This document shows, piece after piece, positions 1 through 64,000 of a DNA stretch of 64,000 nucleotides (positions within the stretch are counted from its first letter, which is position 1; the number at the start of each line of letters is the position of its first letter). The notes beneath the pieces were generated by a model. The model ran no database searches. It was not told where the DNA came from and saw nothing but the letters and a program-made list of their open reading frames with translations. The stretch covers positions 77,438,001 through 77,502,000 of the forward strand of contig CM126215.1 in assembly GCA_052327205.1 (NCBI GenBank). Reading direction: 5' to 3'. Position numbers and translations under genes: made by a program. This DNA comes from Somniosus microcephalus. Lineage: Eukaryota.

Positions 1-22
1 CAACATATTTTGAGAAACCACT

Positions 23-160
23 ATGTCCAATTCCAAGGCAAGAGCCTCCCCGAGGCTCTCGGATGAGGCGCTGCAAAAGTTGTTTGAGGGGGTGACAGCT
101 AGCAGGGAGGTGCTCTTCCACTCATCTGGGAGGAAGAGGCCTGCCAAAGAAACCTCTGTG
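23..160 (+). pseudogene. Harbinger Myb/SANT-like DNA-binding protein, N-terminal fragment
   Basis: RASPRLSDEALQKLFEGVTASREVLF..GRKRP matches the start of the Myb/SANT-like domain seen again at ~23900 and ~57400. Confidence 0.75.
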
Positions 161-443
161 AGTACAGCTGGCAAGGGATATAACCTCCAGATCTGTGTGC
201 AGATTGGGAGAATGTTTATGTGTATTGATGAAATGCCAGCCCTGTTAGAAAGCATTAAAATGATTTGAAGCCAAAATGTTGGCGTTATGGCATCTGTTCT
301 TTCGCCTTAGGCAGCTCCACATTGTGGCGTCCACCACACTTGCGTTGTCAGGTTGGTGGCCTGAGTGAAAGGAGGCCAGAGAGTCAAGTCCATTGTCAAT
401 GATGTCCTAGGATGGAGCCAAGGACATGTGCCAACTTGGGAAC

Positions 444-1706
444 CTATGCAAATCTGGCCAGGGTAAGTACATCCCTTGCATCCCGGGCAGCCATGTGCTC
501 GCGTGCTGCCGCTGGTCGATACACCGGCACTCTGACCTCCTCCTCCTGCTCCTGCTCCTCCTTCTGCTCCTCCTCCTCCTCCTCCAGATCCTCCTCATCC
601 TCATCTGAGGAGGGCTGGAACTGAGCCGATTGCTCATCAGGAAGCTGCAAGCCACGACGCTGTGCCATGTAGTGCAGTGCACAGCAGACCACGACCATTC
701 TGGAGACCCTGTATGGTGTATACTGCAGGGCTCCACCTGATCGGTCAAGGCAACGGAAGCACATCTTCAACAACCCAATGGTTTGCTCGTTGATGGACCT
801 GGTCGAAGTGTGGCTGGCGTTGTAGTGCTCTTCAGCCTCGTTAGCTGGCCTATTGATTGGCATCATTAGCCACTTCTTCAGGGGGTAGTCTTTGTCACCA
901 AGGAGCCATCCGTTAAGTTGGTTTGACAGATTGAAAAGCGGAGGAACATTAGAGTGCCGCAGGATGAAAGAATCATGGCAACTTCCACAGAACTTGGCAC
1001 AAACATGCAAGAACTCCTTCTTGTGGTTACACACCAGCTGAATGTTGAGGGAGTGGAAGCCCTTTTGGTTGACAAAGATAGCTGGGTTGTTATGGGGTGC
1101 CCTAAGGGCCACATGTGTGCAGTCTATGACGCCCTGCACCATTGGCATGCCTGCCATATTTGCAAATCCAACCAAACGGGTGGTTATACTTGCTTGATCC
1201 CTTGTGAACTGGATGTAATTGTGGGCCTTAGCAAAAAGGGCATCGGTAACCTGCGTGATGCAACTGTGGGCGACCGACTGGGAGATGCCACTGATGTCTG
1301 CTGATGATCCCTGGAAGGAGCCTGAAGCAAAGAAGTTGGGTGCGGTCGTGACTTTGACAGCCACTGGTAAGGGGTGTCCACCCGTTCCTCTGGGCACCAG
1401 GTCTTGCAGCAACAGTCCGCAGATCTCTCGGACAACCTCTCGCGAAAGTCTCAGCCTCCTTTGGCACTGCTGCTCACTCATGTTGAGGTAGCTCATCCTT
1501 TGTCTGTAAACCCTCTATCGGGGGTATCTCCTGCGGCGAGGTGCCTCGATGCGCTGGTGCCTTCTGCCCTGTGCAGCATCAGGTGGCTGAGCAGGAGGTT
1601 GGGTCTCCTGCTGCTGTTGCTCCTGAACTGTCTGGTTCTGATGCTGCTGTGGATGCTCCTCATCCTCATCTGAGGTCCATGCAGAAAGAAAACAAATGGT
1701 TCCCAT
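444..1706 (-). pseudogene. Harbinger (HARBI1-like) DDE transposase with one in-frame stop
   Basis: Motifs [47 protein letters not shown]; ORFs 1515-1772 and 444-1496 share a frame, separated by TAG at 1515-1517. Confidence 0.9.
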
Positions 1707-2202
1707 GCTGTTTGCAGATGCCTCCTTTGGGGAAGCGCTCATTAAAATGTTGATTGAGTCAAGCTGCAGCACCTCCGACTTCGGAAGGCCTTCTAAAAGT
1801 GCTCAGAGACCTTTTAAAGCCAAGGTCTGGCACCTGCAAGTAATCCTTGCTGCAATAAACAATGTCTTGTTAGACCTGCAGCTGTGAGGAGGCCACCCAC
1901 GAGTCAACCCATCAGGTTTACCTGCCGTAGTTCAGGAGGTGCATGGCGCACAGCAAAATTGTCGAAAAATCACGAGGGCCTCTCAAAATAGGCTTAGAGA
2001 GGCCCTTAACCAGCATTTAATGATGACAAGTATCTCTATAGCCAGCTGGAGGCGGGACCGTTTCCCGACCTCCAAAACAAGCACCGGCAAAATCCCGCGG
2101 AGGCGGGTTGGAGGCGGGTTCTGAACCCGACCTCTGTGAATCTGATTTTCCCGCCTTTCCCGCCTCCAAACCCACTTCCTCCGATGGCAGAAAATCGCCC
2201 CC

Positions 2203-2415
2203 ATAGAATAGTTGCAGCACATAAGGAGGCCATTCAGCCCATCGAATCTGCACCGGCTCTTTGGAAGAACAATCCAGTTAGTCCCACTTCTCTGCTCTTT
2301 TCCCATATCTCTGCAATTTTTTCTCCTTCAAGTATTTATCCAATTCCCTTTTGTAGGCTACTATTGTGGCTGTTATTGCATCCATCATCCTATTAGGTAG
2401 TGCATTCCAAATCCA
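2203..2415 (-). mobile_element. CR1 LINE 3' end fragment
   Basis: CATAGAA...GGAGGCCATTCAGCCCATCGA matches the CR1 3' UTR at ~25640. Confidence 0.75.
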
Positions 2416-5289
2416 ATTTCTATGATTCTATGATTTAAATAAATGATCCTTGTCATGGCTAAAGCAGATCTGCTACTGAATCTGATTGTCCAGTTACATT
2501 ACAAGTTTAGCATTGCTCCAAAGTGGTTCTGGCTTTATATTAGACACTAAACTTCTCTAGTAAGAACCATTTATCAAGGCCCGCACCGACTCTGAAGCAA
2601 AGCAGAGTGAGACCACCCCCCCCCCCCCCCCCACTGCCACTTCAGGGCGTCTCATTCAGTGCTGACTCTGGATTTAGGCTGCATTTACATCATAACTGCA
2701 GTGCCGGTGTTAAGTGAAAGAACCTCGCACGGATACAACATTGTAGTGTAAATGCACCCTGTGACAAGGTAGAAGCCATTATTCCCCATTGGAGAACCTT
2801 TATTCCTCTTCCTCCTATGGCAGGTAAATTAGATGATGCACTTAAAAGTGAAGTATTACAAACCATTGCCTCAAGGAACCCAAACCTCCATTAAAATGTC
2901 ATGATGATCTGGAAAAGTGAATTGATTTTCAATGAAAAATTAGTGGTTCCTAATTTGGACTAAAGACCGCAAATTGAACTTATTGCTGTCTTATTTCTGT
3001 AACTGTCATGCAAGTGACAAGCTTATATTTTCAAGCATCCTATAGTCTCTTGCTGGATTTGCCCATTAAACCTGCTGCAGAAATTTAGGACTTATGCTTA
3101 ACAGCGTAAGTTCCCTTTTAACAACGTGATAATTATTAATGCAATGCCAATCAACGCCTTTGGCTAAGAAATTGAACAATTTAAACTGCTGCCTCACTCC
3201 TGCATATGGTCAATTCTTCTTAGAGATTTAAAAATGTTACATTTTTTTCTTACTTTTCCTTTATGTCTCTTGTTTTCTCACTTTCTTAATCCAATCTTGC
3301 TTTCCCTCTCTTTATTTCTCTTTCTTTACCTGATTTGACTCTAATTTCATTCACTCTTATTCGTCACTCCTGTTTCTTTCTCATTGGTTAGGGAGATACA
3401 CAGTTGGTCCCGTCGTTCACTAAGGTCCCTGATGCCCCGTTGCCCGTTATCAGCCCCACTCCAGTAAGGTTTGGTCCAATGTTACTAATGTTACAGAACG
3501 TCCATTCCACTGTTCAGTATTGCCCTGTTGATTTTGGACACAATACACTTTGCAAATTTTGAGTAGTAACTATCACTATATTTGTCACATCTAAAACATT
3601 ACCAACTTTCAACCAGTTTTCAACCATTTGCATACTTCATCTTCACAACCAAAGAACATCAGTCCAAGAACCTGTTCAGACATGCAACAATCCATTCAGA
3701 ATATTAGTTATTTAGCTTTGCAAACTTCAAGAATATTGGTGATAAACAGCCAATCCGGCCCTGCATCCATTATAATTTCTGTAGATCAGTTGTGTCCATA
3801 AAAAGGCTTGACTGGGTGAGAAGGTTGTCTGGATCTTACTACTGACTGCAAATTTGCTCTTAAAATAATCATCTCCATGGGCACTTGGGTCCTGAAGCAT
3901 GCAACACTACCATGAGCACAAGTATGCCAACAAGCTCACTGGATCAGTTCATGCTCTTTCAACTGGCGTGCAAACAAAACAATTTTTACAAGCAGGCAAA
4001 GACCATTAGGCCAACAAGACTGCCCCTTTTTCATAGATCAATCTCAATCAACTGTCTTTTCACCATATTCTTCAATCCCTACTTTCTTTGGAAAGGCTTC
4101 TGATTGGTTCTAACACAGTTACACCATCTGCTTTGATGATGATCTTGTATTTATTCTACAAATCTATTGGCCCTGAACTTGCGGTCAGTATGACGGTGAA
4201 CTGTCAGAGTACGCTATCATATCGCTTTTGAAACTGTCAGTGACAGCTCCGAAACTGGATGCGTGTGCACCCGCACCCGCCCCACCCCCCAAGCTGGCAA
4301 TCAGTGAAATCTCGTGTATCATTGAAATTGATGAAAACTTCGGCTCTTCCGCAGTAATTACGCTGTTAAATTCCCCGTTAAAAGTTAGACCCAAAGGGAT
4401 TAGGTGTAACTGGGATTTTAACAGTGTACTGACTACTAAACAAAGGTTAAGGGCCTGGAAAACTAATTTTAATTTTGTGCAGTGTGAAATTTGTCCATTT
4501 TAATAAAAATTTACTTTTCTAAAGTTTTTAAAAACTTTTTTTTAAGTTTGTGCATCTTTATTTTAGGTTTAATTCTTCACACTTCTCAAATTTGTGTCCT
4601 GTTATTATTTTCTAGATCACCTATCACTGAATATCTTATCATAACTCTTCATAATTTTAAAATCTCTATCAGGTCATCCCATAACTTGCTCAGCTCCAGT
4701 GGAAAAAAACCCTAATTTCTCAAATTTCTCTTTGCAACTGTAACTTCTCATCCCTGTTAACATCTTAGTGAACCTGCACTGCATATTTTCCATTGTTTTT
4801 ATATCCTTCCTATAAAGCGGCACCCAAAACTGTGCTCATCTCCTTCACATTCCTACTGATTTGCTGTTCATTTCTAATATTTCTTGTTTTATTTTGACTT
4901 TTTGAAACACTGGGTAAAAATAGCTACGTAATTAAAATTATCCACCCTAATGCAAAGTTAATACATCAAAGTAATTCTTAACTGTACTTGGTTTGGTCTC
5001 TTCTGGTCCTGAAATTGGTTTGGAGCTCTTGCCTAGTTGGTATTCTGTAACCTCAAAAAAAACTGCTACTCAATCCAAACATATGCAAGAACAGACTCTT
5101 TTGATAATAAATTCAAATTTATGCACATATCAATGCCAAGCAAAAGTCATTTTTGGAACTGAAGGGTGGAGATCTTACTGTGAAAAGGTTTTTAGACCAA
5201 AAACAAATCTAGAATGCCAGTTAAACAAAAAAGCTAAACAAAAATCTAAACAAAAAAAAGCAGAAATACTGGTAAACCAATAACATAAC

Positions 5290-5760
5290 ACAAACCTGCT
5301 CCTCACTATATTGGAATCATTGTACGCTGGGGAACACTTGAGCATGAGTGATCATAATATCATTAAATTCAATATTGTGGCAAGGGAAAATAAAATGAAT
5401 ATACAAGGTTTCAGGAGAGCTGATTCCAAGGCCGCATGGAGCATAATGAAGAAAATAAATAGGAAAATAAATGGAAGTCAAAATGAGCATGAATGGAATG
5501 CTTTTTAAGACATATAGGAGTGCAAGTTAAATAGAAATACAAGATTAATATGAAAATGCGATCATCAATGGCTAGTAAAGAGATCAGAATAGCATAAAGG
5601 AAAAACGAGGATCTTTAAAAACAATGAAAGGATTTATAAATCGAAAAACAGTGGAAAATATGTAAAAGTAAAAGTTGCTAAAACAATAAGATAGTAAGGA
5701 GGGAAAAGACACAGCTGAAGAAACAAATTGGAAGTTAGAAAATAAAATTGTATTCCTTGG
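5290..5760 (+). mobile_element. old degraded CR1 ORF2 fragment
   Basis: GEHLSMSDHNIIKFNI endonuclease C-terminal motif followed by a decayed linker. Confidence 0.6.
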
Positions 5761-5793
5761 GTGTACTCAGGGGACAAAGAATTAAAGGATAAT

Positions 5794-5980
5794 GGATGCA
5801 ATTTTAACCTTACCCACCCATCAGGTCACGACTGTATCGGGTGCATTGCTTGTTTTAGACCCCGTCTGATTTTACTTTCTATTGAAGTCAATGGAGAGTA
5901 ATATTGGGCGGGGTGTAAAACCAGCAAACCACCCGGTCCCCTGGGTTTCCCACTTGGAGAGTTAGGTTAAAATGACCCCC
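5794..5980. mobile_element. palindromic MITE, probably Harbinger-related
   Basis: Imperfect TIRs ..ATTTTAACCT / AGGTTAAAAT..; internal symmetry centred on ATTGAAGTCAAT. Confidence 0.6.
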
Positions 5981-6623
5981 GATGCAGCATTGGATTTGAA
6001 TGTCTAGACCAGGTGCTGGCATATCACAAGCTATTCTTCACAGGTTTTTTCACCATGCTGAAAGCATATGTTCGTCATATAGCTGGTGAGGAAACACTGA
6101 GGCTTGGCACACCGATTGCTTAAAGGTGTTACCTGGAAACTGGGTGGGAGACCACATGCTTATTGTCACATTTCAAGATTTCTTTCCTATTTGGCCTAGA
6201 AGGAATTATAGTTTAATTTGTATCATGATTTTGTTATGAAGTTAAATTTGGTCTCCAAGGGGTTAACTCCCAGCAACACACAAGTTACTCAGGGTGTGTA
6301 TTAGGTCCAATAGCTGGAGGACCAATTTCAGCAGTTAATAAAATTGTGTATACTCACAATACTACATCAACTTGAGGCAATGGGATGGTTGTTAGCACAT
6401 TACAGATAGATTTGCACCTATAATGTTGGATTCGTTTCATTCAGTAAGCAGAGCAGGAGACCTAGCTGGTCAGACAATGTAGTTGGCATGACTCTCACAC
6501 TAAGAGGGGTGGTAGGTTTCTGATTTAAGGTTGCAGTTTTGATTGGCAGCTTGATGAGCCAATCCTCAACATAGACAGCTGAGGGAGGGGAAGGTGTTAA
6601 GCTTTTGGCTCTCTCTGTCTCTT

Positions 6624-6915
6624 TGGGGGGAATTTTCCCAGCCCTGAGGAGGCAGGTTTGGAGGCGGGACTGCCAAGAAAATGGCAGAAACTGGGAGCGG
6701 GTACCGACCCTGCTCCCAACCCACCTCCATGCCATCTTCCCGGGAGGCGGGTCCCCGACTTGGGCAGGGACCCATCTCCTTGAGGCAGGAAGGGGATTAG
6801 AGCCAATTAACTGCCTGTTAACAGGTAGTTAGTAGGCAGTTTTGAGGCTTTTCCCCATTTTACCCCTGCAATTGCGGGCTTCCCAACGGCTACGAACCTC
6901 GCCAGAGTCAGCAAG
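6624..6915. mobile_element. Harbinger-type terminal sequence; probable left part of an element split by the CR1 (right part ~15711-16195)
   Basis: GGGGGAATTTT...GGAGGCGGG resembles the reverse complement of the 2100-2202 end; GGGCTTAACAAG..GGAAA at ~16080 matches the Harbinger end at ~24145. Confidence 0.5.
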
Positions 6916-7800
6916 GCATCAGGAACAAGTCTGTGTCCCTGATGACCATGTGTGCGGGAAGTGTATCCAGCTGCAGCTACTGGCAGACCGCATTGCGGCG
7001 CTGGAGCTGCGAATGGATACATACTGGAGCATTCGCGATGCTGAGGACGTCGTGAATAGCACGTTTAGGGAGTTGGTCACACCGCAGGTAAAGGCTGTAC
7101 AGGCAGGAAGGGAATGGGTGACCGCCAGGCACAGTAGTAGGTGCAGGCAGGTAGTGCAGGGGTCCCCCTCTCAAACAGATATACCACTTTGTATATTGTT
7201 GAGGGAGATGGCTTATCAGGGGAAGGCAGCAGCAGCCAACTTCCCGGCACCATGGGTGGTTCTGCTGCACAGGACGGGAGGAAAAAGAGCGGGAGAGCTA
7301 AAGTGATAAGGGATTCTATTGTAAGGGAAATAGATAGGCATTTCTGCGGCCGCAAACGAGACTCCAGGTTGGTATGTTGCCTCCCTGGTGCAAGGTTCAA
7401 GGATGTCTTGGAGCGACTGCAGGGCATTCTGGAGAGGGAAGGTATACAGCCAATTGTCATGGTGCATATAGGTACCAACGATATAGGTAAAAAGCGGGAT
7501 GAGGTGCTAAAAGCTGAATATAGGGAGTTAGGAGGTAAATTAAAAAATAGGACCGCAAAGGTAGTAATCTCAGGATTGCTACCAGTCCCACATGCTAGTC
7601 AGAGTAGAAATAGAAGGATATTTCAGATGAATATGTGGCTAGAGGAATGGTGCAAGGGGGAGGGATTCAAATTCCTGGGACATTGGAACCGGTTCTGGGG
7701 AGGTGGGACCAGTACAAACTGGATGGTTTGTACCTGGGCAGGACCGGGACCGATGTCCTAGGGGGAGTGTTTGCTAGTGCAGTTGGGGAGGGTTTAAATT
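6915..7800 (+). pseudogene. CR1 ORF1 (zinc finger/coiled coil + SGNH esterase-like domain), frameshifted
   Basis: CGKCIQLQLL..IAALE; KVIRDSIVR, CLPGA, VHIGTND motifs. Confidence 0.85.
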
Positions 7801-8429
7801 AAAATGGCAGGGTGTTAGGAACCTGTGCAGGGAGACAGAGGAAAGGGAAGCAAGGATAGGAGCAAAAGACAGGAAGGAGAAAAGCAAAAGTGGAAGGCAG
7901 AGAAATCAAGGGTGTAAATCAAACAAGGTCACAGTACATAATAATTCTAAAAGGACTAAAAGTGTTAAAAAAACAAGCCTGAAGGCTTTGTGTCTTAATG
8001 TGAGGAGCATTCGTAATAAGGTGGATGAATTAGCTGCGCAAATAGATGTAAACGGATATGATATAATTGGGATTACAGAGACATGGCTCCAGGGCAACCA
8101 AGGCTGGGAATTCAACATCTAGGGGTATTCAATATTCAGGAAGGACAGGCAAAAAGGAAAAGGAGGTGGGGTAGCATTTCTGGTTAAAGAGGAGATTAAC
8201 ACAATAGTAAGGAAGGATATTAGCTCTGATGATGAGGAATCTGTATGGGTAGAGCTGAGAAATACCAAGGGGCAGAAAACGTTAGTGGGAGTTGTATACA
8301 GACCCACAAACAGTAATGCTGAGGTTGGGGATGGCATTAAATGGGAAATTAGAGACACGTGCAATAAAGGCACAGCAGTTACCATGGTGACTTAATCTAC
8401 ATATAGATTGGACTAACCAAATTAGTAAC

Positions 8430-8605
8430 TGTAGTGTCCGTGTGTTGATAGAGACACTGAAGACAGGAGTTGGTTCATAGGTGTTTACTAAGCAAAGTCT
8501 GGAGGGGTACTAACGGATATAACACAATATACAGGCTTATATAGCCCGAGTGGCCATTACCGGCATTACAGCACACATGGGGCTCTTAAAGGCACATACA
8601 CTACA
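8430..8605 (-). repeat. 3' LTR of Gypsy element 1
   Basis: Direct repeat of 13104-13279; no mismatch seen by eye. Confidence 0.97.
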
Positions 8606-8698
8606 ATTCCTCCCCTTTTAGCTAACCAGTACATCATATTTTAAGTAATTATTAATCACATATTATAAGAAAAATAATATACACATTGCTGTAGTTAA

Positions 8699-11600
8699 TT
8701 AATTATAAGTCAGTCTCTCTGGAGGCTTCCTGACTCGGTCCGGATAACGCCTCAGTGGTGTAGTCGTTTCTGGTGGTGTAGTAGGTTCTTTTGGCAAGGC
8801 TGATTCGGCTTGAATGCCAGTGTCGGGTTCATCGGGTTCCAGTATCACTGGATCGGAGGTAGATATGGGTATCTCTACTTCATCGTTAGGCGTATAGAGT
8901 TGTGGTGTAGGTTGTCCCTTTTCGGATGACTCTATGATTTGGTCAGCATGGCGCCTTATTATGCTTTCTCCGATGTCCACGGTATACATCAGTGGTCCTA
9001 GTCGTGTGCAGATAGTTCCAGGCTGCCATTTCTCGGTACGGTAGTCCCGGGCCAAAACTTGTTGACCTATCTGGAAGGTTCTAGTTGGCCTTTCATTCAT
9101 GCCTTGAAACTGCCGGTTCTCCACGTCCCTTCTGATGTTGGGCTTGACCAAATCCAGCCGGCATCTTAGGTTTCTATTGAAGAACATCATGGCGGGAGTT
9201 TGGTTGGTAACCATATGTGTTGCATTCCTGTATGCGAACAAGAAGTTATCCACCTTGTGCTGAAGTTTTATGTCTTCATTACCCATGGCCTTTATGGCCT
9301 TCTTGAAGGTCTGGACAAACCTTTCAGCCAATCCATTGGTGGCGGGATGGTATGGGGCGGACGTGTAGTGCTTAACCCCATTGTTTTTTAAGAACTTCTT
9401 GAATTCTTCGGACACAAATTGCGGTCCATTATCAGAACAGATCTGTTCCGGCAGCCCATTCCTGGCAAATATGGTTCTTAATACTGTGATGGTTTTTTCC
9501 GTGGTGGTGGAGGACATCTTTATTACCTCCGGCCACTTGGAGTGTGCATGAACCGCGATTAAGAACATTGAGTCCATAAATGGACCAGCAAAGTCGATGT
9601 GTACCCTTTGCCAGGGAGATGAGGGCCACTCCCATGGATGTAGAGGGGCTTGTGGTGGAGCGTTTTGGACCTTCTGGCATCCTAGGCAGCTCTTGGTCAT
9701 TTCTTCGATGTCTCCATCGATACCTGGCCACCATACAAACGCCCTGGCTAGGTTCTTCATTTTCACTCCACCCAGATGCCCCTCGTGAAGCTCCTTTAGC
9801 ACTTTATCCTGGAGTTTGGGTGGAATCACCACTCTGGATCCACACATCAAGGTTCCTCGGCACACTGACAGCTGTTCTCTTCTTTGCGAGAATGCTGGCA
9901 ACAGTGGTTCGCCATGTGCTGGCCATCCCTTCACTGTTAAATCGTAGACCCGTGAGAGAGTCGGGTCATTTCTTGTCTCCCTTTCAATGGCAGAATTTAT
10001 TACCGGTAGACATTCCACTATGGTAGAGTGGAACATCTCCACTGGGTCTACTGTAGGTGCCTCTTCTACCGTTGGCAACGGTAGGCGCGATAAACCATCA
10101 GCATTCCCATGCTGTTTTGATCCTTTGTATTCTATGTTGTATTGGTGTGCCCCTAGAAAAAGGGACCACCTCTGTAGCCTTTGCGCTGTCATAATGGGAA
10201 CACCCTTTTTAGGGTTGAATATGGAGATGAGGGGTTGATGGTCAGTCAACAAGGTAAATTTTTGTCCGTGTAGGTAATGGTTGAATTTCTTCACTCCCCA
10301 TACCAGGCTGAGTGCTTCCCTGTCGATTTGGGCATAGTTACGCTCAGCTCAGTTCAATGAGCATGACGCAAAAGCTATCGGCCGTTCCGAGCCATCAGGG
10401 AATTTATGCGATAATACTGCTCCTATGCCGTAAGGGGATGCATCGCACGCCAGTCTGATTGGCAGTGATGGGTTGTAATGAGCCAAAACTTCTTCGGATG
10501 TGATTAAGTCTTTGCATTTATGGAAGGCACGCTTACAGTCTTCATTCCATTTCCAAATTACTCCTGTTTGTAGCAGTTCATTAAGAGGGTGTAGAAGAGT
10601 TGATAAGTTCGGTAAAAATTTATGATAGTAATTTATTAATCCCAGGAACGACCTTAATTGTGAAACATTTTCAGGTGCTGGGGCTTTTATGACCGCTTCA
10701 ATTTTTTCAGGTGACTTATGCAACCCTTCCTTATTTATTATGTGGCCACAATATGATATTTGATTTCGGAAAAATTCGCACTTGGGGCGATTTGTTCGTA
10801 GGCCCCGTTCTCTCAGCCTAGTGAGCACCTGCTCCAAATTGGCACGGTGCTCGCTGTCATTTTCTCCTGTTACAAGGATGTCGTCCAGGTAGCATTGAGT
10901 CCCCGGAATCCCTTGGCGGACTTGCTCCATAGCTCTTTGCCAGATAGCTGGAGCGGATGCTACTCCGAAAACTAGCCGATTGTACTGGTACAGACCTTTG
11001 TGTGTATTTATCGTGAGATATTTTTTAGAGGCCTCTTCAACCTCCATCTGTAGATATGCCTGTGCCAAGTCAATTTTGGTGAAACATTTCCCTCCGGATA
11101 GTGAGGCGAAAATATCTTCTATCCTCGGAAGAGGATACTGTACCGTGTGAAGGACCGGGTTTACCGTCACCTTGAAGTCTCCACAGATGCGAATTTTTCT
11201 CTGTTCTTCAGATTTATCATTATTCAATGCTTTCTTCATGACTGGAACGATGGGTGTTGCCCACTCGCTCCAATCTATTTTGGATAATACGCCTGCATTT
11301 TCCAAATTCTCCAGCTCTGCCTCGACTGCTGGACGAATTGCGTATGGCACTGGTCTTGCTTTAAAAAACTTGGGAATTGCTGCATCTTCCACTTTTATTG
11401 AGGCGGTGATGCCTTTCAAGGTTCCTAGTTTCTCTTGAAACACTTCTTTGGCGTTGGCCAAGATGTCTTTTAATCGTTCAGGTATGATGTCATCATCGTT
11501 TTTTTCTTACTGGTCACCGTCAGTGCCTGAATGGAGTGCCAGTCTAAACGTATTTTCCTGATCCATTCACGTCCTAACAGCGGTGGGCCACCATCTTGTA

Positions 11601-12686
11601 GAATGTATAAATACAACTTTTGTATTTCCTTGCCGTTGTATACAACAGGCACCTTTATTTTTCCTTTGGGGTATACTTTCTGCCCCGTATATGTTTTTAA
11701 GATAATGGATGTGTCTTTTAAAGGTATATGCGGAAATAGCCTCTCATAATCCCGTCGATTTATTACGGCCAGAGCTGATCCTGTATCTAGCTCCATTTTA
11801 ACTGGGGACTCTGCTATCGTGAGGGTAACCCAAATGGTCTGGTAATCATCTTTGGCAAGTACTTTATGTAATTTGAGACAGCTTAGTCTCTTGTTTTTGG
11901 AGTCGCTATCGCTCTTCTGGTCTTTGGAGCTACTTTCCGTCATCATTTGTACCTTTCTGTACTTTTCTTCATTGATTTTTTTTTCCTGTCTGTGGATTTA
12001 TTTTGTCCACATCGGCATACCCGTGCAATGTGTCCAATCTTTCCGCATTGCCTGCATGCTTTGTCCTTGAACCAGCAGTCCCTCTGGTTATGGGTGGATC
12101 TGCCGCAGCGATAACATCTTTCGAAACCCTGTGTCATTTCATGGGTGCCGAAGTCCTGTGTCTTCTGTTGTATCTCTGCAGCTCCTCTTGCTGCTGCTTC
12201 GTATGATACAGCCATACTGAAAGCCTTGTCCAGTGTTAAATCTTTTTCAGAAAGCAGCCTTTTTTGTGTTCCTTCACTTAAGAGACCGCAGATGAATTTG
12301 TCTCGAAGATAATCTGCTAGTCCTGCCCCGAATTGGCAGTGTTTTGATAGCTTTCTTAATTCGGTGAGGTAATCAGCGTTACTTTCATTCTTGTGTTGAT
12401 TTCTCTTGAAGAATTTGAATCATTCTGCTATCAGCAGCGGTGTTGGGTTTAAGTGCTCCTGCAGGGTATCAACAATTTTTTAAAAATCCTTGTCCTTTGG
12501 TTTGGCTGGAGTGATTAAATTTCGTAACAGCCCGTATGCCTTTGCGCCCATTAAATTCAGCAGTACTGAAGCTTTTTTTTCATCTTCTATTCCATTTGCA
12601 GTGCAATATACCTCTACTCATTCCACATATGTGGTCCAATCCTCTATTTCACTATCAAAAGCATCAATATTGCCAGACTTAGGCAT
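8699..12686 (-). pseudogene. gag-pol polyprotein (two CCHC knuckles, protease, RT, RNase H, integrase) with 3 stops and 2 frameshifts
   Basis: CYRCG..H..C and CRQCG..GH..C; LDTGSA; YLDD; CDASPYG; ADGLSR; HHCC; HIDFAG, SDNG, GLAER. Confidence 0.95.
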
Positions 12687-13103
12687 CTTAGAAAAGATAT
12701 GGCGCTTCCCGCGCTTTTCCGCCGCTGCTGCCGATGACAACGCTGTTTCCCGCGGTTTCTGTTCTTTTTTTATTTATTTATTTACAGTTGGAGACTCGTT
12801 CCCGCCGGACTTTCTCTCTAGGTCTGAACGCCGACCTGCTTGCAGCGCCGGCCGTCTCCCGAGTGCTCCCTCCCCGTTTGTTATTGCTTGCCTCTGATTT
12901 CGCTGCTTGTCCCAGCTGTAGAGCCAGCCGCTGGAGCCCCACCCTGACGCCCAGGAAGGATTAGCGCAGTACCTGCCACCAGCTTGGCCAGCTGGTGAAA
13001 CCACAGCTTCTTTCACTTCCTTGAGTCTTCTGGACGCCCGAGGAATCGATGTCCTTGAGGTGCTGCCGAATTGCAGGTAAGTCCGTTTCCACTTCGTCGC
13101 CAC

Positions 13104-13279
13104 TGTAGTGTCCGTGTGTTGATAGAGACACTGAAGACAGGAGTTGGTTCATAGGTGTTTACTAAGCAAAGTCTGGAGGGGTACTAACGGATATAACACA
13201 ATATACAGGCTTATATAGCCCGAGTGGCCATTACCGGCATTACAGCACACATGGGGCTCTTAAAGGCACATACACTACA
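13104..13279 (-). repeat. 5' LTR of Gypsy element 1
   Basis: Direct repeat of 8430-8605, adjacent to the PBS. Confidence 0.97.
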
Positions 13280-16200
13280 GTAACAATACCATGGAGGAGG
13301 AATTCCTAGAGTGTATACGGGATGGTTTCCTGGACCAATATGTCGAGGAACCAACTAGAGAACAGGCCATCTTAGACTGGGTATTATATAATGAGAAAGA
13401 ATTAATTAGCAATCTTGTTGTGCGAGGCCCCTTGGGGAAGAGCGATCATAATATGATAGAATTCTTCATTAAGATGGAGAGTGAAATAGTTGACTCAGAG
13501 ACTAGGGTCCTGAATTTAAATAAAAGAAACTACGATGGTATGAGGCGTGAGTTGGCTAGGATGAATTGGGGAACATTACTTAAAGGGTTGACGGTGGATA
13601 GGCAATGGCAAACATTTAAAGATCACATGGATGAACTATAGAATTTGTTCATTCCTGTTTGGTATAAAAATAAAACAAAAAAGGTGACTCAACTGTGGCT
13701 AACAAGGGAAATTAGAGATAGCATAAGATCCAAGGAGAGGACATATAAATTGGCCAGAAAAAGCAGCAAACCTGAGGATTGGGAGCAGTTTAGGATTCAG
13801 CAAAGGAGGACAACGGGATTAATTAAGAGGGGGAAAATAGAATATGAGAGTAAGCTTTCAGGGAACATAAAAACTGACTATAAAAGCTTCTATAGATATG
13901 TGAAGAGAAAAAGATTGGTGAAGTCAAGCGTAGGTCCCTTGCAGTCAGAATCAGGGGAATTTATAATGGGGAACAAAGAAATGGTTTGGTTCCGTCTTCA
14001 CAAAGGAGGACACAAATAACCTCCCAGAGATGTCGGGGAACATAGGGTCTAATGAGAGGGAGGAACTGAATGAAATCAGTATTTGTAGAGAAATGGTGTT
14101 AGGGAAATTGACGGGAATGAAGGCCGATAAGTCCCCAGGGCCTGATAATCTACATCCTAGGGTACTTAAGAAAGTGGCCCTAGAAATAGTAGATGCATTG
14201 CTGGTCATCTTCCAAAATTCTATAGACTCTGGCACAGTTCCCATGGATTGGCGGGTAGCTAATGTAACCCCACTATTTAAAAAAGGTGGTAGAGAGAAAA
14301 CGGGAATTATAGACCGGTAAGCCTGACATCGGTAGTGGAGAAAATGCTAGAGTCCATTATAAAAGATGTAATAGCAGAGCACTTGGAAAACAGTGATAGG
14401 ATCAGACAAATTCAACATGAATTTACAAAAGATAAATCATGCTTGACTAATCTACTGGAATTTTTTGAGATTGTGACTAGTAGAATAGATAAGGGAGAAC
14501 CAGTGGATGTGGTGTATTTGGACTTTCAGAAGGCTTTCGATGAGGTCCCACATAAGAGATTAGCGTGCAAAGTTAAAGCACATGGGATTGGGGGTAAGGT
14601 ACTGACTTGGATAGAGAACTGGTTGGCAGACAGGAAGCAAAGAGTTGGAATAAACGGGTCTTTTTCCGAGTGGCAGGCAGTGACTAGTGGGGTACTGCAG
14701 GGATCGGTGCTAGGACCCCAGCTATTCACAATATATATTAATGATCTAGATGAGGGAACTAGATGTAATATCTCCAAGTTTGCAGATGACACAAAGCTGG
14801 GTGGGCGTGTGTGCTGTGAGGAGGATGCAAAGAAACTCCAGTATGATTTGGACAGGTTGGGTGATTGGGCAGATGCATGGCAGATGCAGTATAATGTTGA
14901 TTAAAGCGAGGTTATCCACTTTGGTGGCAAAAACAGGAAGGCAGATTATTATCTGAATGGCAATAGATTGGGAAAAGGGGAAGTGCAACGAGACCTGGGT
15001 GTCCTTGTGCACCAGTCGCTGAAGGTAAGCATGCAGGTGCAGCAGGCGGTTAAGAAGGCAAATGGTATGTTGGCCTTCATAGCAAGAGGATTCAAGTATA
15101 GGAGCAAGGATGTCTTGCTGCAGTTGTACAGGGCCTTGGTGAGACCACACCTTGAGTATTGTGTGCAGTTTTGGTCGCCTTATCTGAGGAAAGATGTTCT
15201 TGCCATGGAGGGAGTGCAGCGAAGATTCACCAGACTGATACCTGGGATGGCAGGAATGACGTATGAAGAGAGATTGGGTCGGTTAGGCTTATATTCGCTG
15301 GAGTTTAGAAGAATGAGAGGGGATCTCATTGAAACTTATAAAATTCTAACAGGACTAGACAGACTAGATGCAGGAAGGATGTTCCTGATGGCGGGGGAGT
15401 CCAGAACCAGGGGTCACAGGCTAATGATAAGGGGTAAGCCATTTAGGACTGAGATGAGGAGGAATTTCTTCACCCAGAAAGTGGTGAACCTGTGGAATTC
15501 TCTACCACAGAAGGCAGTTGAGGCCAATTCATTAAATATATTCAAGAAGGAGTTAGATATATTTCTTAAGGCTAAAGGGATCAAGAGATATGGGGAGGAA
15601 GCAGGGACAGGGTACTGAATTTGGATGATAAGCCATGATCTCATTAAATGGCGGAGCAGGCTCAAGGGGCTGAATGGCCTACTCCTGCTCCTATCTTTTA
15701 TGTTTCTATGGGTCTGCAGGGGCGAGAGGGGTCGAAATGTCAGCTGTAGAGGTGAGTGATGGGTGCAAGTGTGGACAGGTAAATATGAGAGGTGAGTGTA
15801 AATTGTTGGAAAAAGTTTCCTTACATTTGCTTCTTTCTGCAGGCTTCAACCGTTAAGGATCCGAAGGTGTCTCATCTCAACGGCAGAGATGACAGAATGG
15901 CTGCTGCATTTTCAGATGCAGCAGCCATCTGCTTTCTGCTGAGGAGAGAGGTCTTGGTGAGCCTTAGAACAGTGATTGTCAGTGTTTGACAGTTTCTCAA
16001 AATTTTCGACAGATAAAGCGTCATACACTGACATCATCTGTCACCGGCTTTCCCTTCATTGGCCGGTAAGCCCGCAGGGTGGGCTTAACAAGGTCAATCA
16101 ATGGAAAATAGTGTGGGTTCGTCAGATGTTGCTGGGGGTGGGACTAGAACCCGAAAGGCAGCAGTCCCGCCCCCAACTCATCTCGCCTGGCAAAATGCTT

Positions 16201-18499
16201 TGAGTGGAAAGAAGTCAGTTGGCAGCAGACTTTGGGTCTGTAACATTGAGCGAGGCAAAGAAGCCTCTCTTTTTCTAAAGTTAGCTGAATCAGTTCAGTA
16301 ATATTTGCTTGTAAAGTGAAAGTAAGTCCATAACAAGGGCAAAACTTACATAATTTAGTTTTTTGCTGTTACAGGGAGCAATACAAAATAGATTGACTTG
16401 CACTGAAAATTATATTTTGTTCAGTCATGTATTCTATGTAAAATAAACCAGTTTGTTGGTTTATAATTGGTATCTTCTCACGACAATGCTTATCAATCTG
16501 CCTTCCTGGAAAATAGGAGAAACGCAGATGGAGGCATCTGTGAAATCACAATATCTAGTACACATAGCGAGGGATCTTATTGTTACAGCCCCTGAGTCAC
16601 ATTATTGTATAACTAGATAATGGGTAGTAAAAGTATACTCTTGATCATAGATTACATGAGGTCCACTTATGAGTGACTGGTAACGCTGAACTGAATAAGA
16701 TATTTAATCAGACATAAAATTTGTAACATTTATATATCTAAGATTTGGTGTCTACCATAATTAGGTTGCAGTGAGGCAAGAAGTTGCTGCTGAAGCTCTA
16801 CGCCTCCAACTGGTGGAACCACTGTTTAATGGGGTTTTTTGTGTCAATGTTTTGCTCAGGAGGATGCTGACAATACACTTTCACATTTTATGGTAAATTG
16901 TGTTGTTCACCACACTACCCATAAAGAGTGCCTTATGTTTGCTAATGAGGGCTCAAACCTGCACTTGCCGGTTGTCTAATTATCAACCAATTATTATCTT
17001 TCTTGGGGGAAGGAATAAGCAAGGCCTCTTTGAAGTCAAGTTGGCTCCAAGATGACAAGAAGATTGGAATCCAGTCACCCCTCTATTGGACACTCGGTAA
17101 GCCAATACCTGAGTAAGGTAGGTGTGTAATACACCAGGGCACTGTCGATGATTAACCAGCCAGACTGGCTCATTAATGGGACCTAAAGGGCAACATGTTG
17201 CTGAGGGCTGGGATTCTTCCCATTCAGCTCTAGAATCCAGCAAGCCAATACCATATTGGATAGGATGGTCCTAACTAGTGAAACAATGGAATGTTTACCA
17301 GTGCTCTGTGTTGATAGCCTATGCAGTTTTAACTATTTAAACAACAATAATACACCTTACACACTTTGGGGGGTGGGGTTTTCTAAGCCTTGGCTATTGT
17401 CAACTTGCACCTCCGCTCTCTGGACTTTGGTGAGTGTAGCGAGTCCCTACTGAGAGAGAATACGCACTCCATGGTAGGCAAACAGAAACTGTACCTGTAT
17501 GGATTTCTCAGCAGTTTGGTTTGGAAATTTAACTTGGTTTGGTTTCCATGTCTGCCAGACAGACACCTAACTTAATAATAAAAAATATTGATATAGATTC
17601 AGTAGTGATATATAATTGTTTTTGCTAATTGAGATGCAGTACCACTTCATATACTTATATATGCCCAATACTTTGCACAAGTAATGTTTGTACTAATACA
17701 TTAGGTATGCATAGCACCTGAATGGTACAAATCATATTTACACTAATAAAGGTCCAGAACTAAAGCGAGGACATGCAATACCTGAATTGATACATTGATA
17801 GTATTAGTATCTACAATAGTTGCACTGAAAACGATCACTTTTTTTTACCATTTTCTTTTACATGACTCAGCCAACATTACATTACCCGATGCCCATTTAG
17901 TGCATTGTGGGAACCAGCTTTCAGCTTTAATAGGCTAGTCTCTGAAAATAATTGCAGATGATAGAAAACTTTAGAAGATAGTAGATTGCAAGAATGAGTC
18001 ATACAGTCACTCTTTACACCACAGGATTTGAGAACTATTAACACTTTTCATATTATGGTTTGAATTATTTAAGCTATAAAATACACCCATCACAAATGAT
18101 TTCCCCAGAATTGCTTTTGTTCTTATTCATGTTTCAAACTAAAAGCTGTTAATTCCCCTTCATTCACAAAGTACCAAAAATCATGCGCTAAACAGCAAAT
18201 GTTTTGTTAGCAATCCATTACTATTAATGAACAAGCTAAAAGACTTATTAGAAAAAGGCATCTATGGTTACCAATTAAAATGGTAATTTTAATCACGTGT
18301 AAGGCAATAACTGCATAATAAGGATGATGTAATCACATACTATCCAAATGATTATTTCTGATACATCCCAATAACATCACATATTTTTTGATATCACAAT
18401 CCCGTCACCTGCAGCTAGTTTTATTGTAATTTTTTTAAATCATTTTATCCAGATTTTCCCTTCACACCCACAATGATAACAGAAAACACATCTAAGATC

Positions 18500-18905
18500 C
18501 TTTGGATATGATACTTATCCCAGATGAGTGGTAAATTCCTCCAGCTTAATGTTGGTAAAACCAAAACCATCCACTTCGGCTCCTGCTAGCACCTCTGAGC
18601 TTCAGACCTGGATTCCATCAACCACCCTGGCCACCGCCTCAGGTTTATCCCGGAGCTGCAAAACTTGGGCATTTGGCCCTTTCTCAGGTTGAGCTGCTTT
18701 CCACAGATCTGATTCATTACAAAGACTGCTTTCTTTCACCACTGAAACATCACCTGCTTCTACTCATATCTCTCACTCTGCCCCATCTGCGTGACCCGGT
18801 CCAAGCCTTTATCACCTTGAAGCTTGATTTCTCTGATGTTCCTCTTGCTGGCCCCCACATCTCCCCTCCACAAACTATAACTGCTTCAGAGCACTTGTCA
18901 CACAT
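18500..18905 (+). mobile_element. degraded L2-like LINE RT C-terminal fragment
   Basis: FLQLNVGKTKTIHFG and VQAFITLKLDFS..LAG motifs. Confidence 0.6.
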
Positions 18906-18939
18906 CCTCCCCCACACTCCAGGAAGGGTAGGGGGTGCA

Positions 18940-19165
18940 GGTAGCTTACCTTGGGTGCTCTAGTGAAATTATTAAACTTCTTCCTGCACTGCAAAGGAGT
19001 TGTGGGGTTCAAGGAGGTGACACCCACTGCCACAGCCTCTTCCCTCCACAACGTGCGTATCACATTCTTGGCAGGCCTTCGGTTGCCGACCTCAAAAAGA
19101 CCGTTCTTCTTGCTCCATATCTCTGTTAACACACCATGCAGGTCCAGCTCCATAAGGTTTGCCAC
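18940..19165 (-). pseudogene. Harbinger Myb/SANT-like exon remnant
   Basis: W.EEAVAV....TPLQCRKKFNNF followed by a GTAAG donor. Confidence 0.75.
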
Positions 19166-21539
19166 TCATTTCTTCGATCTGGCATTGTCAACCAGATTGC
19201 CTGCATCACCCGTTTAAGCAGGTTTTATATCCTGCTGCTACACAAGGCCTTTGCTTCTCCTCCAGGTGTTTTCTGGCCTCCACCATCACTCCCCTTCCCA
19301 TTAGCCCTCCAAGGTATTTTCCAGCCCTCCTATTTTGTCTCCATTCATGGCCCAGTTTGGGTCGAATTCCGGTCTCGTCACTATTTTTCATCCTCCCCTT
19401 CAGCGTATCTGAGGCATTGTAAGGCGTATTTACATAGCTTGCAATGTCTCTGCCTTTGTAAATTGTCCGACTCCACAATTTACGACAGGATTAGCCTGTT
19501 ACTTCAAGGTGGGTGGAAGTTCCACTCTGGTGCTGTTCCAATTACATTGTTACTCTGTTGGAAATTCAGGCCCTTCATGTTTCTAATGCCAACCTGTTTT
19601 TACTGTGCTGGACTTTCATGTAAATGTCCCATACTGATGTATCCATTACAGGATTATACTCCACATGGACAATGTGGGGTGAACATTTGACTCCAACATT
19701 TGTAGGATGTGTAAACACTTTACTGTCTTGCTATTGCCATTTTAGTGGGCACACTTTAATTATTTTGAGTTCCTGTTTTGTTATCTAATGTCAAATACTA
19801 AAGTATGCTTTATTCTCTGATTTGACAACTTGTTTTTGTGGAGTTCTTATTTTTAAATAGGACACAATTTGTTTCTGTATAGCTTTTGCCCACTGCCTAC
19901 ACTTTCCTGCTCTCTGATCCATTCCTCTCTGCTTTTTTCTCTCTTTAGTTCTGCCTCTTATTCTAAGCAGACTGTACAGATGGCCGCATGTTTATGCATT
20001 CATTGTCTAACCCAGACTAAATGAAAAGTGTTCTGGATATTAATTTGTACTTTTAAAAACTGCTGTGGTTTGATCTGCATACCATCTGTATGTTTAAAGA
20101 CAAGATAAGAGACAGAAATGTTATTGTCCATATTTCTGTGCCTGTGTACATTGACTCTCTACTGCCTGAAATTATGTAAGAGTGTGTAAATTAATCTCTC
20201 TCCCCTCCTCGTCCCTTGCTCCTATCTCTGCTATCAGTGGCCTTCTTTGCCTGTTTCTTTTTTTATCTGTACATCTTTGAAAATATCTCTTGGTTTCTGC
20301 CTCTTCCTCTCTATTTCTCTTCCATCTCGTTCATTCTCTCCTTGCCTTATGCTTTTTCTTGCTCTCTCTTTGTATGTCTGTTGATCTGTCTGTCTGTCTC
20401 TCTTACTCTCTGTAGACTGGGTACAGATGGCCACATATTCCTGTATTCACTGTCTGATAGAGAGCGCATGAGAAGAGACTGACTCTTTTTTTCTCCATTA
20501 ATCGGCAACATCTGTGCAAACAAAGGGCTGAGAGTGACAGAGGGCTGGGTCCCTGCTGCTCAAGAGGCGCTTCCTAATGAACTCCATCCTGGACCAGCAT
20601 TTCACCACACCCCACTAACAGAGAACAGAAAGTGGAAAGCCAATAGACTCCATACACATCAATACACAGCTATAGACATCAATGCCCATTAATATACAGC
20701 CTTACAGAGTGATATTCAGCCACACACAGTCACTGACTGGGATTAGAGGGCACTTAATGGACTTTCAGTCTCAGTGCCGAAGATGGACCCTGGAGATTGT
20801 ATAAAACAAAATCTGACAGTGGGTAAGAGAAAAACAAAGAGAGGTGCAGCACAAGGAACTAGATCGAGAGAGAGATATACCCAGCAATTAGTGAAAAAGG
20901 GATAAAAAATATATGTGGATAAAGGGCCACATATAAATGATTGAGACAAAATGAAGTGGAGCAACAGGCAGAGACCAACTACATAAATTAACTGACAGAG
21001 ATAAATAATAATATTAGCTCTTTCAGAGTGATATCCCTGTGTGTGGTACCATTATTATTAAACCTGTTCAAATGACACAATTCAAAAGTTGAAAGTGAGT
21101 TACTGTTTCACCAGTCTGTACCAGTTCATTGTACTTGTCATCATATGCTACTTTTCTCATTTAAAAAAATGACACATATTTGTAATATTTTTGCAGCATT
21201 CACTTATATTCAGCATTTCCCATGATCACTGCGGTGATGAACGGTCATGGTTGAAAGTGTCATTAGCACAGTGCTCATTTCAAACTGCACATGGTTCTGA
21301 AAGGATTAGAATCTCTTCCAGGTTTGTGAATAAAAGTAAAGACTGAGTTGAATAAAATTAGATTAAATATTATGATGATTGGTGGAAGAACCCTTTCAAA
21401 GTTATTCAACAACTGCTCAAGAAGACTTATTTATTGCATAAGACTGTTTTTTTAATTCCCTTCTGGCTGAAGAATCCTTTCACTGACCAAAAACTGTGAG
21501 GAACTTAAATTGGCAGAAACAAACCCTTAAAAGGAATAA

Positions 21540-21720
21540 AATAAAGACTTGCATTTATACAGTCTCAAAACACCTCATATAGAATGAATTACTTTGAAGT
21601 GCAGTGATTGTTGCTGCGTAAGCAAATGTGTAACAGAATCCCACAGACAGCAATGAAATGAATGATTTGATTTTTTGGTGGTGTTGGTTGAGGGAGAAAT
21701 GTTGGCCTCCAGGAGAATAG
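21540..21720 (-). mobile_element. SacSINE1/DeuSINE-like SINE 3' part
   Basis: ACTTGCATTTATA...TGAAGTGCAGT...CCCACAGACAGCAATGA...GTTGGTTGAGGGA resembles the recalled consensus. Confidence 0.65.
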
Positions 21721-22495
21721 ATGAGTTAACATTAGGGTGAACCTGCTATAAAGTGAAACAAGGGCACATCGCTTATGAACTTTACTGTGCTGTTTGCTGG
21801 AAGCACAAAATTGCTTGGAGAAATTATGCAGGGGAAGGTGGAGCAAACCAATGTGTTTTCCAATGTGTGCTTATTTCAGCAAGTAGTGTGGTCAGTTCTG
21901 CATTTAAATTTCTGCGTACCATGGCCAAGTTTCCAAGCAATGACACTGTCAGGGAAGGAATTTCTCAGGCCTGGAAAAGCATAATGTAAAACTTTCTGTC
22001 CTGGCTTTATTGTATTTCACTGTTTTCCATTAAATATTAGCCTGGATTTTCCAATCAGGTCACTCCAATTTAAGGGAGTAAATGAGGCAGACCCAATCAG
22101 AGAATTGGACTGAATGCCGTGCTGCCAGATCTTTGCCCACTTTGGTGCCCATTTCATTTTCCCACCGCTATGTCTGGTGGTTGCAGGAAGTGCCCACCCA
22201 TTTTAGGGCAGAGTCATGCAAGAAAATCACAGCATGACATTTTCTGTCATTTCCACCTCATTTGTGACATTTTCTTTTGTCACCAATTAAAACAGTGTGC
22301 AAGATTGCTAGGCACTCAGTAGAAGACAACAACTGTAACATCAGTTTAAAGCTTATTTCTGACTTGTTTTTGGACGTTTTTCTGTTGCTGTTGCCAACTG
22401 TATTGGCAACTGTCTCTGTGCTATTTTCTGTGGGGCTAACAGCACTATTTCACACAGGGCACAATAGGTTTCTCATTAGGAATTCACTGTATCTT

Positions 22496-24267
22496 TGGCC
22501 GGAATTTTGCATAGGGTCAATGGACGTGATTGGTGGAGGGAAGGGTGGGAAAGTGTTTTTTTTTCATGGAGAGTCGGGATACTGCTGTGAACCCACCGCC
22601 ACGCGCCTTTCCCAATGTTGGGACTGGCAGCGCTGAGCAGACCCAACACGCAGTGGCGGGGGACCCAATTCAGGTAATTAGTGGCTTGTTTAGAGCCACT
22701 TAAGAATGATTTTCAGCTTACCTTTTGGATTTGACAGCTCGCCCACGGGATCCACTCTGGTCGTGCACCATGTTTGTCAAGCTGAGGCGGGAGTTCAGTG
22801 GCCATTGAATCAGCTGTTGAGTTGACAGCTTCAAATGTACAGTAAAAGCTCCCACCTTACAGGGATATCTTCCCTCAGCCACAAGCTCTTCCTCACTGCA
22901 TTTCAACAACAGATTCACCATACTGCAAGTCTTTACACAAGTCTCCATCCAGCCTGACCTCATTGCCTCTCTCACCATTGACAGATTGCTTCTGTCATCT
23001 CTACTTCACCTACCATCTATTCCATCAGCATGGGTGCCCTTTATATCCTCTCACCTTGGTCCTCAGAATCCCACCATGATCAGCCCCAACACCAGCAGCA
23101 CCAGGCAAACCAGCAGCACCAACAACAACACCAACCTTCTCCACAATCAACTGATGCTGCACAGGATACAGGGCATCATCACCTGACCACATTGCTGCCC
23201 GGGAGGCCAGGGATGTCCTCACCATGGCCAGATTTACTTTACTTGACACTGTACATCCTGGCTGCCACGTGATGCACCAGGTTGGCACCACCCCACACCA
23301 ACACCATAAAGCATCCCTACAATGCCCAAGCCATTCCTTTCACACTCATCACCATTGCGGGGGGGTACCGTTATGTCTCACCATTCACTGCAGCTCACTA
23401 AGCCACTTCCAAAGATGCACACAAATCTGTCCAAGAACGCAAAGTGTTAAAAATAAAAGTTTCAATGTTTGACAGCACATTAACAGAAACTTTACATGAA
23501 CATTGGATAAAACACCCAAGTGGCTACCCTTGTGTGTTGTTTGTTGGTATGTTTGCACTAGGATGAGGATGAGTGTGAGGGATGGCTAGTGAGATGGAGA
23601 TGTGATAATGTAGATAGAGAGGGATGGGTGAAGGTCCAAGGTAAGTTGATGTGAGTAAGGATGTGCAGGAGTAGGGTAGGGAAGCAGAGTGATGGGGATG
23701 TGATGAGAGGCACAGCAGGATGAGGTTGAGTGTGGCTTTGTACTAACATTTTGTGATCTACTGAGGTCATTGAAACATTTGCGGCACTGCACCCAGGTCC
23801 TCCTGACGACATCCCTGCTTGTGCCCTCCTCTGCAATGTGTAACTAGGCTGTGTTGATCTCCTGAGGCGGTCTCTTCTGCCCATGGGAAGGGAAGAGGGC
23901 CTCCCTGTGTGCTGTGACTCCCTCCATAAGCATATGGAGGGAGTCATGGGAGAGCCTGGGTGCAGCCTTGCACCTCTGTGTAGTGCTTGTCTGTGTTTGC
24001 AGCATCTCAATGCTGTAGAAGACTGACAGCATAAATGTCAAAATAAAGTTGGCCACGGTCCCTTTAAGGAAACTGGCTGATGACGTGTCATCAAATGACG
24101 TCACCAGACCCGCTTCCTCTAATTGGCCGGGAAACGCGCTGGGCGGGCTTAACAAGCCCTATCAAGGGAAATTCATTTCACAGACCGGGATGGAGCCAGC
24201 AGCGGGGTCGGGACCCACCACCGACGTCGCCTGCCACGGACCTGCCGAGGTTAGTAAAATCCCGGCT
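22496..24267. mobile_element. internally deleted Harbinger element with transposase remnant (+) and Myb/SANT exon (-)
   Basis: TIR-like ends GGCCGGAATTTT / AAAATCCCGGC; Q-rich transposase start joined to its C-terminus; AAPRLSHDSL..LMEGV and WVQCRKCFNDL on minus. Confidence 0.8.
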
Positions 24268-24739
24268 TTTGGAAGAAGAGGAGGTGCAGGATAGGGATGC
24301 TAGACTGATCAAATGTCACTGGAGACTCATTGGCACCCACACATTAGAACATAAAGGGAGAGGTGCACATACCATATTTCTCAGAGAAGCAGTGCTTACA
24401 GAGGCTTCACTTTACAAAGGAAGCCATTACAAAGTTGTGCCACATAGTGCAACCCAACCCACCTCCACTACAGAACAGTGGGTATTAAGGTCACACTGCC
24501 CTTAGCTTTATGCTATATGGTCATTCCAGGCTGCCACTGGGAATATCACTAACATTAAGCTAAATAACTGTACACAAATGCACAAAATAAGTTACAAATA
24601 CAGTGTGCTAGAGCCAGCCTGTTCATCCACATCTCCATGGACAACCGGCACAGCAAGATACGGCACTGCAACTATACAGAGTAGTAGGATTACCAAAAGT
24701 TCAAGGAGTCATAGATTGCATCCACATGGCTGTACATAC

Positions 24740-25250
24740 CCCTTGCTCAATGTTATGACCTACATCAACTGGAATGAATTCCACTCTCTCCATGTGCACC
24801 TCGTTGGTAATCAGTAGCACTGCATAATGGAAGTGAGTGTTTGCTTCCCTGGGAACTGCCATGATTCCTTCACTATAAGGCAGTCCACTGTGTCAGCAGC
24901 CTTTGACCCAGAAATGTAAGTCTTTGGGTGGCTTCTGTGATATCAAGGCCATGGCTGATGACACTGTGCGGTTTCCCAGGATGTACGCTGAGCACTGGCA
25001 TAATGAGGTCCATTCATGTATCCACGTAATAAGTGTGGAGACCATAGTCATGTTGAAAGCATTAAGATCCCTGAATTGATCTGGGAGTGTCCTGCAATAT
25101 TATCCGGCGACAGTCTCAAGCATCCTGCTGGTGTGTCGCATGCTGCACAACTTTGTCTTACTAAAAAGCCTTCTCGTGGAAGCCCCAGAGGATGAAGGTC
25201 CAGTAGGATCAGGAAGAAGAGCAGCAGCCTGAAGAGGATGTGGTTGCTTG
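24740..25250 (+). pseudogene. degraded Harbinger transposase fragment
   Basis: YINWNEFHSLHVHLV, FPGNCHDS and ..MLHNF remnants. Confidence 0.65.
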
Positions 25251-25635
25251 TTGCCACTCTCATACACAAGGTTTACTTTTGGCTGCCATATCTAGTCTAT
25301 GCAATAACAGTCCTGTCTATGTCTTCCCCCTTCCCTCCAAAATATGCCATTATCCACAGACCTTTCTCTTTGCACAACAACTCACCAAGTTACCATTTCT
25401 GCACATTTCAAGAACAATGCCTGCACGCACAACAACTTTAATCCAACTATAAATTTAATGTAAAACTATACTGTTTGTGTGCCCAGAGTTTCTTTCCATG
25501 CTGTTCTACCTTGGTGCCAGTGTATGAAGAATATGCTCTTCAGAATAACCCTAACCTTTTGCTTCTCCAAGGTGCTACCTGAGTGGCAGGAATGCATGAG
25601 GTGATTGGCTGCTGAGCTGCAATAGGAGCCTCCTT

Positions 25636-27940
25636 AGAATCATAGAATGGTTACAGCACAGATGGAGGCCATTCAACCCATCGAGCCCATGCTGGCTCTC
25701 TGCAAGAGCATTTCAGCTAGTCCCACTCCCCCACCCTTTCTCCGTAGCCCTGCAAAAAAAAATTCCTTCAGGTACATGTCCAATTCCCTTTTGAAAGCCA
25801 TGATTGAGTCTGCCTCCACTACCCATTTAGGCAGTGCATTCCAGATCATAACCACTCGCTACATAAAAAAGGTTTTCCTCATGTCGCCTTTGGTTCTTTT
25901 GCCAATCACCTTAAATCTGTGTCCTCTGGTTCTCAACCCTCTGCCAATGGGAACGGTTTCTCTCTATCTACTCTGTCCAGACCCCTCATGATTTTGAACA
26001 CTTCTATCAAATCTCCTCTCAACCTTCTCTGCTGTAAGGAGAACAACCCAGCTTCTCTAGTCTATCCACATAACTGAAGTCCCTCATTCCTGGAACCATT
26101 CTCGTAAATCTTTTCTGCACCCTCGCTAAGGCTTTCACATCCTTCATAAAGTGCGGTGCCCAGAATTGGACACAATACTCCAGTTGAGGCCGAACCAGTG
26201 TTTTATAAAGGTTCATCATAACTTCCTTGCTGTTGTACTCTATTGTCTCTATTTATGAAGCCCAGGATCCCGCTTTCTCAACCTGTCCTGCCACCTTCAA
26301 CTATTTGTGCACATATACCCCCAGGTCTCTCTGTTCATGCACCACCTTTAGGAATATACTCTTTAGCTTATATTGCCTCTTCTCATTCTTCCTACCAAAA
26401 TGTATCACTTTGCACTTTTCTGCATTAAATTTCATCTGCCACGTGTCCGCCCATTTCACCAGCCTGTATATGTCCTTTTGAAGTTTATCACTATCCTCCT
26501 CACTGTTCACTATACTTCCAAGTTTTGTGTCATCTGCAAATTTTGAAATTGTGCCCTGTACACCCAAGTCTAAGTCATTAATATATATCAAGAAAAGCAG
26601 TGGTCCTAGTTCTGAGCCCTGGGGAACACCGCCATTCACCATTACTCTCTGTTTCCTGTCACTTAACCAATTTCGTATCCATGCTGCCACTGTTCATTTT
26701 ATTCCATGGGCTTCAACTTTGCTGGTAAGCCTATTGTGTGGCACTTTATCAAACGTCTTTTGGGAGTCCATGTACACCACGTCAACCACATTGCCCTCAT
26801 CAACCCTCTCTGTTACCTCATCAAAAAAACTCAATCAAGTTAGTTAAATATGATTTGCCTTTAACAAATCCGTGCTGGCTTTCCTTAATTATTCCACACT
26901 TGTCCCAGTAATTGTTACTTTTGTCCCTGATTATCGTTTCTAAAAGCTTCCCCACTACCGAGGTTAAACTGACTAGCCTGTAGTTGCTGAGTTTATCCTT
27001 ACACCCTTTTTTGAACAAGGGTGTAACATTTGCAATTCTCCAGTCTTCTGGCACCACTCCTGTATCTAAGGAAGATTGGAAGATTATGGCCAGTACCTCC
27101 GCAATTTCCACCTTAGCTTCCCCCAGCATCCTAGGATGCATCCCATCTGGTCCTGTTGACTTATCTACTTTAAGTACAGCCAGCCTTTCTAGTACCTCCT
27201 CTTTATCAATTTTTATCTCATCCAGTATTTCCACTACCTCCTCTTTCACTATGACTTTGGCAGCATCTTCTTCCTTAGTGAGGACAGATGCAAAGTACTC
27301 ATTTAGTACCTCAGCCATGCCCTCTGCCTTCATGCATAAGTCTCCTTTTTGGTCCCTAATCGGCCCCCACCCTACTATTACTACCCGTTTACTATTTATA
27401 TGCCTATAGAAGACTTTTGAATTCTCTTTTCTGTTAGCTGCCAGTCTACACCCATACTCTCTCTTTGCTCCTCTTATTTTCTTTTTCATTTCCCCTCTGA
27501 ACTTTCTATATTCAGCCTGATTCTCACTTGTATTCTCAACCTGACATCTGCCATACGTGTTCTTTTTCTGCTTCATCTTACTCAATATCTCTTTCATCAT
27601 CCAGGGAGCTCTGACTTTGATTGCCCTACCTTTCCCCCTCGTGGGAATGTACCTCGACTGTACCCAAACCAACTCTTCTTTAAAGGCAGCCCATTGTTCT
27701 ATTACAGTTTTGCCTGCCAATCTTTGATTCCAATTTACCCGGGTCAGATCCGTTCTCAACCCATTGAAATTGGCCTTCCTCCAATTAAGCATTTTTACTC
27801 TAGATTGCTCCCTGTCCTTTTCCATAGCTAATCTAAACCTTATGATACTATGATCACTGTTCCCTAAATGTTCTCCTACTGACACTTGCTCCATTTGCCC
27901 CACCTCATTCCTCAGAACCAGATCCAGCAATGCCTCCTTG
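25636..27940 (-). mobile_element. 5'-truncated CR1 LINE (second subfamily)
   Basis: ORF2 pieces 26821-27930, 26301-26690 (FADD), 26019-26219 plus 3' UTR. Confidence 0.92.
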
Positions 27941-30900
27941 TATCACAGTAACTAAGTCCTCACATGGACCTGCTGCAGGTTGCCCCTCCTGTGCTGATGC
28001 AGGAACTGCCTGGCCCTGTAACTTTAGAGGGATTTGACATGAGGGCCCACATGCGTGCTGCTATCCTGACAGACAGCATCATCATCTATGCCCATTCCTG
28101 CCATGCCACGGGTATTGAGCACTGGCTCAGCTTGCCTACTGATCTGCAGGTAAGGAGATGTAATGGTATCAATGAGCTCAGCTAACTGATCAGCAAGCCT
28201 GTTGAAGCCAGAAGAGGGACCCCTCTAGCACCCGAGACTTCTTTGGCAGCATTCTGACCATCCATGGAAAAAGTACAGACTGCCCTTAGGTTCTCTGTCA
28301 TGGGGGCTTCCACTGCAGATGTGCCTGGATCTGCTACATCAGAGCATGATGCTCTGGAAATATCATTCTTTTTAAGCAGACCACGTGAGATCTAATTGCC
28401 CAGGCTCTCTTCAGTTGAAAGATGATGCATCCTTACACCCACCCTACCCCCACCCACCCCCCCACACACACACACACAGCCAGTTAAATCTTTCTTCTCA
28501 TTAGCCTCCAGCAGCTGCTCATGCTGATTTGTGCTCTGAGCATCACCCAGTACACTCCCATTTGGCTCACTCTCTAACTCCCCCAGGTGGATATCTCTGA
28601 GCAGCTGCTTGGGAGGGTAGAGTGACTGACGGGGCATGTTATGAAGTGCTGGATACAATGGAGCCTGCGTCTTTTCCATCTAGTACAACTAGACAAGGAA
28701 AAAAGGAAGGGAGCATAGATGATTTTCTGAAGATTTTCTGAAGCACACATATCAGTTTTAGTAGAAAGAGAGAAATGAGATTTTCACGATATGGTTCTCT
28801 GCGTCAATGCAGGGTACAATAGAATGAGATGGAAGAGAAGCAGAATATCATCATGAACTCACAGCTGCCACATATCCTACTTCCATGTCTCTGATGCTGT
28901 CCATGGCCGCCCTGCCCAGGATTTAACATGTTTCCTTCTCATAGGGAGTGAGAGGTCAGAGGTTGGGGAGCCTCCACCTGGTGCAGCCCACTCTCGGCTG
29001 TTATATGATGTCTTGTCCCTGAAAAAGAAAGCACAGAGAGCCAAATCACAATTTGCTGCCATGATATGTAGTCTATAGCCCATAATGGGTGCAATGACAT
29101 CTGCATACAACAGGAGTTACATTTGTGGCAAAGCTTTTTGCAAGGTAAAAGCCTGTAAGCGTATAAGTGAAGGAAGACTTGCAGATGAAGGCTCAGGATG
29201 TAAAGGGCATTAAGCTACCTCATGGTCATTGATGGTAACCAGTTCAAACACTTCAACACAGTACTGGGGGGGGGGCGGTGAGAGTCATTGCTAATGGCAG
29301 ACATGCTTTGCATAGTGCATTCTTAGAATTTGTGTTGCTCGCTCCCCTTACCCTGACCTACCCGGTAAGATCATTAAACTTTTCCCTACATTGGGTATGT
29401 GTGGGGCCATTCCCTTTGTCCTGGCCATATCTTTTCATTGCCCCTGGACAATTCTTCTTGTCTGACTCTGTGCCAAACAGGGCCTTCCTCCTGCAGCACT
29501 TCCACAGCTACAGAAGAAAACCTGGGCCTTTCAGCCCTCCTGTTGACTGAATGGACACATTTCCACGCACCCCCCCCCCCCCCGCAAAAAGTGCACCAAA
29601 ACTGATTCTGATGGTACCTGCTCTTTTAAGCTGTTTTAAATAGTGCACTTGTGTGCTATTCTTTCCAATCAGAGGCATTCTTGACACCTGAAACTTGCCA
29701 AAATTATTAAAATTAGGCTGATCCCAGAAATTACAGCAAGGTCTGCACTTATGACATTGGGGACAGGTGCAATTCCCACTCCACCCTTCTTCCAGTTGGG
29801 ATCGTGCCAATCAGGAAATCTATCTCTTCTGTTCATATCAAATTTTAAGTATTATTTTCATAGTATTTTATTCTCACGGTGGTATTTCTGTTTCAGAAAT
29901 TCTGTTTATTGTAACGGGGACTATTGTAGGGGACTTGAATATTTCCATTGGCAAATGTGAACTAATACTTTACTGTTATCTTAAAAATGACCTTTTACAG
30001 GATTGAAGCTATCTGCTTCCAAAAAGTTAATATTTAAGTTAGTTGTCACAGATTCAGGTTAAATTCCTGGCTTCATGATTTGCTTTTCTGCAATGTATTT
30101 TTAAAACTGTATAGTACAATTGAAGATTATGGGATCTCAATCTGACCAATAACACTTAGTGCTCCTTGCTTCAGCTCCATGCGTTCAGCAGCTCCCTGAA
30201 AGCTCCTGTGTGCATGAACACTTTTCATCAAACACAATGAAGTGCAGTGAACATGCAAGCAAACCGAGAGATATAACGTGTAATTTTGTGTTATGTGCTC
30301 CCAGCAGCAGCTGCACTTGTAGGAAGCATAAGTCAAAGAATTAGGGCTACGATGTTGTAGCCCTATCTCTGACCTACGCTCCCTTCGCAGGTTTACCCCT
30401 ATAAAGAAAAACCATGATTGCTGGCAAATCTGAAATAAAACAGAAATATAGGGGCACCTAACAGGTTAGCTAGCATCCAAAAGAGAAAGATAGATGAAGC
30501 TATTATCAGAATAGTAAGACTAACAGGACAACTCGCTTACAATCTTCAGATTTGCCTACATTTAAAAAACAAAGATTGCCTGAGAAAGAATCATAGAGCT
30601 AAACATTTTAATTAGCTCCATGAGGAATGACTGAAATATATTTGCACAACATTTAAGTGGAGATAGTGGAGAGTGTAGTACAATTCTCTTTCCACTCAGG
30701 CTGCCAACATTATTGGGATTGGACACTGTTATAGTTCTGTGCTTTGTGATTTTGTTACCCTATTGATGTCAAAATAGTTGAATATGGGGAAAATATTTCA
30801 ATGATTTTATATGATCACGTGGTATAAACCTAAGTAAACAGAGAGATGAAATTAAATAGTGAGATTGATAGCAAGATAATTAGAAAATAGTTTAACTTTG

Positions 30901-33444
30901 AAATTTCTGGCTATTTCTATTTTATAAAAATCTAACCTTTGTCTGAGAATGGCTCTGTGAAGCATAATTCAGGTTGTTGGGAGATCAGTGGAAAACTTCA
31001 TACAGCCTGATCTGTAGCTACTGTTATGAGAATGACATGTTTGTTGTTTAAGAACATTTGCACTACGACAGATGTTGCACAGATTCATTAAACTTTTGCA
31101 GCGTGGTTTATATTTAATGCGTTAGTTTTAAGGATTCATTTTAAAATTAATTAAAAATAATTTAGCTCTAAATGAATCAATGATGCAATGACACCATCAA
31201 GGGAATTTACTCCCAGGTATTAATGTCCCTGTTAAAAGCATGGCTTGACACTGGGACTTGGTCTAAAATTTCCATCCCCTTCCTAATCAAATAAACTGAC
31301 AGGAAGAAAAAAAATGGTACTTCTGAGTTTCCTAACTGTGAATATTTTAAATATTTCAGGAATGTTCTTGACTTAAACGGTTTCATTGGTAGGTTGGGAT
31401 TTGTTCTGGAGTCTTGAAAGGAGGATGTGAATTAGGATTCAGAGTAATGCAGCATTCATGGGTTACATTGACAAACAGGTTGTCAACAACTTGAATAGTA
31501 AACGTCAGAATTGCAGGAAACAATATTGGGTTGATGCACAAACTGGATAGCGTTTTTGTTCATCTCAAGTCTTTTCACAAAAGAATTTTGTTCAAGTCAA
31601 GCTTGTGTAAGATATCAGGCTGGGATCATTGCCACACCTGAGACCTGAGGGCCACTGTGAGTTTTCTGTGATAATTATAAAAAAGATATTTTATTGTGGT
31701 AAATTGATAATAGCTGTGTACCATCAGCATCCCCACCCATGAAAACAAACTGGGCTCTACTTTCTCTACAGTTGGGGTTTTGCCAGGGGAACAAATACCA
31801 TAGGTTTTTAATACAGAATTTTACAGAAAGTACAAAGAACACTGTTGGGGTTTTCATTTGGCTGCTGTTGGATACAGGGGCTGTTTTTATTCCTCCTGTG
31901 TGATCCCTTTGCTGAGTTAGTGGTGCTGAATTTCTCAGGGCTGTGTTTTCCTGATTTAACATTCCCTCTCTCCCAGAGGAGATGACAGACGGCGTGTAAT
32001 TTAGTTACATTCGCTCGGATGGAGAAACACCTGGCTCCCTCCCCCAGGACAGGAAAAAAACCTAACAAAAAAGATTAAAAAGAAAAAAAAACTACCCTAG
32101 ATCTTAGCTTGAAAACACTACGTAAAACGAGTCATTATACTTCAGATTTATTTACTTTAATATAATATAATCAAATCAAATCCAATCCAATCGAATGTAA
32201 TCTAACCGAATTGATTATTTGTCTATCTGTTTGTCAATATCTATCTGTTTAACTGTCTGACTGCCTTTATGTTTGTCTATCTGTCTCTGAATCTATTTGA
32301 TGTCTATCTGCTTATATGTTTATCAATCAAAGTGATAGGTTCATAAATAGACACAATCATTTATTCATATATGTTTCTATCTATCTTTTCTTTCTTCATC
32401 TACTATGATTTTCATCTGTATATATTTGTCTGTTATCTGCCTGTCCATCTATTTATCCATCCCAAACTATAGATGCCTACATCCATCTATATTTCTCTCT
32501 GTCTATCTTTCTGTCTGTTCATCCACCTATCATACAGAATATCACAATAAAAGACCATGGAGATCAGATTATGTGTATCCAGGAAAATAATACATGTAAT
32601 ATAGTCTGATGAGTAAAATTAATTGACGGAAAATTGTGTGGGCCACAAATCAGGCATACTGACCTTCATGCCCGAAGTCCCGATGTGCACTTCTGTTGCA
32701 TGAAGCTCTGCTAAATCATTAAATTTACCCCATATTACTTGTTCTGTGTTTTTAAACAAACCCAGTGCCACGAGAAGGCCAAATTTCCTTCCGGTCCGCA
32801 ACTGGTTGCTAGACAACGGAAAGTGCTCAAATGTTGCTTTACATGTCAAGGCATTGCCGCACCTGATTTTGGTGTCCTGGATCATTATTACAGCATGGAA
32901 TCATTCCTGGCTTGGACCACCCCCTGGTAGAGAAATGGGGGTTGAGGGGGGGAGGGGGTAGGGTTGGTGGAGGTGGAAACAGAAATGGAATTGTAGGTCT
33001 GCAAGATGCTTTCTAGCTGCTGCTGTTGAAAACCTTGAAAATTTGACTACTTACTATCGCGGTCCTCTTTGGTCTGCTGCAAGACCCTCTCAGACTCTCT
33101 GACCAAAGGGCTCCTGGTGTAAGGCCATTGCCAGCTTCTTCAAGCACCCCTGGAAATGTGATCCCACATGGACTTAAGTGGAGGAAATTGAAGCAGGAGA
33201 GCTGCAAACACCCTCACTTTCCTTGTATGACTACCATAGTAACACTGGGTCTACAGGTGTAGGTTTAGATATGACCATTTGGAAAATACTGCATCTGCCA
33301 TGTATTTGCCTACTCATTCAATATGTTTAAATCGCCTTGAAGCCACTTTGCATCTTCCTCACAACTCACAATCCCACCTAGTTTTGTATCATCAGCAAAC
33401 TTGGAAATATTACATTTGGTTCCCTCATCCAAATCATTGCTATA

Positions 33445-34194
33445 CAGAAATTCGGGTCGGAGGCTTCCCGGGGGTGCAAGCCCCCGACCTGCACTTACAT
33501 AGCGCGCCTGCCGTTGTGTTGTGGGCCTGCGTGGGATTCCGATCCTGGGCCTCCTCCAGCTGCCGGCGCGCAGTGCTTGCGTATCCCAGGGATGCAGTTA
33601 GTTCGAAGCGTCCCCTGGGATCACGTGGGCCATGGAGAGCCAATCATAGCAGGGAATCTCTATTCATAGATTTGACAGGAAGACCTGTCAAATCTATGAA
33701 TAGAGATCGGCCCCAAAACCTATGTAAAACTTCAAATAATTTTTTTTTTTTAAATCACATTTTTAAAGTAACTATAAAATACATAAAATAACTATTTTAA
33801 ACAATAATTTAAATTTTTGAAAAAATTAATTACAATTTTTAACGGGGCTAAAAATAAACTTACCTTTCTTTAAAGTATTTGAAAATAATAAACCTGTGGA
33901 AAAAATGTTTTAATTTTACTTAATTCACCACTTACCTTGTTAAAAGCAGGCCTTGCGACTGCTTTTTAAACGCGCAGCTGCTGGAGACTTTCCCTCCCGG
34001 AGAAACCTGTAAAAAAAATGGAAGTTCCAGGCGTACGTGCTGCCTCTCCGGCGCACGCGTTTGACCTGTGAACCCCTTCCTTCAAGGGAACAGAAGTTCC
34101 GGTTTCCAGCGCATGCACAAAACCGGCACTTTCGTTGGCCCTACGCGTGAGTACACAATGCGCACTCACCCGTGGGGACCTGAATTTCTGGCCC
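33445..34194. mobile_element. non-autonomous DNA transposon (Harbinger-like MITE), left tip clipped
   Basis: Inverted ends CAGAAATTCGGGTC / GACCTGAATTTCTGGCCC; interrupts CR1 RT coding sequence; CpG-rich arms, AT-rich core. Confidence 0.75.
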
Positions 34195-34504
34195 ATTGTG
34201 AATAGCTGGGGCCCAAGCACTGATCGCTGCGGTACCACACTAGTCACCACCTGCCACCCCAAAAAAGACCCATTTATTCCTACTCTCTGTTTCCTGTCTG
34301 TTAACCAATTTTGAATCCATGCCAGTATATTACCCCCAATCCCATGTGCTTTAATTTTGCACATTAACCTCTTATGTGGGACTTTATCAAAGGCCTTCTG
34401 AAAATCCAAATACACCACATCCACTGGTTCTCCCTCATCTATTCTACCAGTTACATCCTCAAAAAACTTCAGTAGGTTTGTCAAACACGATTTCCCTTTC
34501 ATAA

Positions 34505-37275
34505 CATACAGGGGTATTCAGTATTTAGGAAGGATCGACAAAAAAGAAAGGGAGGAGGGGTAGCATTGCTAGTAAAAGAGGGGATAAATGCAATTGAAAG
34601 GAAGGATATTAACTCAGTTAATACAGAATCTATATGGGTGGAGCTAAGAAATAGCGAGGGGCGAAAAACATTAATAGGAGTGGTATATAGGCCTCCAAAT
34701 AGTAAAATAGAGGTTAGGGAGGGCATCACGAGGGAAATTAGAGAAGCGTGCAATAAGAGCACAGCTGTCATCATAGGTGACTTTAACTTACATATAGATT
34801 GGACTAGCCTAATCAGTAAAAATAATGAGGAGGAGGAATTCCTTGAGTGTTTGAGGGATGGTTATCTGGATCAATATGTCGAGGAACCAACTCGGGAACA
34901 GGCTATATTGGACTGGGTACTGTGCAATGAGAAGGGACTAATCAGTAATCTTGTTGTACGGGGACCCTTGGGTCAGAGCGATCATAACATGATCGATTTC
35001 TCACTCGAAATGGAGAGCGAAGAAATTGACTCAGAGACTAAGGTCCTGAATTTAAACATGGGGAATTATGATGCCATGAGACGGGAACTGAGTAGGTCTG
35101 ATTGGACAACGTTCCTGGGAGGACTGGAGGTAGATAAACAATGGCAAACATTTAAAGATAGAATGACAAAATTGCAAAAATTGTTTATACCAATCTGGCA
35201 TAAAAGGAAATCTAAAAAGGTGACTCAACCGTGGATAACAGGGGAAATTAGAGACAGCATAAAATCCAAAGATAGGGCGTATAAAATAGCCAAAAAAAGC
35301 GCCAGAGCGGAAGATTGGGAACAGTTTAAGATAGAGCAAAGGAGGGCAAAGGGCATAATCAAGAGGGGCAAAATAGCTTACGAAAACAAGCTGGCGGAAA
35401 ATATAAAAACTAACTCCAAAAGCTTTTATAAGTATATCAAAAGGAAAAGACTGGTGAAAACCAAAGTTGGTCCATTGCAGTCAGATACGGGGGAATATAT
35501 AATGGGAAATAAGGAAATGGCAGATCAACTAAATGCATACTTTGGGTCAGTCTTTACGAAGGAAGACACAAAAAACCTCCCTGGGATATCGGGAAAAATA
35601 GGGACATTGGCAAAGGAGGAACTGACGCAAATCAATATCTCTAAGGATATGGTGTTAAGGAAGCTAAAGGGATTGAAGGTGGACAAATCCCCAGGGCCTG
35701 ATAACATGCATCCTAGGGTACTGAAGGAGGTGGCCCTAGAGATAGCGGATGCACTAAGGATGATTTTTCAGAATTCATTAGACTCGGGAACAGTGCCGAT
35801 GGATTGGAGGGTAGCTAACGTTACCCCACTATTCAAAAAGGGGGGTAGGGAAAAAGCAGGTAATTACAGACCTGTAAGCCTTACATCAGTTGTGGGCAAA
35901 ATGCTGGAGTCCATCATTAAGGATGAAATAGCGGAGCACTTAGCAAATGGGGACAGGATAGGACAGAGTCAACATGGATTTACAAAGGGTAAATCGTGCT
36001 TGACTAATCTATTGGAATTTTTTGAGGGAGTAACTGGTAGAATAGATGGGGGAGAGCCAGTAGATGTGGTGTACCTGGACTTCCAAAAGGCCTTCGATAA
36101 GGTCCCACATAAAAGATTAGCATGGAAAATTGAGGCTCATGGGATAAAGGGGAAAGTTTTGGCGTGGATAGGGAACTGGCTGTCAGATAGAAAACAGAGA
36201 GTTGGAATAAACGGCTCATTTTCTGAATGGCAGGCAGTAACAAGTGGGGTACCACAGGGATCTGTCCTGGGCCCCCAGCTGTTCACAATTTACATTAATG
36301 ACCTGGATCAGGGAGTCGGATGCAGCATTTCCAAATTTGCAGACGACACTAAACTAGGAGGGGGGGTGGGCTCAGAGGAAGAGACCAGGAAGCTCCAGAG
36401 CGATTTGGACAGACTGGGCGATTGGGCGGATAAATGGCAGATGCACTATAATGTGGACAAGTGCGAAGTTATCCACCTTGGGTGCAGGAACGGGAGGGCA
36501 AATTATTATTTAAATGGCAATAGATTGGGAGAGGGGGAAGTACAGAGAGACCTGGGTGTTCTTGCACACCAGTCACTGAAGGCGAGCATGCAGGTGCAAC
36601 AGGCGGTCAAGAAGGCAAACGGTATGCTGGCCTTCATAGCAAAAGGGTTAGAATACAGGAACAGGGATACCTTGCTGCAGCTGTACAGGGCACTGGTGAG
36701 ACCACACCTCGAGTACTGTGTACAGTTTTGGTCGCCTCATCTGAGGAAGGATGTTCTTGCCATGGAGGGGGTGCAGCGGCGATTCACCAGGCTGATACCA
36801 GGAATGGCGGGAATGACCTATGAGGAGAGACTATGTAGTTTAGGGATGTACACACTGGAGTTTAGAAGATTGAGAGGGGACCTCATAGAAGTGTATAAAA
36901 TTCTGACAGGTCTAGACAGACTGGATGCAGAAGGAATGTTTCCCTTGGCGGGTGAGAACAGAACTAGAGGACATAATTTAAGGATAAGGGCTAAACCATT
37001 TAGGACAGAGATGAGGGGGAATTTCTTCACTCAGAGAGTGGTGAACCTGTGGAACTCATTGCCACAGAGGGCAGTGTATGCCAGCTCATTAAATATATTT
37101 AAGAGGGAATTAGATATATTTCTACGGGCAAAAGGGGTTAAGGGTTACGGAGAGAAGGCGGGGACGGGATACTGAATTAAAGGATCAGCCATGATCTCAT
37201 TAAATGGCGGAGCAGGCACGAAGGGCCGAATGGCCTACTCCTGCTCCTATCTTCTATGTATCTATGTATCTATGT
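34505..37275 (+). mobile_element. young 5'-truncated CR1 LINE
   Basis: ATAA duplicated at 34501-34504 and 37276-37279; (TCTATGTA)n tail. Confidence 0.95.
34506..37175 (+). CDS. CR1 ORF2 (partial endonuclease + complete RT), uninterrupted but lacking its 5' start
   Basis: Frame open from the insertion boundary to TGA; GGGVA, YRPP, GDFN, SDHN, QGSVLGP, FADD. Confidence 0.9.
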   Translation: MQGYSVFRKDRQKRKGGGVALLVKEGINAIERKDINSVNTESIWVELRNSEGRKTLIGVVYRPPNSKIEVREGITREIREACNKSTAVIIGDFNLHIDWTSLISKNNEEEEFLECLRDGYLDQYVEEPTREQAILDWVLCNEKGLISNLVVRGPLGQSDHNMIDFSLEMESEEIDSETKVLNLNMGNYDAMRRELSRSDWTTFLGGLEVDKQWQTFKDRMTKLQKLFIPIWHKRKSKKVTQPWITGEIRDSIKSKDRAYKIAKKSARAEDWEQFKIEQRRAKGIIKRGKIAYENKLAENIKTNSKSFYKYIKRKRLVKTKVGPLQSDTGEYIMGNKEMADQLNAYFGSVFTKEDTKNLPGISGKIGTLAKEELTQINISKDMVLRKLKGLKVDKSPGPDNMHPRVLKEVALEIADALRMIFQNSLDSGTVPMDWRVANVTPLFKKGGREKAGNYRPVSLTSVVGKMLESIIKDEIAEHLANGDRIGQSQHGFTKGKSCLTNLLEFFEGVTGRIDGGEPVDVVYLDFQKAFDKVPHKRLAWKIEAHGIKGKVLAWIGNWLSDRKQRVGINGSFSEWQAVTSGVPQGSVLGPQLFTIYINDLDQGVGCSISKFADDTKLGGGVGSEEETRKLQSDLDRLGDWADKWQMHYNVDKCEVIHLGCRNGRANYYLNGNRLGEGEVQRDLGVLAHQSLKASMQVQQAVKKANGMLAFIAKGLEYRNRDTLLQLYRALVRPHLEYCVQFWSPHLRKDVLAMEGVQRRFTRLIPGMAGMTYEERLCSLGMYTLEFRRLRGDLIEVYKILTGLDRLDAEGMFPLAGENRTRGHNLRIRAKPFRTEMRGNFFTQRVVNLWNSLPQRAVYASSLNIFKRELDIFLRAKGVKGYGEKAGTGY

Positions 37276-38329
37276 ATAAATCCATGTTGACTTTGTCTAA
37301 TCCCGTTGATATTTTCTAAGTGTCCTGTTATCACATCCTTTATAATAGACTCTAGCATTTTCCCTACTACTGATGTTAGGCTAACTAGTTCCCTGTTTTC
37401 TCTCTCCCTCCTTTTTTAAATAGCGGGGTTACATTTGCCGCCCTCCAATCTGCAGGAACTGTTCCATAATCTATAGAATTTTGGAAGATGACAACCAATG
37501 CATCCACTATTTCCATGGCTACCTCTTTTAGTACTCTGGGATGCAGATTATCAGGCCCTGGGGATTTATCAGCTTTCAGTCACATTAATTTCTCCAGCAC
37601 AATTTTTTTACTAATACAAATTTCCTTTAATTCCTCCTTCTCACTAGACCCTTGGTTCCCTAGCATTTCTGGGAAGTTATTTGTGTCTTCTTCCGTGAAG
37701 ACAGAACCAAAGTATTTGCCATTTCCTTGTTCCCCATTATAAATTCTCCCATTTCTGACTGTAAGGGACCTACATTTGTCTTCACTAATCTTTTTCTTTT
37801 TACATACTTGTAGAAGCTTTTACAGTCCGCTTTTATGTTCCTTACAAGTTTACTCTCATACTCTATTTTTCCCCTCTTAATCAATCTCTTGGTCCTTTTT
37901 TGCTAAATTCTAAACTGCTCCCAATCCTCAGGCTTGCTACTTTTTCTGGCAACTTTATATGACTTCTCTTTGGATCTAATACTATTCTTAATTTCTTTTG
38001 TTAGCCATGGTTGGGCTGCTTTTCCTTTTGTGTTTTTGCACCAGAAAGGAATGTATAACTGTTGCAATTCATACATTCATTCTTTAAATGTTAGCCATTG
38101 CCTATCCACCATCATGCCTTTTAATGAAGCTCCCCAATCTATCATAGTCAACTCACTCCTCATACCTTCGTAGTTTCCTTTATCTAGATTTAGGACCCTA
38201 GTTTCAGATTAGACTACTTCACTTTCCATCTTAATGAAGAATTCTATCATGTTATGGTCACTCTTCCCTAAAGGACCCCGCACAACAAGGTTATTAATTA
38301 ACCCCTTCTCATTGCATAAGATAAATAAC

Positions 38330-38535
38330 CAGTTATTGATGGTTTTGTTTGAGGGATAAATGTTGGCCAAGATATCAGGAGAACTCCCCTGCTCTTCGAA
38401 TAGTGCCATGGAATCTTTTACTTCCACCAGAGGGAGCGAATAGGACATTGGTTTAACGACTCATCCAGAAGACAGCACTTCCAACAATCCCTTAGTATTG
38501 CACTGAAATGTTAGTTTAGATTGCATGCTCAAGCT
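38330..38535 (-). mobile_element. DeuSINE (SacSINE1/AmnSINE1-like) central Deu domain
   Basis: GGGATAAATGTTGGCCA..GAGAACTCCCCTGCTCTTCGAATAGTGCCATGGAATCTTTTAC matches the recalled reverse Deu-domain consensus. Confidence 0.8.
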
Positions 38536-38769
38536 GACTCTTTGCTTATGGTAATACTTTGATTTTATATGATAGCTAAATAGAAAAACATAGTGCAATT
38601 TGGGAAGCAGAGAAGTAGAGTTGGTTGGAGCATAGGGGTTTCTCCGCAATACAAGTCAAAGGAGCCGGGACATGCAAAACTGGGGTGCTACAGTGGCATT
38701 ACTAGTTGCATATCTGTTACTTTCTCTCTCTGTGGAAGCCTTACTGGAGTCATCAGCCGTGACTTCAGG

Positions 38770-39400
38770 GGATAGCTTTGATCAGCAATCAACCACCCAG
38801 AGACATGACTCAGAGTCATAAGGGCTGGCATGTTGGATTGTCAGATGATTAAAATGTCATGACAGCTTCCTGGGTATCTGGCATTGACATGCTTGATAAG
38901 ATTACTGGCATCACACATATAGCTGGATATTAAACACTTTCCTATTCATAAAATTGAGGGAATCGTCATATGGGGCTTTGAGTGACATGCATTCCATTAA
39001 TTGGTCCTTGCACCTGTGGGGAACCTGCCAGTCTGTAGAACTGGCTACCTTTCTCTTTCTTTGTTTGTCTGCTTCCATTGGGAAGGGTATAAATTGCACA
39101 GCTCTCCTTCTCTCAATGCACTGATGAATAGCTGCCTGAAATAATGTGACAAAGATCATCAGATGCTGCCTGGAAGGATCCAGATGCAAAGAAATTCAAC
39201 TCAGTGGTAACCTTGATTAGTACAGATAATGGTGTTCTACTGGTGGATGTGGTCTGCAGTTGACATAATTTCCTTGTAACCTTTGGGGGAAAGCACAGCC
39301 TTCTGAGGCACTGACAATCAAAATGGTCTGTAGACCTTGGTGAGGGGATATGAGCATGTAGGGAAGAAACATCTTCTGTGATGCCTGACTCTAAGAGTAA
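38770..39400 (-). pseudogene. degraded Harbinger transposase fragment (N-terminal/core)
   Basis: FMNRKVFNIQL, YPGSCHD remnants. Confidence 0.65.
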
Positions 39401-39919
39401 CCAATCTAGCCTCTTAATATCAAAAACATATCATCATAGCAAAAGAATAGAGAGATTCCCATTGGACAATTCTGTCTAAGGTAGAGAACAATACTTTGAT
39501 AGAGTTGTGTGAAAATAACTGTAAAAGTCCCGATTGACCCTCCAAAGTAGTAAAGAGATCATTTTACAGGCAACTAATACCAACTTTCAGTAACTGTACA
39601 CACAATGGCTTTCTCAGTGTGGTATCCACTTCAGGAATACCTTCCTGCAGCTCCTACTGCCACTTAGATAGCGATGCTAATTACTTGTGGTTGGTTTTGG
39701 GCTGAAGTTGGAGAAATTAGGTCAAAGGGGATAGCAACATTCACTTGATTCCATCTACATAAGGTAATGGGCCTTCTGATGGGCCTTAAAGGAGACTGGC
39801 ACTTTTTTGGAAGGATAATTCAGGGGCAGATTTTTTGCAGGATTTGGGCAATTTGCCACTTCAAAACTATCCCAAAATGGGCAGTCATTCAGATGGAAAT
39901 GGAGGGAAGTATTTTTAAT

Positions 39920-40400
39920 ACATTATAGATGGTTGTCCATTAGATGTTGCTGGGTCTGTCTTCCTTGTTGCAGCTCTAGTGGAGCTGGCAATGCTTCAGC
40001 CTTGGGCTCATTACAATCATCCTCTTCAAAAACATCCTGAGCATCCTCTTCTCTCTTGCTGCATGTGAATTCTCTTCTGACTGCATAATTGTGCAGAATG
40101 CAGAACATCATTACTATCTTGGATACCTTTGCATGGCTGTACAATAGGACGCTCTCAGTCTTGCCCAAGCAGCAGAATCTTTACTTCAGTATGCCTATAA
40201 TATGCTCCATTTATATCCTTGTGGAGGAAAGTGGTTCATTATATTTTCTTTCAGTTGTGGTTTGTGGATGTTGGACTGGTGTCATGAGATGTGGTTCAAG
40301 AGGGTATCCATAGTCTGCTGGGATCCATCTGTCTAGATATTCTGTTAAATAGTGGTGGCACTGTTGACTGCCATTGGATAAATTCATTGTGGCAGCTTGC
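39920..40400 (-). pseudogene. degraded Harbinger transposase fragment (C-terminal)
   Basis: ADYGYPLEPHLMTP..ERKYN and VSKIVMMFCILHNYA. Confidence 0.75.
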
Positions 40401-40674
40401 AAATATATGGCAAAGCACCAACTGGTCCATCAAGCCTGTCCCATGCCATCAACACACTTTCCACAGTCACACAATCTCCTGGGTGAGGCAAAAGCACAGA
40501 GAAAGAAACATTAGGCCAATCTCAGAAAAACAAAAATCCTCTGGGAAATTTCTTTCCAAGCCTCAAAGGCAATCAAGCAAGTTCCAGGAGATCACAGTGA
40601 CTGATATCTCTAGTCCCAGTTAACTCACTTAAAGTCATGGCGCATGACCTAATGCTATGTGTGTTGGTTAGGAG

Positions 40675-40742
40675 TCGGTCTTGGTTCAGTGGTAGTACAC
40701 TGTCCTCTGTGTCAGATGGTTATGGGTTCAAGCCCCATTCTA
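40675..40742 (+). mobile_element. tRNA-derived SINE head
   Basis: A-box-like TGGTTCAGTGG and B-box-like GGTTCAAGCC, without a complete cloverleaf. Confidence 0.6.
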
Positions 40743-40744
40743 GC

Positions 40745-41475
40745 ACATTAGAGAAAGACAAATTGGAATATTTTCTTAATGATGAGAGACTTGGAACTGT
40801 GGAGAAGCATGTGTCCACAAATCACTAAAGACTAGTGCACAGGTACAAAAATTAATCAAAAACGCTAATGGAATGTTGGCCTTTATCTCAAAGAGGTTGG
40901 AAAATAAAAGTGAGGAAGTGAGGCTTCAGTTTTACAGAGCCTTGGTCAGGCCCTATCTGGAGTATTGCATTTAGTTTTGAGCACCAAACGCCAGGAAATA
41001 TATATTGGCATTGGAGGGGGTGCAGAACAGATTCACCAGAATGATACCAGTGCTTAAAGGATTAAATTACGAGGACAGGTTGCAAAAAGTTGGTTTGTGT
41101 TCCCTTGAGTTTAGAAGGTTGAGGGGTGATCTAATCGAGGTGTTTAAAATGATAAAGGGATTTAATAGGATGGAGAAATGATTTCCTCTGGTGGGGACAT
41201 AATCTTAAAATTAGAGCTAGACCATTTAGGAGTGAAATCTGGAGGCACTTTTTCACACAAAGGGTTGTGGAAATCTGGAACTCTCTCCCCTAAAAGGCTG
41301 TGGCTGCTGGGTTAACTGATTTTTTAAAGACTGAGATCAATAGACTTTTGTTAGGTAAATGTATCAAGGATATGGAACAAAGGCAGGTAAATGGAGTTGA
41401 GGTGCAGATTAGCAATGATAGAATTAAATGGTAGAATAGGCTCGAATGGCTTACTCCAATTTCCATTTTCCTATA
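40745..41475 (+). mobile_element. old CR1 3' fragment
   Basis: Decayed LVRP.LEYC and RLRGDLIEVFK motifs plus 3' UTR. Confidence 0.8.
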
Positions 41476-42305
41476 TTCCCCCTAGTTCTCCCCGCCTATC
41501 TAGCTCAAATAACCTGTCCACTTAAAAAGAATGTAATCCCTTCATTATTTTAAACATCATAATCGTATCTTCCCCATACAAATCTCCTGTTCCCTAAGCC
41601 TATCCTGATACTTAAGGTCCCATAAACTTGGACCTTTTCCAGAGGTTCAATATCTCCCCTCCCCCACCAGGTGAGTGGACCAAAAATGAACACAGTATCT
41701 AGATGTGGCTGAACCAAAGCCTTGTACCAGGTAAGGATTGTATTTACAGTTTTATATTTAATTGTCCTAGCTATATATCCAACAGTCTATTCGCTTTTGC
41801 AACAACATGGATTACATAGGATATACGGCACCGAAACAGGCCATTCGGCCCAACCAGTACATGCTGGCGTTTATGCTCCACTCGAGCCTCCTCCCGTCTT
41901 TCCTCACCTAACTCTATCAGCGTAACCCTCTATTCCCGTTTCCCTCATATGCTTGTCTAGTCTCCCCTTAAATGCATCTATAATATTCACTTCAACCACT
42001 CCCTGTGGTAGCAAGTTCCACATTCTCACCACTCTTTGGGTAAAGAAGTTTCTTCTGAATTCCCTATTGGATTTCTTGGTGACTATCTTATATTGATGGC
42101 CTCTAGTTATGCTCTTCCCCACGAGTGGAAAGATTCTCTCTGTATCCACTCTATCAAAATCTTTTATAATTTTAAAGACCTCTATTAGGTCACCCCTCAG
42201 TCTTCTTTTTTCAAGAGAAAAGAGACCCAGACTGTTCATCCTTTCCTGATATTTATACCCTCACATTTCTGGTATCATCCTTGTAAATCTCCTCTACACC
42301 CTCTC

Positions 42306-42560
42306 TGTAAAGTCTGTGGGTTGTACAGTTAATAACGACACAGACTTCAGGAATAACAAACAAACAGGTCTTTACTATTCGAAGGTCAGGGCGAATCTGC
42401 CCAAGGAATCATGCCACAACACTTATATACCGGTGTGGTCACCGTCGGTATTACAGTATACAGAAGCCAAACAAGTAGTGCCACACCTAAAGTAGTTCTC
42501 TTAAAGGTGAACGGTTACATACAATAGTTCTCTTAAAGGTAGACGGGTACATACACTACA
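42306..42560 (-). repeat. 3' LTR of element 2
   Basis: Direct repeat of 47323-47577; contains an internal ~32-bp tandem duplication. Confidence 0.97.
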
Positions 42561-42943
42561 ATCCTCCCTTTTTAGCTTATTACATACAGAGTCCCCATTA
42601 AACATAACATATCTTCAACTTCATATAAAACAATTTACAGACATAGTCTCAGTGGGAAACAGTTCACAGGTTCAGTCTCTGCAGGAACAGTTCACAGATT
42701 CAGTCTCTGATCTTGACTCGGTCCGAACAACATCTCTTTGGTGTAGGTGGTTCACATTGCTAGCGTGACTCCTCCATATCCTTTTCTTGACGTAACAGCT
42801 TGAACTTTCGTCCTGCTGAACCAGCAGTGCTGACTTTTACAACAACTGGGTTGCCTTGATATTTTCCTACTTCCCAACTGATTTAACTCCTTTCGTAGGG
42901 TCCACGCATGATCTGGTAGAAGTGATAATATTTGCGATAGTTA

Positions 42944-45900
42944 TCATCCTCTGCTTCTTCTTTTTCTTTTCTGCTTTTTGGAGACTCTCGGGGCTCCCTT
43001 ATCAGCTGCCAGCTGTAGCGCCACCAACTCTCTATGTTCCTTCGACTTTAAGTGCTTCATCCTGATTTCGGCACTTTGGGAGTTTTCATCACAAACTGGG
43101 CAGACCACATCCTCGTAATGTTCAGTGTCACTCAACAGGTCATGGTAATATTCGGGTTCGTCCTGAGTTAGGCCAGCGAGAGGGCCTTCTACTTCCTCCT
43201 TACCCATCTGAACGTTAGCTGACTGTGGTTCCTTCCCTAGACATCTTTCTTGAAAAGACTTCTTCATGCATTCATCTTCATTCCGCTCTTCCTGGGTTTC
43301 CTGCAAATCCTTCACTAATGACCTCATTTGTGATTTCAATACTTCCCCTTCCCTCGGGGATTGATTGATCGGGCTATTCAATCCTTCTACTGGAGCAGCT
43401 GTTTCAACATTCTGTTGTTCACATAGACGCGATTCAGCGTACTTTTGGCATCCCAGTAAAGTCTGTTTTGCAACCTCAGCTATTTCCCAAACTTTTGAGA
43501 GCTCTGAACTCCTTCCCGTTGAAGATTGAAGCTCGTGTTCAGATTGTTCCCATTGCAGAGTCTTTTCCCTCAGCATATGAAGGAGTTGGCTGACTGTTAA
43601 CTCTTCCACGGGAACACTGTGGATCAGAGTCTTCTCCATTTCATCCACCTTTTCCTCCAATGCTTCCACCCTCTGTTCCTCTTGTACTTTGGCTTTCAGC
43701 GCTCGGAAAAGTTGCGCCCTGATACTCTCTAGCTCATGTTCAGGGACCATTCTTACAGTCTCTGTGTTTCTTACAGTTTCCTTTTCTTCCACTGAAAGGA
43801 TTCCCAGTTGAATCTGTTCTTCAAGTTGTTGAACCTCGGACATTGCCGCCTCATATTTGTCTTGGGTTTCCTTCAATATTTTTATGAGTTCTTGGACATC
43901 TTGTCTTTCATGTTCTGCCATGTCTTTCACCTCTAATTTCTCATCTATGGATGGAACTTCTACCGATGAGTCTGTCTTGGCCTTGAGCTCATCAAGAATT
44001 TCCTGCAGCCTTTGGACTTCTTGCTCATGTTCAACCTTTAGTTGTTCATATGCTTCTACTGAAACTAGCTTTTCGGAGGTTGCCGAGTTAACCCCCTCCA
44101 GAATTGTAGCCTGGGCCTGTTCATACTGTTCTTTCAACTTCTCACACTCTGCTTGTAAGGAGTCGTAGAGAAGAACTGGAATAACATCCTGGCTTCCTGA
44201 AGATTCCTCTTCATTTGCTTCTTTCACAATTTCCTGTTGGAGTTCAGCCAAGGCTGCTATGCTATCTGCCTCTCGAAGTCTCACTGCCATCAAATCTTCT
44301 TTATTCTTGCAGTCTATCTCAGCCATTTTCCGATTACTTTCATTTAACTGAGTGAGTAGTCCCTTATTCTGGGCTGAGAGATATTGCACCTTCTCATGTA
44401 GACCATAGCACTCCTTCTCTGCTCGACATAGCTGGTTACTGCTGATTTGGTTCTGTGTTTCAAGTTCCAACATCCTTTGCTTAGCTTCTTTCAGTTTCGC
44501 CCCTATAAGCTCCTCTTGCAACATGACCACATTATTCACATCAGGTAAAGAAGCGTTTCTCTTTTCCATGTCCAAGATTTTTTCCTGCATATCTTTAAGT
44601 GCACACTGCGATTCAGCTTCTCTTAACCTTGCTTGCACTAGCTCCGTCTCCAATTGCAGAACAAAATCCTCAGTGTAGCGTGGTTTGCCTTTATGCTGTA
44701 TCTCTAGATCATGCAAATATTCTAACTCCTGAACATCATAAGGGAGATGTGATCGGTAATTGGTCACGATGGCTCTATGGTCGCTCTTTGCTTGAGCTAG
44801 CTGCCTCTGCTGTCTTTCCAGGTTCTCCCATTCGGTGTCCCAGAACTTTTCCATTGTTTTCATCTCTTGTACGAGACGGTAACCCAACTGTTCTAATTGT
44901 TGTCGTACTTTGAAATAAGTTTGAGTCCGAGTTCGGTGTTCTTCCGTCGTGGATAAGTCCTTAATTTGAACAGGCTCAGAATTCTCTGTCAAACTGGAGT
45001 TCTGCTCTGAAGCTTTATTCTTCTCGGTGGCATAAGCCTTTATGCATGTCTTCGTTTTCTCCACCATAGTCGGCAAGTTCATTTTAGCCTTGTCTTCCAT
45101 ATTTGAGTTGGTCTTATCGTCATCCGTTTCAGAATCTGAGCTGATAGCTTGCACCGAGTCCTCACTCATTATGGCTTTTAGATAGTGCCATTCCATGTCT
45201 ATTTTCTTGATCCACTCTCGTCCTAGAAGTGGTGGTCCTCCCTCAGATAATACGTACAAGTTCATTCTTGGGTGTTCTTTACCCCTATCTCTCACCTTGA
45301 CTCTTATCTTCCCCATGGGGTATACCTTATGCCCTGTGTATGTCTGCAATACGAACTTGGTATTTCTTAAGGGTATGTGAGAGAATAGCCGGTGGTAGTC
45401 TCTTCGATTTATGACTGATAGAGCTGATCCAGTGTCCAACTCCATTCTTACTTGGACTCCAGCTATTTTTAGTATGACCCAGATAGTTTGTAGGTCAGCT
45501 TCCTTACTCACATTGTGAATTCTCAGACTACCCAGCTCCTGGCTGTTTGGGTCTGAGTCTGAATTCTGTTCGTCTGAACTCTTCTCAGCCACCTTGTGTA
45601 CCTTGTTGTACTTTTCTTGTGGTGGCTTCCTTTGGCTGTTGGTCTTCTTCCCTGACTGGCACACCTTAGCGATGTGACCCAGTTTGCCACATTTCCTACA
45701 TTCTTGGTTCTTAAACCAGCATTGATTCTGGTCGTGTGTTGTCTTCCCACAACGATAGCATTTTGTTGTACTTGAGGTAATTTGGTCCACCCCAAGTGCC
45801 GCCGCCTTTAGCTGCATTTCCGCCGTTCCTTTCGCTGCGGCTTCGTGCGATGCGGCTATAAGGACAGCCCTGTCAAGTATGAGGTCGTTCTCTTCGAGTA

Positions 45901-46270
45901 GTCGCTTTTGTGTCCCTTCCTTGGACAATCCGCATACGAACTTGTCTCGCAGTGCCTCTGTCAGATTCCCTCCGAACTGGCAGCATTTCGCTAGCCTACG
46001 CAGTTCGACCAAATATTCCGCGTTGCTTTCGTCTTTCCGTTGCGTTCTTGCATAGAATTTGAATCGTTCAGCCAACATCAATGGTGTGGGGTTCAAGTGG
46101 TCCTTCAGAACAGCCACAATCCCTTCAAAAGTCTGATCCGCCGGTTTAGCTGGTGCTAGTAGATGCTTCAAGAGCCCGTATGTCTTTGCGCCCATCGAGT
46201 TTAGCAATGTTATCGCTTTGTCGTCTTCCTCTATTTTGTTGGCTTCACAATAGATCTCGATGCGTTCCAC
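42944..46270 (-). CDS. chimeric polyprotein: Gag + aspartic protease + EVI5-like + ANKRD24/RAI14-like + optineurin-like + DNAJC21-like segments
   Basis: 1108 open codons; two CCHC knuckles (aa 171-204), LDTGSA (aa 278-283), then host-like coiled coils and a C2H2 finger. Likely true ATG at 46330 is followed by TGA at codon 4. Confidence 0.85.
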   Translation of the reverse strand: MERIEIYCEANKIEEDDKAITLLNSMGAKTYGLLKHLLAPAKPADQTFEGIVAVLKDHLNPTPLMLAERFKFYARTQRKDESNAEYLVELRRLAKCCQFGGNLTEALRDKFVCGLSKEGTQKRLLEENDLILDRAVLIAASHEAAAKGTAEMQLKAAALGVDQITSSTTKCYRCGKTTHDQNQCWFKNQECRKCGKLGHIAKVCQSGKKTNSQRKPPQEKYNKVHKVAEKSSDEQNSDSDPNSQELGSLRIHNVSKEADLQTIWVILKIAGVQVRMELDTGSALSVINRRDYHRLFSHIPLRNTKFVLQTYTGHKVYPMGKIRVKVRDRGKEHPRMNLYVLSEGGPPLLGREWIKKIDMEWHYLKAIMSEDSVQAISSDSETDDDKTNSNMEDKAKMNLPTMVEKTKTCIKAYATEKNKASEQNSSLTENSEPVQIKDLSTTEEHRTRTQTYFKVRQQLEQLGYRLVQEMKTMEKFWDTEWENLERQQRQLAQAKSDHRAIVTNYRSHLPYDVQELEYLHDLEIQHKGKPRYTEDFVLQLETELVQARLREAESQCALKDMQEKILDMEKRNASLPDVNNVVMLQEELIGAKLKEAKQRMLELETQNQISSNQLCRAEKECYGLHEKVQYLSAQNKGLLTQLNESNRKMAEIDCKNKEDLMAVRLREADSIAALAELQQEIVKEANEEESSGSQDVIPVLLYDSLQAECEKLKEQYEQAQATILEGVNSATSEKLVSVEAYEQLKVEHEQEVQRLQEILDELKAKTDSSVEVPSIDEKLEVKDMAEHERQDVQELIKILKETQDKYEAAMSEVQQLEEQIQLGILSVEEKETVRNTETVRMVPEHELESIRAQLFRALKAKVQEEQRVEALEEKVDEMEKTLIHSVPVEELTVSQLLHMLREKTLQWEQSEHELQSSTGRSSELSKVWEIAEVAKQTLLGCQKYAESRLCEQQNVETAAPVEGLNSPINQSPREGEVLKSQMRSLVKDLQETQEERNEDECMKKSFQERCLGKEPQSANVQMGKEEVEGPLAGLTQDEPEYYHDLLSDTEHYEDVVCPVCDENSQSAEIRMKHLKSKEHRELVALQLAADKGAPRVSKKQKRKRRSRG

Positions 46271-46584
46271 GTACGTGGCCCAGTCTTCTATCTCAGAATT
46301 AAAATCGTTAATATTCCCTCACTTAGGCATCTTCCTTTCCTTGGGAGCAGCACAAGTATTTCTTTAAATTCTTATTTATTATTTATTTATTTCTAAGATG
46401 GCGGTTTTTCCCGCGAAAATGGCGGTTTCCCGCTCTTTCCTTCTCTCCCCGCCCCTTCAATGGCGGTCTCCCGCGTCTGTCGTCTTCTCCGCCTAATGGT
46501 GGCTTCCCGCGTTTCTTCCCTGGTGGGAGGGATACGCTTTCCCCACAGCGGACAGGTTCAGCCGCTGGGCTGGCTTCCGCACAG

Positions 46585-46810
46585 CTCCCCTTACTCGGCT
46601 CTGTCTTTCTCTCCCGCTCGCACGGCTCTACCGGCGCTGGGTACCCTGTTCACGGAGAACAGTTCAGCCGCTGGACTGGCTCTCGCGCAGCCTCTCTCCC
46701 CTTGCTCGGCTCTGTCTCTCTCTCCCCCACGTTCGGCTCTACCGGCGCTGGGTACCCCGTTGGTGGAGAACAGTTCAGCCGCTGGACTGGCTCTCGCGCA
46801 GCCTCCTTTA
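46585..46810. repeat. GC-rich tandem duplication, period 111 bp, in the leader of element 2
   Basis: GGAGAACAGTTCAGCCGCTGGACTGGCTCTCGCGCAGCCTC at 46654 and 46765. Confidence 0.9.
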
Positions 46811-47322
46811 GTCGGCTCTGCCTCTCCCACACGCCCGGCTCCCGTTCGCCTCCCAGCCCTCACGCAGTCCGGTGCTTCCCTCCCCGGCTGCGGCTGAGTT
46901 TCTCTCTTCCCGCGCCTGCTCCCGGTCTCAGCGCTTCGTGGCTTCGGTCGCTGCCCGGCTTTTCCCGCCGATCGCGGTCCGGCTATCTCACGACGCCGTC
47001 GGACCCGCCTTCCTGACCAGCTCTGCTCCCCCTCGACCGTGGTCGAGTGAAAACCCCTATCCTCCGGATTTCGTTACACCTTCCCCTACTCACAGTCTCC
47101 GCGGCCGCCTTGTTTCCTGCTGATCGGCTCACTCCGCACCGTGGTAGAAGGGTAGTCAGTGCCTGTTGCTGCTGGAAGCTTTTGTTGCTAAAGTCTTCCT
47201 CCTTTCTATTGCTGCAGCCTCGTGTTTTCTTCCAGCAGAACGACGAGGGCGGTTGCCTCTCTTCGACGCTCTTTAGTTGCTTTGGTAGTCTTGCCGCAGG
47301 GTACGATCGGACTTGTCGCCAC

Positions 47323-47577
47323 TGTAAAGTCTGTGGGTTGTACAGTTAATAACGACACAGACTTCAGGAATAACAAACAAACAGGTCTTTACTATTCGAA
47401 GGTCAGGGCGAATTTGCCCAAGGAATCATGCCACAACACTTATATACCGGTGTGGTCACCGTCGGTATTACAGTATACAGAAGCCAAACAAGTAGTGCCA
47501 CACCTAAAGTAGTTCTCTTAAAGGTGAACGGTTACATACAATAGTTCTCTTAAAGGTAGACGGGTACATACACTACA
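47323..47577 (-). repeat. 5' LTR of element 2
   Basis: Direct repeat of 42306-42560, adjacent to the PBS. Confidence 0.97.
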
Positions 47578-48194
47578 CTCTCCAGTCCCTCTATATCCTT
47601 TTTATAATATGGTGTCCAGAACTGCACGCAGTACTCTAAGTGTGGTCTAACCAAGGTTCGATACAGGTTTAGCATAACTTCCCTACTTTTCAATTCTATA
47701 CCTCTAGAAATAAACCCTAGTGCTTGGTTTGCTTTATTTATGGCCTTGCTAACTTGTGTTGCAACTTTTAATGATTTGTGTATTTGTACTCCTAGATCCC
47801 TTTGTTCCTCTACCCCATCCAGACTCGCACCCTCCAAGTGATAAGTGACCTCCCTATTCTTCCTACCAAAATGTAATACCTCACATTTATTTGTGTTGAA
47901 CTTCATTTGCCAATTATTTGCCCATTCCGCAAGTTTATTAATGTCCTCCTGTAATTTCTTGCAGTCCTCCTCAGTATTGATTATCCCCCCCAATTTGGTG
48001 TCATCTGAAAATTTAGAAATTGTGTTTTTGATTCCAAAGACTAAATCGTTAATGTAAATTGTGAACAGCAGTGGTCCCAGCACTGATCCTGGTGGAACAC
48101 CACTACCCACCTTCTGCCACTGTGAATAGCTACCCTTTACTCCTACTCTCTGCTTTCTGTCCTGAAGCCAGCCAGCAATCCATTCTGCTAGTAC

Positions 48195-50315
48195 GATAGC
48201 AAAATACTGCAGATGCTGGAAATCCGAAATAACAACAGGAAATGCTGGAAAAATTCAGCAGGTCAGGCAACATCCATGGAGAGAAAATAGAGTCAACGTT
48301 TCAGGTCAAACCCTTTGTCAAGACTGGAAAAGCACAGGAAATAAAATAGATTAAAAGCCCGGGCTGGGAGAGAACAAAAGAGAAGTGCAGAGACATTAAG
48401 AGGTATTCAAAACGAGACGAGATGGTGATAGGACTAGTGGAGACAAAAGATGGCTCTAGATTAGGTGTGAAATGTGCTGGCCGAATGGGAGACAGCTGCC
48501 ATGTGGGAGAGAAAAAAAGGTGGGGGGGGGGAAAGGGCCAAAACAAAGGTGTGGATAAAAAATAAGTAAAAATATAATGGGGGCCGAGGTTATGATCTGA
48601 AATTGTTGAACTCGATATTGAGTCCGGAAGGCTATAAAGTGCCTAATCGGAAGATAAGGTGCTGTTCCTCGAGCTTACGCTGAGCTTCTGTGGAACAATG
48701 CAAGAGCCCGAGTACAGTGAGGTCTGAGTGGGAATGGAGCGGTGAATTGAAATGACAGGCGACCGGAAGCTCGGGGTCATCCTTACGACTGAACGGAGGT
48801 ATTCCGCAAAGCGGTCACCCAATCTGCGTTTGGTCTCCCCAATGTAGAGGAGACCACATTGTGAGCAGCGAATACAGTATACTAGATTGCAAGAAGTACA
48901 AGTAAATCGCTGTTTCACCTGGAAGGGGTGTTTGGGGCCCTGGACAGTGGGAAGGGGGGAGGTATAAGGGCAGGTGTTGCATCTCCTGCGCTTGCACGGG
49001 AAGGTGCCGGGCGAAGGGGAAGGGGTGCTGGGGGTGATAGAGGAGTGGACTAGGGTGTCTCAGAGGGAGCGGTCCCTACGGAATGCTGAAAGGGGAGGGG
49101 AGGGGAAGATGCATTTGGTGGTGGGATCACTTTGGAGGTGGCGGAAATGGCGGAGGATGACCCGTTGAATGTGGAGGCTGGTGGGGTGAAAGGTGAGGAC
49201 AAGGGGAACCCTATCGTGGTTCCAGGAGGGAGGGGCAGGTGTGAGGGCAGAAGTGCGGGAGATAGAACGGACACGATCGAGGGCCGTGTCAACCACGGTA
49301 GAGGGGAATCCTCGGTTGAGGAAAAAGGAAGACATGTCGGAAGCACTGGTGTGGAAGGTGCCATCGTCAGAGCAGATGCGGCGGAGATGGAGACACTGGG
49401 AGAATGGAATAGAGTCCTTACAGGAGGCGGGGTGGGAGGAAGTGTAGTCCAGGTAGCTGTGGGAGTCAGTGGGCTTGTAGTGAATGTTGGTTAATAACCT
49501 ATCCCCAGAGATGGAGACGGAGAAGTTGAGGAAGGGAAGGGAAAAATCAGAGATGGACCATGTGAAGGTGAGGGAAGGGTGGAAATTGGAGGCAAAGTGA
49601 ATGAAATTGTCTAGTTCAGGGCGAGAGCAGGAAACGGCACCGATACAGTCATCAATGTACCGGAAAAAGAGGTGAGGGAGGGGACCCGAGTAGGACTGGA
49701 ACAAAGAGTGTTCCACATATCCCACGAAAAGGCAGGCATAGCTAGGACCCATGCGGGTACCCATGGCAACACCTTTGATTTGGAGGAAACGAGTGGAGTC
49801 AAAGGAGAAGTTGTTCAATGTGAGAACAAGTTCAGCCAGGCGGAAGAGGGTAGTGGTGGGTGGGGACTGGTCGGGCCTCTGTTCAAGGAAGAAGCGGAGC
49901 GCCTTCAGGCCACCCTGGTGGGGGATGGAGGTGTAGAGGGATTGTACGTCCATGGTGAAAAGGAGGCGGTTGGGGCTAGGAAACTGGAAACTGTTAAAGT
50001 GGTGGAGGGCGTCTGAAGAGTCGCGGATGTAGGTGGGAAGAGACTAGACAAGGGGAGAAAAGATAGAGTCGAGATAGGAAGAGATAAGGTCGGTGGGGCA
50101 AGAACAGGCTGAAACGATGGGTCTACCAGGGCAGTCCGGTTTGTAGATCTTGGGAAGGAGGTAGAAGCGGGCTGTGCGGGGTTGGGGAACTATGAGGTTG
50201 GTGGCCACGGGGGGAAGATCTCCAGAGGAGATGAGGTCAGTGACAGTCTTGGAAATGGTGGGTTGATGTTTGGTAGTGGGGTCATGGTCCAGGTGGAGGT
50301 AGGAGGAGGTGTCTT
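48195..50315 (-). mobile_element. 5'-truncated Penelope-like element (RT + GIY-YIG endonuclease), disrupted
   Basis: LLPKIYK..PGRPIVS, DVQSLYT, GVAMG, RYIDD (49060-49953); VYCIRC..CGLLYIGETKR (48643-48918). Confidence 0.93.
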
Positions 50316-51213
50316 GTCTGCTACTTGTCCCCTGACCCCACATTCTCTGACCTTATTCATCAGTCTATTATGGGATAGCTTATCGAAGGCCTTTTGAAAA
50401 TCCAGGTAAATTACATCTACTGTATTACCGTTGCCATTACCATTACAATTACTGCATTCGGTGTTTTATAAACTACAACCCTCCAGTCCTTCTACTGCTC
50501 AGCAGCCTCAGCAGGTCAATATGGATGGTATCTACATGCTTGGAATTACCCCAGCCCAAATGCATTGCTTGTATTACATTGAAAGACATCTGCCACTCAT
50601 GGGCCCATTTCCCCATTGCATCTAGGTCTGTCTGCAGACTATTTATTTTGGCCACAATTTTAACTCTTGCATATATTTTCATGTCATCAGCAAACTTCTG
50701 GACCATTCCTTTGAGGCCTTCATCCAGATTATTAATAAAGATAGTGGAGAGCAACTCACCTAACGTAGATCTTGGTAACTAGCAACCGACTCCCACACAG
50801 AGCTGCTACAATTAAAATCCACCTCTGTCTATTCGAATGCACCCAATTCTTTATCCAACCTAAGATCTGCCCGCCAATTGTAAATGTCGCAACCTTACTT
50901 AGCCTTTCGTGCGGTACTTTATCAAAGGCTTTTTGAAAATCGAGATAGACAATATGTACCAGGCTTCCATCATCCAACAACTTTGTAACCTGTTCCAAAA
51001 AATTCAATCCTGTTGGTGAGACAGGACCTCCTTTTCTAGAAGCCGTGCTGTGATTTCCTAATAGCCTCTGCTCTTTCTAAATGATCATGCAATACATCCC
51101 TAATAACACCTTCCAGCAACTTGCCTATAACTGAAGTTAAACTAATGAGCCTACAATTTTCTAGTTCTTAGTTGCTGCCTTTTTTAAATATTGGCACCAC
51201 ATGGACCTCACTC

Positions 51214-53946
51214 TGTATTGATTTCTTTGTGGGTTCAATGACGAGACATTTATGAAAGAGAATGTCTTTTTAATCTAAAGTCTGTTCAACTCTTTATACA
51301 GCATTTACAGGAGACATCATGCCAGTGATGCATCTAGAACGAAACTGAAACTAAACCAAACTGCTTGTCTCTGTCACATGACCTCTGCTGGTCAGGCATA
51401 AGTAATCAATACCTGCAACTATGCTGGTAAGGCATGATAATCAAACAGGCAAATAACATCACTATTTGCTGATATCATTACATCTCCCTTTCTTAAAACA
51501 AAAGTATTTTACTTTTAACTAACAACATGTTTTCTTTGTATTAATCTGCATTTTAACTGTAACACTTAATGAACTTACATTAACATTATCATTATCAAGG
51601 TTTTTTAACCTTGCTTTGTGTGTTCACATGAAATATGTAAATGCACTAGAACTTGAAGAAAGAATAAGATAACATTACTTCCTTCTATAACAATAGTCCT
51701 TAAATTTGCTCAATGAGTCTCTCAGGAGGCTTCACGCGTCTTGAGGATTTTCTGATTGATTGTCCTTGAATCTGAGTTGTTGCCTCAGATGATGTGTTCT
51801 CAGCTGTGTGATCAGGTTGTTCAACAGTATCAGTCTCTTGACCTGCTGTGGCTGGTCCCATGAGAAGATCTCGGCGATTTCTTCTCAGAACAGCACCCTC
51901 ATCTGTCTGAATGGTGTATGATCTTGGTTGAACTTCACTCAGGACAGTTCCCTTCTGAGTCCATGTGTTTGTTTTGTCTTTGAACCTTACTTGGTCACCA
52001 GTGTGGAGTTCAGGTAGGTTTTGTGTTCCTCTGTCATAGTAGTACTTTTGCTTTTCTTTCTGTTGCTCTTTGAACTTCCTCACTTTCTCCCCCTCTTTTG
52101 TTTTCAGGAGGTTCTCCGGGATGGGTAGGTTTGACCTTAGCATACGTCCCATAAGGAGTTGGGCTGGTGACATACCACACTCGAGCGGCGTTGTGCGGTA
52201 TACAAGCATGCTCTGGTAGAAGTCAGTTCCACTGTCTTTTGCCTTGCACATCAGTCTTTTCACTGTGTTTGCGGGCTCTCCTGGGTCAACAGCTCTGGAC
52301 AACGTGTCTGCTGTATACATCAGCTTACCCGGTGTGTACGCAACATTCAGTTCATCATAGACTGTCTCTCCTTCGCTTTCCACAACGAGGACTCTCTTTA
52401 CCAGGTTCAGTCTCTCACAGGCTTTTAAACCTAGTATGGCTTGCACATCCTTTGGCACCACGATTAATGCTAGCGTGTGCTCTCTGTCCTTGTGTGTTAC
52501 TTTGACAATGCATCTTCCTTTCACTGGTATATCAGTACCTGTGTATCCTGTCACTTTCACTTTTATTCCATGTATCTTTGGTCTGGGTCTAATTTTCTTA
52601 AAATCAGTCTCTGATATCACATTAACTTGTGCTCCAGTATCCAATTTAAATGGAATATGTATGTCATTCACTTTTAGTGTCAACATCCAGTCTCTTTCTT
52701 CTTTTTTGTTTTCAGACACAACATCTACATAGAACTCCTCTATCTCACTTTCATCTACTGTATGGACCTTGCTTTGTTGCGCTTGGTTCTTGCAGCAACG
52801 GGCATAATGGTTGTTTTTGTTGCAACTATTGCATGTTTTACCATATGCTGGACACTTTCTTGGTGTATGCTGTGTACCGCATCGACTACATGACTTTCGA
52901 TTGTCCCTTTCATGTTTGTTCGCTGGCCACGCCTCTTTTTTCACATTGGCGCTCTTTTTGTTAACCGGTTTGTGTCCGTTCATTCTCACTGCATCCACGT
53001 TGCAGCTATTATCACTGAACAGCTCCTTTGCCTGCAACTTCACAGTCTCTGTAGCCCTACACAGTGCTATGGCTTTTCCCAGGTCTAGATCTTGCTCTCT
53101 TAGCAGTCTTTCCCTTAGACCATTATCTGGAATACCACACACCAGTCTGTCTTTTATCAGCGAGTCTGTCAGTCCCCCAAATTCACACGATTTGCTTCGG
53201 TTTCTCAGTTCAGTCACATACTGATCAATAGTCTCACCCGTTTTCTGTACACATGTGAAAAATCTGTGCCTCTCAAACGTCACGTTACGTTTAGGTATGC
53301 AGTAGGCCTCAAACTGTTCCATTATTTTATCTAGCTTCATTTTGTCTCCATCAGCAGCGAATGTGAAGTTATTATACACCTCCAGCGCTTCATCACCCAC
53401 GACATGTAAGAACAGTGACGATTTCCTTTTATTACTTTTCTCGTCAGCTCCGATTGCTGATAAATACAACCCCACACGTTGTTTGAATCTCCTCCAATTT
53501 TCAGCCACATTACCTGTCAACTGAAGCTTCGCCGGTGGGAGTAAACCTTCCATTTTTCACTTCGTTAGCTATTCTCTAATGGTAAGTAACAATGTTCTCT
53601 TTTGGCTTGCTAATTTGTGGAGAGCTGATTTAACTTCAGATTTTTTCTCTTCATCTCTTTCAGCCACTTCTGACACCATGTATTGATTTCTTTGTGGGTT
53701 CAATGACGAGACATTTATGAAAGAGAATGTCTTTTAATCTAAAGCTTGTTCAACTCTTTATACAGCATTTACAGGAGACATCATGCTAGTGATGCATCTA
53801 GAACAAAACTGAAACTAAACCAAACTGCTTGTCTCTGTCACATGACCTCTGCTGGTCAGCCATAAGTAATCAATACCTGCAACTATGCTGGTAAGGCATG
53901 ATAATCAAACAGGCAAATAACATCACTATTTGCTGATATCATTACA
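51214..53946 (-). mobile_element. internally deleted Gypsy LTR retrotransposon (element 3)
   Basis: LTRs 51214-51482 and 53679-53946 (about 5 substitutions + 1 indel by eye), TSD CACTC, PBS TGGTGTCAGAAGTGG (tRNA-Leu-like), PPT AAGAAAGGGAGA. Confidence 0.96.
51700..53553 (-). CDS. Gag-protease fused in frame to the RNase H tail and integrase C-terminus (617 aa)
   Basis: CSRCG..H..CPA..CNSC..NHY..C; LDTGAQ; YTPGK..ADTLSR; YRTTP...SPAQLLMGR; RRNRR; no YxDD. Confidence 0.9.
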   Translation of the reverse strand: MEGLLPPAKLQLTGNVAENWRRFKQRVGLYLSAIGADEKSNKRKSSLFLHVVGDEALEVYNNFTFAADGDKMKLDKIMEQFEAYCIPKRNVTFERHRFFTCVQKTGETIDQYVTELRNRSKSCEFGGLTDSLIKDRLVCGIPDNGLRERLLREQDLDLGKAIALCRATETVKLQAKELFSDNSCNVDAVRMNGHKPVNKKSANVKKEAWPANKHERDNRKSCSRCGTQHTPRKCPAYGKTCNSCNKNNHYARCCKNQAQQSKVHTVDESEIEEFYVDVVSENKKEERDWMLTLKVNDIHIPFKLDTGAQVNVISETDFKKIRPRPKIHGIKVKVTGYTGTDIPVKGRCIVKVTHKDREHTLALIVVPKDVQAILGLKACERLNLVKRVLVVESEGETVYDELNVAYTPGKLMYTADTLSRAVDPGEPANTVKRLMCKAKDSGTDFYQSMLVYRTTPLECGMSPAQLLMGRMLRSNLPIPENLLKTKEGEKVRKFKEQQKEKQKYYYDRGTQNLPELHTGDQVRFKDKTNTWTQKGTVLSEVQPRSYTIQTDEGAVLRRNRRDLLMGPATAGQETDTVEQPDHTAENTSSEATTQIQGQSIRKSSRRVKPPERLIEQI

Positions 53947-54094
53947 CACTCCAGTTCATGGGAACAATCCCAACCTTCAGTGAGGTGTTAAATATATGAA
54001 CCAATAATTTTCATAATATAGCCACATTTCTTCCAATAGTCTAGGGCCAGCAGTGAAATATGTTTAAAAGCCTACCTCTAGCGAGGACTTTTTC

Positions 54095-55175
54095 TGCATC
54101 TATTTTTTAAAAATTCATTCTTGGGATGCGGACGTTCAGCATTTATTGCCCATCCCTTGCTGCCTTTGAGAAGGTGGTGGTGAGCCGCCTTCTTGAACCG
54201 CTGCAGTCCGTGTGGTGAAGGTACTCCCATAGCGCTGTTAGGGAGGGCGTTCCAGGATTTTGACCCAGCGACGATGAAGGAACGGCGATATACTTCCAAG
54301 TCAGGATGGTGTGTGACTTGGAGGGGAACTTGGAGGTGGTGGTGTTCCCATGCGCCTGCTGCCCTTGTCCTTCTAGGTGGTAGAAGTCGTGGGTTTGAGA
54401 GGTGCTACCGAAGAAGCCTTGGCGAGTTGCTGCAGTGCATCTTGTAGATGGTACACACAGCAGCCACAGTACGCCGGTGGTGGAGGGAGTGAATGTTTAA
54501 GGTAGTCGATGGGGTGCCAATCAAGTGGGCTGCTTTGTCCTGGATGGTATCGAGCTTCTTGAGTTTTGTTGCAGCTGCACTCATCCAGGCAAGTGGAGGG
54601 TATTCCATCACACTCCTTACTTGTGCCTTGTAGACGGTGGAAACGCTTTGGGGGTTCAGGAGGTGAGACACTCGCCACAGAATACCCAGCCTTTGACCTG
54701 CTCTTGTTGCCACAGTATTTATGCGGCTGGTCCAGTTAAGTTTCTGGTCAATGGTGACCCCCAGGATGTTGATGGTGGGGGATTCGGCGATGATAATGTC
54801 GTTGAATGTCAAGGGGCAGTGGTTAGACTCTCACTTGTTGGAGATAGTCATTGCCTGGCACTTGTGTGGTGCAAATGTTACCTGCCACTTATCAGCCCAA
54901 GCCTGAATGTCGTCCAGGTCTTGCTGCATGCGGGCATAGACTGCTTCATTATCTGAGGAGTTGCGAATGGCACTGAGCACTGTCATCAGCGAACATCCCC
55001 ATTTCTGACCTTATGTTGGAGGGAAGGTCATTGATGAAGCAGCTGAAAATGGGTGGGCCTAGGACACTGGCCTGAGGAACTCCTGCAGCGATGTCCTGGG
55101 GCTGAGATGATTGACCTTCAACCACCACAACCATCTTCCTTTGTGCTAGGTATGATACCAGCCAGTGGAGAGTCT
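54095..55175 (-). mobile_element. CR1-group LINE of a distinct family, 3' part (further pieces at ~55280-55590 and ~60825-61030 on plus)
   Basis: GVPQASVLGP, MFADD, ILGVTIDQKLNW, YKAQVRSVMEY. Confidence 0.85.
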
Positions 55176-55736
55176 ATCAGTCTATTACGACATGCTCAAT
55201 TTTAGCATCACCGCTTTGCAACAGCATTGGTAACTCAGTATCATCTTCAGTAGTGAGGACTGATGCAAAGTGGGCATTTAAAAACAAAGCAATCCGCTTG
55301 ATCGGCACTTCATCCCTGAGCTTCAAATTCCAACTCCTCCACCAGCGGCATATCATGGCAGCAGTGTGTACTATCCACAAGATGGACATATATCGCTGTT
55401 CCTTCATTGTTGCTAGGTCAAAATTGTGAAACTCCCTACTCAACAGCATTGTTGGAACACCTTCACCACATGGACTGCAGTGGATTAAGTAGGTGGCCCA
55501 CCACCACCTTCTCAAGGGCAACTAAGGATGGGCAATAAATGCCAGCCTTGCCAGCGATGCCCACATCCTGAAGAATGATTTTAAAAAAACTCAGCTATAC
55601 CTTGGGACTCCACCCGAATCTGCCCAGAAGAATCCCTTAATCACCCTATATAGTCCTTGATGCCTCTCTGACTCTTAACATAGCTGAAAAAGACCTTGCT
55701 ATCAATACCACAGCTACACACTATTCTCTTTTACAG

Positions 55737-56405
55737 GTGCAGCTGGCAGTTAAGAAGGCAAATGGTATGTTGGCCTTCGTAGCGAGTGGGTTTGAGTACA
55801 GGAACAAGGATGCCTTGCTGCAGTTGTACAGGGCCTTGGTGAGACCACACCTTGAGTATTGTGTGCAGTTTTGGTCGCCTTATCTGAGGAAGGATATTCT
55901 TGCCATGGAAGGAGTTCAGCGAAGATTCACCAGGCTGATACCTGGGATGGCAGGAATGACGTATGAGGAGAGATTGGGACGATTGGGCTTGTACTCGCTG
56001 GAGTTTAGAAGAATGAGGGAGGATCTCATTGAAACTTATAAAATTCTGACAGGATTGGACAGACTAGATGCAGGAAGGATGTTCCTGATGGCGGGGGAGT
56101 ACAGAACCAGGGGTCACAGCCTAAGGATAAGGGGTAGGCCATTTAGGACAGAAATGAGGAGGAATTTCTTCACCCAGAGAGTGGTGAACCTGTGGAATTC
56201 TCTACCACAGAAGGCAGTAGAAGCCAATTCATTAAATATATTCAAGAAGGAGTTGGATATATTTCTTAAGGCTAAAGGGATCCAGGGGTATGGGGAGAAA
56301 GCAGGGCCGGGTACTGAAATTGGATGATCAGCCATGATCGCATTGAATGGCGGAGCAGGCTCGAAGGGCCGAATGGCCTACTCCTGCTCCTATCTTCTAT
56401 GTTTC
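55737..56405 (+). mobile_element. CR1 3' fragment, same subfamily as 6915-15710
   Basis: Near-identical to 15035-15710 including the 3' UTR. Confidence 0.93.
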
Positions 56406-56659
56406 TTTTACTCTTTTAGCCAATCTGATAACAGATTTTATTGTCCTTAACTGAATCCGATGCCCATTGTTATTCCCTTGAGAGTTATTTGTCTTGGACC
56501 TGGTAAAATATTTCTGCTTTAGTTTAATTTGTCTTCACCAGTTAGCCATTTGGTTTTGTTTTACCATTGACCCTTCTTTTGGCCTGGTATATGCATGACT
56601 TCTTTTTGCATAAAAATTGTTTTAAAACTAATCAAATTTTCAGTGTTCTTTGCATCTAA

Positions 56660-56831
56660 CTGTATGATATGGTAGAGGGAGTCACATATAATCTGTATGA
56701 TATGGTACAGGGAGTCACATATAATCTGTATGATATGGTACAGGGAGTCACATATAATCTGTATGATATGGTAGAGGGAGTCACATATAATCTGTATGAT
56801 ATGGTGCAGGGAGTCACATATAATCTGTATG
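56660..56831. repeat. 33-bp minisatellite (about 5 copies) inside a Harbinger transposase remnant
   Basis: Unit CTGTATGATATGGTA(G/C)AGGGAGTCACATATAAT; minus translation FMNRKGFHSISIQIICDS then (..IIQIICDSLYH)n. Confidence 0.92.
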
Positions 56832-57387
56832 CTTATTGAATGGAACCCCTTTCTGTTCATAAATGCCAAAGCATTGGTGAGAAGAACCCATACGGCCAGT
56901 GATGCTATGTTAGCACCTCAGTCCTTGAGGTCTTGATTGGTACAGTCCCAACCACCAACACCACAACCGTCTGACACTGAGGTAGGAGTAGGAGTCACTC
57001 AGAGAGGCTTTTGCATGACTGGGTTAGGAATTGGTCAAATTTACCCTATTGGAATACAAGGGGGGCTAAATTGGACAGGGCACGAAAATGGGTGTAGGGA
57101 TTGCAATGCGGGATTAACCTGCACACGTTGCTTCTGATACAGGCAGCACGCCAACTTTGTGTTGCCTGCTAATTGCCATGATTGCAGCATGCAGCCAGCG
57201 CTAAGTGCGCTGTTGAGTGGCTGCACACCTCAACAGGGAGCCCATAATTGTGAGAGACTAGTACCACTTAAAGCTAGCCTGCACTTCTTAAAGCCAGTCT
57301 GCACCTCTTAAAGGGGAGGTGCATTGTGGCTGGAGCGGGTGCTGGAAGTTGTCGAGGAAGATATTGTGACCTGGGAAAGACTGAATA

Positions 57388-59910
57388 ATGGTGCAACAGG
57401 GGAGAGCGCGGCTCCAAGGTTCTCAAATGCGGCACTGGAGGCCTTGGTGGAGGAGGTGGATAGGAGGAGAGATGTGCTCTATCCACAGGGGGCCAGGAGG
57501 CCCTCCGTACAAACTTCGCGAAGGCAGTGAGACCAGAAAGCCATGGTGGTCAATGCCAGGAGTCAAGCCTGGAGGACCTGGATGCAGTGCCAGCAAAAGT
57601 TCAATGACCTCACACAAGTGGTCAAGGTCAGTGAATGCATCTTCAAATGTCATATTCCCACCAACTGCGCCACTAGCCTCAGTATCTGCTCATCTGCTCA
57701 ATGCACCACACCCCCATCACTCAACTAACAACAAGCTCTATCAATCAGGACCCAGCACCAAGCTCATGGTCTACAGAGCAGTAGTGATACCCGCCCTCCT
57801 GTAGGCTTCAGAGACATGGACCATGTACAGCAGGCACCTCACAGCATTGGAGAGATACCACCAACACTGCCTCCACAAAATCCTACAAATCCATTGGCAG
57901 GATAGGCGCACCAACGTCAGTGTTCTCGCTCAGGCCAACATCCCCAGCATCGAAGCTTTGACCATGCTCGATCAGCTTCGATGGACAGGCCACATCGTCC
58001 GCATGCCTGATACGAGACTCCCAAAGCAAGCGCTCTACTCGGAACTCCGACATGGCAAGAGAGCCCCAGGTGGACAGAGGAAACGCTTCAAGGACACCCT
58101 CAAAGCCTCCTTGAAAAAGTGCAACATCCCCACCGACACCTGGGAATCCCTGGCCTAAGACTGTGCAAAGTACAGGAGAAGCCGAACACCTCGAGTCTCT
58201 TCACCGGGAGCAAGCGAAAGCCAAGCGCAAACAGCGGAAGGATTGCACATCAACCCAAGCACCCCACCCACCCACCCCATCAACCACCGTCTGCCCCGCC
58301 TGTGACAGAGACTGTAGGTCCCACATTGGACTCATCAGTCACCTGAGAACTCATTTTTAGTGTGGAAGCAAGTCATCCTCGGTTCCGAGAGACTGCCTAA
58401 GAAGAAGATACCTAACATTCATAGCTTCACCTCACCCTCACACACTTAGCACTGCTGCAAGCCTCACGCCCACATCTCACAGTTTGTACACACTTCCAGC
58501 TATTTAACCATGACAGCCACATCACCCAAACAGATTTCACCACACTCACTGACACACTTCCCTCTCTCTTGCACGACAAGGTGGCGCACAATCGAAAGTA
58601 GCAGGAGCTAACCAGCGGGCGACAGGCACGGCTCCATGTCCTTACCCCCAAGGAGGAGACGGTGCTCGCCATCATTGGAGCAGCCATTGCTGAGGTCGTG
58701 GCCTGTGATGGAGCTGAAACCATAGAAGATGACGGTATCCACATACCTAATCCTCCTTCTTACATCCCACTTCCTACTCATCCCACCATCTCTCCTGATT
58801 TACAAACTGCAGATGGTGTAAGCATGCACCTCTTGCTTCTGCCTGCCGCCCCCCCCCCCCCGATCCCCTCACCACAACCCTACCCTTGTGCCTCTCTCCT
58901 TTCTGATACCAAAGAACTGTAACCTGGCCAGGCAGTGGTGGAAGAGCAATATGTGGAAGAGCAAGAAGGCAATGATGATGAAAAAACACTGTCACTCGAT
59001 TTCACACTCACAGCCACCAGCGCAGATACTGACACTGCGTGTAATTTAGAGGATAGCTTGGAGGTGGGATCTGCACATGGCGAGACACCGGGCACGAGTG
59101 GCCTGCAGCCAGGGCAGGTAGCGCAGGTGCCAGCTCACCAGAGGATGAGGTTGCACACGAGTTCTGCTGCAGAGGACTCTGATGAGTACTTCGATGGGGC
59201 AGGCTACAGAAGAAGGCTGATGGGTGTGCACAATGAAATGCATGGTGCATTGGCAGGCCTGCCAGAAAGCCTGCGTGCAATGTCAAGGAGCATGGAGGAA
59301 TCTGGCACCAATTTGCCACAGGGCTTTGCACAGAGCTTGGAGCCCATCCTTTCCAGCATGGAAGTGGTGGAAAGTGGCCACTCCATTAGTACACTTGAGG
59401 ACCCAACCATGATGCAGTGTCTGATGGCTGATGTTTCAGCTTCTGTTGCAGCACAAGCAAAAGCCGCCCAACATCTGGCTGCTGCAGTGGAAGCTCAAAC
59501 TTCTGTCATGCCAGGTCAGCTTGCTGCCATGCAAACTCAGACTGCTGCCATCATGGCTGTGGATACCAGTGTTCAAAGGGGCTTGCAGGGTGTCACAGCA
59601 GTCGAGCAATCTGCCCTACCATAGATTACTAGGATTGCTGAGGCACTGCCCCGGGGAATGGCAGTGGTCCATGGAGCAAGAACCCACTGTGCTCTCTCAG
59701 GATGACAGCATTCGTCCTCCCATCACTACCACTCTGCCAGTGCCCTTGCTGTTGCCTGTTAGCCAGCCAGCCCAGGCTGCTACCGCCCATGCCGAGCTGG
59801 GCCTTCTAGGCCTAGAGCTGCTAGAGGTTGTCCTCCAAGGCCATCTGCAGTCTCCTCCACTGAAAGTCAACAGCTTTCCACCTGCCATGCTGCAGCCACT
59901 GGGGTAGCAC
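57388..59910 (+). pseudogene. Harbinger Myb/SANT-like protein gene, about 3 exons (~57388-57626, ~58575-58735, ~58910-59910)
   Basis: AAPRFSNAALEALVEEV..RRDVLYP, RTWMQCQQKFNDL/GTCAGT donor; DKVAHNR...LTPKEE; long low-complexity last exon. Confidence 0.75.
57745..58410 (+). mobile_element. RTE (BovB-like clade) LINE 3' fragment in the Myb gene intron
   Basis: YRAVVIPALL.ASETW, QLRWTGHIVRM..RLPKQ, GGQRKRFKD, terminal C2H2 CPAC..HLRTH, (AAG)n tail. Confidence 0.9.
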
Positions 59911-60129
59911 TATGACAGGCAAAGGCACACGGAAGACAGGCACTAAGGGAATGCACAAGGGTGATTAGTTGATGTTTGTATGCAATATAGCATAGTTTGA
60001 TTTATAAATTTCGTTTGGAATGTATATTTTGTGTTGGCTTTTATTTTTGCATTGTAGATGCTGTGATGGTCAGTAACAGAGGGAAGGTAAGGTGTGGACT
60101 GTTGGTGAATGGAGAATTGGGGTTGCGTT

Positions 60130-61260
60130 TACTGGTATCGCGGTCGAATGAGTTGGTCACGACAGCTTGGCCAGAAAGGGGCTGTCTAGGTTGCCTCCTC
60201 CCTTCTTCTTCCTCTTCTTCATCCTCCTCCTCCTCCTACTCCTCCTCGTGCTCCCATGTTGCTTGCTGTATAGCTGATGGCAAGGGCTGTGTCCTCATGA
60301 TGATGAGGTTATGCAGCATGCAGCAGACCACCATGAATCTTGAAACCTCCTCCAGAGTGGTCCAGGCAGTGGAAGCGTTGTTTCAGCATGCCAATGGTCT
60401 GCTCTATCACATTTCGTGTTGCAGCATGGCTTTCGTTATATGCATGCTGCCCACATGTGCGTGGGTTGTGCACCAGAGTCATGAGCCATGGCGTCAATTG
60501 ATAGCACTTGTTGTCCAGTAGCCACCCTTTGGTTTGTTGTGGTGGCTTAAATGCAGCGGATTGCCGCAGAATGAAGGCATCATGACTGCTGGCAGGATAC
60601 AGGGCATTGACCTGCATGATACGCTGTGTATGGTCGCACACCAGCTGGATGTTGAGGGATGGAATCCCTTACGGTTGCGGTAAATCTCAGAGTTGACGTG
60701 CGGTTCCTGCAAAGCGACGTGCGTACAATCAATGGGAATCCTGAAATCCTAGCAAAACCATGTGCTCACTCCACCTGCTGCTCTCTTGCCAGAGAGAATG
60801 AAATGTTGTCAGCTCTCTTGGAATAGATGGTTGTGGTGGTTGAAGGTCAATCATCACAGCCCCAGGACATTGCTGCAGGAGTTCTTCAGGGCAGTGCCCT
60901 CGGCCCAACCATCTTCAGCTGCTTCATCAATGACCTTCCCTCCAACATAAGGTCAGAAATGGGGATGTTCGCTGATGACTGCACAGTGTTCAGTGCCATT
61001 CACAAATCCTCAGATAATGAAGCAGTCCATGCCCGGGCGGATATGGCCTCCTGCTGAGAGCCCTTCTCCCCCTCCTCTTCCCCCCTCTTCTAGCAACTTG
61101 CCCTGCTCTGTGATGCTCTGTGTTGCCTCTGCTCATTCTCCCTGTCATGCTGTATCCCAAGGGAATGCCTACTACTGCACCCATGTCTGGGAGATAGTGG
61201 TTTGTGCAGAAGCCTTGAAGTCTGGACAAAGTCCATCAGCATCTGCCACACCATGCCCTG
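60130..61260 (-). pseudogene. Harbinger transposase remnant, interrupted by a LINE fragment
   Basis: [44 protein letters not shown]. Confidence 0.85.
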
Positions 61261-63139
61261 TAGACTTTAACATCTTTAAAGAACTTTAGAAAGCACCAAA
61301 CACTTGTACAATCACAGCAACAGCCAGTAGAAATCAATGATCCCTTTAAATAGCGCTTGTAGGGGGTCCTTCCTGCTGCTGAACACGATAAGAGAGGGTA
61401 TCAGCTGGTGCATTGCGCTCCAAAATGGCACCACTGGTATCAAATCAGCATTGCTTGCTGATTAATGTCATGATCTGCCTACTTTGCATTCTTCCGGCGG
61501 ACACTCACTGCGTGCGCACTAACGCCCTCACCAAGATGGAGTCCGGCCTGACTTGCACCAGAAGTGTGCGCGCGTGCCGGCCAAACCATTTTGGAGCCAA
61601 AGGGGCACTCATAGCATCGGAACAACGGGCGCTAGGAAACGGAATTTTGCAGGCGAGGTGCTTGTCTGCGGTTGAGGTCAAGAAACATCGTTGCAGTGAA
61701 GAACTGGGAGCTTCACCCTGCATCCAACGTGTGCAATAGTGAGTGGTTGATGGCAGGCAAAAACAAAAATGTGTTTTATTCCCTAGCATGAAAATGCATT
61801 ATTTTGCACATTAAAATCAGTAAAAGTGAACAGCTGGACATTTCAGAGATATATAGAAAAATATTTGCTATGACCATTGGTTTCCACCATTTCATTCCAA
61901 TCCAACTTTACAGTTTTAATGCCTCTCTGGGCAGAATAAGCTTTCACTTCAATTTTCCAAGCAGTCACTACATCACGCTTAACAGGAATAGTCCCTATTT
62001 ATTATACATGATGTTGAAAAATCAAATTTCTAGCATGAAAGCATGTGCAGAAACTCAAGGTATATATCAGTCATGTGAGTTGTCAGGTCTGAATATTCCT
62101 GAATCTAAAATCAGAACCAGCCTGAATCTAATATCTATGGACACTATTGATATAGATGCAGTATTTCTATTAATATACATTCAAAATCTGACAAGATCTA
62201 ATTATAGGAATCTACATTTAAAATGTATCTAATTTCAATGTATAATAATCAATTATACGCACTGAAAACACAACAGATAATGGGTCTAAACGATTGTTTT
62301 ATAAGCTAAATCCTTATGTGTGCAAAATCTCTTTCAGAATTCCAGGTCGATTTGACGGAAACAGATGGTGACTCAGCTGAATGGTATCATTTTGGCTTCT
62401 ACAAATGCCAGGATAAAACTTATTCAAATTTTAAACATAGTTTGTTATACCCCAGCCTGACCTCTACACCTGGGGACCCATCAAAATTACATATGATGGA
62501 GGTGAAGAGAGTATAAAGGAACTCTACTACATATGTTACGGGACTGCTTCAGGGTGTATAGTTCTGGAATAAAATCTTTGATTAAAACACTAACAGAGTT
62601 ATCCAGGATATGAATAGCAATCACCTGATTTGGTCCTCTTGGGAGAGCCATCTTGATTTGTGACCCTAGACACAAGGGTTGTTTGTGTTTGACTGATCTG
62701 TTGCGTGCTAGGAAAAACATGTTTCACAATTGGAAAATCTCTCAGATGCTCTTTTCGGTGTGTTTGGAAACATTGTTGAAACCTTGAACATATTTTGTTT
62801 TGATTCCAAGACCGGTTGAAAAAATTTGGATTCCTGTGCGATGATCATAAGCTGCTTGGAGAATAATTATTCACCTGCCCTTGTTAAGTTAGATTTTCCA
62901 TCTTGAATTTATATCTGTGGCAGTGTAAACTTGGCATGAGTACCATAGTTTACAGATGCCCTAATCTCACTGACTCCACTGAGGTGGCAGTACAGGGATG
63001 GATGACATTATGTTTGGTGCAAAGTAACAACTGGAGCTTCAGTGCTTCAGAATCCATTATAATGGATGATGTCACAATATTATGGCAGGCATTGAATCTT
63101 CCTCTTCCTTACTCACCTTCTGGCATGAATCTGACCTCT

Positions 63140-63640
63140 CAGGACCAGTAGATAAAAAGCCGTGGAGACTGTACAGCATAGATTCACCAGGATGAGGCCA
63201 GGGAGGATAAACTATAGTTACGAGGAGAGATTTAAGTTACTGAGATTTTGCCACTGGAGCAGAGAAGACTGAAGAAATTTAATAGAGGTTTTTAAAATTA
63301 TGAAGGGTTTTGATAGACTGAATAGGGAAAAAGTATTTTATCTAGTTTGGAAGATTGTGAAGAGGCAGGGTCATTAATTTAACATTTTCACTAAAAGAGT
63401 GAGGAGAGATGTTTTGAGAAATTTCTTTATGTAATTAGTTGTTGGAGCATGGAATGGCTCCATTGATGCGAAGATCATTGCATCTTTTAAGGGAATATTG
63501 GATATGTAATCAAAGCAGAGGAAGATACAGGGCTATAAGTGAGGGCGAGAAAATGGATTTGTTTTGGATTGTTCTAGCCAAGAGCTGACATAGATACAAT
63601 GGGCCGAATATCCTTCTGTGCTGTAATCTTCTATGGCTCT
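63140..63640 (+). mobile_element. old CR1 3' fragment
   Basis: Decayed RFTRM..G..YEER and LIEVFKIMKG motifs; 3' UTR ATGGGCCGAAT..CCTTCTGTGCTGT..TTCTATG. Confidence 0.7.
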
Positions 63641-63649
63641 GTAAGGAAT

Positions 63650-63860
63650 GAAAAGTAAAGGATACTAGCCATGAGATGGAGGCAGGGAGGCCTTCAACTT
63701 CACTCTCCCCTGCTACCCCTACTGTTTCTACAACCACAATCTTGATAGCCATGCACTCATAATGAGCCACAAGTCGCAGCTTTGGTGAGCTCACTCCTAT
63801 CTGTATATGTTCTCTGTTGTCATATGCAGCCTTATCCTGCAAGCAAATAGGTAAGGGACT
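63650..63860 (-). pseudogene. Harbinger Myb/SANT gene exon-2-like remnant
   Basis: TTGCAG acceptor then DKAAYDNRE..IG, similar to the exon at ~58575. Confidence 0.45.
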
Positions 63861-64000
63861 TGTGTTGGAAAGAAGAATATGAGAGATGTGTGCCACCCAA
63901 GTGCCTAGGCCACCAGCACCTTTTGAAAATGTGTGAAGGTGCAGCATTCAGAAAGCACATGTTGGTGGTATGCTTGGTGTTGTTCACATTTAATAGGGTA

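Follow-up and report, generated by a model that had tools for sequence, protein, structure and literature searches.

Acutely transforming retroviruses depend on helpers and carry gag fused to captured, spliced host mRNA (gag-onc). In plants, TR-GAG and other gag-bearing non-autonomous LTR elements have kept gag, lost pol, and need a helper, and the copy number of the maize LTR element Bs1 is low. The available sections of two reports describe how Bs1 joins three host-gene segments in a chimeric open reading frame (ORF) that is transcribed and translated (PMC13317346, PMC7264820); according to the second, transduced ORFs usually occur in one or a few copies (PMC7264820). In animals, the accessible text of Tan et al. 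2016 (PMC5131818) reports LTR retrocopies in which spliced mRNA took the place of internal ORFs at short sequence matches, including multigene chimeras with signs of further non-autonomous rounds; cartilaginous fish do not appear among the species named in that text. Likewise, the available text of Dong et al. 2016 (PMC4897178) describes circRNA-derived pseudogenes with non-colinear exon junctions in genomic DNA, among them 33 mouse circRFWD2 copies with flanks enriched in LTR sequence, and calls the mechanism unknown. Capture of mRNA by LTR elements is in itself already known from Bs1 and from the work of Tan et al.

The window, by which we mean the whole 64,000-nucleotide stretch of DNA that was analyzed, contains an LTR element of 5,272 bp (42306..47577, minus strand). 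A sequence-only reading had taken it for a young LTR retrotransposon in which fragments of at least four host genes replace pol. Its terminal features were all confirmed: the two LTRs differ by one mismatch, the target-site duplication (TSD) flanks both sides, and the primer-binding site (PBS) and polypurine tract (PPT) are present. The features, in the direction of the element, are as follows.

47578..47582 (partner 42301-42305), no strand: TSD CTCTC, 5 bp
47323..47577, minus strand: 5' LTR, TG...CA, 255 bp
47305..47322, minus strand: PBS; the LTR-end plus PBS motif is common to pol-encoding elements
46331..47304, minus strand: 5' leader, about 1 kb, with imperfect tandem repeats of about 110 bp
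45536..46330, minus strand: gag encoding zinc knuckles; its ATG is at 46330, and codon 4 of this copy is an in-frame stop (46319-46321)
45176..45535, minus strand: aspartic protease with DTG motif, in the gag frame
44930..45175, minus strand: low-complexity linker, common to cargo-bearing families
44795..44929, minus strand: decayed STK10/SLK coiled-coil fragment (Pfam PKK), the paralogues not told apart
44711..44804, minus strand: ANKRD24/ankycorbin piece 1, including the back-splice-type junction at 44729/44728
44226..44698, minus strand: spliced EVI5 coiled-coil fragment; a deletion inside it, between two similar repeats, keeps the frame
43600..44225, minus strand: continuation of ANKRD24/ankycorbin exon n, 626 bp, 96% identity with the host exon
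43193..43606, minus strand: optineurin (OPTN) fragment spanning three host exons at 81-90% identity; contains a short frameshift that is compensated
42944..43186, minus strand: zinc-finger fragment of DNAJC21, closed by a Lys/Arg-rich tail and the stop codon
42574..42943, minus strand: 3' untranslated region (UTR), a coding tail in sister families that here lies behind the stop, with many 1-2 nt indels
42561..42573, minus strand: PPT
42306..42560, minus strand: 3' LTR, 255 bp

Judged by its LTRs, TSD, PBS, and PPT, by a Gag that contains a zinc knuckle and precedes the protease, and by its pol-encoding relatives, the element is probably a non-autonomous Ty3/Gypsy derivative. Pfam recognized the zinc knuckle and the aspartic protease in the ORF, both below the curated cutoffs; in sister elements, the protease lies above its cutoff. 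Pfam found no reverse transcriptase (RT), RNase H, or integrase in the ORF, as had been claimed, and the region concerned is host derived; nor does the element contain an env-like ORF or a retroviral-type pol. Gag and protease do run in frame into the cargo, but the ORF of 1108 codons put forward earlier did not stand. Codon 4 of the window copy is a stop, and the 1108 codons are therefore a remnant counted from a later GTG, while in 12 of the 30 fetched copies the ORF starting at the ATG at 46330 has 1128 codons. Gag and protease are under purifying selection, with omega values against sister families of 0.07-0.19 and 0.19-0.32, respectively (YN00 gave no value for several short blocks).

By homology, the cargo is made up of in-frame pieces of five host genes, STK10/SLK, ANKRD24/ankycorbin, EVI5, OPTN, and DNAJC21. 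Homologue searches supported EVI5 (E 3e-72), ANKRD24/ankycorbin (E 6e-79), and optineurin (E 2e-26, optineurins being 25 of 25 matches). DNAJC21 was found via a better-kept sister copy (E 2e-17), and the tail in the window is 17/38 identical to it in a pairwise comparison (E 4e-9); the direct homologue search with cargo residues 495-748 returned no DNAJC21. A search for this donor with PF21884 led to a gene that we take to be DNAJC2 and was dropped. These four donors had been named correctly, but the proposed row of consecutive segments needs correcting: ANKRD24 contributes two pieces whose exon order is permuted, and between them lies an EVI5 insert that sits a few codons past the ANKRD24 back-splice junction. 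The fifth donor, STK10/SLK, had been missed (Pfam PKK, E 2e-16 in sisters and 1.5e-3 in the window), as had the back-splice junction, the early stop of this copy, and the clade of roughly 13,000 copies. Neither the DNAJC21 nor the STK10/SLK gene of the host was located in the genome. A PDB search with the whole cargo gave no matches, the ESM Atlas matched it only to generic zinc-finger or coiled-coil clusters, and the best 150 rows of a representative-protein search held no additional unnamed fused relative. Cargo is interchangeable among families: versions with a long OPTN piece, a myosin tail-like piece, or ANKRD24/EVI5 yield ORFs of 961-1128 codons. For instance, the cargo of sister L045 matches Pfam Myosin_tail_1 and is presumably cingulin-like. 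One copy thus carries five donors, and the clade at least six.

The captured pieces carry host exon-exon junctions and lack host introns and therefore came from spliced RNA. Six host exons of OPTN are joined in sisters and three in the window copy, and in the EVI5 and ANKRD24 cargo host exon edges likewise meet without introns. The first ANKRD24 piece runs from the end of exon n+1 through the whole 66-nt exon n+2 into the start of the upstream 1,512-nt exon n. In other words, the donor of the 66-nt AG..GT exon is joined exactly to the acceptor of an upstream exon, the mark of a circular RNA, and the ANKRD24 source was probably one such molecule. An intermediate element that lacks EVI5 was also found. 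Short sequence matches occur at some junctions, among them the ANKRD24-OPTN junction, and at the internal deletion in EVI5. The serial capture of mRNA proposed earlier is supported by the spliced junctions and by cargo swaps between families.

The exact mosaic of the window is present in 842 copies, counted as genome-wide matches to the EVI5-ANKRD24 junction (control, 0). Since the 3' flanks are distinct in 30 of 30 fetched copies and 5-bp TSDs border seven of the eight copies examined, the mosaic is not an assembly chimera, and both recent transposition and a multicopy family are borne out. The cargo-bearing clade with its swapped cargo numbers about 13,000 copies (13,027 genome matches to a linker 20-mer versus 160 for the control), an estimated 1% or so of the 6.4-Gb genome at about 4.7 kb each. 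Of the 100 PBS sites that head the list, 38 have a PPT partner among the matches listed, and in 35 of these 38 pairs the PBS-PPT spacing is 3.2-5.2 kb.

Pol-encoding elements share LTR-end/PBS and PPT motifs with the cargo elements. Among 14 sampled elements with these terminal motifs, five encode RNase H-integrase, four of them stop-free over 300 codons, each relative being known from 900 bp and the two motifs. RNase H precedes integrase, and the best PDB match is Ty3 Gag-Pol (E 3e-14; helper 3' ends were read in part). The LTR-end plus PBS motif has 18,136 genome matches, and cargo-bearing copies look commoner than pol-bearing ones, a ratio drawn from a small, length-skewed sample. On these common cis signals, the pol-encoding family is likely to be the helper of the cargo elements, and the helper dependence suggested earlier gains support, with mobilization in trans as the step that we infer.

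In those of the 17 compared elements that carry it, OPTN cargo shows 127 nonsynonymous and 58 synonymous changes relative to the six host exons, and none of these 185 changes creates a stop. Omega is 0.78-1.01, and changes to proline are not avoided (8 seen versus 7.7-8.5 expected). Against the absence of stops, 6.8-8.7 are expected (P 0.0002-0.0012), a test inflated by sisters L045-L048, which were picked for long open frames; changes common to at least two elements, a subset that lessens this bias without removing it, again include no stops versus 4.5-5.8 expected (P 0.003-0.011). OPTN residues drift almost neutrally, yet stops are selected against. Of the two targets of selection suggested by the sequence-only reading, this favors a translatable RNA over a specific Gag-protease-cargo protein. 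Its premise that a cargo dN/dS near 1 refutes selection was too strict, because with omega at about 1 the missing stops and the indels that preserve the frame still reveal selection. In ANKRD24 cargo, shared changes give an omega of 0.43-0.56 (P 0.017-0.096), pointing to some constraint, and NG86 omega in the linker is 0.3-0.5; host-lineage changes may explain part of this constraint.

Families that differ by 15-20% at the DNA level have kept the frame, and length differences between homologous ORF blocks are either multiples of three or part of a compensated shift. In a neutral simulation, the frame was open after 200 substitutions in 0 of 2,000 runs. The decayed tail of family A, behind its earlier stop, is a natural control and has many 1-2 nt indels; in the 5' leader, frameshifting indels are abundant when families are compared. 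From stop to PPT, four families have 79-370 nt and the pol-type copy has 79 nt. Two public raw RNA runs bear the same organism label, which is not tied to this assembly, and most of their reads are 90-95% alike; in them, the skips listed inside the ORF, four in number, come to a net 486 nt in three cases and 150 nt in one, and all 12 listed small indels fall outside the ORF. Stranded reads of run X23 span the whole element in the sense direction, and the strand bias of run X24 is much weaker. Read ends form a peak at 47335, which was rejected as a start site, since LTR reads have two possible placements. Sisters L064 and L067 have the same stop in the PKK piece and differ mutually at 5 positions versus 9-10 from an open sister, so that a stop-bearing sublineage may have spread. 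Shared stops in family A were rejected as spreading lineages, since the copies have no other variant in common, and cargo polymorphisms in this family are too few to reveal selection (L014 and L017, with unrelated DNA in their 5' part, were left out of both comparisons).

On balance, we consider it probable that these elements form a helper-dependent Ty3/Gypsy clade, selected to keep an RNA of near helper length that is putatively translated to its 3' end. Members would make their own Gag and protease and borrow RT and integrase from the pol-encoding family with which they share the LTR end, PBS, and PPT. Inside the particle, the RT may switch templates onto copackaged spliced mRNAs and, probably, one circular RNA, whereby captured host RNA would replace part of the internal region. 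Only products whose frame is uninterrupted from gag almost to the 3' LTR would spread. The cargo would therefore serve mainly as filler that is translated, holding the RNA close to the length of the helper's and sparing it a 2.5-kb untranslated tail. A separate 2.7-kb Gag-protease deletion element in the same window shows that short elements can insert and counts against this reading. Conceivably, translation matters as an escape from long-3' UTR decay or by tethering nascent Gag to its own RNA.

It is less likely, if still worth considering, that the cargo polypeptide itself works in the particle, at the level of composition or of specific sites, as a soluble, acidic, extended tail replacing the mass of Pol, with the zinc finger and basic C terminus serving nuclear import or RNA binding. 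Coiled-coil regions rich in E, K, and Q make up most of the named cargos (EKQ fraction 0.33 versus 0.18 in helper RNase H-integrase), zinc ligands are retained in the sequences seen, and a Lys/Arg run ends all four families by two routes, the DNAJC21 basic patch in family A and a shifted integrase end in B, C, and D. The omega values below 1 in ANKRD24 and the linker also fit. Such a role is harder to reconcile with OPTN, where omega is near 1, proline is not avoided, and a frameshift has been compensated within the fragment, with the wholesale replacement of cargo, or with family B, which has no zinc finger.

Work on plant gene capture has given rise to the idea of camouflage. Here, host coding sequence in the place of pol would evade piRNA or other silencing aimed at helper pol, and translation would mark the RNA as self, which we regard as improbable. 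Old cargo is continually replaced by fresh cargo, sense transcripts are plentiful in one RNA run, and cargo copies look commoner than pol copies (13,027 linker versus 18,136 LTR-PBS matches; small, length-skewed sample), as this idea would have it, but Gag, protease, and LTRs are common with the helper and would stay targets, and old cargo has drifted 10-19% from the host. That the cargo is under no selection, lucky lineages having survived with in-frame junctions from short E/K/Q-codon matches at template switches, is very improbable and already disfavored: the matches at the ANKRD24-OPTN junction and the EVI5 deletion fit, as does the finding, in the accessible text of Tan et al. (PMC5131818), that of 17 young LTR retrocopies in Drosophila 14 were in frame, but 14 of 21 older retrocopies there have loss-of-function changes, and the 0 stops in 185 changes and the contrast with the decayed 3' tail are left unexplained.

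Returning to selection for translation, we lean, if narrowly, toward the broader view that in this vertebrate LTR clade, with its roughly 13,000 copies, the capture of host RNA has become a standing part of the life cycle, fragments of spliced mRNA and circular RNA being swapped in the pol slot under selection for translation itself. If so, a complete LTR element has been caught with a back-splice junction aboard, and the clade is a natural large-scale test of translation protecting or packaging retroelement RNA. In thousands of natural replicates, whose donor genes lie in the same genome, selection on being translated would be told apart from selection on the sequence of the protein. The clade would also provide a concrete route for circular RNA into genomes, a question left open in the available text of PMC4897178, and would be a case of one transposon clade shuffling the exons of at least six genes. 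Copies are prone to misannotation as paralogues of OPTN, EVI5, ANKRD24, or DNAJC21, inflating the expression estimates of those genes.

A search of the openly accessible literature returned no description of this clade, and no precedent for serial in-frame cargo swapping at this copy number was found in the literature searched. Unlike gag-onc viruses, the shark element is a germline repeat without env or evidence of infectivity, and its cargo residues are not conserved for function. Unlike TR-GAG, it keeps its protease, and pol has been replaced by host coding sequence rather than merely deleted. In contrast to the copies described in the available text of Dong et al., the back-splice junction lies within a complete LTR element with TSDs and a gag frame, and an intermediate without EVI5 exists. 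Whereas the available text of Tan et al. concerns individual young loci, older ones showing mostly loss of function, the shark frame survives 15-20% divergence in a major repeat clade. As in Bs1, on the sections available, host-gene segments are joined into one chimeric ORF within an LTR element. Unlike Bs1, the shark clade has five donors in one copy and at least six clade-wide, about 13,000 copies with continual swapping of cargo, Gag and protease both under purifying selection beside near-neutral cargo residues, and a vertebrate host.

The mosaic element is a real feature and, by structure, a non-autonomous Ty3/Gypsy derivative. As the sequence-only reading had described, its LTRs are intact, with a single-base difference between the two 255-bp copies, and the TSD (CTCTC), PBS, and PPT are present. 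The reading frame starts at an ATG at 46330 and encodes a zinc knuckle and an aspartic protease (Pfam). In agreement with the same reading, Pfam returned no RT, RNase H, or integrase match in the element, which does not qualify as an autonomous Ty3/Gypsy. This frame is open over 1128 codons in 12 of 30 fetched copies, but codon 4 is a stop in the window copy itself, where the 1108 codons described earlier are the remnant from a later GTG. The annotated features are as follows.

42306-47577, minus strand, mosaic LTR element with 255-bp LTRs, TSD, PBS, and PPT
51213-53945, minus strand, separate LTR element with 269-bp LTRs (97.8% alike)
About 8430-13280, minus strand, pol-bearing Gypsy copy with RT, RNase H, and integrase matches and broken frames
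444-1496, minus strand, 350-codon ORF

We take the ORF at 444-1496 to resemble a Harbinger-type transposase/HARBI1. RT fragments at 14344-15618, 26821-27894, 34989-37175, and 49060-49953 presumably derive in several cases from CR1-like LINEs and in one from a Penelope-like element, and the insertion site of the mosaic element presumably lies within such a LINE.

The best named matches of the cargo were shark proteins, and all four host segments named earlier (EVI5-, ANKRD24/RAI14-, optineurin [OPTN]-, and DNAJC21-like) were supported by protein matches. Past the protease, a linker with no assigned donor is followed by a decayed coiled-coil fragment of STK10/SLK (matching Pfam PKK at E 2e-16 in sister families versus 1.5e-3 in the window copy), ANKRD24/ankycorbin (E 6e-79) plus EVI5 (E 3e-72), optineurin, and the zinc finger of DNAJC21 (E 2e-17 through sister L045); the window-copy tail is identical to shark DNAJC21 at 17 of 38 positions. 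Three donor genes were located in the same 6.45-Gb genome (EVI5 on contig C3, ANKRD24 on C13, OPTN on C17), and over 626 bp the long ANKRD24 piece matches its host exon at 96% identity. The sister L045 (G000:C6:64213000-64219500) carries a myosin-tail-like cargo, which we take to be cingulin-like, and a short unassigned piece ahead of DNAJC21, adding a sixth donor and perhaps a seventh.

The cargo joints indicate that the source is spliced RNA. In sister families the OPTN cargo consists of six host exons joined at splice sites, mostly at 95-98% identity, and three of these remain in the window copy at 81-90%. The EVI5 cargo abuts host exon edges, the source exons lying 35 kb apart. In the ANKRD24 cargo the host exon order is permuted: after the end of exon n+1 come the whole 66-nt exon n+2, flanked by AG and GT in the host, and then the first bases of the 1,512-nt exon n, which lies upstream of n+2. 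The join is an exact donor to an upstream acceptor, as in a back-spliced circle, and the frame holds because each of the three exons has a length divisible by three. EVI5 was inserted later, since an EVI5-free intermediate (L071 and L063) has the join uninterrupted. On this exon order, the ANKRD24 piece quite probably derives from a circRNA. Template switching at the CAG|G common to exon junctions could mimic the back-splice join, and other mechanisms can also yield noncolinear junctions, according to the available text of PMC4897178. A full clade member with ANKRD24 cargo lacking EVI5 (L077:671-5562, contig C13; TSD CTCAC, LTRs 98.4% alike) lies antisense inside ANKRD24 itself, in the intron between exons n+1 and n+2.

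The family is multicopy with separate insertions: a search for the EVI5|ANKRD24 junction gave 842 genome matches against 0 for the control, 3' flanks were distinct in 30 of 30 copies, and seven of eight copies checked had 5-bp TSDs. The 2.3-kb cargo had 40 scored matches, every one full length and 99-100% identical; LTR pairs of fetched copies differ at 0-8 of 255 bases, and ORF divergence averages 0.9% among the 28 copies nearest the window copy. Two junctions on the same strand, 5.3 kb apart (G000:C1:56140958 and 56146271), are probably tandem elements. Sister families have Gag-PR, linker, and LTRs in common and differ in cargo: long OPTN without the zinc finger, OPTN plus DNAJC21, or the myosin-tail-like piece plus DNAJC21. 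A linker 20-mer had 13,027 genome matches (control, 160), the LTR-end-plus-PBS motif 18,136 exact matches, and PPT plus LTR 10,753. A further subfamily (L064, L067, and L069) has an in-frame tandem duplication within OPTN, and in L048 a LINE inserted in frame near the ORF end creates a 1,400-codon Gag-cargo-LINE frame. Over half of the cargo words were found in sequencing runs under three organism labels. In the 24% of public RNA run X23 that was read, the first mate lay on the plus strand throughout the internal region, implying sense transcription, given usual stranded libraries; 2,493 of 29,803 placed reads were at least 99% alike, most being 90-95%.

Fourteen elements were sampled from 38 PBS-PPT pairs on contig C1, a sample skewed toward long ones; nine were cargo bearing and five encode RNase H-integrase, best matching Ty3 Gag-Pol and stop-free across 300 codons in four of the five. 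Such pol-type elements with the same terminal motifs are likely helpers, and we infer mobilization in trans. The Gypsy copy at about 8430-13280 has identical 178-bp LTRs that differ from those of the mosaic element; its gag-PR is 65% identical to that of the mosaic element, and its RNase H-integrase region is 82-89% identical to that of the helper family.

Comparison of family A, that of the window copy, with its sisters, and of the OPTN cargo with host exons, suggests that the open frame is selected while cargo residues drift. Across families, Gag had an omega of 0.07-0.08 (NG86) or 0.12-0.19 (YN00); the protease value was 0.19-0.32, and that of OPTN was 0.59-0.73 or 0.88-1.19. The proposed dN/dS check of the cargo gave a divided answer. 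Against host exons, OPTN was near 1 (0.78-1.01; 127 nonsynonymous and 58 synonymous changes) with stops missing (0 versus 6.8-8.7 expected, or 0 versus 4.5-5.8 for changes common to at least two elements), a result weakened by the choice of four of the sisters for long frames; changes to proline numbered 8 (about 8 expected). In neutral simulation, none of 2,000 stretches was still open after 200 substitutions. ANKRD24 shared changes fell below 1 (0.43-0.56; P 0.017-0.096) and, like the linker (0.3-0.5), count against neutral cargo. Length differences between ORF blocks are multiples of three or one compensated shift, and every ORF-internal skip among the joints listed in public runs is a net multiple of three. 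In family A the stop now lies about 300 nt farther upstream, and the former coding tail behind it has gathered many 1- to 2-nt indels. Where family A copies have a stop in common, it appears to have arisen recurrently, because those copies share no other variant; L064 and L067, with one stop in common, may be a small stop-bearing lineage, which counts against frame selection.

We consider it moderately probable that two constraints operate. The RNA would have to stay near helper length (PBS-PPT distance, 3.2-5.2 kb in 35 of 38 pairs; sampled helpers, 5.0-5.2 kb), and the stop would have to stay near the 3' LTR (79-370 nt from the PPT); in-frame host coding sequence would satisfy both. Exposure of a long tail to NMD, described for retroviral RNA in the available text of PMC5580461, would be the leading candidate cause of the translation requirement; another candidate is that Gag is tethered to the RNA that encodes it during translation, and sequence alone does not tell the two apart. 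The element at 51213-53945, whose 617-codon ORF runs in frame from Gag-protease into an apparent integrase C-terminal tail and is internally deleted, possibly follows the same rule of staying in frame to the end, without host cargo. A composition-level role of the tail is less probable; it is favored by cargos rich in E, K, and Q and by a Lys/Arg run that ends every family and is reached by two routes. In the ORF ends examined (L042-L047 and 42944-42980 of the window), families B, C, and D reach this run by a shifted integrase end and family A by the DNAJC21 basic patch, and the families may have converged on a tail for nuclear import or RNA binding. Camouflage from silencing is improbable, and pure drift without selection on the cargo very improbable.

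The openly accessible journal literature searched held no description of this clade. LTR elements are already known to capture mRNA: maize Bs1 joins three host segments in a chimeric ORF that is translated (available text of PMC13317346 and PMC7264820), and animal LTR retrocopies include multigene chimeras (PMC5131818, in its available part); circRNA-derived pseudogenes with LTR-rich flanks are likewise described (PMC4897178, available part). In contrast to these systems, the mosaic clade exchanges cargo in frame continually and on a larger scale, appears to keep an open frame under selection while residues drift, and carries a back-splice junction within a complete LTR element.

What the first reader, a model, noticed from the sequence alone, without database searches (positions are those of the whole stretch)
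44228..44701. Captured EVI5 coiled-coil segment with an internal in-frame deletion
aa 524-681 (EDFVLQLETELVQARLREAESQCALKDMQEKILDMEKRNASLPD...QYLSAQNKGLLTQL...MAVRLREADSIAALAEL) closely follows the EVI5 C-terminal coiled coil as I recall it, more than EVI5L. The region between KLKEA and KQRMLELETQ present in EVI5 is missing, plausibly by recombination between repeated LREA motifs. The stretch should span several exons yet has no introns, implying an mRNA donor.
Basis: partly seen in the sequence, partly recalled or inferred. Interest (0 to 1): 0.85.

Follow-up and report, generated by a model that had tools for sequence, protein, structure and literature searches.

The report
Retrotransposon built from captured circular RNAs
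A young, high-copy shark retrotransposon has replaced its own copying enzymes with nested pieces of host genes, three of which show the head-to-tail exon join of circular RNAs, so circular RNAs appear to have been copied repeatedly into one open protein frame.

Summary
The EVI5 capture is real, but its donor is most likely a circular RNA. The 486-nt piece (44711-44226, minus strand) is about 97% identical to five host EVI5 exons spread over 45 kb. It starts with the last 16 nt of exon E joined exactly to the first base of exon A (a back-splice junction) and ends one base before it began: one turn of a 678-nt circle, less a 192-nt in-frame deletion. It lies in a 5.3-kb gypsy-type LTR element whose single frame is gag-protease plus about 740 host-derived residues, with no RT or integrase; 1,235 genomic sites carry the junction. 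The tail is a nested mosaic of STK10, ANKRD24, EVI5, OPTN and a zinc finger. ANKRD24 and STK10 also show exact back-splice junctions, and sister copies keep earlier stages, including a whole STK10 circle. Gag-protease is under strong purifying selection (w about 0.1), the tail weakly (0.3-0.4), EVI5 not detectably. LTR-mediated capture and circRNA-derived pseudogenes are known; serial, in-frame, full-turn capture in an active family was not found in my nine literature searches. The host circles themselves were not observed as RNA.

The parts
47322..47575 (-). 5' LTR (254 nt, TG...CA)
   Evidence: 99% identical to the 3' LTR; 5-nt target duplication CTCTC on both sides
47300..47321 (-). primer-binding-site-like stretch (TGG directly after the LTR)
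   Evidence: sequence; priming tRNA not identified
46556..46841 (-). leader with 106-111 nt tandem repeats
45650..46330 (-). Gag with two CCHC zinc knuckles; this copy has a stop at the fourth codon (46321-46319), next ATG at 46195
45200..45490 (-). aspartic protease (LDTGS)
   Evidence: Pfam PF13975/PF13650, E 1e-4, below curated cut-off in this copy, above it in sister P0189
44805..45166 (-). diverged remnant of the STK10 capture (two blocks)
44729..44804 (-). ANKRD24-like: last ~11 nt of exon Y plus whole 66-nt exon Z
44712..44728 (-). ANKRD24-like exon X, first 17 nt; back-splice junction Z|X lies between 44729 and 44728
44696..44711 (-). EVI5 exon E, last 16 nt; back-splice junction E|A lies between 44696 and 44695
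   Evidence: 16 of 16 nt match exon E, 10 of 16 match the rival upstream exon
44226..44695 (-). EVI5 exons A, B (part), C (part), D, E (first 80 nt); 192-nt in-frame deletion at about 44496
43600..44225 (-). ANKRD24-like exon X continued (coiled coil), 96% identical to host
43190..43606 (-). OPTN piece, colinear over four exons, joined to ANKRD24 by a 7-nt shared word
42944..43189 (-). diverged C2H2 (jaz-type) zinc finger and basic end; donor probably DNAJC21 (name recalled, not shown)
42559..42573 (-). polypurine tract
   Evidence: sequence
42305..42558 (-). 3' LTR

Best explanation
The EVI5 piece is a retro-copy of a back-spliced EVI5 circle (exons A-E, 678 nt, all phase 0) inside a non-autonomous gypsy-type LTR element. 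Shown: the element keeps its own Gag-protease, lacks RT/RNase H/integrase, spreads with 5-nt target duplications, and carries exon-end-to-exon-start joins from EVI5, ANKRD24 and STK10. Inferred: it borrows Pol from autonomous relatives. A host circle is co-packaged; during minus-strand synthesis RT jumps onto it at a short shared word (TTGC for EVI5), copies once round, meets the template already cut by its own RNase H, and is forced back to the element RNA at the same word. One word serves both jumps, nothing is lost from the element, and a circle of 3n bases keeps the frame. Captures that keep the frame open survive. My favoured reason (about 55%) is that the RNA must be translated through to its old integrase-end stop to stay stable and be packaged with its own Gag, so the tail is mostly frame-keeping, soluble helical filler; about 30% that the coiled coil itself has a job.
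For: Junctions exact at GT-AG splice sites: EVI5, ANKRD24, STK10 in 12 of 12 loci examined, 9 at 40/40 nt and 3 at 39/40 (loci were picked by the stretch before the join). One full turn: 17 of 18 copies hold exon E nt 1-80 and 81-96, the window copy differs at one base; span equal in 18 of 18. L089 holds the whole STK10 circle, 1,245 nt between two copies of an 11-nt word, 97-100% like host exons. A copy without EVI5 reads straight through the insertion site (L092), as do reads and DNA contigs. Chance that an in-frame backward jump hits an exon end and an exon start: 2e-4, 2e-5, 5e-5; at most 2e-3 if 2-3 shared bases are required (partial exon sets). Shared bases at these joins are 1-3, against 4-11 at element/host switches. 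Each EVI5 exon occurs once in 228 kb of host DNA. 1,235 sites with the EVI5 junction 21-mer, control 0. Gag-protease w 0.09-0.13 in 10 pairwise comparisons. The large in-ORF joints seen in reads are all multiples of three: 150, 78, 90, net 486.
Against: No host circle was observed as RNA: one search lists no such joint, and the libraries are not on record as circle-enriched. One X1 contig of 680 nt ends at exon A's start and exon E's end, but alternative splicing on both sides explains that too. ANKRD24 is not a full turn in any copy seen. OPTN is colinear, without a back-splice join. The STK10 capture coincides with loss of RT-RNase H-integrase, which one shared word alone does not explain; the exact autonomous parent was not found. 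The tail's w (0.29, 0.43) is below most of the neutral simulations (means 0.54-0.72, lowest runs 0.41-0.51), so pure filler is too simple. Two-base deletions also occur in reads, 4 of 9 sibling copies have a stop, and this copy has one.
Confidence: 0.75

Rival explanations
1. Same circular donors, but the insert arrived as DNA: a circular cDNA of the circle recombined once with the element at the shared word.
For: A single crossover also gives exactly one permuted turn with no loss at the site; STK10 shows the shared word at both ends.
Against: Needs a closed cDNA circle and recombination over 4 nt. All captures are sense and inside a packaged RNA, and the colinear OPTN capture has 7-11 nt words at both ends, as template switching predicts (PMC5131818 passages).
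Confidence: 0.1
2. The donors were linear RNAs with scrambled exons, from trans-splicing or a tandemly duplicated allele.
For: Such RNAs carry the same junction; PMC4897178 itself warns that non-colinear junctions have other sources.
Against: No duplication in 228 kb of EVI5. A linear donor gives no reason for entry and exit to be adjacent bases, as in EVI5 and STK10, and it would have to happen in three genes.
Confidence: 0.07
3. RT made the head-to-tail joins itself by an extra jump on ordinary mRNA.
For: Exon ends share (C)AG, and RT is known to fake circle junctions (10.1101/259556, search listing only).
Against: Only 1-3 shared bases; chance 2e-3 to 5e-5 per join even when shared bases are required; three of three permuted pieces are joined at splice sites.
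Confidence: 0.03
4. On function: the captured coiled coils are selected as proteins. After protease cleavage, or as part of Gag, the tail oligomerises particles or acts as a decoy for partners of OPTN (autophagy, TBK1) or EVI5 (Rab trafficking), and the basic end may be a nuclear signal. Partner names are recalled.
For: Tail w 0.29-0.43 between element lineages, below neutral means. Four donors gave helical, E/Q/K-rich parts, never their catalytic or ankyrin domains; the low-confidence model is almost all helix (pLDDT 53.5). The family is transcribed in sense across the ORF.
Against: EVI5 piece: 10 replacement versus 2 silent shared changes. The OPTN piece has a stretch scrambled by compensating frameshifts. 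Sisters swap freely among OPTN, zinc finger, Ig domains and others. Purine-rich coiled-coil exons supply shared words and phase-0 circles anyway.
Confidence: 0.3

Closest known systems
LTR-mediated retroposition (Tan et al. 2016, PMC5131818; passages read)
   Same: Host RNA pieces replace part of the internal ORFs between two LTRs; short shared words at junctions (median 6 bp there); several parents; sense and often in frame; further rounds as non-autonomous elements.
   Different: That paper's main text has no occurrence of 'circular'. Here donors are back-spliced, copied for one turn, nested, fused to a Gag-protease under purifying selection, and amplified past 1,200 copies.
circRNA-derived pseudogenes, mouse circRFWD2 (Dong et al. 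2016, PMC4897178; whole main text read, supplements not opened)
   Same: Genomic copies with an exon-end to exon-start junction; 33 copies, with MMERVK10C-int LTR sequence marked beside them.
   Different: One gene, described as pseudogenes, mechanism called 'mysterious'; no in-frame Gag fusion, serial capture or one-turn rule in the main text.
Maize Bs1 (seen only as described in PMC5131818 and PMC7264820 passages)
   Same: LTR element carrying pieces of several host genes.
   Different: No circular donors in the passages seen; plant element.
Crocodilian ERV captures of KIT-ligand and nectin3 (PMC4299795; passages read)
   Same: Host coding RNA in a vertebrate LTR element, frame kept, purifying selection.
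   Different: Whole linear mRNAs, separate ORFs, 6-9 copies, retroviral lineage.

Membership tests
Ty3/gypsy-type LTR retrotransposon | TG...CA LTRs, PBS, PPT, short target duplication | tested here: met
   clear 5-nt duplication in 17 of 21 loci
Ty3/gypsy-type LTR retrotransposon | Pol order PR-RT-RH-IN | tested here: not met
   absent from the element; present in that order in the relative in L065, gag-protease region 67% identical to founder copy L089. So: a non-autonomous derivative
Ty3/gypsy-type LTR retrotransposon | placement by RT phylogeny | not tested
   no tree was built
LTR-mediated retrocopy (Tan 2016) | intronless host RNA between two LTRs, replacing internal ORFs | tested here: met
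LTR-mediated retrocopy (Tan 2016) | short shared words at switch points | tested here: met
   4 nt (EVI5), 7 nt (ANKRD24/OPTN), 9 and about 7 nt (OPTN in sister), 11 nt (STK10); not tested against a null
circRNA-derived retrocopy (Dong 2016) | non-colinear exon-exon junction at splice sites | tested here: met
   EVI5, ANKRD24, STK10; not met for OPTN
circRNA-derived retrocopy (Dong 2016) | no sequence from exons outside the circle | tested here: met
   no DNA match of the element to other fetched EVI5 exons, nor of L089 to other fetched STK10 exons
circRNA-derived retrocopy (Dong 2016) | the parent circle is seen as an expressed RNA | tested here: inconclusive
   one search shows no such joint; element transcripts carry the same junction
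EVI5 (Rab-GAP) gene | TBC catalytic domain | tested here: not met
   only part of the coiled coil is present; a fragment, not a paralogue

The most novel reading that the evidence does not exclude
In this lineage circular RNAs are the preferred cargo of an LTR element: one-turn copying of phase-0 circles is a repeatable, frame-safe way of building protein, and the Gag-fused coiled-coil mosaic (STK10, ANKRD24, EVI5, OPTN, zinc finger) is selected because it helps the element, for example as a decoy against host autophagy or innate sensing. The family would then be a dated fossil record of germ-line circular RNAs and a natural exon-permuting machine.
Probability: 0.25. Interest if true: 0.93.

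Novelty: new variant of a known kind. Interest (0 to 1): 0.8.

Why it matters
How circular RNAs get back into genomes was left open in 2016 (PMC4897178). Here three independent cases sit in one young family with base-exact junctions, preserved intermediates and more than a thousand copies. They give a testable rule: one shared word, one turn, frame kept. They imply that circles are packaged in retrotransposon particles in the germ line, and that circle capture can make new, circularly permuted protein. A practical point: element transcripts carry host back-splice junctions and would be miscalled as circRNAs in this species.

Tried and rejected
EVI5L as donor: no DNA match. The alternative upstream EVI5 exon as source of the 16 nt: 10 of 16 versus 16 of 16. 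Tandem duplication in the host gene: none in 228 kb. Exon skipping as cause of the 192-nt deletion: both breakpoints lie inside exons; a search with the deleted peptide gave 5 candidates, 4 in host EVI5/EVI5L and 1 weak other (E 0.3), so no undeleted element copy was seen. Naming the zinc-finger donor: PF21884 found another gene, DNAJC2-like by recall, and no DNA match in 70 kb beside it; representative, PDB and atlas searches gave only jaz-type fingers, two atlas clusters with a zuotin-homology domain at 0.84-0.88, so DNAJC21 stays a recalled lead. Run search: no RNA holder listed on record; two raw RNA runs came in by species label only. Single-sequence fold: low confidence, not searched further. 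No tRNA gene in the window. Earlier scan notes: none. Four genome searches returned no answer. Nine literature searches listed no paper whose title or abstract start describes serial in-frame capture of circles; most subscription papers are not covered. No complex prediction was run: no specific binding claim is made.

Full report
Observation. The reported peptide lies in a minus-strand frame of 1,124 codons (46318-42947). The 120 listed best of 3,053 hits are EVI5-family proteins, led by sharks and rays. I located host EVI5 on contig C3 and EVI5L on C31 and mapped the exons. The piece matches five GT-AG exons, A to E, spread over about 45 kb, at about 97% overall, and crosses four splice junctions. 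EVI5L gives no DNA match. A 192-nt in-frame deletion joins an imperfect repeat in exon B to one in exon C (13 of 18 nt).

Host element. The frame belongs to a 5,271-nt element (47575-42305) with 254-nt LTRs 99% alike, a 5-nt target duplication, a PBS-like stretch and a polypurine tract. It encodes Gag with zinc knuckles and a protease, but no RT or integrase. All 25 candidates scored of 11,889 were full-length copies at 98-100%. A 21-mer over the EVI5 junction occurs at 1,235 sites with up to one mismatch, control 0. Of nine sibling copies, five keep one open frame and four have a stop; the window copy has a stop at codon four. Relatives with PR-RT-RH-IN order exist (L065; window 8699-12689).

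The tail is a mosaic. After the protease come STK10, ANKRD24-like, EVI5, ANKRD24-like again, OPTN and a jaz-type zinc finger whose donor I could not name from a call (DNAJC21 is recalled). Hosts were mapped on C13, C17 and C8.

Circular donors. The EVI5 piece begins with the last 16 nt of exon E, 16 of 16, joined to the first base of exon A; the other candidate upstream exon fits 10 of 16. It ends at base 80 of exon E in 17 of 18 copies, so bases 81-96 and 1-80 make exactly one turn of a 678-nt circle; 678 minus 192 is the 486 nt observed. It is inserted 17 nt into ANKRD24 exon X without loss; L092 lacks it and reads straight through. ANKRD24 shows the same thing: the end of its 66-nt exon Z is joined to the first base of the upstream exon X. 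STK10 is permuted too: L089 carries the whole circle, 97-100% like host exons, between two copies of an 11-nt word 1,245 nt apart, in place of RT-RNase H-integrase; the exon-end/exon-start join is present in 12 of 12 loci examined, which were picked by the stretch before it. In the window family this join has been overwritten by later captures. An in-frame backward jump would land on an exon end and an exon start with chance 2e-4, 2e-5 and 5e-5, at most 2e-3 if shared bases are required (8, 5 and 7 exons used, a few ends approximate). Each EVI5 exon occurs once in 228 kb. OPTN is colinear, with shared words at both ends.

Order of events, inferred from surviving forms: STK10 circle replaces pol (L089); internal deletion (L086, L088); inserts into it, OPTN (L062-L067), zinc finger (L090, L091) or Ig domains (L087); then ANKRD24 and recombination among these (L092); last, EVI5. 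No tree was built, and lower silent divergence in the tail than in gag (0.125 versus 0.27) shows recombination between lineages. LTR pairs are 98.4-99.6% alike in 19 of the 20 loci where a pair was found, so these forms moved recently side by side.

Mechanism. Forced and dynamic copy choice are established for retroviral RT (PMC3187697, passages). On a circle, RT returns after one turn to RNA already cut by its RNase H and must switch. This explains adjacent entry and exit, no loss at the site, and the need for only one shared word. That step is inference; a DNA-circle crossover gives the same product. The loss of pol with the STK10 capture is not explained by it.

Selection and expression. 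Gag-protease has w 0.09-0.13 in ten comparisons among non-autonomous copies, so the protein is needed in cis. The whole tail has w 0.29 and 0.43 between element lineages, against stop-purged neutral means of 0.54-0.72 with lowest runs 0.41-0.51: weak constraint. EVI5 shows 10 replacement and 2 silent shared changes, as expected without constraint, on small numbers. In one stranded RNA run of a same-labelled species 13,866 reads lay on the internal region, mostly in the direction that marks sense RNA; at one EVI5 site 66 of 214 such reads had the host letter, so most are element-type. Reads cannot be assigned to this copy. The second RNA run showed no clear strand. No host circle was seen. A single-sequence model of the tail is nearly all helix, at low confidence.

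Known and new. Capture between LTRs with short shared words, several parents and in-frame products is described (PMC5131818, passages; Bs1 via PMC7264820, passages; PMC4299795, passages). Genomic copies of circles are described, one beside an LTR element (PMC4897178, whole main text; its supplements, unread, may detail those junctions). Nine searches listed nothing on serial, one-turn, in-frame capture of circles in an active Gag-encoding family; the library lacks most subscription papers. Whether other sharks have the family is untested; no Gag fusion was among the listed hits.

Verdict. A new variant of a known kind, with unusually clean evidence on an open mechanism. Circular donor about 0.88; copying by RT one-turn switching 0.75; tail useful as protein 0.3. 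Interest 0.8.

Noticed in passing
window 8699-12689 (-): Autonomous-type gypsy relative in pieces (gag-protease 65% like the element, RT-RNase H, integrase); its integrase end matches the end of the sister subfamilies' ORF.
   Followed up: partly
window 51700-53553 (-): An unrelated gag-protease runs in one open 617-codon frame into what looks like an integrase end, with no RT and no host piece among the four tested: the same frame-keeping without capture.
   Followed up: partly
window 41904-42304 and 47576-48254 (-): The element interrupts a LINE-like reverse-transcriptase fragment, CR1-like by recall.
   Followed up: no
window 444-1496 (-): Open 350-codon DDE_Tnp_4 transposase-like ORF.
   Followed up: no
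window 26821-27894, 34989-37175, 49060-49953: LINE-type RT ORFs or fragments.
   Followed up: no
L092 (G000:C13:62.867-62.872 Mb): A copy with ANKRD24 but without EVI5 lies antisense in an intron of the ANKRD24-like donor gene itself; probably chance given the copy number.
   Followed up: partly
L087:3815-4775 (-): Sister copy with about 320 residues of titin/obscurin-like Ig domains inserted in frame in the STK10 circle; donor not located.
   Followed up: partly
L084 and L085, after the protease: In-frame insert of about 155 residues with a zinc-finger-like motif, origin unknown.
   Followed up: no
L062:5018-5896: The colinear OPTN piece starts about 6-9 nt after an exon start and ends about 4 nt before an exon end; those exon ends are out of phase, so only a capture that skips the join keeps the frame. 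Suggests a near-complete turn of a circle.
   Followed up: partly
L062-L067, L084-L087, L091 ORF ends: The integrase-derived end has become a run of arginines, where L088 and L089 keep an integrase-like end; the window family ends in a different basic run.
   Followed up: no
window 44354-44505 and 44570-44649: Reads show further in-frame deletions (150 and 78 nt) inside the EVI5 piece; the 150-nt one is also in DNA contigs.
   Followed up: no

Follow-up and report, generated by a model that had tools for sequence, protein, structure and literature searches.

The element described here belongs to a family of non-autonomous Gypsy retrotransposons that has very probably captured host RNAs, at least three of them circular, through template switching of reverse transcriptase (RT), with cargo that would be mostly filler. 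It lies on the minus strand (positions 42306-47577) of the 64,000-nt stretch of DNA that was analyzed, hereafter the window, to which all coordinates refer. The genome of the window (G000) comprises 6.4 Gb, and the closest proteins of the element's reading frame are from sharks. This frame of 1124 codons (46318-42947, minus strand) is located between two 255-nt LTRs and leads from Gag and protease, without a break in phase, into spliced host exons in the order STK10/SLK, ANKRD24, EVI5, ANKRD24, optineurin, and a DNAJC21-like gene.

The ends of the element are those of a Ty3/Gypsy retrotransposon. The 5' LTR (47323-47577, minus strand, TG...CA) differs at one position from the 3' LTR (42306-42560, minus strand), and the internal region is bounded by a primer-binding site (PBS) of the TGGCGAC type (47313-47322, minus strand), which we take to be tRNA-Ser-like and which is the same in sister copies, and by a polypurine tract (PPT; 42561-42572, minus strand). 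The insertion is flanked by a 5-bp target-site duplication (TSD; 42301-42305, mate at 47578-47582), within the 4-6 bp of this group, and its target is presumably a CR1-like LINE, judging by its translation. In 20 fetched copies, 14 had parsable ends and six did not; TSDs match in 13 of the 14, and the LTR pairs of the 14 show one to eight differences. Gag, with its CCHC knuckles, and an aspartic protease occupy 45168-46330 (minus strand), with an omega of 0.12-0.20 between subfamilies. Of the retroelement domains, Pfam matched only the CCHC knuckle and the aspartic protease in the element and found no RT, RNase H, or integrase; older element types keep merely an RT stub and an integrase tail. 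The relatives are Gypsy-like by domain order, and the list of open reading frames contains no env-sized frame between the LTRs, which separates the element from retroviruses and ERVs. It is thus a young, non-autonomous Ty3/Gypsy LTR retrotransposon and not an autonomous Gypsy. In the window copy, codon 4 is an in-frame stop, which prevents translation of the full protein from that ATG. Scans of the window for tRNAs and Rfam families gave no useful match.

Downstream of the protease, the cargo segments follow one another on the minus strand. STK10/SLK-family exons (44799-45167; Pfam PKK; host G000:C8:167.19 Mb) form the first part of a putative one-lap circle capture. Then come ~10 nt from the end of ANKRD24 exon b, spliced to exon c, which is complete at 66 nt (44729-44804). 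The end of exon c is joined to 17 nt from the start of exon a, a large exon that lies upstream in the gene (44712-44728), and this places a back-splice junction at 44729/44728. The next segment is a full lap of what is read as a five-exon, 678-nt EVI5 circle with a later in-frame deletion of 192 nt (44226-44711; back-splice junction 44696/44695), after which ANKRD24 exon a continues (43600-44225). The remains of a colinear, spliced six-exon optineurin capture (43193-43606) lead into a DNAJC21-like C2H2 finger and a basic tail that ends at the stop codon (42944-43192; Pfam zf-C2H2_jaz; host G000:C1:4.79 Mb, two exons matched). Beyond the stop lies a decayed non-coding remnant, with approximate boundaries 42780-42940, that corresponds to the closing part of the STK10 lap and has an omega of 1.0-1.4 and one shared stop in 45 codons. 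A homologue search with residues 385-532 of the frame and two ESM Atlas searches returned no useful match; these residues were identified instead by Pfam and the host locus.

The segment at 43600-44225 had been proposed in a sequence-only reading to be a captured coiled coil of the ANKRD24/RAI14/UACA family, with the exact paralogue left open. This assignment is borne out: the peptides quoted in its favor lie at residues 699-906 of the 1124-codon frame, and their match is family-specific rather than one of low-complexity coiled coils (79% amino acid identity to a shark "ankycorbin", E 1e-83). The paralogue can now be named. One exon of the host, at G000:C13:62.86 Mb, gives an ungapped alignment with the segment (96.0% over 626 nt; 94% at the protein level), whereas the two host paralogues on C2 and C27 reach 24-25% amino acid identity and no real DNA match. 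Since turtle and lungfish proteins named ANKRD24 also match the C13 gene best, as judged by BLAST only, the donor is ANKRD24. The same reading had described the peptide ETVRNTETVR as a small in-frame duplication; the peptide is there, but since the same residues are encoded in the host exon, it was inherited from the host and not made in the element. What the earlier account did not include is that the segment is one of five cargoes, that ANKRD24 is split by an EVI5 insert, that its exon order is non-colinear, and that the family exists in thousands of copies.

All five host donor genes were placed in the G000 genome. For the STK10 and DNAJC21-like hosts, splice-anchored patterns gave one match each and none in the control; the choice of STK10 over SLK, the gene name DNAJC21, and the host exon numbers used below are our own assumptions. 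Each of the five cargoes is free of introns and joined at the splice sites of the host, which indicates that the capture templates were RNA, and intronless host exons stand in place of the internal open reading frame, as in LTR-mediated retrocopies. All six identified cargoes are in sense orientation and in their native frame. Four of the five cargoes in the window lineage are coiled coils, and the jaz-type zinc finger of the DNAJC21-like cargo has decayed. Identity to the host drops with the age of the capture: in the window lineage it amounts to 72-84% for STK10, 81-90% for optineurin, 78-85% for DNAJC21, 96% for ANKRD24, and 94-98% for EVI5, while STK10 and optineurin in older subfamilies are still 96-99% identical to the host. 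One host optineurin exon (G000:C17, ~85.885 Mb, L137-L138 region) is one base out of frame compared with the element copies and with the proteins of other sharks, possibly owing to an assembly error.

Three of the five cargoes, ANKRD24, EVI5, and STK10, contain back-splice junctions that are exact at donor and acceptor, with the end of a downstream exon joined to the start of an upstream exon. Such a non-colinear junction at exact splice sites is the mark used by Dong et al (2016). Judged by these junctions in element DNA, the templates of all three were very probably circular RNAs (circRNAs), of 1245 nt (STK10), 1743 nt (ANKRD24), and 678 nt (EVI5), all multiples of three. The optineurin and DNAJC21 captures are colinear and therefore uninformative on circles. 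In ANKRD24, the element passes from the end of exon b through the whole of exon c to base 1 of exon a, which lies upstream in the gene; a 23-mer across this junction has 3,189 exact genomic copies and none in the control, a number that is a floor for the copies carrying it. In EVI5, the fifth exon of the circle contributes its last 16 nt, which are joined to the first base of the first exon with a microhomology of 1 nt at the mRNA level, and the insert ends on the base that precedes its starting point, which is exactly one lap. This closure involves no lost or doubled base in either donor or target in all 20 fetched sister copies.

The STK10 circle was recognized from its two ends. In optineurin-bearing elements, STK10 begins inside a large exon and, after the optineurin insert, resumes via an upstream exon and runs back to the same 14 nt. 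This return predicted, before any were seen, older elements with the junction that optineurin had overwritten. A search pattern built on the half-exon of the host that had been overwritten matched 994 times, the host itself among them, and not at all in the control, and the predicted junction (presumably exon-12 end to exon-8 start) is present in 12 of 12 fetched older copies, in one with a loss of 4 nt. Two of these 12 retain a near-complete STK10 lap. At the switch points of optineurin, ANKRD24, and STK10, microhomologies of ~6-14 nt are found; the EVI5 switch lies one base off its 6-of-7 look-alike, an offset that a simple homologous switch does not predict.

The order of capture is STK10, optineurin, DNAJC21, ANKRD24, and EVI5, with later captures overwriting parts of earlier ones, and the stages survive in the genome. 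Elements with the STK10 lap only were found. For the optineurin stage, 20 of 71 matches were fetched; all 20 carry an optineurin exon junction, none the ANKRD24 junction, and two have DNAJC21 added. Further stages are a deletion intermediate, elements with ANKRD24 and no EVI5, and elements with both. In a gag tree of 22 real copies, the ANKRD24-bearing elements form a clade (100/100) with the EVI5 types nested inside it (100/99); the older stages, which are recombinant, are not resolved by the tree as nested. One ANKRD24-bearing, EVI5-less element (L057:2071-6962, G000:C13) lies antisense inside intron b-c of ANKRD24, the intron of the captured circle. The 20 fetched of the 40 best copies are 96.6-98.8% identical to the window copy. 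First-look counts of 23,780 (optineurin) and 902 (DNA query) are not used as copy numbers, since 15,363 candidates from a coiled-coil control boiled down to three matches, and a density estimate (three elements in 443.7 kb) was rejected as biased. A search of 50% representatives yielded 159 matches; the 10 named among them comprised nine ordinary host genes and one unnamed entry, and no chimeric element like that of the window in another species.

Sister lineages carry other cargo. Titin-like I-set (Ig) domains, up to ~3.5 of them and in frame, occur at seven of 12 loci (L144, L147, L148, L150, L151, L153, and L154), and an insert of ~150 residues with a CxxC...H motif follows the protease at six of the 12 (L143, L146, L148, L150, L153, and L154), for which neither Pfam nor the Atlas gave an identity. 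Polybasic C-terminal tails have two origins: older types derive theirs from the integrase tail (ORF ends in L033-L052), and the window type from the DNAJC21-like exon (42947-42990).

A candidate for the missing enzymes is present in the window itself. At 8428-13279 (minus strand) lies a pol-bearing Gypsy element with the order PR-RT-RH-IN, identical 178-nt LTRs, and a 5-bp TSD; it is broken by stops, and its family is very abundant (143 scored RT matches at 96-97% amino acid identity). It has LTR start, PBS type, and PPT type in common with the cargo element, and over 236 nt it matches the tail of one such element at 90% identity, which points to recombination and therefore to co-packaging. 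Its gag is only 66% identical to that of the cargo element at the nucleotide level, which makes it a candidate helper and not the parent; a search for the exact autonomous parent returned only this 66% relative. Another member of the Gypsy family at 51700-53556 (minus strand) has gag-protease joined directly to the C-terminal part of integrase by an internal deletion, with no host cargo seen. The other neighbors in the window are what we take to be a Harbinger-like transposase (444-1514), a nearly whole CR1-like LINE ORF2 of 899 residues (34476-37175), and a Penelope-like RT fragment (49060-50043).

The family is transcribed. In two RNA runs from organism B, possibly a relative, 16,939 of 16.65 M reads (X23) and 11,101 of 14.40 M reads (X24) fall on the element stretch at a likeness of at least 92% and cover all 30 bins; these reads pool subfamilies and some host mRNA. 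Gag read depth equals cargo depth. X23 is strongly one-stranded and, assuming a library of the usual type, sense, and X24 covers both strands. The EVI5-less joint is present in RNA and in DNA, and the runs of three organisms contain half or more of the element's words. A variant with a 150-nt in-frame deletion (44354-44505) occurs in RNA (X23, X24) and in DNA contigs (X1).

Selection on the cargo was assessed in 20 copies, picked for near-identity to the window copy, against the host exons, so that part of the differences falls on the host branch. Across 641 cargo codons, 177 changes are shared, and no shared stop is observed where 8-10 are expected. With a ts/tv ratio of 4, the cargo omega is 0.81 (p 0.25), compared with 1.00 for singleton changes at the same setting, and shared and singleton changes do not differ significantly (Fisher p 0.57). 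The uncorrected omega of 0.51-0.53 (p 0.0005 for 0.53) takes no account of transition bias and was therefore dropped as the principal value; in view of it and of the values for STK10 and ANKRD24 cargo (0.36-0.63; ANKRD24 0.37-0.53), weak selection on residues is conceivable. Overall, it looks as if the frame rather than the domain is selected and the residues are near-neutral. Against a strict need for the frame, only nine of the 20 near-identical copies are open beyond 1100 residues, and three of nine loci (L063, L065, and L067) share a frameshift just after the EVI5 lap, yet have been amplified. This frameshift is an A-run right after the lap, ends the frame at ~730 residues, and might be a slippery site.

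These observations are consistent with the following mechanism. The element keeps Gag and protease and would borrow RT and integrase from a pol-bearing relative. Within the particle, RT would leave its template at short stretches of similarity, continue on host RNAs packaged alongside, and then return, and at least three of the template RNAs (STK10, ANKRD24, and EVI5) would have been circular. Because RNase H would destroy the template behind RT, a circle could be copied for one lap at most, which would explain the exact one-lap inserts; we consider this limit reasonably probable. The first capture would have replaced RT-RH-IN in frame, with later ones overwriting parts of earlier ones. The cargo would be translated filler that keeps a single Gag-Pol-like frame open toward the 3' end, and the open frame would serve RNA stability or translation-coupled packaging. 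We are slightly inclined to see the cargo as such frame-keeping filler and not as working host domains.

The non-colinear exon order could also have come from linear templates, by backward jumps of RT on mRNA, by trans-splicing, or from tandemly repeated exons in the host genes. The exon ends have (C)AG|G in common, a short microhomology that in ANKRD24 is maybe ~4 nt, other origins of non-colinear junctions are a stated concern in PMC4897178, and the fetched EVI5 locus excludes a 32-kb part. This origin is nevertheless very improbable, as three genes are independently exact at both donor and acceptor, and for EVI5 alone only 15 of 25,276 in-frame backward jumps would run from boundary to boundary (chance ~6e-4). 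Moreover, two inserts close at their own start, and the exons appear single-copy in the fetched host stretches. We also weighed whether the long open frame and its transcription mark a host gene domesticated from Gag, a possibility that deserves next to no weight and is refuted at the window locus: the copies are dispersed in their thousands with LTRs and TSDs, they contain private stops, and the window copy has the stop at codon 4.

The captures could have been the same and the cargo could work as protein, giving the element an edge over its helper, with coiled coils and the C-terminal basic patch aiding oligomerization, trafficking, or nuclear entry of the Gag polyprotein. Optineurin and EVI5 are Rab/vesicle adaptors, and the sense orientation and native frame of all cargoes, the prevalence of coiled coils, the twofold origin of a basic tail, and the lower omega of the STK10 and ANKRD24 cargo all agree with such a function. 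It is rather unlikely in view of the non-significant omega after ts/tv correction and the Fisher test, and cargo has been repeatedly overwritten, sister lineages hold titin-like Ig domains instead, the zinc finger has decayed, and a truncated subfamily was amplified. Less probable again is a role at the nucleotide level, in which resemblance to host genes shields the element by raising the cost of silencing it through small RNAs, and new captures restore this protection as older cargo diverges. A precedent has been proposed in maize (10.1101/777037), the family is abundantly transcribed, and older cargo that fell to 72-84% identity was serially replaced by cargo 94-98% identical to the host; however, a shield leaves the absence of fixed stops and the native frames unexplained.

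The route by which circRNAs are retrotransposed was left open by Dong et al (PMC4897178), and the shark family suggests how they re-enter genomes. Three events inside the responsible machinery, with switch points, one-lap geometry, and intermediates, turn this into a testable mechanism, and the junctions indicate which circRNAs existed in the shark germline. A bolder and tentative extension, to which we give somewhat less than even credence, is that circRNAs are the preferred capture substrate of LTR elements and supply one-lap, phase-symmetric cassettes that build a translated Gag-protease-cargo polyprotein with a replicative edge. If true, this would be a Pack-type, circRNA-fed engine of exon shuffling and a fossil record of ancient circRNAs. 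Thousands of transcribed fragments of STK10, optineurin, ANKRD24, and EVI5, 94-98% identical, have been added to the genome; they will mimic gene-family expansion in annotations, confound circRNA calling, and could feed small-RNA cross-talk with the donor genes.

Acutely transforming retroviruses are a familiar parallel: they are defective and helper-dependent, and their gag continues in frame into host exons where pol would be. Unlike these, the shark element is of the Gypsy lineage, lacks env, and spreads in the germline, and its cargo is without catalytic domains and near-neutral in sequence. In plants, maize Bs1 is a non-autonomous LTR element with three host-gene segments and a chimeric open reading frame that is transcribed and translated (review PMC13317346); the account there speaks of three donors and mentions no circular templates, whereas the shark family has five donors in one lineage, more in its sisters, and living intermediates. 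In animals, Tan et al (2016; PMC5131818) described pieces of host mRNA that replace internal open reading frames of LTR elements, with template switches at ~6 bp of microsimilarity, multi-gene chimeras, and further non-autonomous cycles, all as in the shark family. Their examples are young individual retrocopies, and their main text uses neither "circular" nor "circRNA"; the shark family differs in its thousands of copies, its serial captures in frame to a conserved Gag-protease, and its back-splice junctions. LTR-mediated capture, as in Bs1, and circRNA-derived pseudogenes are thus already known, separately. In the literature searched, which lay outside subscription journals and Repbase/Dfam, we found no earlier report of the shark family, or of any LTR family that repeatedly captured circRNAs in frame and amplified them.

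The closest precedent for the circles is the work of Dong et al (2016; PMC4897178) on circRNA-derived pseudogenes, such as those of mouse circRFWD2 with 33 high-confidence copies, whose mechanism was called mysterious. In both systems, a circular template is recognized by a non-colinear exon junction, LTR sequence is present, being enriched in the flanks of the pseudogenes, and dozens of copies exist. The shark circles are deduced from junctions in element DNA, and the supplements of that study may hold detail at the level of elements. Compared with its main account, the shark circles stand apart in that they sit inside an intact LTR element, in frame and three times over, with exact one-lap closure and microhomology at the switch points.

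What the first reader, a model, noticed from the sequence alone, without database searches (positions are those of the whole stretch)
43211..43606. Captured optineurin segment joined through a shared EE microhomology
aa 889-1020: EELTVSQLLHMLRE recalls OPTN EELTVSQLLLCLRE, and EGEVLKSQMRSLVKDLQE...ECMKKSFQERC recalls EVEALNLQVTSLFKELQE...ELMKKRLQEKC. The upstream block ends in VPVEE, so GAAGAG (43601-43606) could belong to both donors, the signature expected of RT template switching. OPTN is an autophagy receptor and innate-immune adaptor, so a decoy role is conceivable (speculative).
Basis: partly seen in the sequence, partly recalled or inferred. Interest (0 to 1): 0.8.

Follow-up and report, generated by a model that had tools for sequence, protein, structure and literature searches.

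The report
Retrotransposon that serially captured circular RNAs
The optineurin fragment is real but is only one passenger in a young, high-copy jumping gene of a shark-like genome that has swallowed pieces of five host RNAs one after another, two of them as exactly one lap around what look like circular RNAs, which suggests how circular RNAs get copied into genomes.

Summary
Observation confirmed: window 43191-43606 (minus strand) is a spliced optineurin (OPTN) segment, 82-90% identical to four of this genome's own OPTN exons, and it overlaps the upstream ANKRD24 segment by 7 nt (43600-43606). Interpretation partly wrong. The segment sits in a 5,272-bp non-autonomous Ty3/Gypsy element (gag-protease, no RT or integrase; LTRs differ at 1 of 255; at least 1,146 copies). 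Relatives in the genome show a ladder: autonomous parent, then STK10, then OPTN and DNAJC21-like, then ANKRD24, then EVI5. OPTN entered earlier through another, 9-nt overlap; the EE overlap marks the later ANKRD24 switch, which removed the 5' part of OPTN. Three inserts join a downstream splice donor exactly to an upstream acceptor (back-splice order), and the STK10 and EVI5 inserts start and end at the same point, one lap of the circle. Best reading: RT template-switched onto co-packaged circular RNAs and ran off after one lap. OPTN cargo evolves near neutrally (dN/dS 0.84; gag-protease 0.13) and lacks OPTN's known Pfam domains, so a decoy role is unlikely. The host circles themselves were not shown.

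The parts
47323..47577 (-). 5' LTR, 255 nt, TG...CA ends
   Evidence: 1 mismatch in 255 against the 3' LTR
47304..47321 (-). primer-binding-site-like stretch just inside the 5' LTR
   Evidence: read directly from the sequence; the tRNA was not identified
45170..46330 (-). gag (two zinc knuckles) and aspartic protease; in this copy the frame is broken by a stop at 46319-46321, the fourth codon after the ATG
   Evidence: dN/dS 0.13 against the EVI5-less relative
44799..45167 (-). STK10-derived remnant, 5' part (oldest capture; three host exons, internal deletions)
   Evidence: 72-84% to own STK10 exons; Pfam PKK E 0.001
44729..44807 (-). ANKRD24: last ~13 nt of one late exon plus the whole 66-nt last-but-one exon, ending at its splice donor
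44712..44728 (-). ANKRD24: start of the large upstream exon, joined at its splice acceptor (back-splice order, junction 44729|44728)
44226..44711 (-). EVI5 insert, 486 nt: one lap of an exon circle (back-splice junction 44696|44695), one internal deletion; youngest capture
   Evidence: 88-99% to five own exons; junction found 1,146 times
43600..44225 (-). ANKRD24 large exon, continued
   Evidence: 601 of 626 nt identical to the own gene
43600..43606 (-). 7-nt microhomology shared by ANKRD24 and OPTN (the EE junction)
43191..43606 (-). optineurin segment, four spliced exons in normal order
42944..43180 (-). C2H2 zinc-finger segment from a DNAJC21-like gene (gene name recalled), ending the frame
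   Evidence: two own exons on C1 match at 78 and 85%; the exon for its first part was not found
42769..42919 (-). STK10-derived remnant, 3' part (host sequence upstream of the 5' remnant); now after the stop codon
   Evidence: 73%
42561..42573 (-). polypurine tract
   Evidence: read directly from the sequence
42306..42560 (-). 3' LTR
42301..42305 (.). 5-bp target-site duplication, left copy
   Evidence: joint skipping 5,277 nt with 5 shared letters
47578..47582 (.). 5-bp target-site duplication, right copy

Best explanation
The element is a non-autonomous Ty3/Gypsy retrotransposon that makes its own Gag and protease and borrows RT and integrase from autonomous relatives. Its interior was built in steps by RT template switching between element RNA and host RNAs packaged in the same particle. 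Step 1: RT left the integrase tail of the parent, entered a 1,245-nt STK10 circle, copied one lap and rejoined the parent at the start of RT, replacing RT-RNase H-integrase. Step 2: OPTN (9- and 8-nt overlaps) and a DNAJC21-like piece (8-nt overlap at its 3' end) went into the STK10 part. Step 3: RT copying the OPTN part switched at the EE overlap onto an ANKRD24 circle, crossed its back-splice junction and returned to STK10, deleting the 5' part of OPTN. Step 4: one lap of an EVI5 circle went into ANKRD24. Shown: the pieces, their donors, splice-site-exact reversed junctions, overlaps, the intermediates and the parent. Inferred: that the templates were circular RNAs; that RNase H cutting behind RT forces run-off after one lap; and that cargo is kept mainly as open-frame filler (translation to the end of the RNA, perhaps genome length), not for OPTN function.
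For: Element anatomy. Parent with protease-RT-RNase H-integrase order, 97% identical to the STK10-only element over both flanks. STK10-only element: six exon matches of 99-100%, donor GT joined to upstream acceptor AG, both switch points in the same 11-nt stretch, which matches the parent's RT start at 11 of 11 and its integrase tail at 7 of 8. EVI5 insert starts 16 nt before a donor and ends within 1 nt of that start. ANKRD24 donor-to-upstream-acceptor join. Each tested STK10 and EVI5 exon is single in the 60 and 70 kb read. Intermediates: OPTN without ANKRD24, ANKRD24 without EVI5 (a 486-nt skip also in RNA and DNA runs). Identity to host falls with nesting depth: EVI5 88-99%, ANKRD24 96%, OPTN 82-90%, STK10 72-84%. 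Overlaps of 7-11 nt at six junctions. Purifying selection on gag-protease (0.13, p 1e-15), weak on whole cargo (0.59, p 0.011), none shown on OPTN. Sense-strand RNA over the whole element in one of two RNA runs.
Against: No host circle was observed: the circle-specific joint was not among the 15 joints shown (137 hidden). At the ANKRD24 reversed junction the donor's last five bases equal the last five intron bases before the acceptor, so a switch on unspliced RNA could mimic it. The ANKRD24 insert is a part lap only, and OPTN and DNAJC21-like pieces cross no reversed junction. The EVI5 switch points share only about 4 nt with the target. Whole-cargo dN/dS below 1 and the DNAJC21-like part at 0.29 (p 0.018) leave room for some protein-level role. 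dN/dS values are pairwise counts on single copies with a transition bias fixed at 3.
Confidence: 0.8

Rival explanations
1. Same template-switch mechanism, but the reversed exon order came from linear RNAs with repeated exons (trans-splicing, or a tandem exon duplication now lost), not from circles.
For: Such RNAs give the same splice-exact junction; no circle was seen in RNA.
Against: Does not predict that start and end coincide: they fall in the same 11-nt stretch of a 1,245-nt STK10 unit and within 1 nt for EVI5. Exons are single in the host loci read. Three independent genes would need it.
Confidence: 0.1
2. The EE junction is a later microhomology deletion inside an element that first held a full ANKRD24 lap plus the longer OPTN piece, not the point of a switch onto ANKRD24 RNA.
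For: STK10 and EVI5 entered as full laps; microhomology deletions are common in this family, e.g. the STK10-OPTN deletion in L044.
Against: A search with ANKRD24 residues just beyond EE gave 2 matches among 150 scored candidates, the host gene and one distant (31%) match, and no element copy.
Confidence: 0.25
3. The cargo protein, released from Gag by the protease, is a selected coiled-coil decoy that dampens OPTN-dependent autophagy or innate sensing, or binds Rab-pathway proteins, and so helps the element.
For: The frame stayed open through at least five captures; 24 of 29 young copies have an open cargo (set biased, chosen by likeness to the cargo). STK10, ANKRD24, EVI5 and OPTN pieces are all coiled-coil-like.
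Against: OPTN piece dN/dS 0.84 against host, 0.74 between lineages; known domains absent; 5' half lost; sister families thrive with unrelated cargo such as titin-like Ig domains.
Confidence: 0.08
4. The mosaic was made at DNA level (double-strand-break repair between element DNA and retrocopies or cDNA).
For: Microhomology also marks end-joining repair.
Against: All pieces are spliced, sense to the element, and lack introns; one-lap geometry has no DNA-level counterpart unless circles were first reverse-transcribed.
Confidence: 0.04

Closest known systems
LTR-mediated retrocopies (Tan et al. 2016, PMC5131818; passages and section 7 read)
   Same: Host mRNA pieces replace internal ORFs between LTRs; microsimilarity at junctions (median 6 bp there, 7-11 nt at six junctions here); multi-gene chimeras, including a mouse case with four genes; further rounds as non-autonomous elements.
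   Different: The word 'circular' does not occur in that main text. Here the inserts are in back-splice order, two are one lap, all are in frame with a conserved gag-protease, the family has over 1,100 copies, and the parent and each intermediate survive. Its supplements were not read.
circRNA-derived pseudogenes, mouse circRFWD2 (Dong et al. 2016, PMC4897178; whole main text read)
   Same: Reversed exon-exon junction, no poly(A) tail, association with LTR elements (33 copies, MMERVK10C-int marked in the figure legend).
   Different: That paper calls the mechanism mysterious and starts from circles seen in RNA. Here the junctions to the element, the parent and the one-lap geometry are resolved, three circles sit in one lineage, but the circles were not seen in RNA. 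Its supplements were not read.
TR-GAG non-autonomous LTR elements of plants (described in PMC9784723; passages read)
   Same: Two LTRs around gag, no RT or integrase, still mobile.
   Different: Animal Gypsy derivative with protease and a long in-frame host mosaic.
Host-gene capture by crocodilian ERVs, KIT-ligand and nectin3 (PMC4299795; passages read)
   Same: Non-mammalian vertebrate LTR elements carrying host mRNA and multiplying.
   Different: Single whole ORFs, KIT-ligand under purifying selection; here nested fragments, near-neutral OPTN, reversed exon order.

Membership tests
Ty3/Gypsy LTR retrotransposon lineage | paired LTRs with TG...CA ends and short target-site duplication | tested here: met
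Ty3/Gypsy LTR retrotransposon lineage | pol order protease, RT, RNase H, integrase | tested here: met
   met by the autonomous relatives (link to the STK10-only stage); the window element itself has only gag-protease, so it is a non-autonomous derivative
Ty3/Gypsy LTR retrotransposon lineage | placement by RT phylogeny in a named clade | not tested
   no tree was built
LTR-mediated retrocopy (Tan 2016) | intronless host mRNA piece replacing internal ORFs between two LTRs | tested here: met
LTR-mediated retrocopy (Tan 2016) | microsimilarity at switch points beyond chance | tested here: met
   7-11 nt at six junctions; about 4 nt at EVI5; the 5' junction of the DNAJC21-like piece is unresolved
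LTR-mediated retrocopy (Tan 2016) | re-amplified and transcribed as one unit | tested here: met
   1,146 copies of one junction; RNA over all 30 bins, mostly from relatives 90-95% alike; one full-length transcript not shown
circRNA-derived pseudogene (Dong 2016) | non-colinear exon junction at annotated splice sites | tested here: met
   ANKRD24 and EVI5 in the window, STK10 in relatives; AG and GT at all six sites
circRNA-derived pseudogene (Dong 2016) | the parent circular RNA is expressed | tested here: inconclusive
   joint not among rows shown; element transcripts carry the same junctions
TR-GAG | LTRs flanking gag as the only coding content | tested here: not met
   protease and about 740 aa of cargo follow gag; works like one, is not one
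Functional optineurin mimic | retains NEMO-type N-terminal, CC2-LZ/ubiquitin-binding or zinc-finger domain of OPTN | tested here: not met
Functional optineurin mimic | purifying selection on the captured piece | tested here: not met
   dN/dS 0.84, p 0.35, 115 codons
Functional optineurin mimic | binds OPTN, Rab8 or TBK1 complexes | not tested
   no complex prediction was run; an OPTN-derived coiled coil would tend to pass by likeness

The most novel reading that the evidence does not exclude
Circular RNAs are preferred passengers of Gypsy particles in this lineage, and RT with its RNase H copies them as single laps, so that a gag-protease-only element family repeatedly refills the space of its lost pol with open-frame circle copies (STK10, ANKRD24, EVI5, perhaps titin-like and others). 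The family would be a fossil record of germline circular RNAs and a natural demonstration of how circRNA retrotransposition works.
Probability: 0.6. Interest if true: 0.88.

Novelty: new variant of a known kind. Interest (0 to 1): 0.76.

Why it matters
How circular RNAs are copied into genomes was left open by the paper that described circRNA-derived pseudogenes (PMC4897178). This family supplies a resolved natural case: parent, entry and exit overlaps, back-splice junctions and one-lap length, seen twice, with a third partial lap. It makes a sharp prediction (insert start equals insert end on the circle) that can be tested across the many sister families here and on the mouse circRFWD2 copies. 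It also shows LTR elements as a large-scale exon shuffler in a cartilaginous-fish-like genome, spreading over a thousand in-frame chimeras of five host genes, which will confuse gene annotation and RNA-seq for those genes. The OPTN junction alone would be an ordinary instance of a known mechanism.

Tried and rejected
PDB sequence search of the cargo: no hit. Homologue search of cargo residues 1-180: none of 355 candidates passed; phmmer over 1.84 billion representatives gave 1 spurious repeat hit; two ESM Atlas searches returned generic coiled coils. These pieces were resolved only through Pfam PKK and the own genome. PF21884 led to a different J-protein gene (read as DNAJC2, recalled), and 50 kb fetched there matched no cargo. 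Two guessed patterns for host EVI5 found nothing; it was found through TBC exons and a donor-site pattern. Ten other hits of that pattern were CR1-type remnants. The upstream exon of the DNAJC21-like gene was not in 100 kb read, which holds a 500-N gap just upstream of the matched exon. The dN/dS rows for OPTN and ANKRD24, and for OPTN, used wrong frames and are discarded; others (ANKRD24, element pairs; OPTN) replace them. Sequencing-run search: no RNA holder listed; two raw RNA runs were offered by species label and laid. Genome-wide counts of the STK10 back-splice junction, the EE junction and the unreplaced OPTN junction were not obtained. Earlier-findings look-ups were empty. Literature: nine searches; searches returned no paper, and no listing described a shark LTR family with host cargo or one-lap circle capture; subscription papers are largely outside the library. 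Rejected: OPTN captured at EE (older relatives say otherwise); assembly artefact (1,146 copies, joints in independent runs); genomic exon duplication (single exons in the spans read).

Full report
Observation. The finding lies in a 1,124-codon stop-to-stop frame on the minus strand, 42944-46318. Residues 905-1043 align to shark optineurin at 56%, E 2e-37, and all 9 hits of that part of the cargo were shark optineurins. The genome (6.45 Gb, nearest homologues in sharks) holds its own OPTN gene on C17; the window matches four consecutive exons with introns removed, at 82-90% for the three that BLAST scored. The block upstream matches the own ANKRD24-like gene on C13 at 601 of 626 nt (database names vary between ANKRD24-like and ankycorbin). 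The two donors overlap by 7 nt at 43600-43606, inside an exon of each; chance is 5e-4 to 8e-4.

The element. LTRs of 255 nt at 42306-42560 and 47323-47577 differ at one base and are flanked by a 5-bp duplication. Pfam finds zinc knuckles and an aspartic protease, and no RT or integrase. This copy has a stop at the fourth codon. All 40 scored matches of the cargo were 99-100% identical, out of 4,306 candidates, and one insert-specific junction occurs 1,146 times exactly, control 0. Of 29 other copies read, 24 have an open cargo frame and 15 an open gag-protease (the set is biased towards intact cargo, and two copies were only partly aligned in gag). In a run from an organism that holds the family, RNA covers all 30 bins, with 10- to 30-fold strand bias over most of the interior in the direction expected for element-sense RNA if the library is of the usual stranded kind; the second run is not clearly biased, and 19,026 of 29,803 laid reads in the first are only 90-95% alike, so they report relatives more than this subfamily.

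The cargo map. After the protease come STK10 (44799-45167), ANKRD24 late exons (44729-44807), the start of the ANKRD24 large exon (44712-44728), EVI5 (44226-44711), the ANKRD24 large exon continued (43600-44225), OPTN (43191-43606), a zinc-finger piece (42944-43180) and, after the stop, STK10 again (42769-42919). Host loci were found for all five. The names STK10 (against SLK), EVI5 and DNAJC21 are recalled from sequence; the tools gave PKK, TBC-domain exons 13 kb upstream of the EVI5 exons on the same strand and weak C2H2 hits.

The ladder of intermediates. Autonomous relatives have protease-RT-RNase H-integrase order; five of ten loci continue into RT, and one is 97% identical to the STK10-only element on both sides of the insert. 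STK10-only elements were read. Elements with STK10, a six-exon OPTN piece and the zinc finger but no ANKRD24 are nine of ten loci (165 pattern matches, one of them the host exon). An element with ANKRD24 but no EVI5 lies on C13, and the 486-nt skip appears in both RNA and both DNA runs. Identity to host falls in the same order as nesting depth. Hence OPTN entered by a 9-nt overlap with STK10 and left by an 8-nt one, and the EE overlap is where the later ANKRD24 insert meets OPTN already in the element. No element with ANKRD24 beyond EE appeared among 150 scored candidates, so a direct switch is favoured over a later deletion, without excluding it.

Back-splice order and one lap. In the STK10-only element six exon matches of 99-100% begin inside one exon, run to a GT donor three exons on, jump back to the AG acceptor of the exon before the first, and end where they began. 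The unit is 1,245 nt, a multiple of three with no stop. Both switch points fall in one 11-nt stretch that matches the parent's RT start at 11 of 11 and its integrase tail at 7 of 8. The EVI5 insert begins 16 nt before a GT donor, jumps 45 kb back to an AG acceptor, passes five exons with one internal deletion, and ends within 1 nt of its start. ANKRD24 joins the donor of its last-but-one exon to the acceptor of the large upstream exon, a part lap. All six splice sites are canonical and the four STK10 and EVI5 exons tested are single in the spans read; 27 of 29 copies keep each reversed junction exactly and 2 differ by one base. At the STK10 and EVI5 reversed junctions only the AG is shared, so microhomology does not explain them; at ANKRD24 five or six bases are shared, which weakens that case.

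Mechanism. From established LTR biology, host RNAs are co-packaged and RT switches template at short overlaps. The inferred addition is that on a circle RNase H destroys the template behind RT, so RT runs off on returning to its entry point and must re-prime with that same sequence, which explains why both STK10 junctions use one motif and why EVI5 is one lap. Gag-protease is conserved (dN/dS 0.13, p 1e-15), whole cargo weakly (0.59, p 0.011), and OPTN not detectably (0.84, p 0.35). I infer selection on the element for an open frame to the end of the RNA, and perhaps for length (5,272 nt against 5,258 for a parent), with the identity of the filler mattering little: sisters carry titin-like Ig domains instead. 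The decoy reading gets under 0.1.

What is not shown. The host circles were not seen: one search lists 15 joints and hides 137, and element transcripts carry the same junctions. Selection tests are pairwise. No tree was built. Copy numbers of the earlier stages are unknown beyond lower bounds (76 of 77 matches share the element-type motif, of which 27 loci were read; 150 of 150 scored PKK matches).

Comparison. The capture mechanism is that of Tan et al. 2016 (PMC5131818, passages and section 7 read); reversed junctions near LTRs are known from Dong et al. 2016 (PMC4897178, main text read), which leaves the mechanism open. Supplements of both were not read and could hold junction detail. Nine searches found no report of this family or of one-lap capture, within the library's limits. 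Verdict: a real feature, a new variant of a known kind, interest 0.76, nearly all of it from the circle captures beside the finding.

Noticed in passing
L048-L058, L155, L158: Sister elements with the same gag-protease and STK10 piece carry several titin-like Ig domains (best PDB match titin, E 7e-31). Whether the insert is in back-splice order was not tested.
   Followed up: partly
L049, L052, L056 (between protease and STK10 piece); L157: Further unidentified in-frame inserts: a zinc-finger-like segment of about 150 aa in three sisters, and another coiled-coil piece in L157.
   Followed up: no
L036, host OPTN exons near C17:85,884,790 and 85,885,360: The host OPTN gene as assembled has two apparent extra single bases in A runs that shift the frame against shark homologues and against element copies; probably assembly errors.
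   Followed up: partly
L100-L108: The longer OPTN piece of the older family includes the stretch I recall as the LC3-interacting motif; the window family has lost it.
   Followed up: no
L042 3070-7961 and L044: An ANKRD24-bearing element sits antisense in an intron of the ANKRD24 gene itself, and an OPTN-bearing relative lies just downstream; probably chance, given the family's density.
   Followed up: partly
window 8428-13279: A second Gypsy-type element with an identical 178-nt direct repeat at both ends and gag, protease, RT and integrase split over four frames; 65% alike to the finding's gag-protease.
   Followed up: partly
window 51700-53556: 618-aa frame of another LTR element in which gag-protease appears joined to an integrase tail with no cargo (read by eye).
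   Followed up: no
window 34476-37175; 444-1514; 49060-50043: An 899-aa endonuclease-RT frame of CR1 type, a Harbinger-like transposase frame and a Penelope-like RT frame (labels recalled, not tested).
   Followed up: no
window 46556-46805: Two to three tandem copies of a ~110-nt unit in the element's 5' untranslated region; copy number varies among relatives.
   Followed up: no

Follow-up and report, generated by a model that had tools for sequence, protein, structure and literature searches.

A pol-less LTR element of Somniosus microcephalus whose Gag-protease-cargo frame closes with a zinc finger and basic tail derived from DNAJC21

A long open frame in the window, the 64,000-nucleotide stretch of Somniosus microcephalus DNA analysed here, ends in a C2H2 zinc finger and a basic tail that trace to the host gene DNAJC21. 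The explanation that we favour, on balance rather than firmly, is that the finger and tail terminate the Gag-protease-cargo protein of an LTR element without pol genes, which likely acquired its host pieces by template switching, likely borrows reverse transcriptase (RT) and integrase, and likely carries its basic end in place of the integrase C-terminus. The translation reported for the finger and tail in the first-pass annotation was exact, lying at 43138-42944 on the reverse strand at the end of a 1,124-residue frame.

The host of the finger and tail is a Ty3/Mag-like LTR element of 5,272 bp inserted within a CR1-like LINE; the Mag label is our assumption from the two-knuckle Gag and the single frame. 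The element lies on the reverse strand. Its 255-bp LTRs (5' LTR, TG...CA, 47323..47577; 3' LTR, 42306..42560) differ by a single mismatch, and the 5-bp target-site duplication (TSD) is at 47578..47582 upstream and 42301..42305 downstream. A primer-binding-site-like motif, common to the subfamilies, is located 3' of the 5' LTR (47310..47322) and the polypurine tract (PPT) at 42562..42573. The chimeric open frame, P0002 (42944..46318, 1,124 aa stop-to-stop), begins with Gag (45659..46318), which has two CCHC knuckles (45760-45719 and 45700-45659), followed by an aspartic protease (45194..45472) with DTG at 45439-45425. The Pfam matches of the window knuckles and protease fell below the cut-off, whereas the protease of sister copies exceeded the curated cut-off. 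In the window copy, an ATG at 46330 is followed three codons later by a stop (46321-46319), so that the frame is broken at its fourth codon. The GC-rich long leader holds a 111-bp tandem repeat of 2.3 copies (46556-46805), and leader length differs between element copies. The 3' untranslated remnant (42574..42943) is homologous to sequence that, in sister copies, codes for STK10 and the integrase end. A Pfam scan of P0002 found no RT, RNase H or integrase. The Ty3/Gypsy traits present are thus the TG...CA LTRs, the 5-bp TSD, the primer-binding site, the PPT and the Gag knuckles with protease, and the RT-RNase H-integrase order is missing. Since two relatives, L217 and L218, do have the pol genes, the copy in the window counts as a non-autonomous derivative.

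Other mobile elements share the window. A second LTR element (51209-53946) has terminal repeats 97-98% alike and a 618-aa frame with Gag, protease and an apparent integrase C-terminal remnant, and no RT or RNase H. In a third (8428-13279), with a 178-nt repeat that is 100% identical, the RT, RNase H and integrase frames are split by stops. A 356-aa frame at 444-1514 encodes a transposase domain of the Harbinger type (DDE_Tnp_4, E 9e-35), and a LINE endonuclease-RT frame of 899 aa, which we take to be CR1-like, is found at 34476-37175, with many related fragments across the window. A 33-bp minisatellite of 5.5 copies with 95% matches lies at 56653-56831.

Downstream of the protease, about 730 aa of the frame are captured sequence, and shark proteins were the best protein matches of the frame. 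Pol has been swapped in frame for pieces of STK10, ankycorbin, EVI5, an optineurin-like protein and DNAJC21. The first, an STK10/SLK-derived linker and coiled coil (44795..45145, start approximate), aligns to sister copies that exceed the Pfam PKK cut-off. It is followed by the penultimate exon of ankycorbin (RAI14/ANKRD24-like, host gene on contig C13) fused to the beginning of the large upstream exon (44712..44794, scrambled junction 44729/44728), a circularly permuted EVI5 coiled-coil piece (44225..44713, scrambled junction 44696/44695), and the ankycorbin large-exon coiled coil (43600..44225), 96% identical to host DNA. The optineurin-like coiled coil (43187..43600) was assigned by contiguity as presumably derived from optineurin; the upstream part of this cargo in sister copy L224 matched optineurin (E 0.002), and a protein atlas search with the window part returned generic coiled coils only.

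The DNAJC21-derived segment (42962..43186) comprises a jaz/U1-type C2H2 finger at 43102-43034, with the ligand spacing C-x2-C-x12-H-x5-H, and a basic tract at 42988-42962. Taken by itself, the window finger is too diverged for database searches to reveal its source: it gave no matches in a word-index protein search, four matches, all unnamed, among 1.84 billion representative proteins, scores all below 0.9 in a protein atlas search and only the ZFa finger in the PDB. The first-pass annotation had likened the finger to DNAJC21, quoting a DNAJC21 string that agrees with the primate protein (P0221), and had proposed a zf-C2H2_jaz profile and a protein search as checks. Both gave divided answers. 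Against PF12171 the window finger scored 17.9 bits (E 0.0036), below the cut-off of 22.6, while sister fingers reached 31-35 bits; and the window finger alone named no DNAJC21, while it aligned pairwise with shark DNAJC21 (P0129; 17/38 identical, E 7e-9) and the finger of sister copy L036 had 495 matches, the best of which (6e-19) was DNAJC21, most of the 120 listed being named DNAJC21 and the rest unnamed or hypothetical. Intermediate fingers bridge the sister forms and the window form. Because sister copies pass the Pfam cut-off, keep the acidic spacer and match named DNAJC21, the link is firm, and the proposed origin stands.

The reading of the tail as a DNAJC21 tract stripped of its acidic spacer was correct in part. 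The RVSKKQ tract agrees at 7/8 positions, the spacer is still present in sister fingers of the same genome, and comparison with sister copy L223 shows it to have been cut out cleanly, and in frame, by a deletion of 39 nt. The final basic residues and the stop (42944..42961) have another source, an out-of-frame reading of STK10-derived acidic sequence. The placement of the tail where integrase normally ends held up, the PPT/LTR motif being common to the pol-bearing relatives. In the IRMKH segment, an insertion plus a deletion and a series of point changes fit indistinguishably.

The Pfam scan also found no J domain or zuotin-homology domain in P0002, which therefore does not qualify as a DNAJC21 orthologue. 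Two exons of the host DNAJC21 gene were located on contig C1, and the later exons, including the finger exon, were not found in the next 118 kb, a stretch with two runs of N. A search for the host gene with PF21884 led instead to a locus that we take to be DNAJC2-like, and the matches of a whole-protein DNAJC21 search of the genome were swamped by element copies. A catshark protein of 278 aa (P0130, six member sequences) has the DNAJC21 C-terminal half only and could be a truncated gene model or another capture. A human DNAJC21 splice variant, c.983+1, is described in one report (PMC6710477); it corresponds to residue 328, within the finger (316-338, primate numbering), and offers indirect support, from the human variant only, for the loss of an intron in the capture. 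Compared with the first C2H2 finger of DNAJC21/Jjj1, as described in two papers (PMC6710477, PMC10119586), the element finger has the same ligand spacing and flanking residues but occurs without the J or zuotin-homology domain, has lost the core Phe and basic residues in the window subfamily, and has its spacer deleted.

The family is large. A 28-base PPT/LTR motif had 10,638 exact occurrences (control, 0), and the first 70 motif places on C1, a sample chosen by the position of the motif and not by the finger, comprised 45 with the finger, 15 with integrase and 10 with neither. A finger search, in which 150 of 15,640 candidates were scored, gave copies that were, all but one, 97-100% identical, about 54 of the 150 (hand count) lying in frames of at least 1,123 aa. 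Two full LTRs and a TSD of their own (5 bp) were present in 17 of 20 fetched copies, which measured 4.8-5.6 kb. The two integrase-bearing copies scanned (L217 and L218) had RT together with RNase H and integrase, in one of them sharing a frame with the knuckle and protease, and such relatives are likely the helper. They came from the motif sample; searching the genome with the tail returned non-autonomous copies, and an integrase family search was non-specific. In a tree, the helper LTRs, which are 85-94% identical to the window LTR, are interspersed among the chimeric ones, and the helper Gag-protease forms its own clade, a pattern that would be expected if helper and parasite were co-packaged and recombining. 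Subfamilies about 20% apart differ in cargo: some have Ig domains, some a myosin-tail-like piece and some nothing but STK10. Sister frames terminate in the integrase C-terminus itself, and therefore Pol was replaced internally. Six sampled non-autonomous copies have no finger and keep a basic tail. One sister subfamily (L221:2438-5551) has at least three I-set Ig domains, presumably obscurin-like, in place of the finger, and another copy (L222:1899-4665) has another short C2H2-like motif immediately following the protease, as well as an additional integrase-linker block.

The element family is transcribed. RNA-seq reads, which are family-level, covered all 30 bins of the frame in two runs of one study. 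In run X23, 14,853 of 16,654,260 records mapped to the element and in run X24, 12,093 of 14,396,404, the runs having been picked by the species label of the best-matching DNA run (0.61 of words), with none of the matching runs listed as RNA; a close relative is a possible source of the reads. The finger bin had depths of 395.5 and 25.8 by first-mate strand in X23, consistent with sense transcription in a stranded library, and was unskewed in X24. In-frame deletions were seen among the transcripts.

Purifying selection acts on Gag and protease, and the cargo is in near-neutral drift, yet open. In comparisons of the window copy with six sister copies, dN/dS was 0.08-0.18 for Gag, 0.10-0.38 for protease and approximately 0.5-1.3 for the cargo, mostly indistinguishable from neutral (the ankycorbin row of L223, misaligned across a deletion, and the optineurin rows of L116 and L117, which have different cargo, were left out). 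A separate comparison gave similar values. The cargo common to the window copy and L122, chosen like other copies for long frames, had 0 stops against about 9-14 expected. The DNAJC21 segment as a whole, at 0.6-1.3, was likewise indistinguishable from neutral.

The zinc ligands behaved differently from their neighbours, as the first-pass annotation had proposed. In the motif-picked sample they were unchanged in 44/44 in-frame fingers (22 distinct DNA and 14 distinct protein sequences, the frameshifted finger of L198 being dropped), while 17/19 other core positions varied. The core underwent 32 parsimony amino acid changes, none of them at a ligand; two simple tests gave p 0.001-0.004, approximate values, as the changes were counted on a short, recombining tree. 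The youngest copies are 97-98% identical, and ligand conservation there is uninformative. In an AlphaFold model guided by a 21-row, DNAJC21-rich alignment, the finger was predicted to form a hairpin and helix (pLDDT 80-89) with a disordered tail, so that the predicted beta-beta-alpha fold accompanies the jaz ligand spacing. Retention of RNA binding by the finger is doubtful because the net charge of the core, which three host proteins have at +4 to +6, fell to 0 in the window copy (-4 in L223, +3 in L122), the core Phe was lost (Ser in 42/44 fingers), and some subfamilies have no finger.

The basic end recurs as well. At least seven K/R were counted in the last 12 residues of 38/42 finger frames, 0/12 integrase frames and 6/16 others. 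It arose once when the reading frame of the integrase end was moved by an insertion into a run of arginines, and again when a separate shift made the acidic STK10 sequence after the DNAJC21 lysine tract basic and ended it in a stop.

The main rival to the favoured explanation is that the cargo, finger included, is only filler that moves the ribosome near the 3' LTR, avoiding long-3'-UTR decay and keeping the packaging length, the ligand and tail patterns being by-products. The cargo dN/dS near 1 with its absent stops, the interchangeability of Ig domains, myosin-tail-like pieces and STK10 alone, and the in-frame deletions among transcripts all agree with it. We nevertheless consider it unlikely, since it does not account for the ligand invariance, for polybasic ends reached by two separate frameshifts, or for the finding that all identified captures are in sense orientation and in the donor's own frame. 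Against a selected finger and tail, in turn, stand the amplification of finger-less subfamilies, the loss of the Phe and positive charge, the dN/dS of the DNAJC21 segment, and RNA evidence that comes from a single study, at family level, with one run lacking strand skew.

The scrambled junctions suggested how the cargo may have been acquired. The ankycorbin piece consists of the end of one exon, the entire 66-nt penultimate exon and, from its first base on, the large exon upstream, a junction of downstream donor to upstream acceptor that is base-exact against host DNA on C13; introns are absent at both the forward and the scrambled junction, and both points are real host splice sites. The EVI5 piece, inserted about 17-22 nt into the ankycorbin large exon (copies without EVI5 were also found), opens with the residues that end at a downstream boundary, passes to an upstream boundary and continues almost back to its start, with an internal deletion; the boundaries on both sides were isoform-variable in a tally of 107 EVI5 proteins. 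The STK10 order is reversed, the coiled coil preceding the end of the kinase domain. The evidence is thus host DNA for ankycorbin, isoform boundaries for EVI5 and order only for STK10. Non-colinear exon junctions are described by Dong et al. as a signature of circular-RNA-derived copies (PMC4897178). Given the base-exact ankycorbin junction of back-splice type, and the scrambling of EVI5 and STK10 as well, circular RNAs are a likely source of these captures. A 12-nt direct repeat flanks the DNAJC21 insert in L115, and short overlaps were seen at the ankycorbin ends. A family copy also lies, in opposite orientation, inside an intron of the donor ankycorbin gene (L232:9271 to L233:4362).

It is improbable that the junctions arose instead from duplicated host exons or from jumps between stretches of microhomology on a linear mRNA. 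CAG/G microhomology is present at the scrambled junctions, being common to both sides of the ankycorbin one, with about 10 CAGG sites within approximately 1,746 nt, and Dong et al. acknowledge that such junctions can have other origins (PMC4897178). A linear jump would not be expected to place both ends exactly on splice sites, as seen for ankycorbin in DNA and for EVI5 at isoform boundaries, or to let the EVI5 start and end adjoin the same point, like one turn of a circle; host exon duplication is countered by the normal order of the ankycorbin exons on C13.

Less probable still is a cargo of counter-defence or host manipulation, in which the optineurin, EVI5, STK10 and DNAJC21 pieces act as decoys for autophagy, trafficking and ribosome-assembly partners. 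The donors are cytoplasmic scaffolds, the transcript level is high (X23), and an optineurin segment is kept in sister copies, followed there by what we take to be an LC3-binding motif. However, most cargo comparisons are without a purifying signal, donors turn over fast, the optineurin part next to the presumed LC3 motif was lost in the window family, and the J domain of DNAJC21 was left uncaptured. Domestication as a host gene, to which the long open frame and transcription might point, is already refuted for the window locus by the dispersal of thousands of copies, whose LTRs are nearly identical and whose TSDs differ, and by the broken fourth codon.

The favoured explanation would then operate as follows. 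An LTR-driven RNA would be translated into a single Gag-protease-cargo polyprotein; the element would very probably make its own Gag and protease, which purifying selection maintains, and be mobilised in trans by the helper, whose Pol would also enter the particles. Template switching by RT onto co-packaged host RNAs, circles included, would add cargo, following the model of Tan et al. (PMC5131818); in all probability at least two, probably three, of the donors were circular RNAs formed by back-splicing that entered the particle by co-packaging. Amplification would be restricted to in-frame captures. The coiled-coil cargo is, somewhat more probably than otherwise, a stuffer whose openness outweighs the identity of its residues. 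With a little less than even confidence, we suggest that the polybasic end may aid the polyprotein in holding nucleic acid or entering the nucleus, and that the finger may be a selected, accessory folded zinc module whose host RNA-binding surface has eroded. A bolder version can be offered only tentatively: that the element takes up host circular RNAs, one after another, as in-frame modules, that its selected finger and basic tail stand in for the integrase C-terminus in capturing RNA or entering the nucleus, and that this pol-less parasite outnumbers its helper approximately 3:1.

No account of the shark family was found in the literature searched, most subscription papers and the repeat databases being outside its scope. 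Its existence bears on several questions, 1) the mechanism of circular-RNA retrotransposition was called unknown by Dong et al. (PMC4897178), and junctions from several genes together with a helper in the same genome make template-switch capture directly testable, 2) in the family, LTR-mediated exon shuffling extends to thousands of copies that are transcribed and have their Gag fusion open, 3) it is a rare case of a captured host domain with a signal of selection while serving a selfish element, and 4) copies will be mis-annotated as paralogues of EVI5, ankycorbin, STK10 or DNAJC21 and inflate their expression and circular-RNA calls.

Several known systems resemble the shark element. TR-GAG and other Gag-only plant LTR elements likewise keep Gag (and protease), lack RT and integrase and need a helper; to our knowledge they carry no host cargo, as opposed to the roughly 730 captured residues here. 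In the Gag-onc fusions of defective, acutely transforming retroviruses, which are also helper-dependent, host coding sequence is fused in frame to Gag and replaces pol; unlike these, the shark element is a germline retrotransposon without env, and its cargo is mostly drifting rather than selected for signalling. Maize Bs1 is an LTR element encoding a chimeric protein with pieces of host genes, three in its case, but is a plant element of 1-5 copies per genome, for which the accessible part of the account mentions no circular-RNA junction (PMC5131818).

Two more systems are comparable. The tens of circRNA-derived pseudogenes described by Dong et al. in 2016, including mouse circRFWD2 copies flanked by LTR sequence, have genomic non-colinear exon junctions like those seen here, whereas the shark junctions come from two or three genes, in frame, in an amplifying element with a visible helper (PMC4897178). 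In LTR-mediated retroposition in animals, as set out by Tan et al. 2016 (PMC5131818), internal ORFs are likewise replaced by partial host mRNA, with chimeras of several genes, transcription in the sense direction and further rounds as non-autonomous elements, and the ankycorbin capture is just such an intron-less host mRNA piece in place of an internal ORF. The switch points there show microsimilarity, to which the repeat around the L115 insert and the ankycorbin overlaps may correspond. The cases reported there are few-copy, 14 of 21 older non-fly cases having loss-of-function mutations, while the shark family has thousands of copies in subfamilies about 20% apart, one open Gag-protease-cargo frame and serial nested captures. 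The family thus represents the known LTR-mediated gene capture, with junctions of circular-RNA type, and differs in its scale, its retention of an open frame and its serial nesting.
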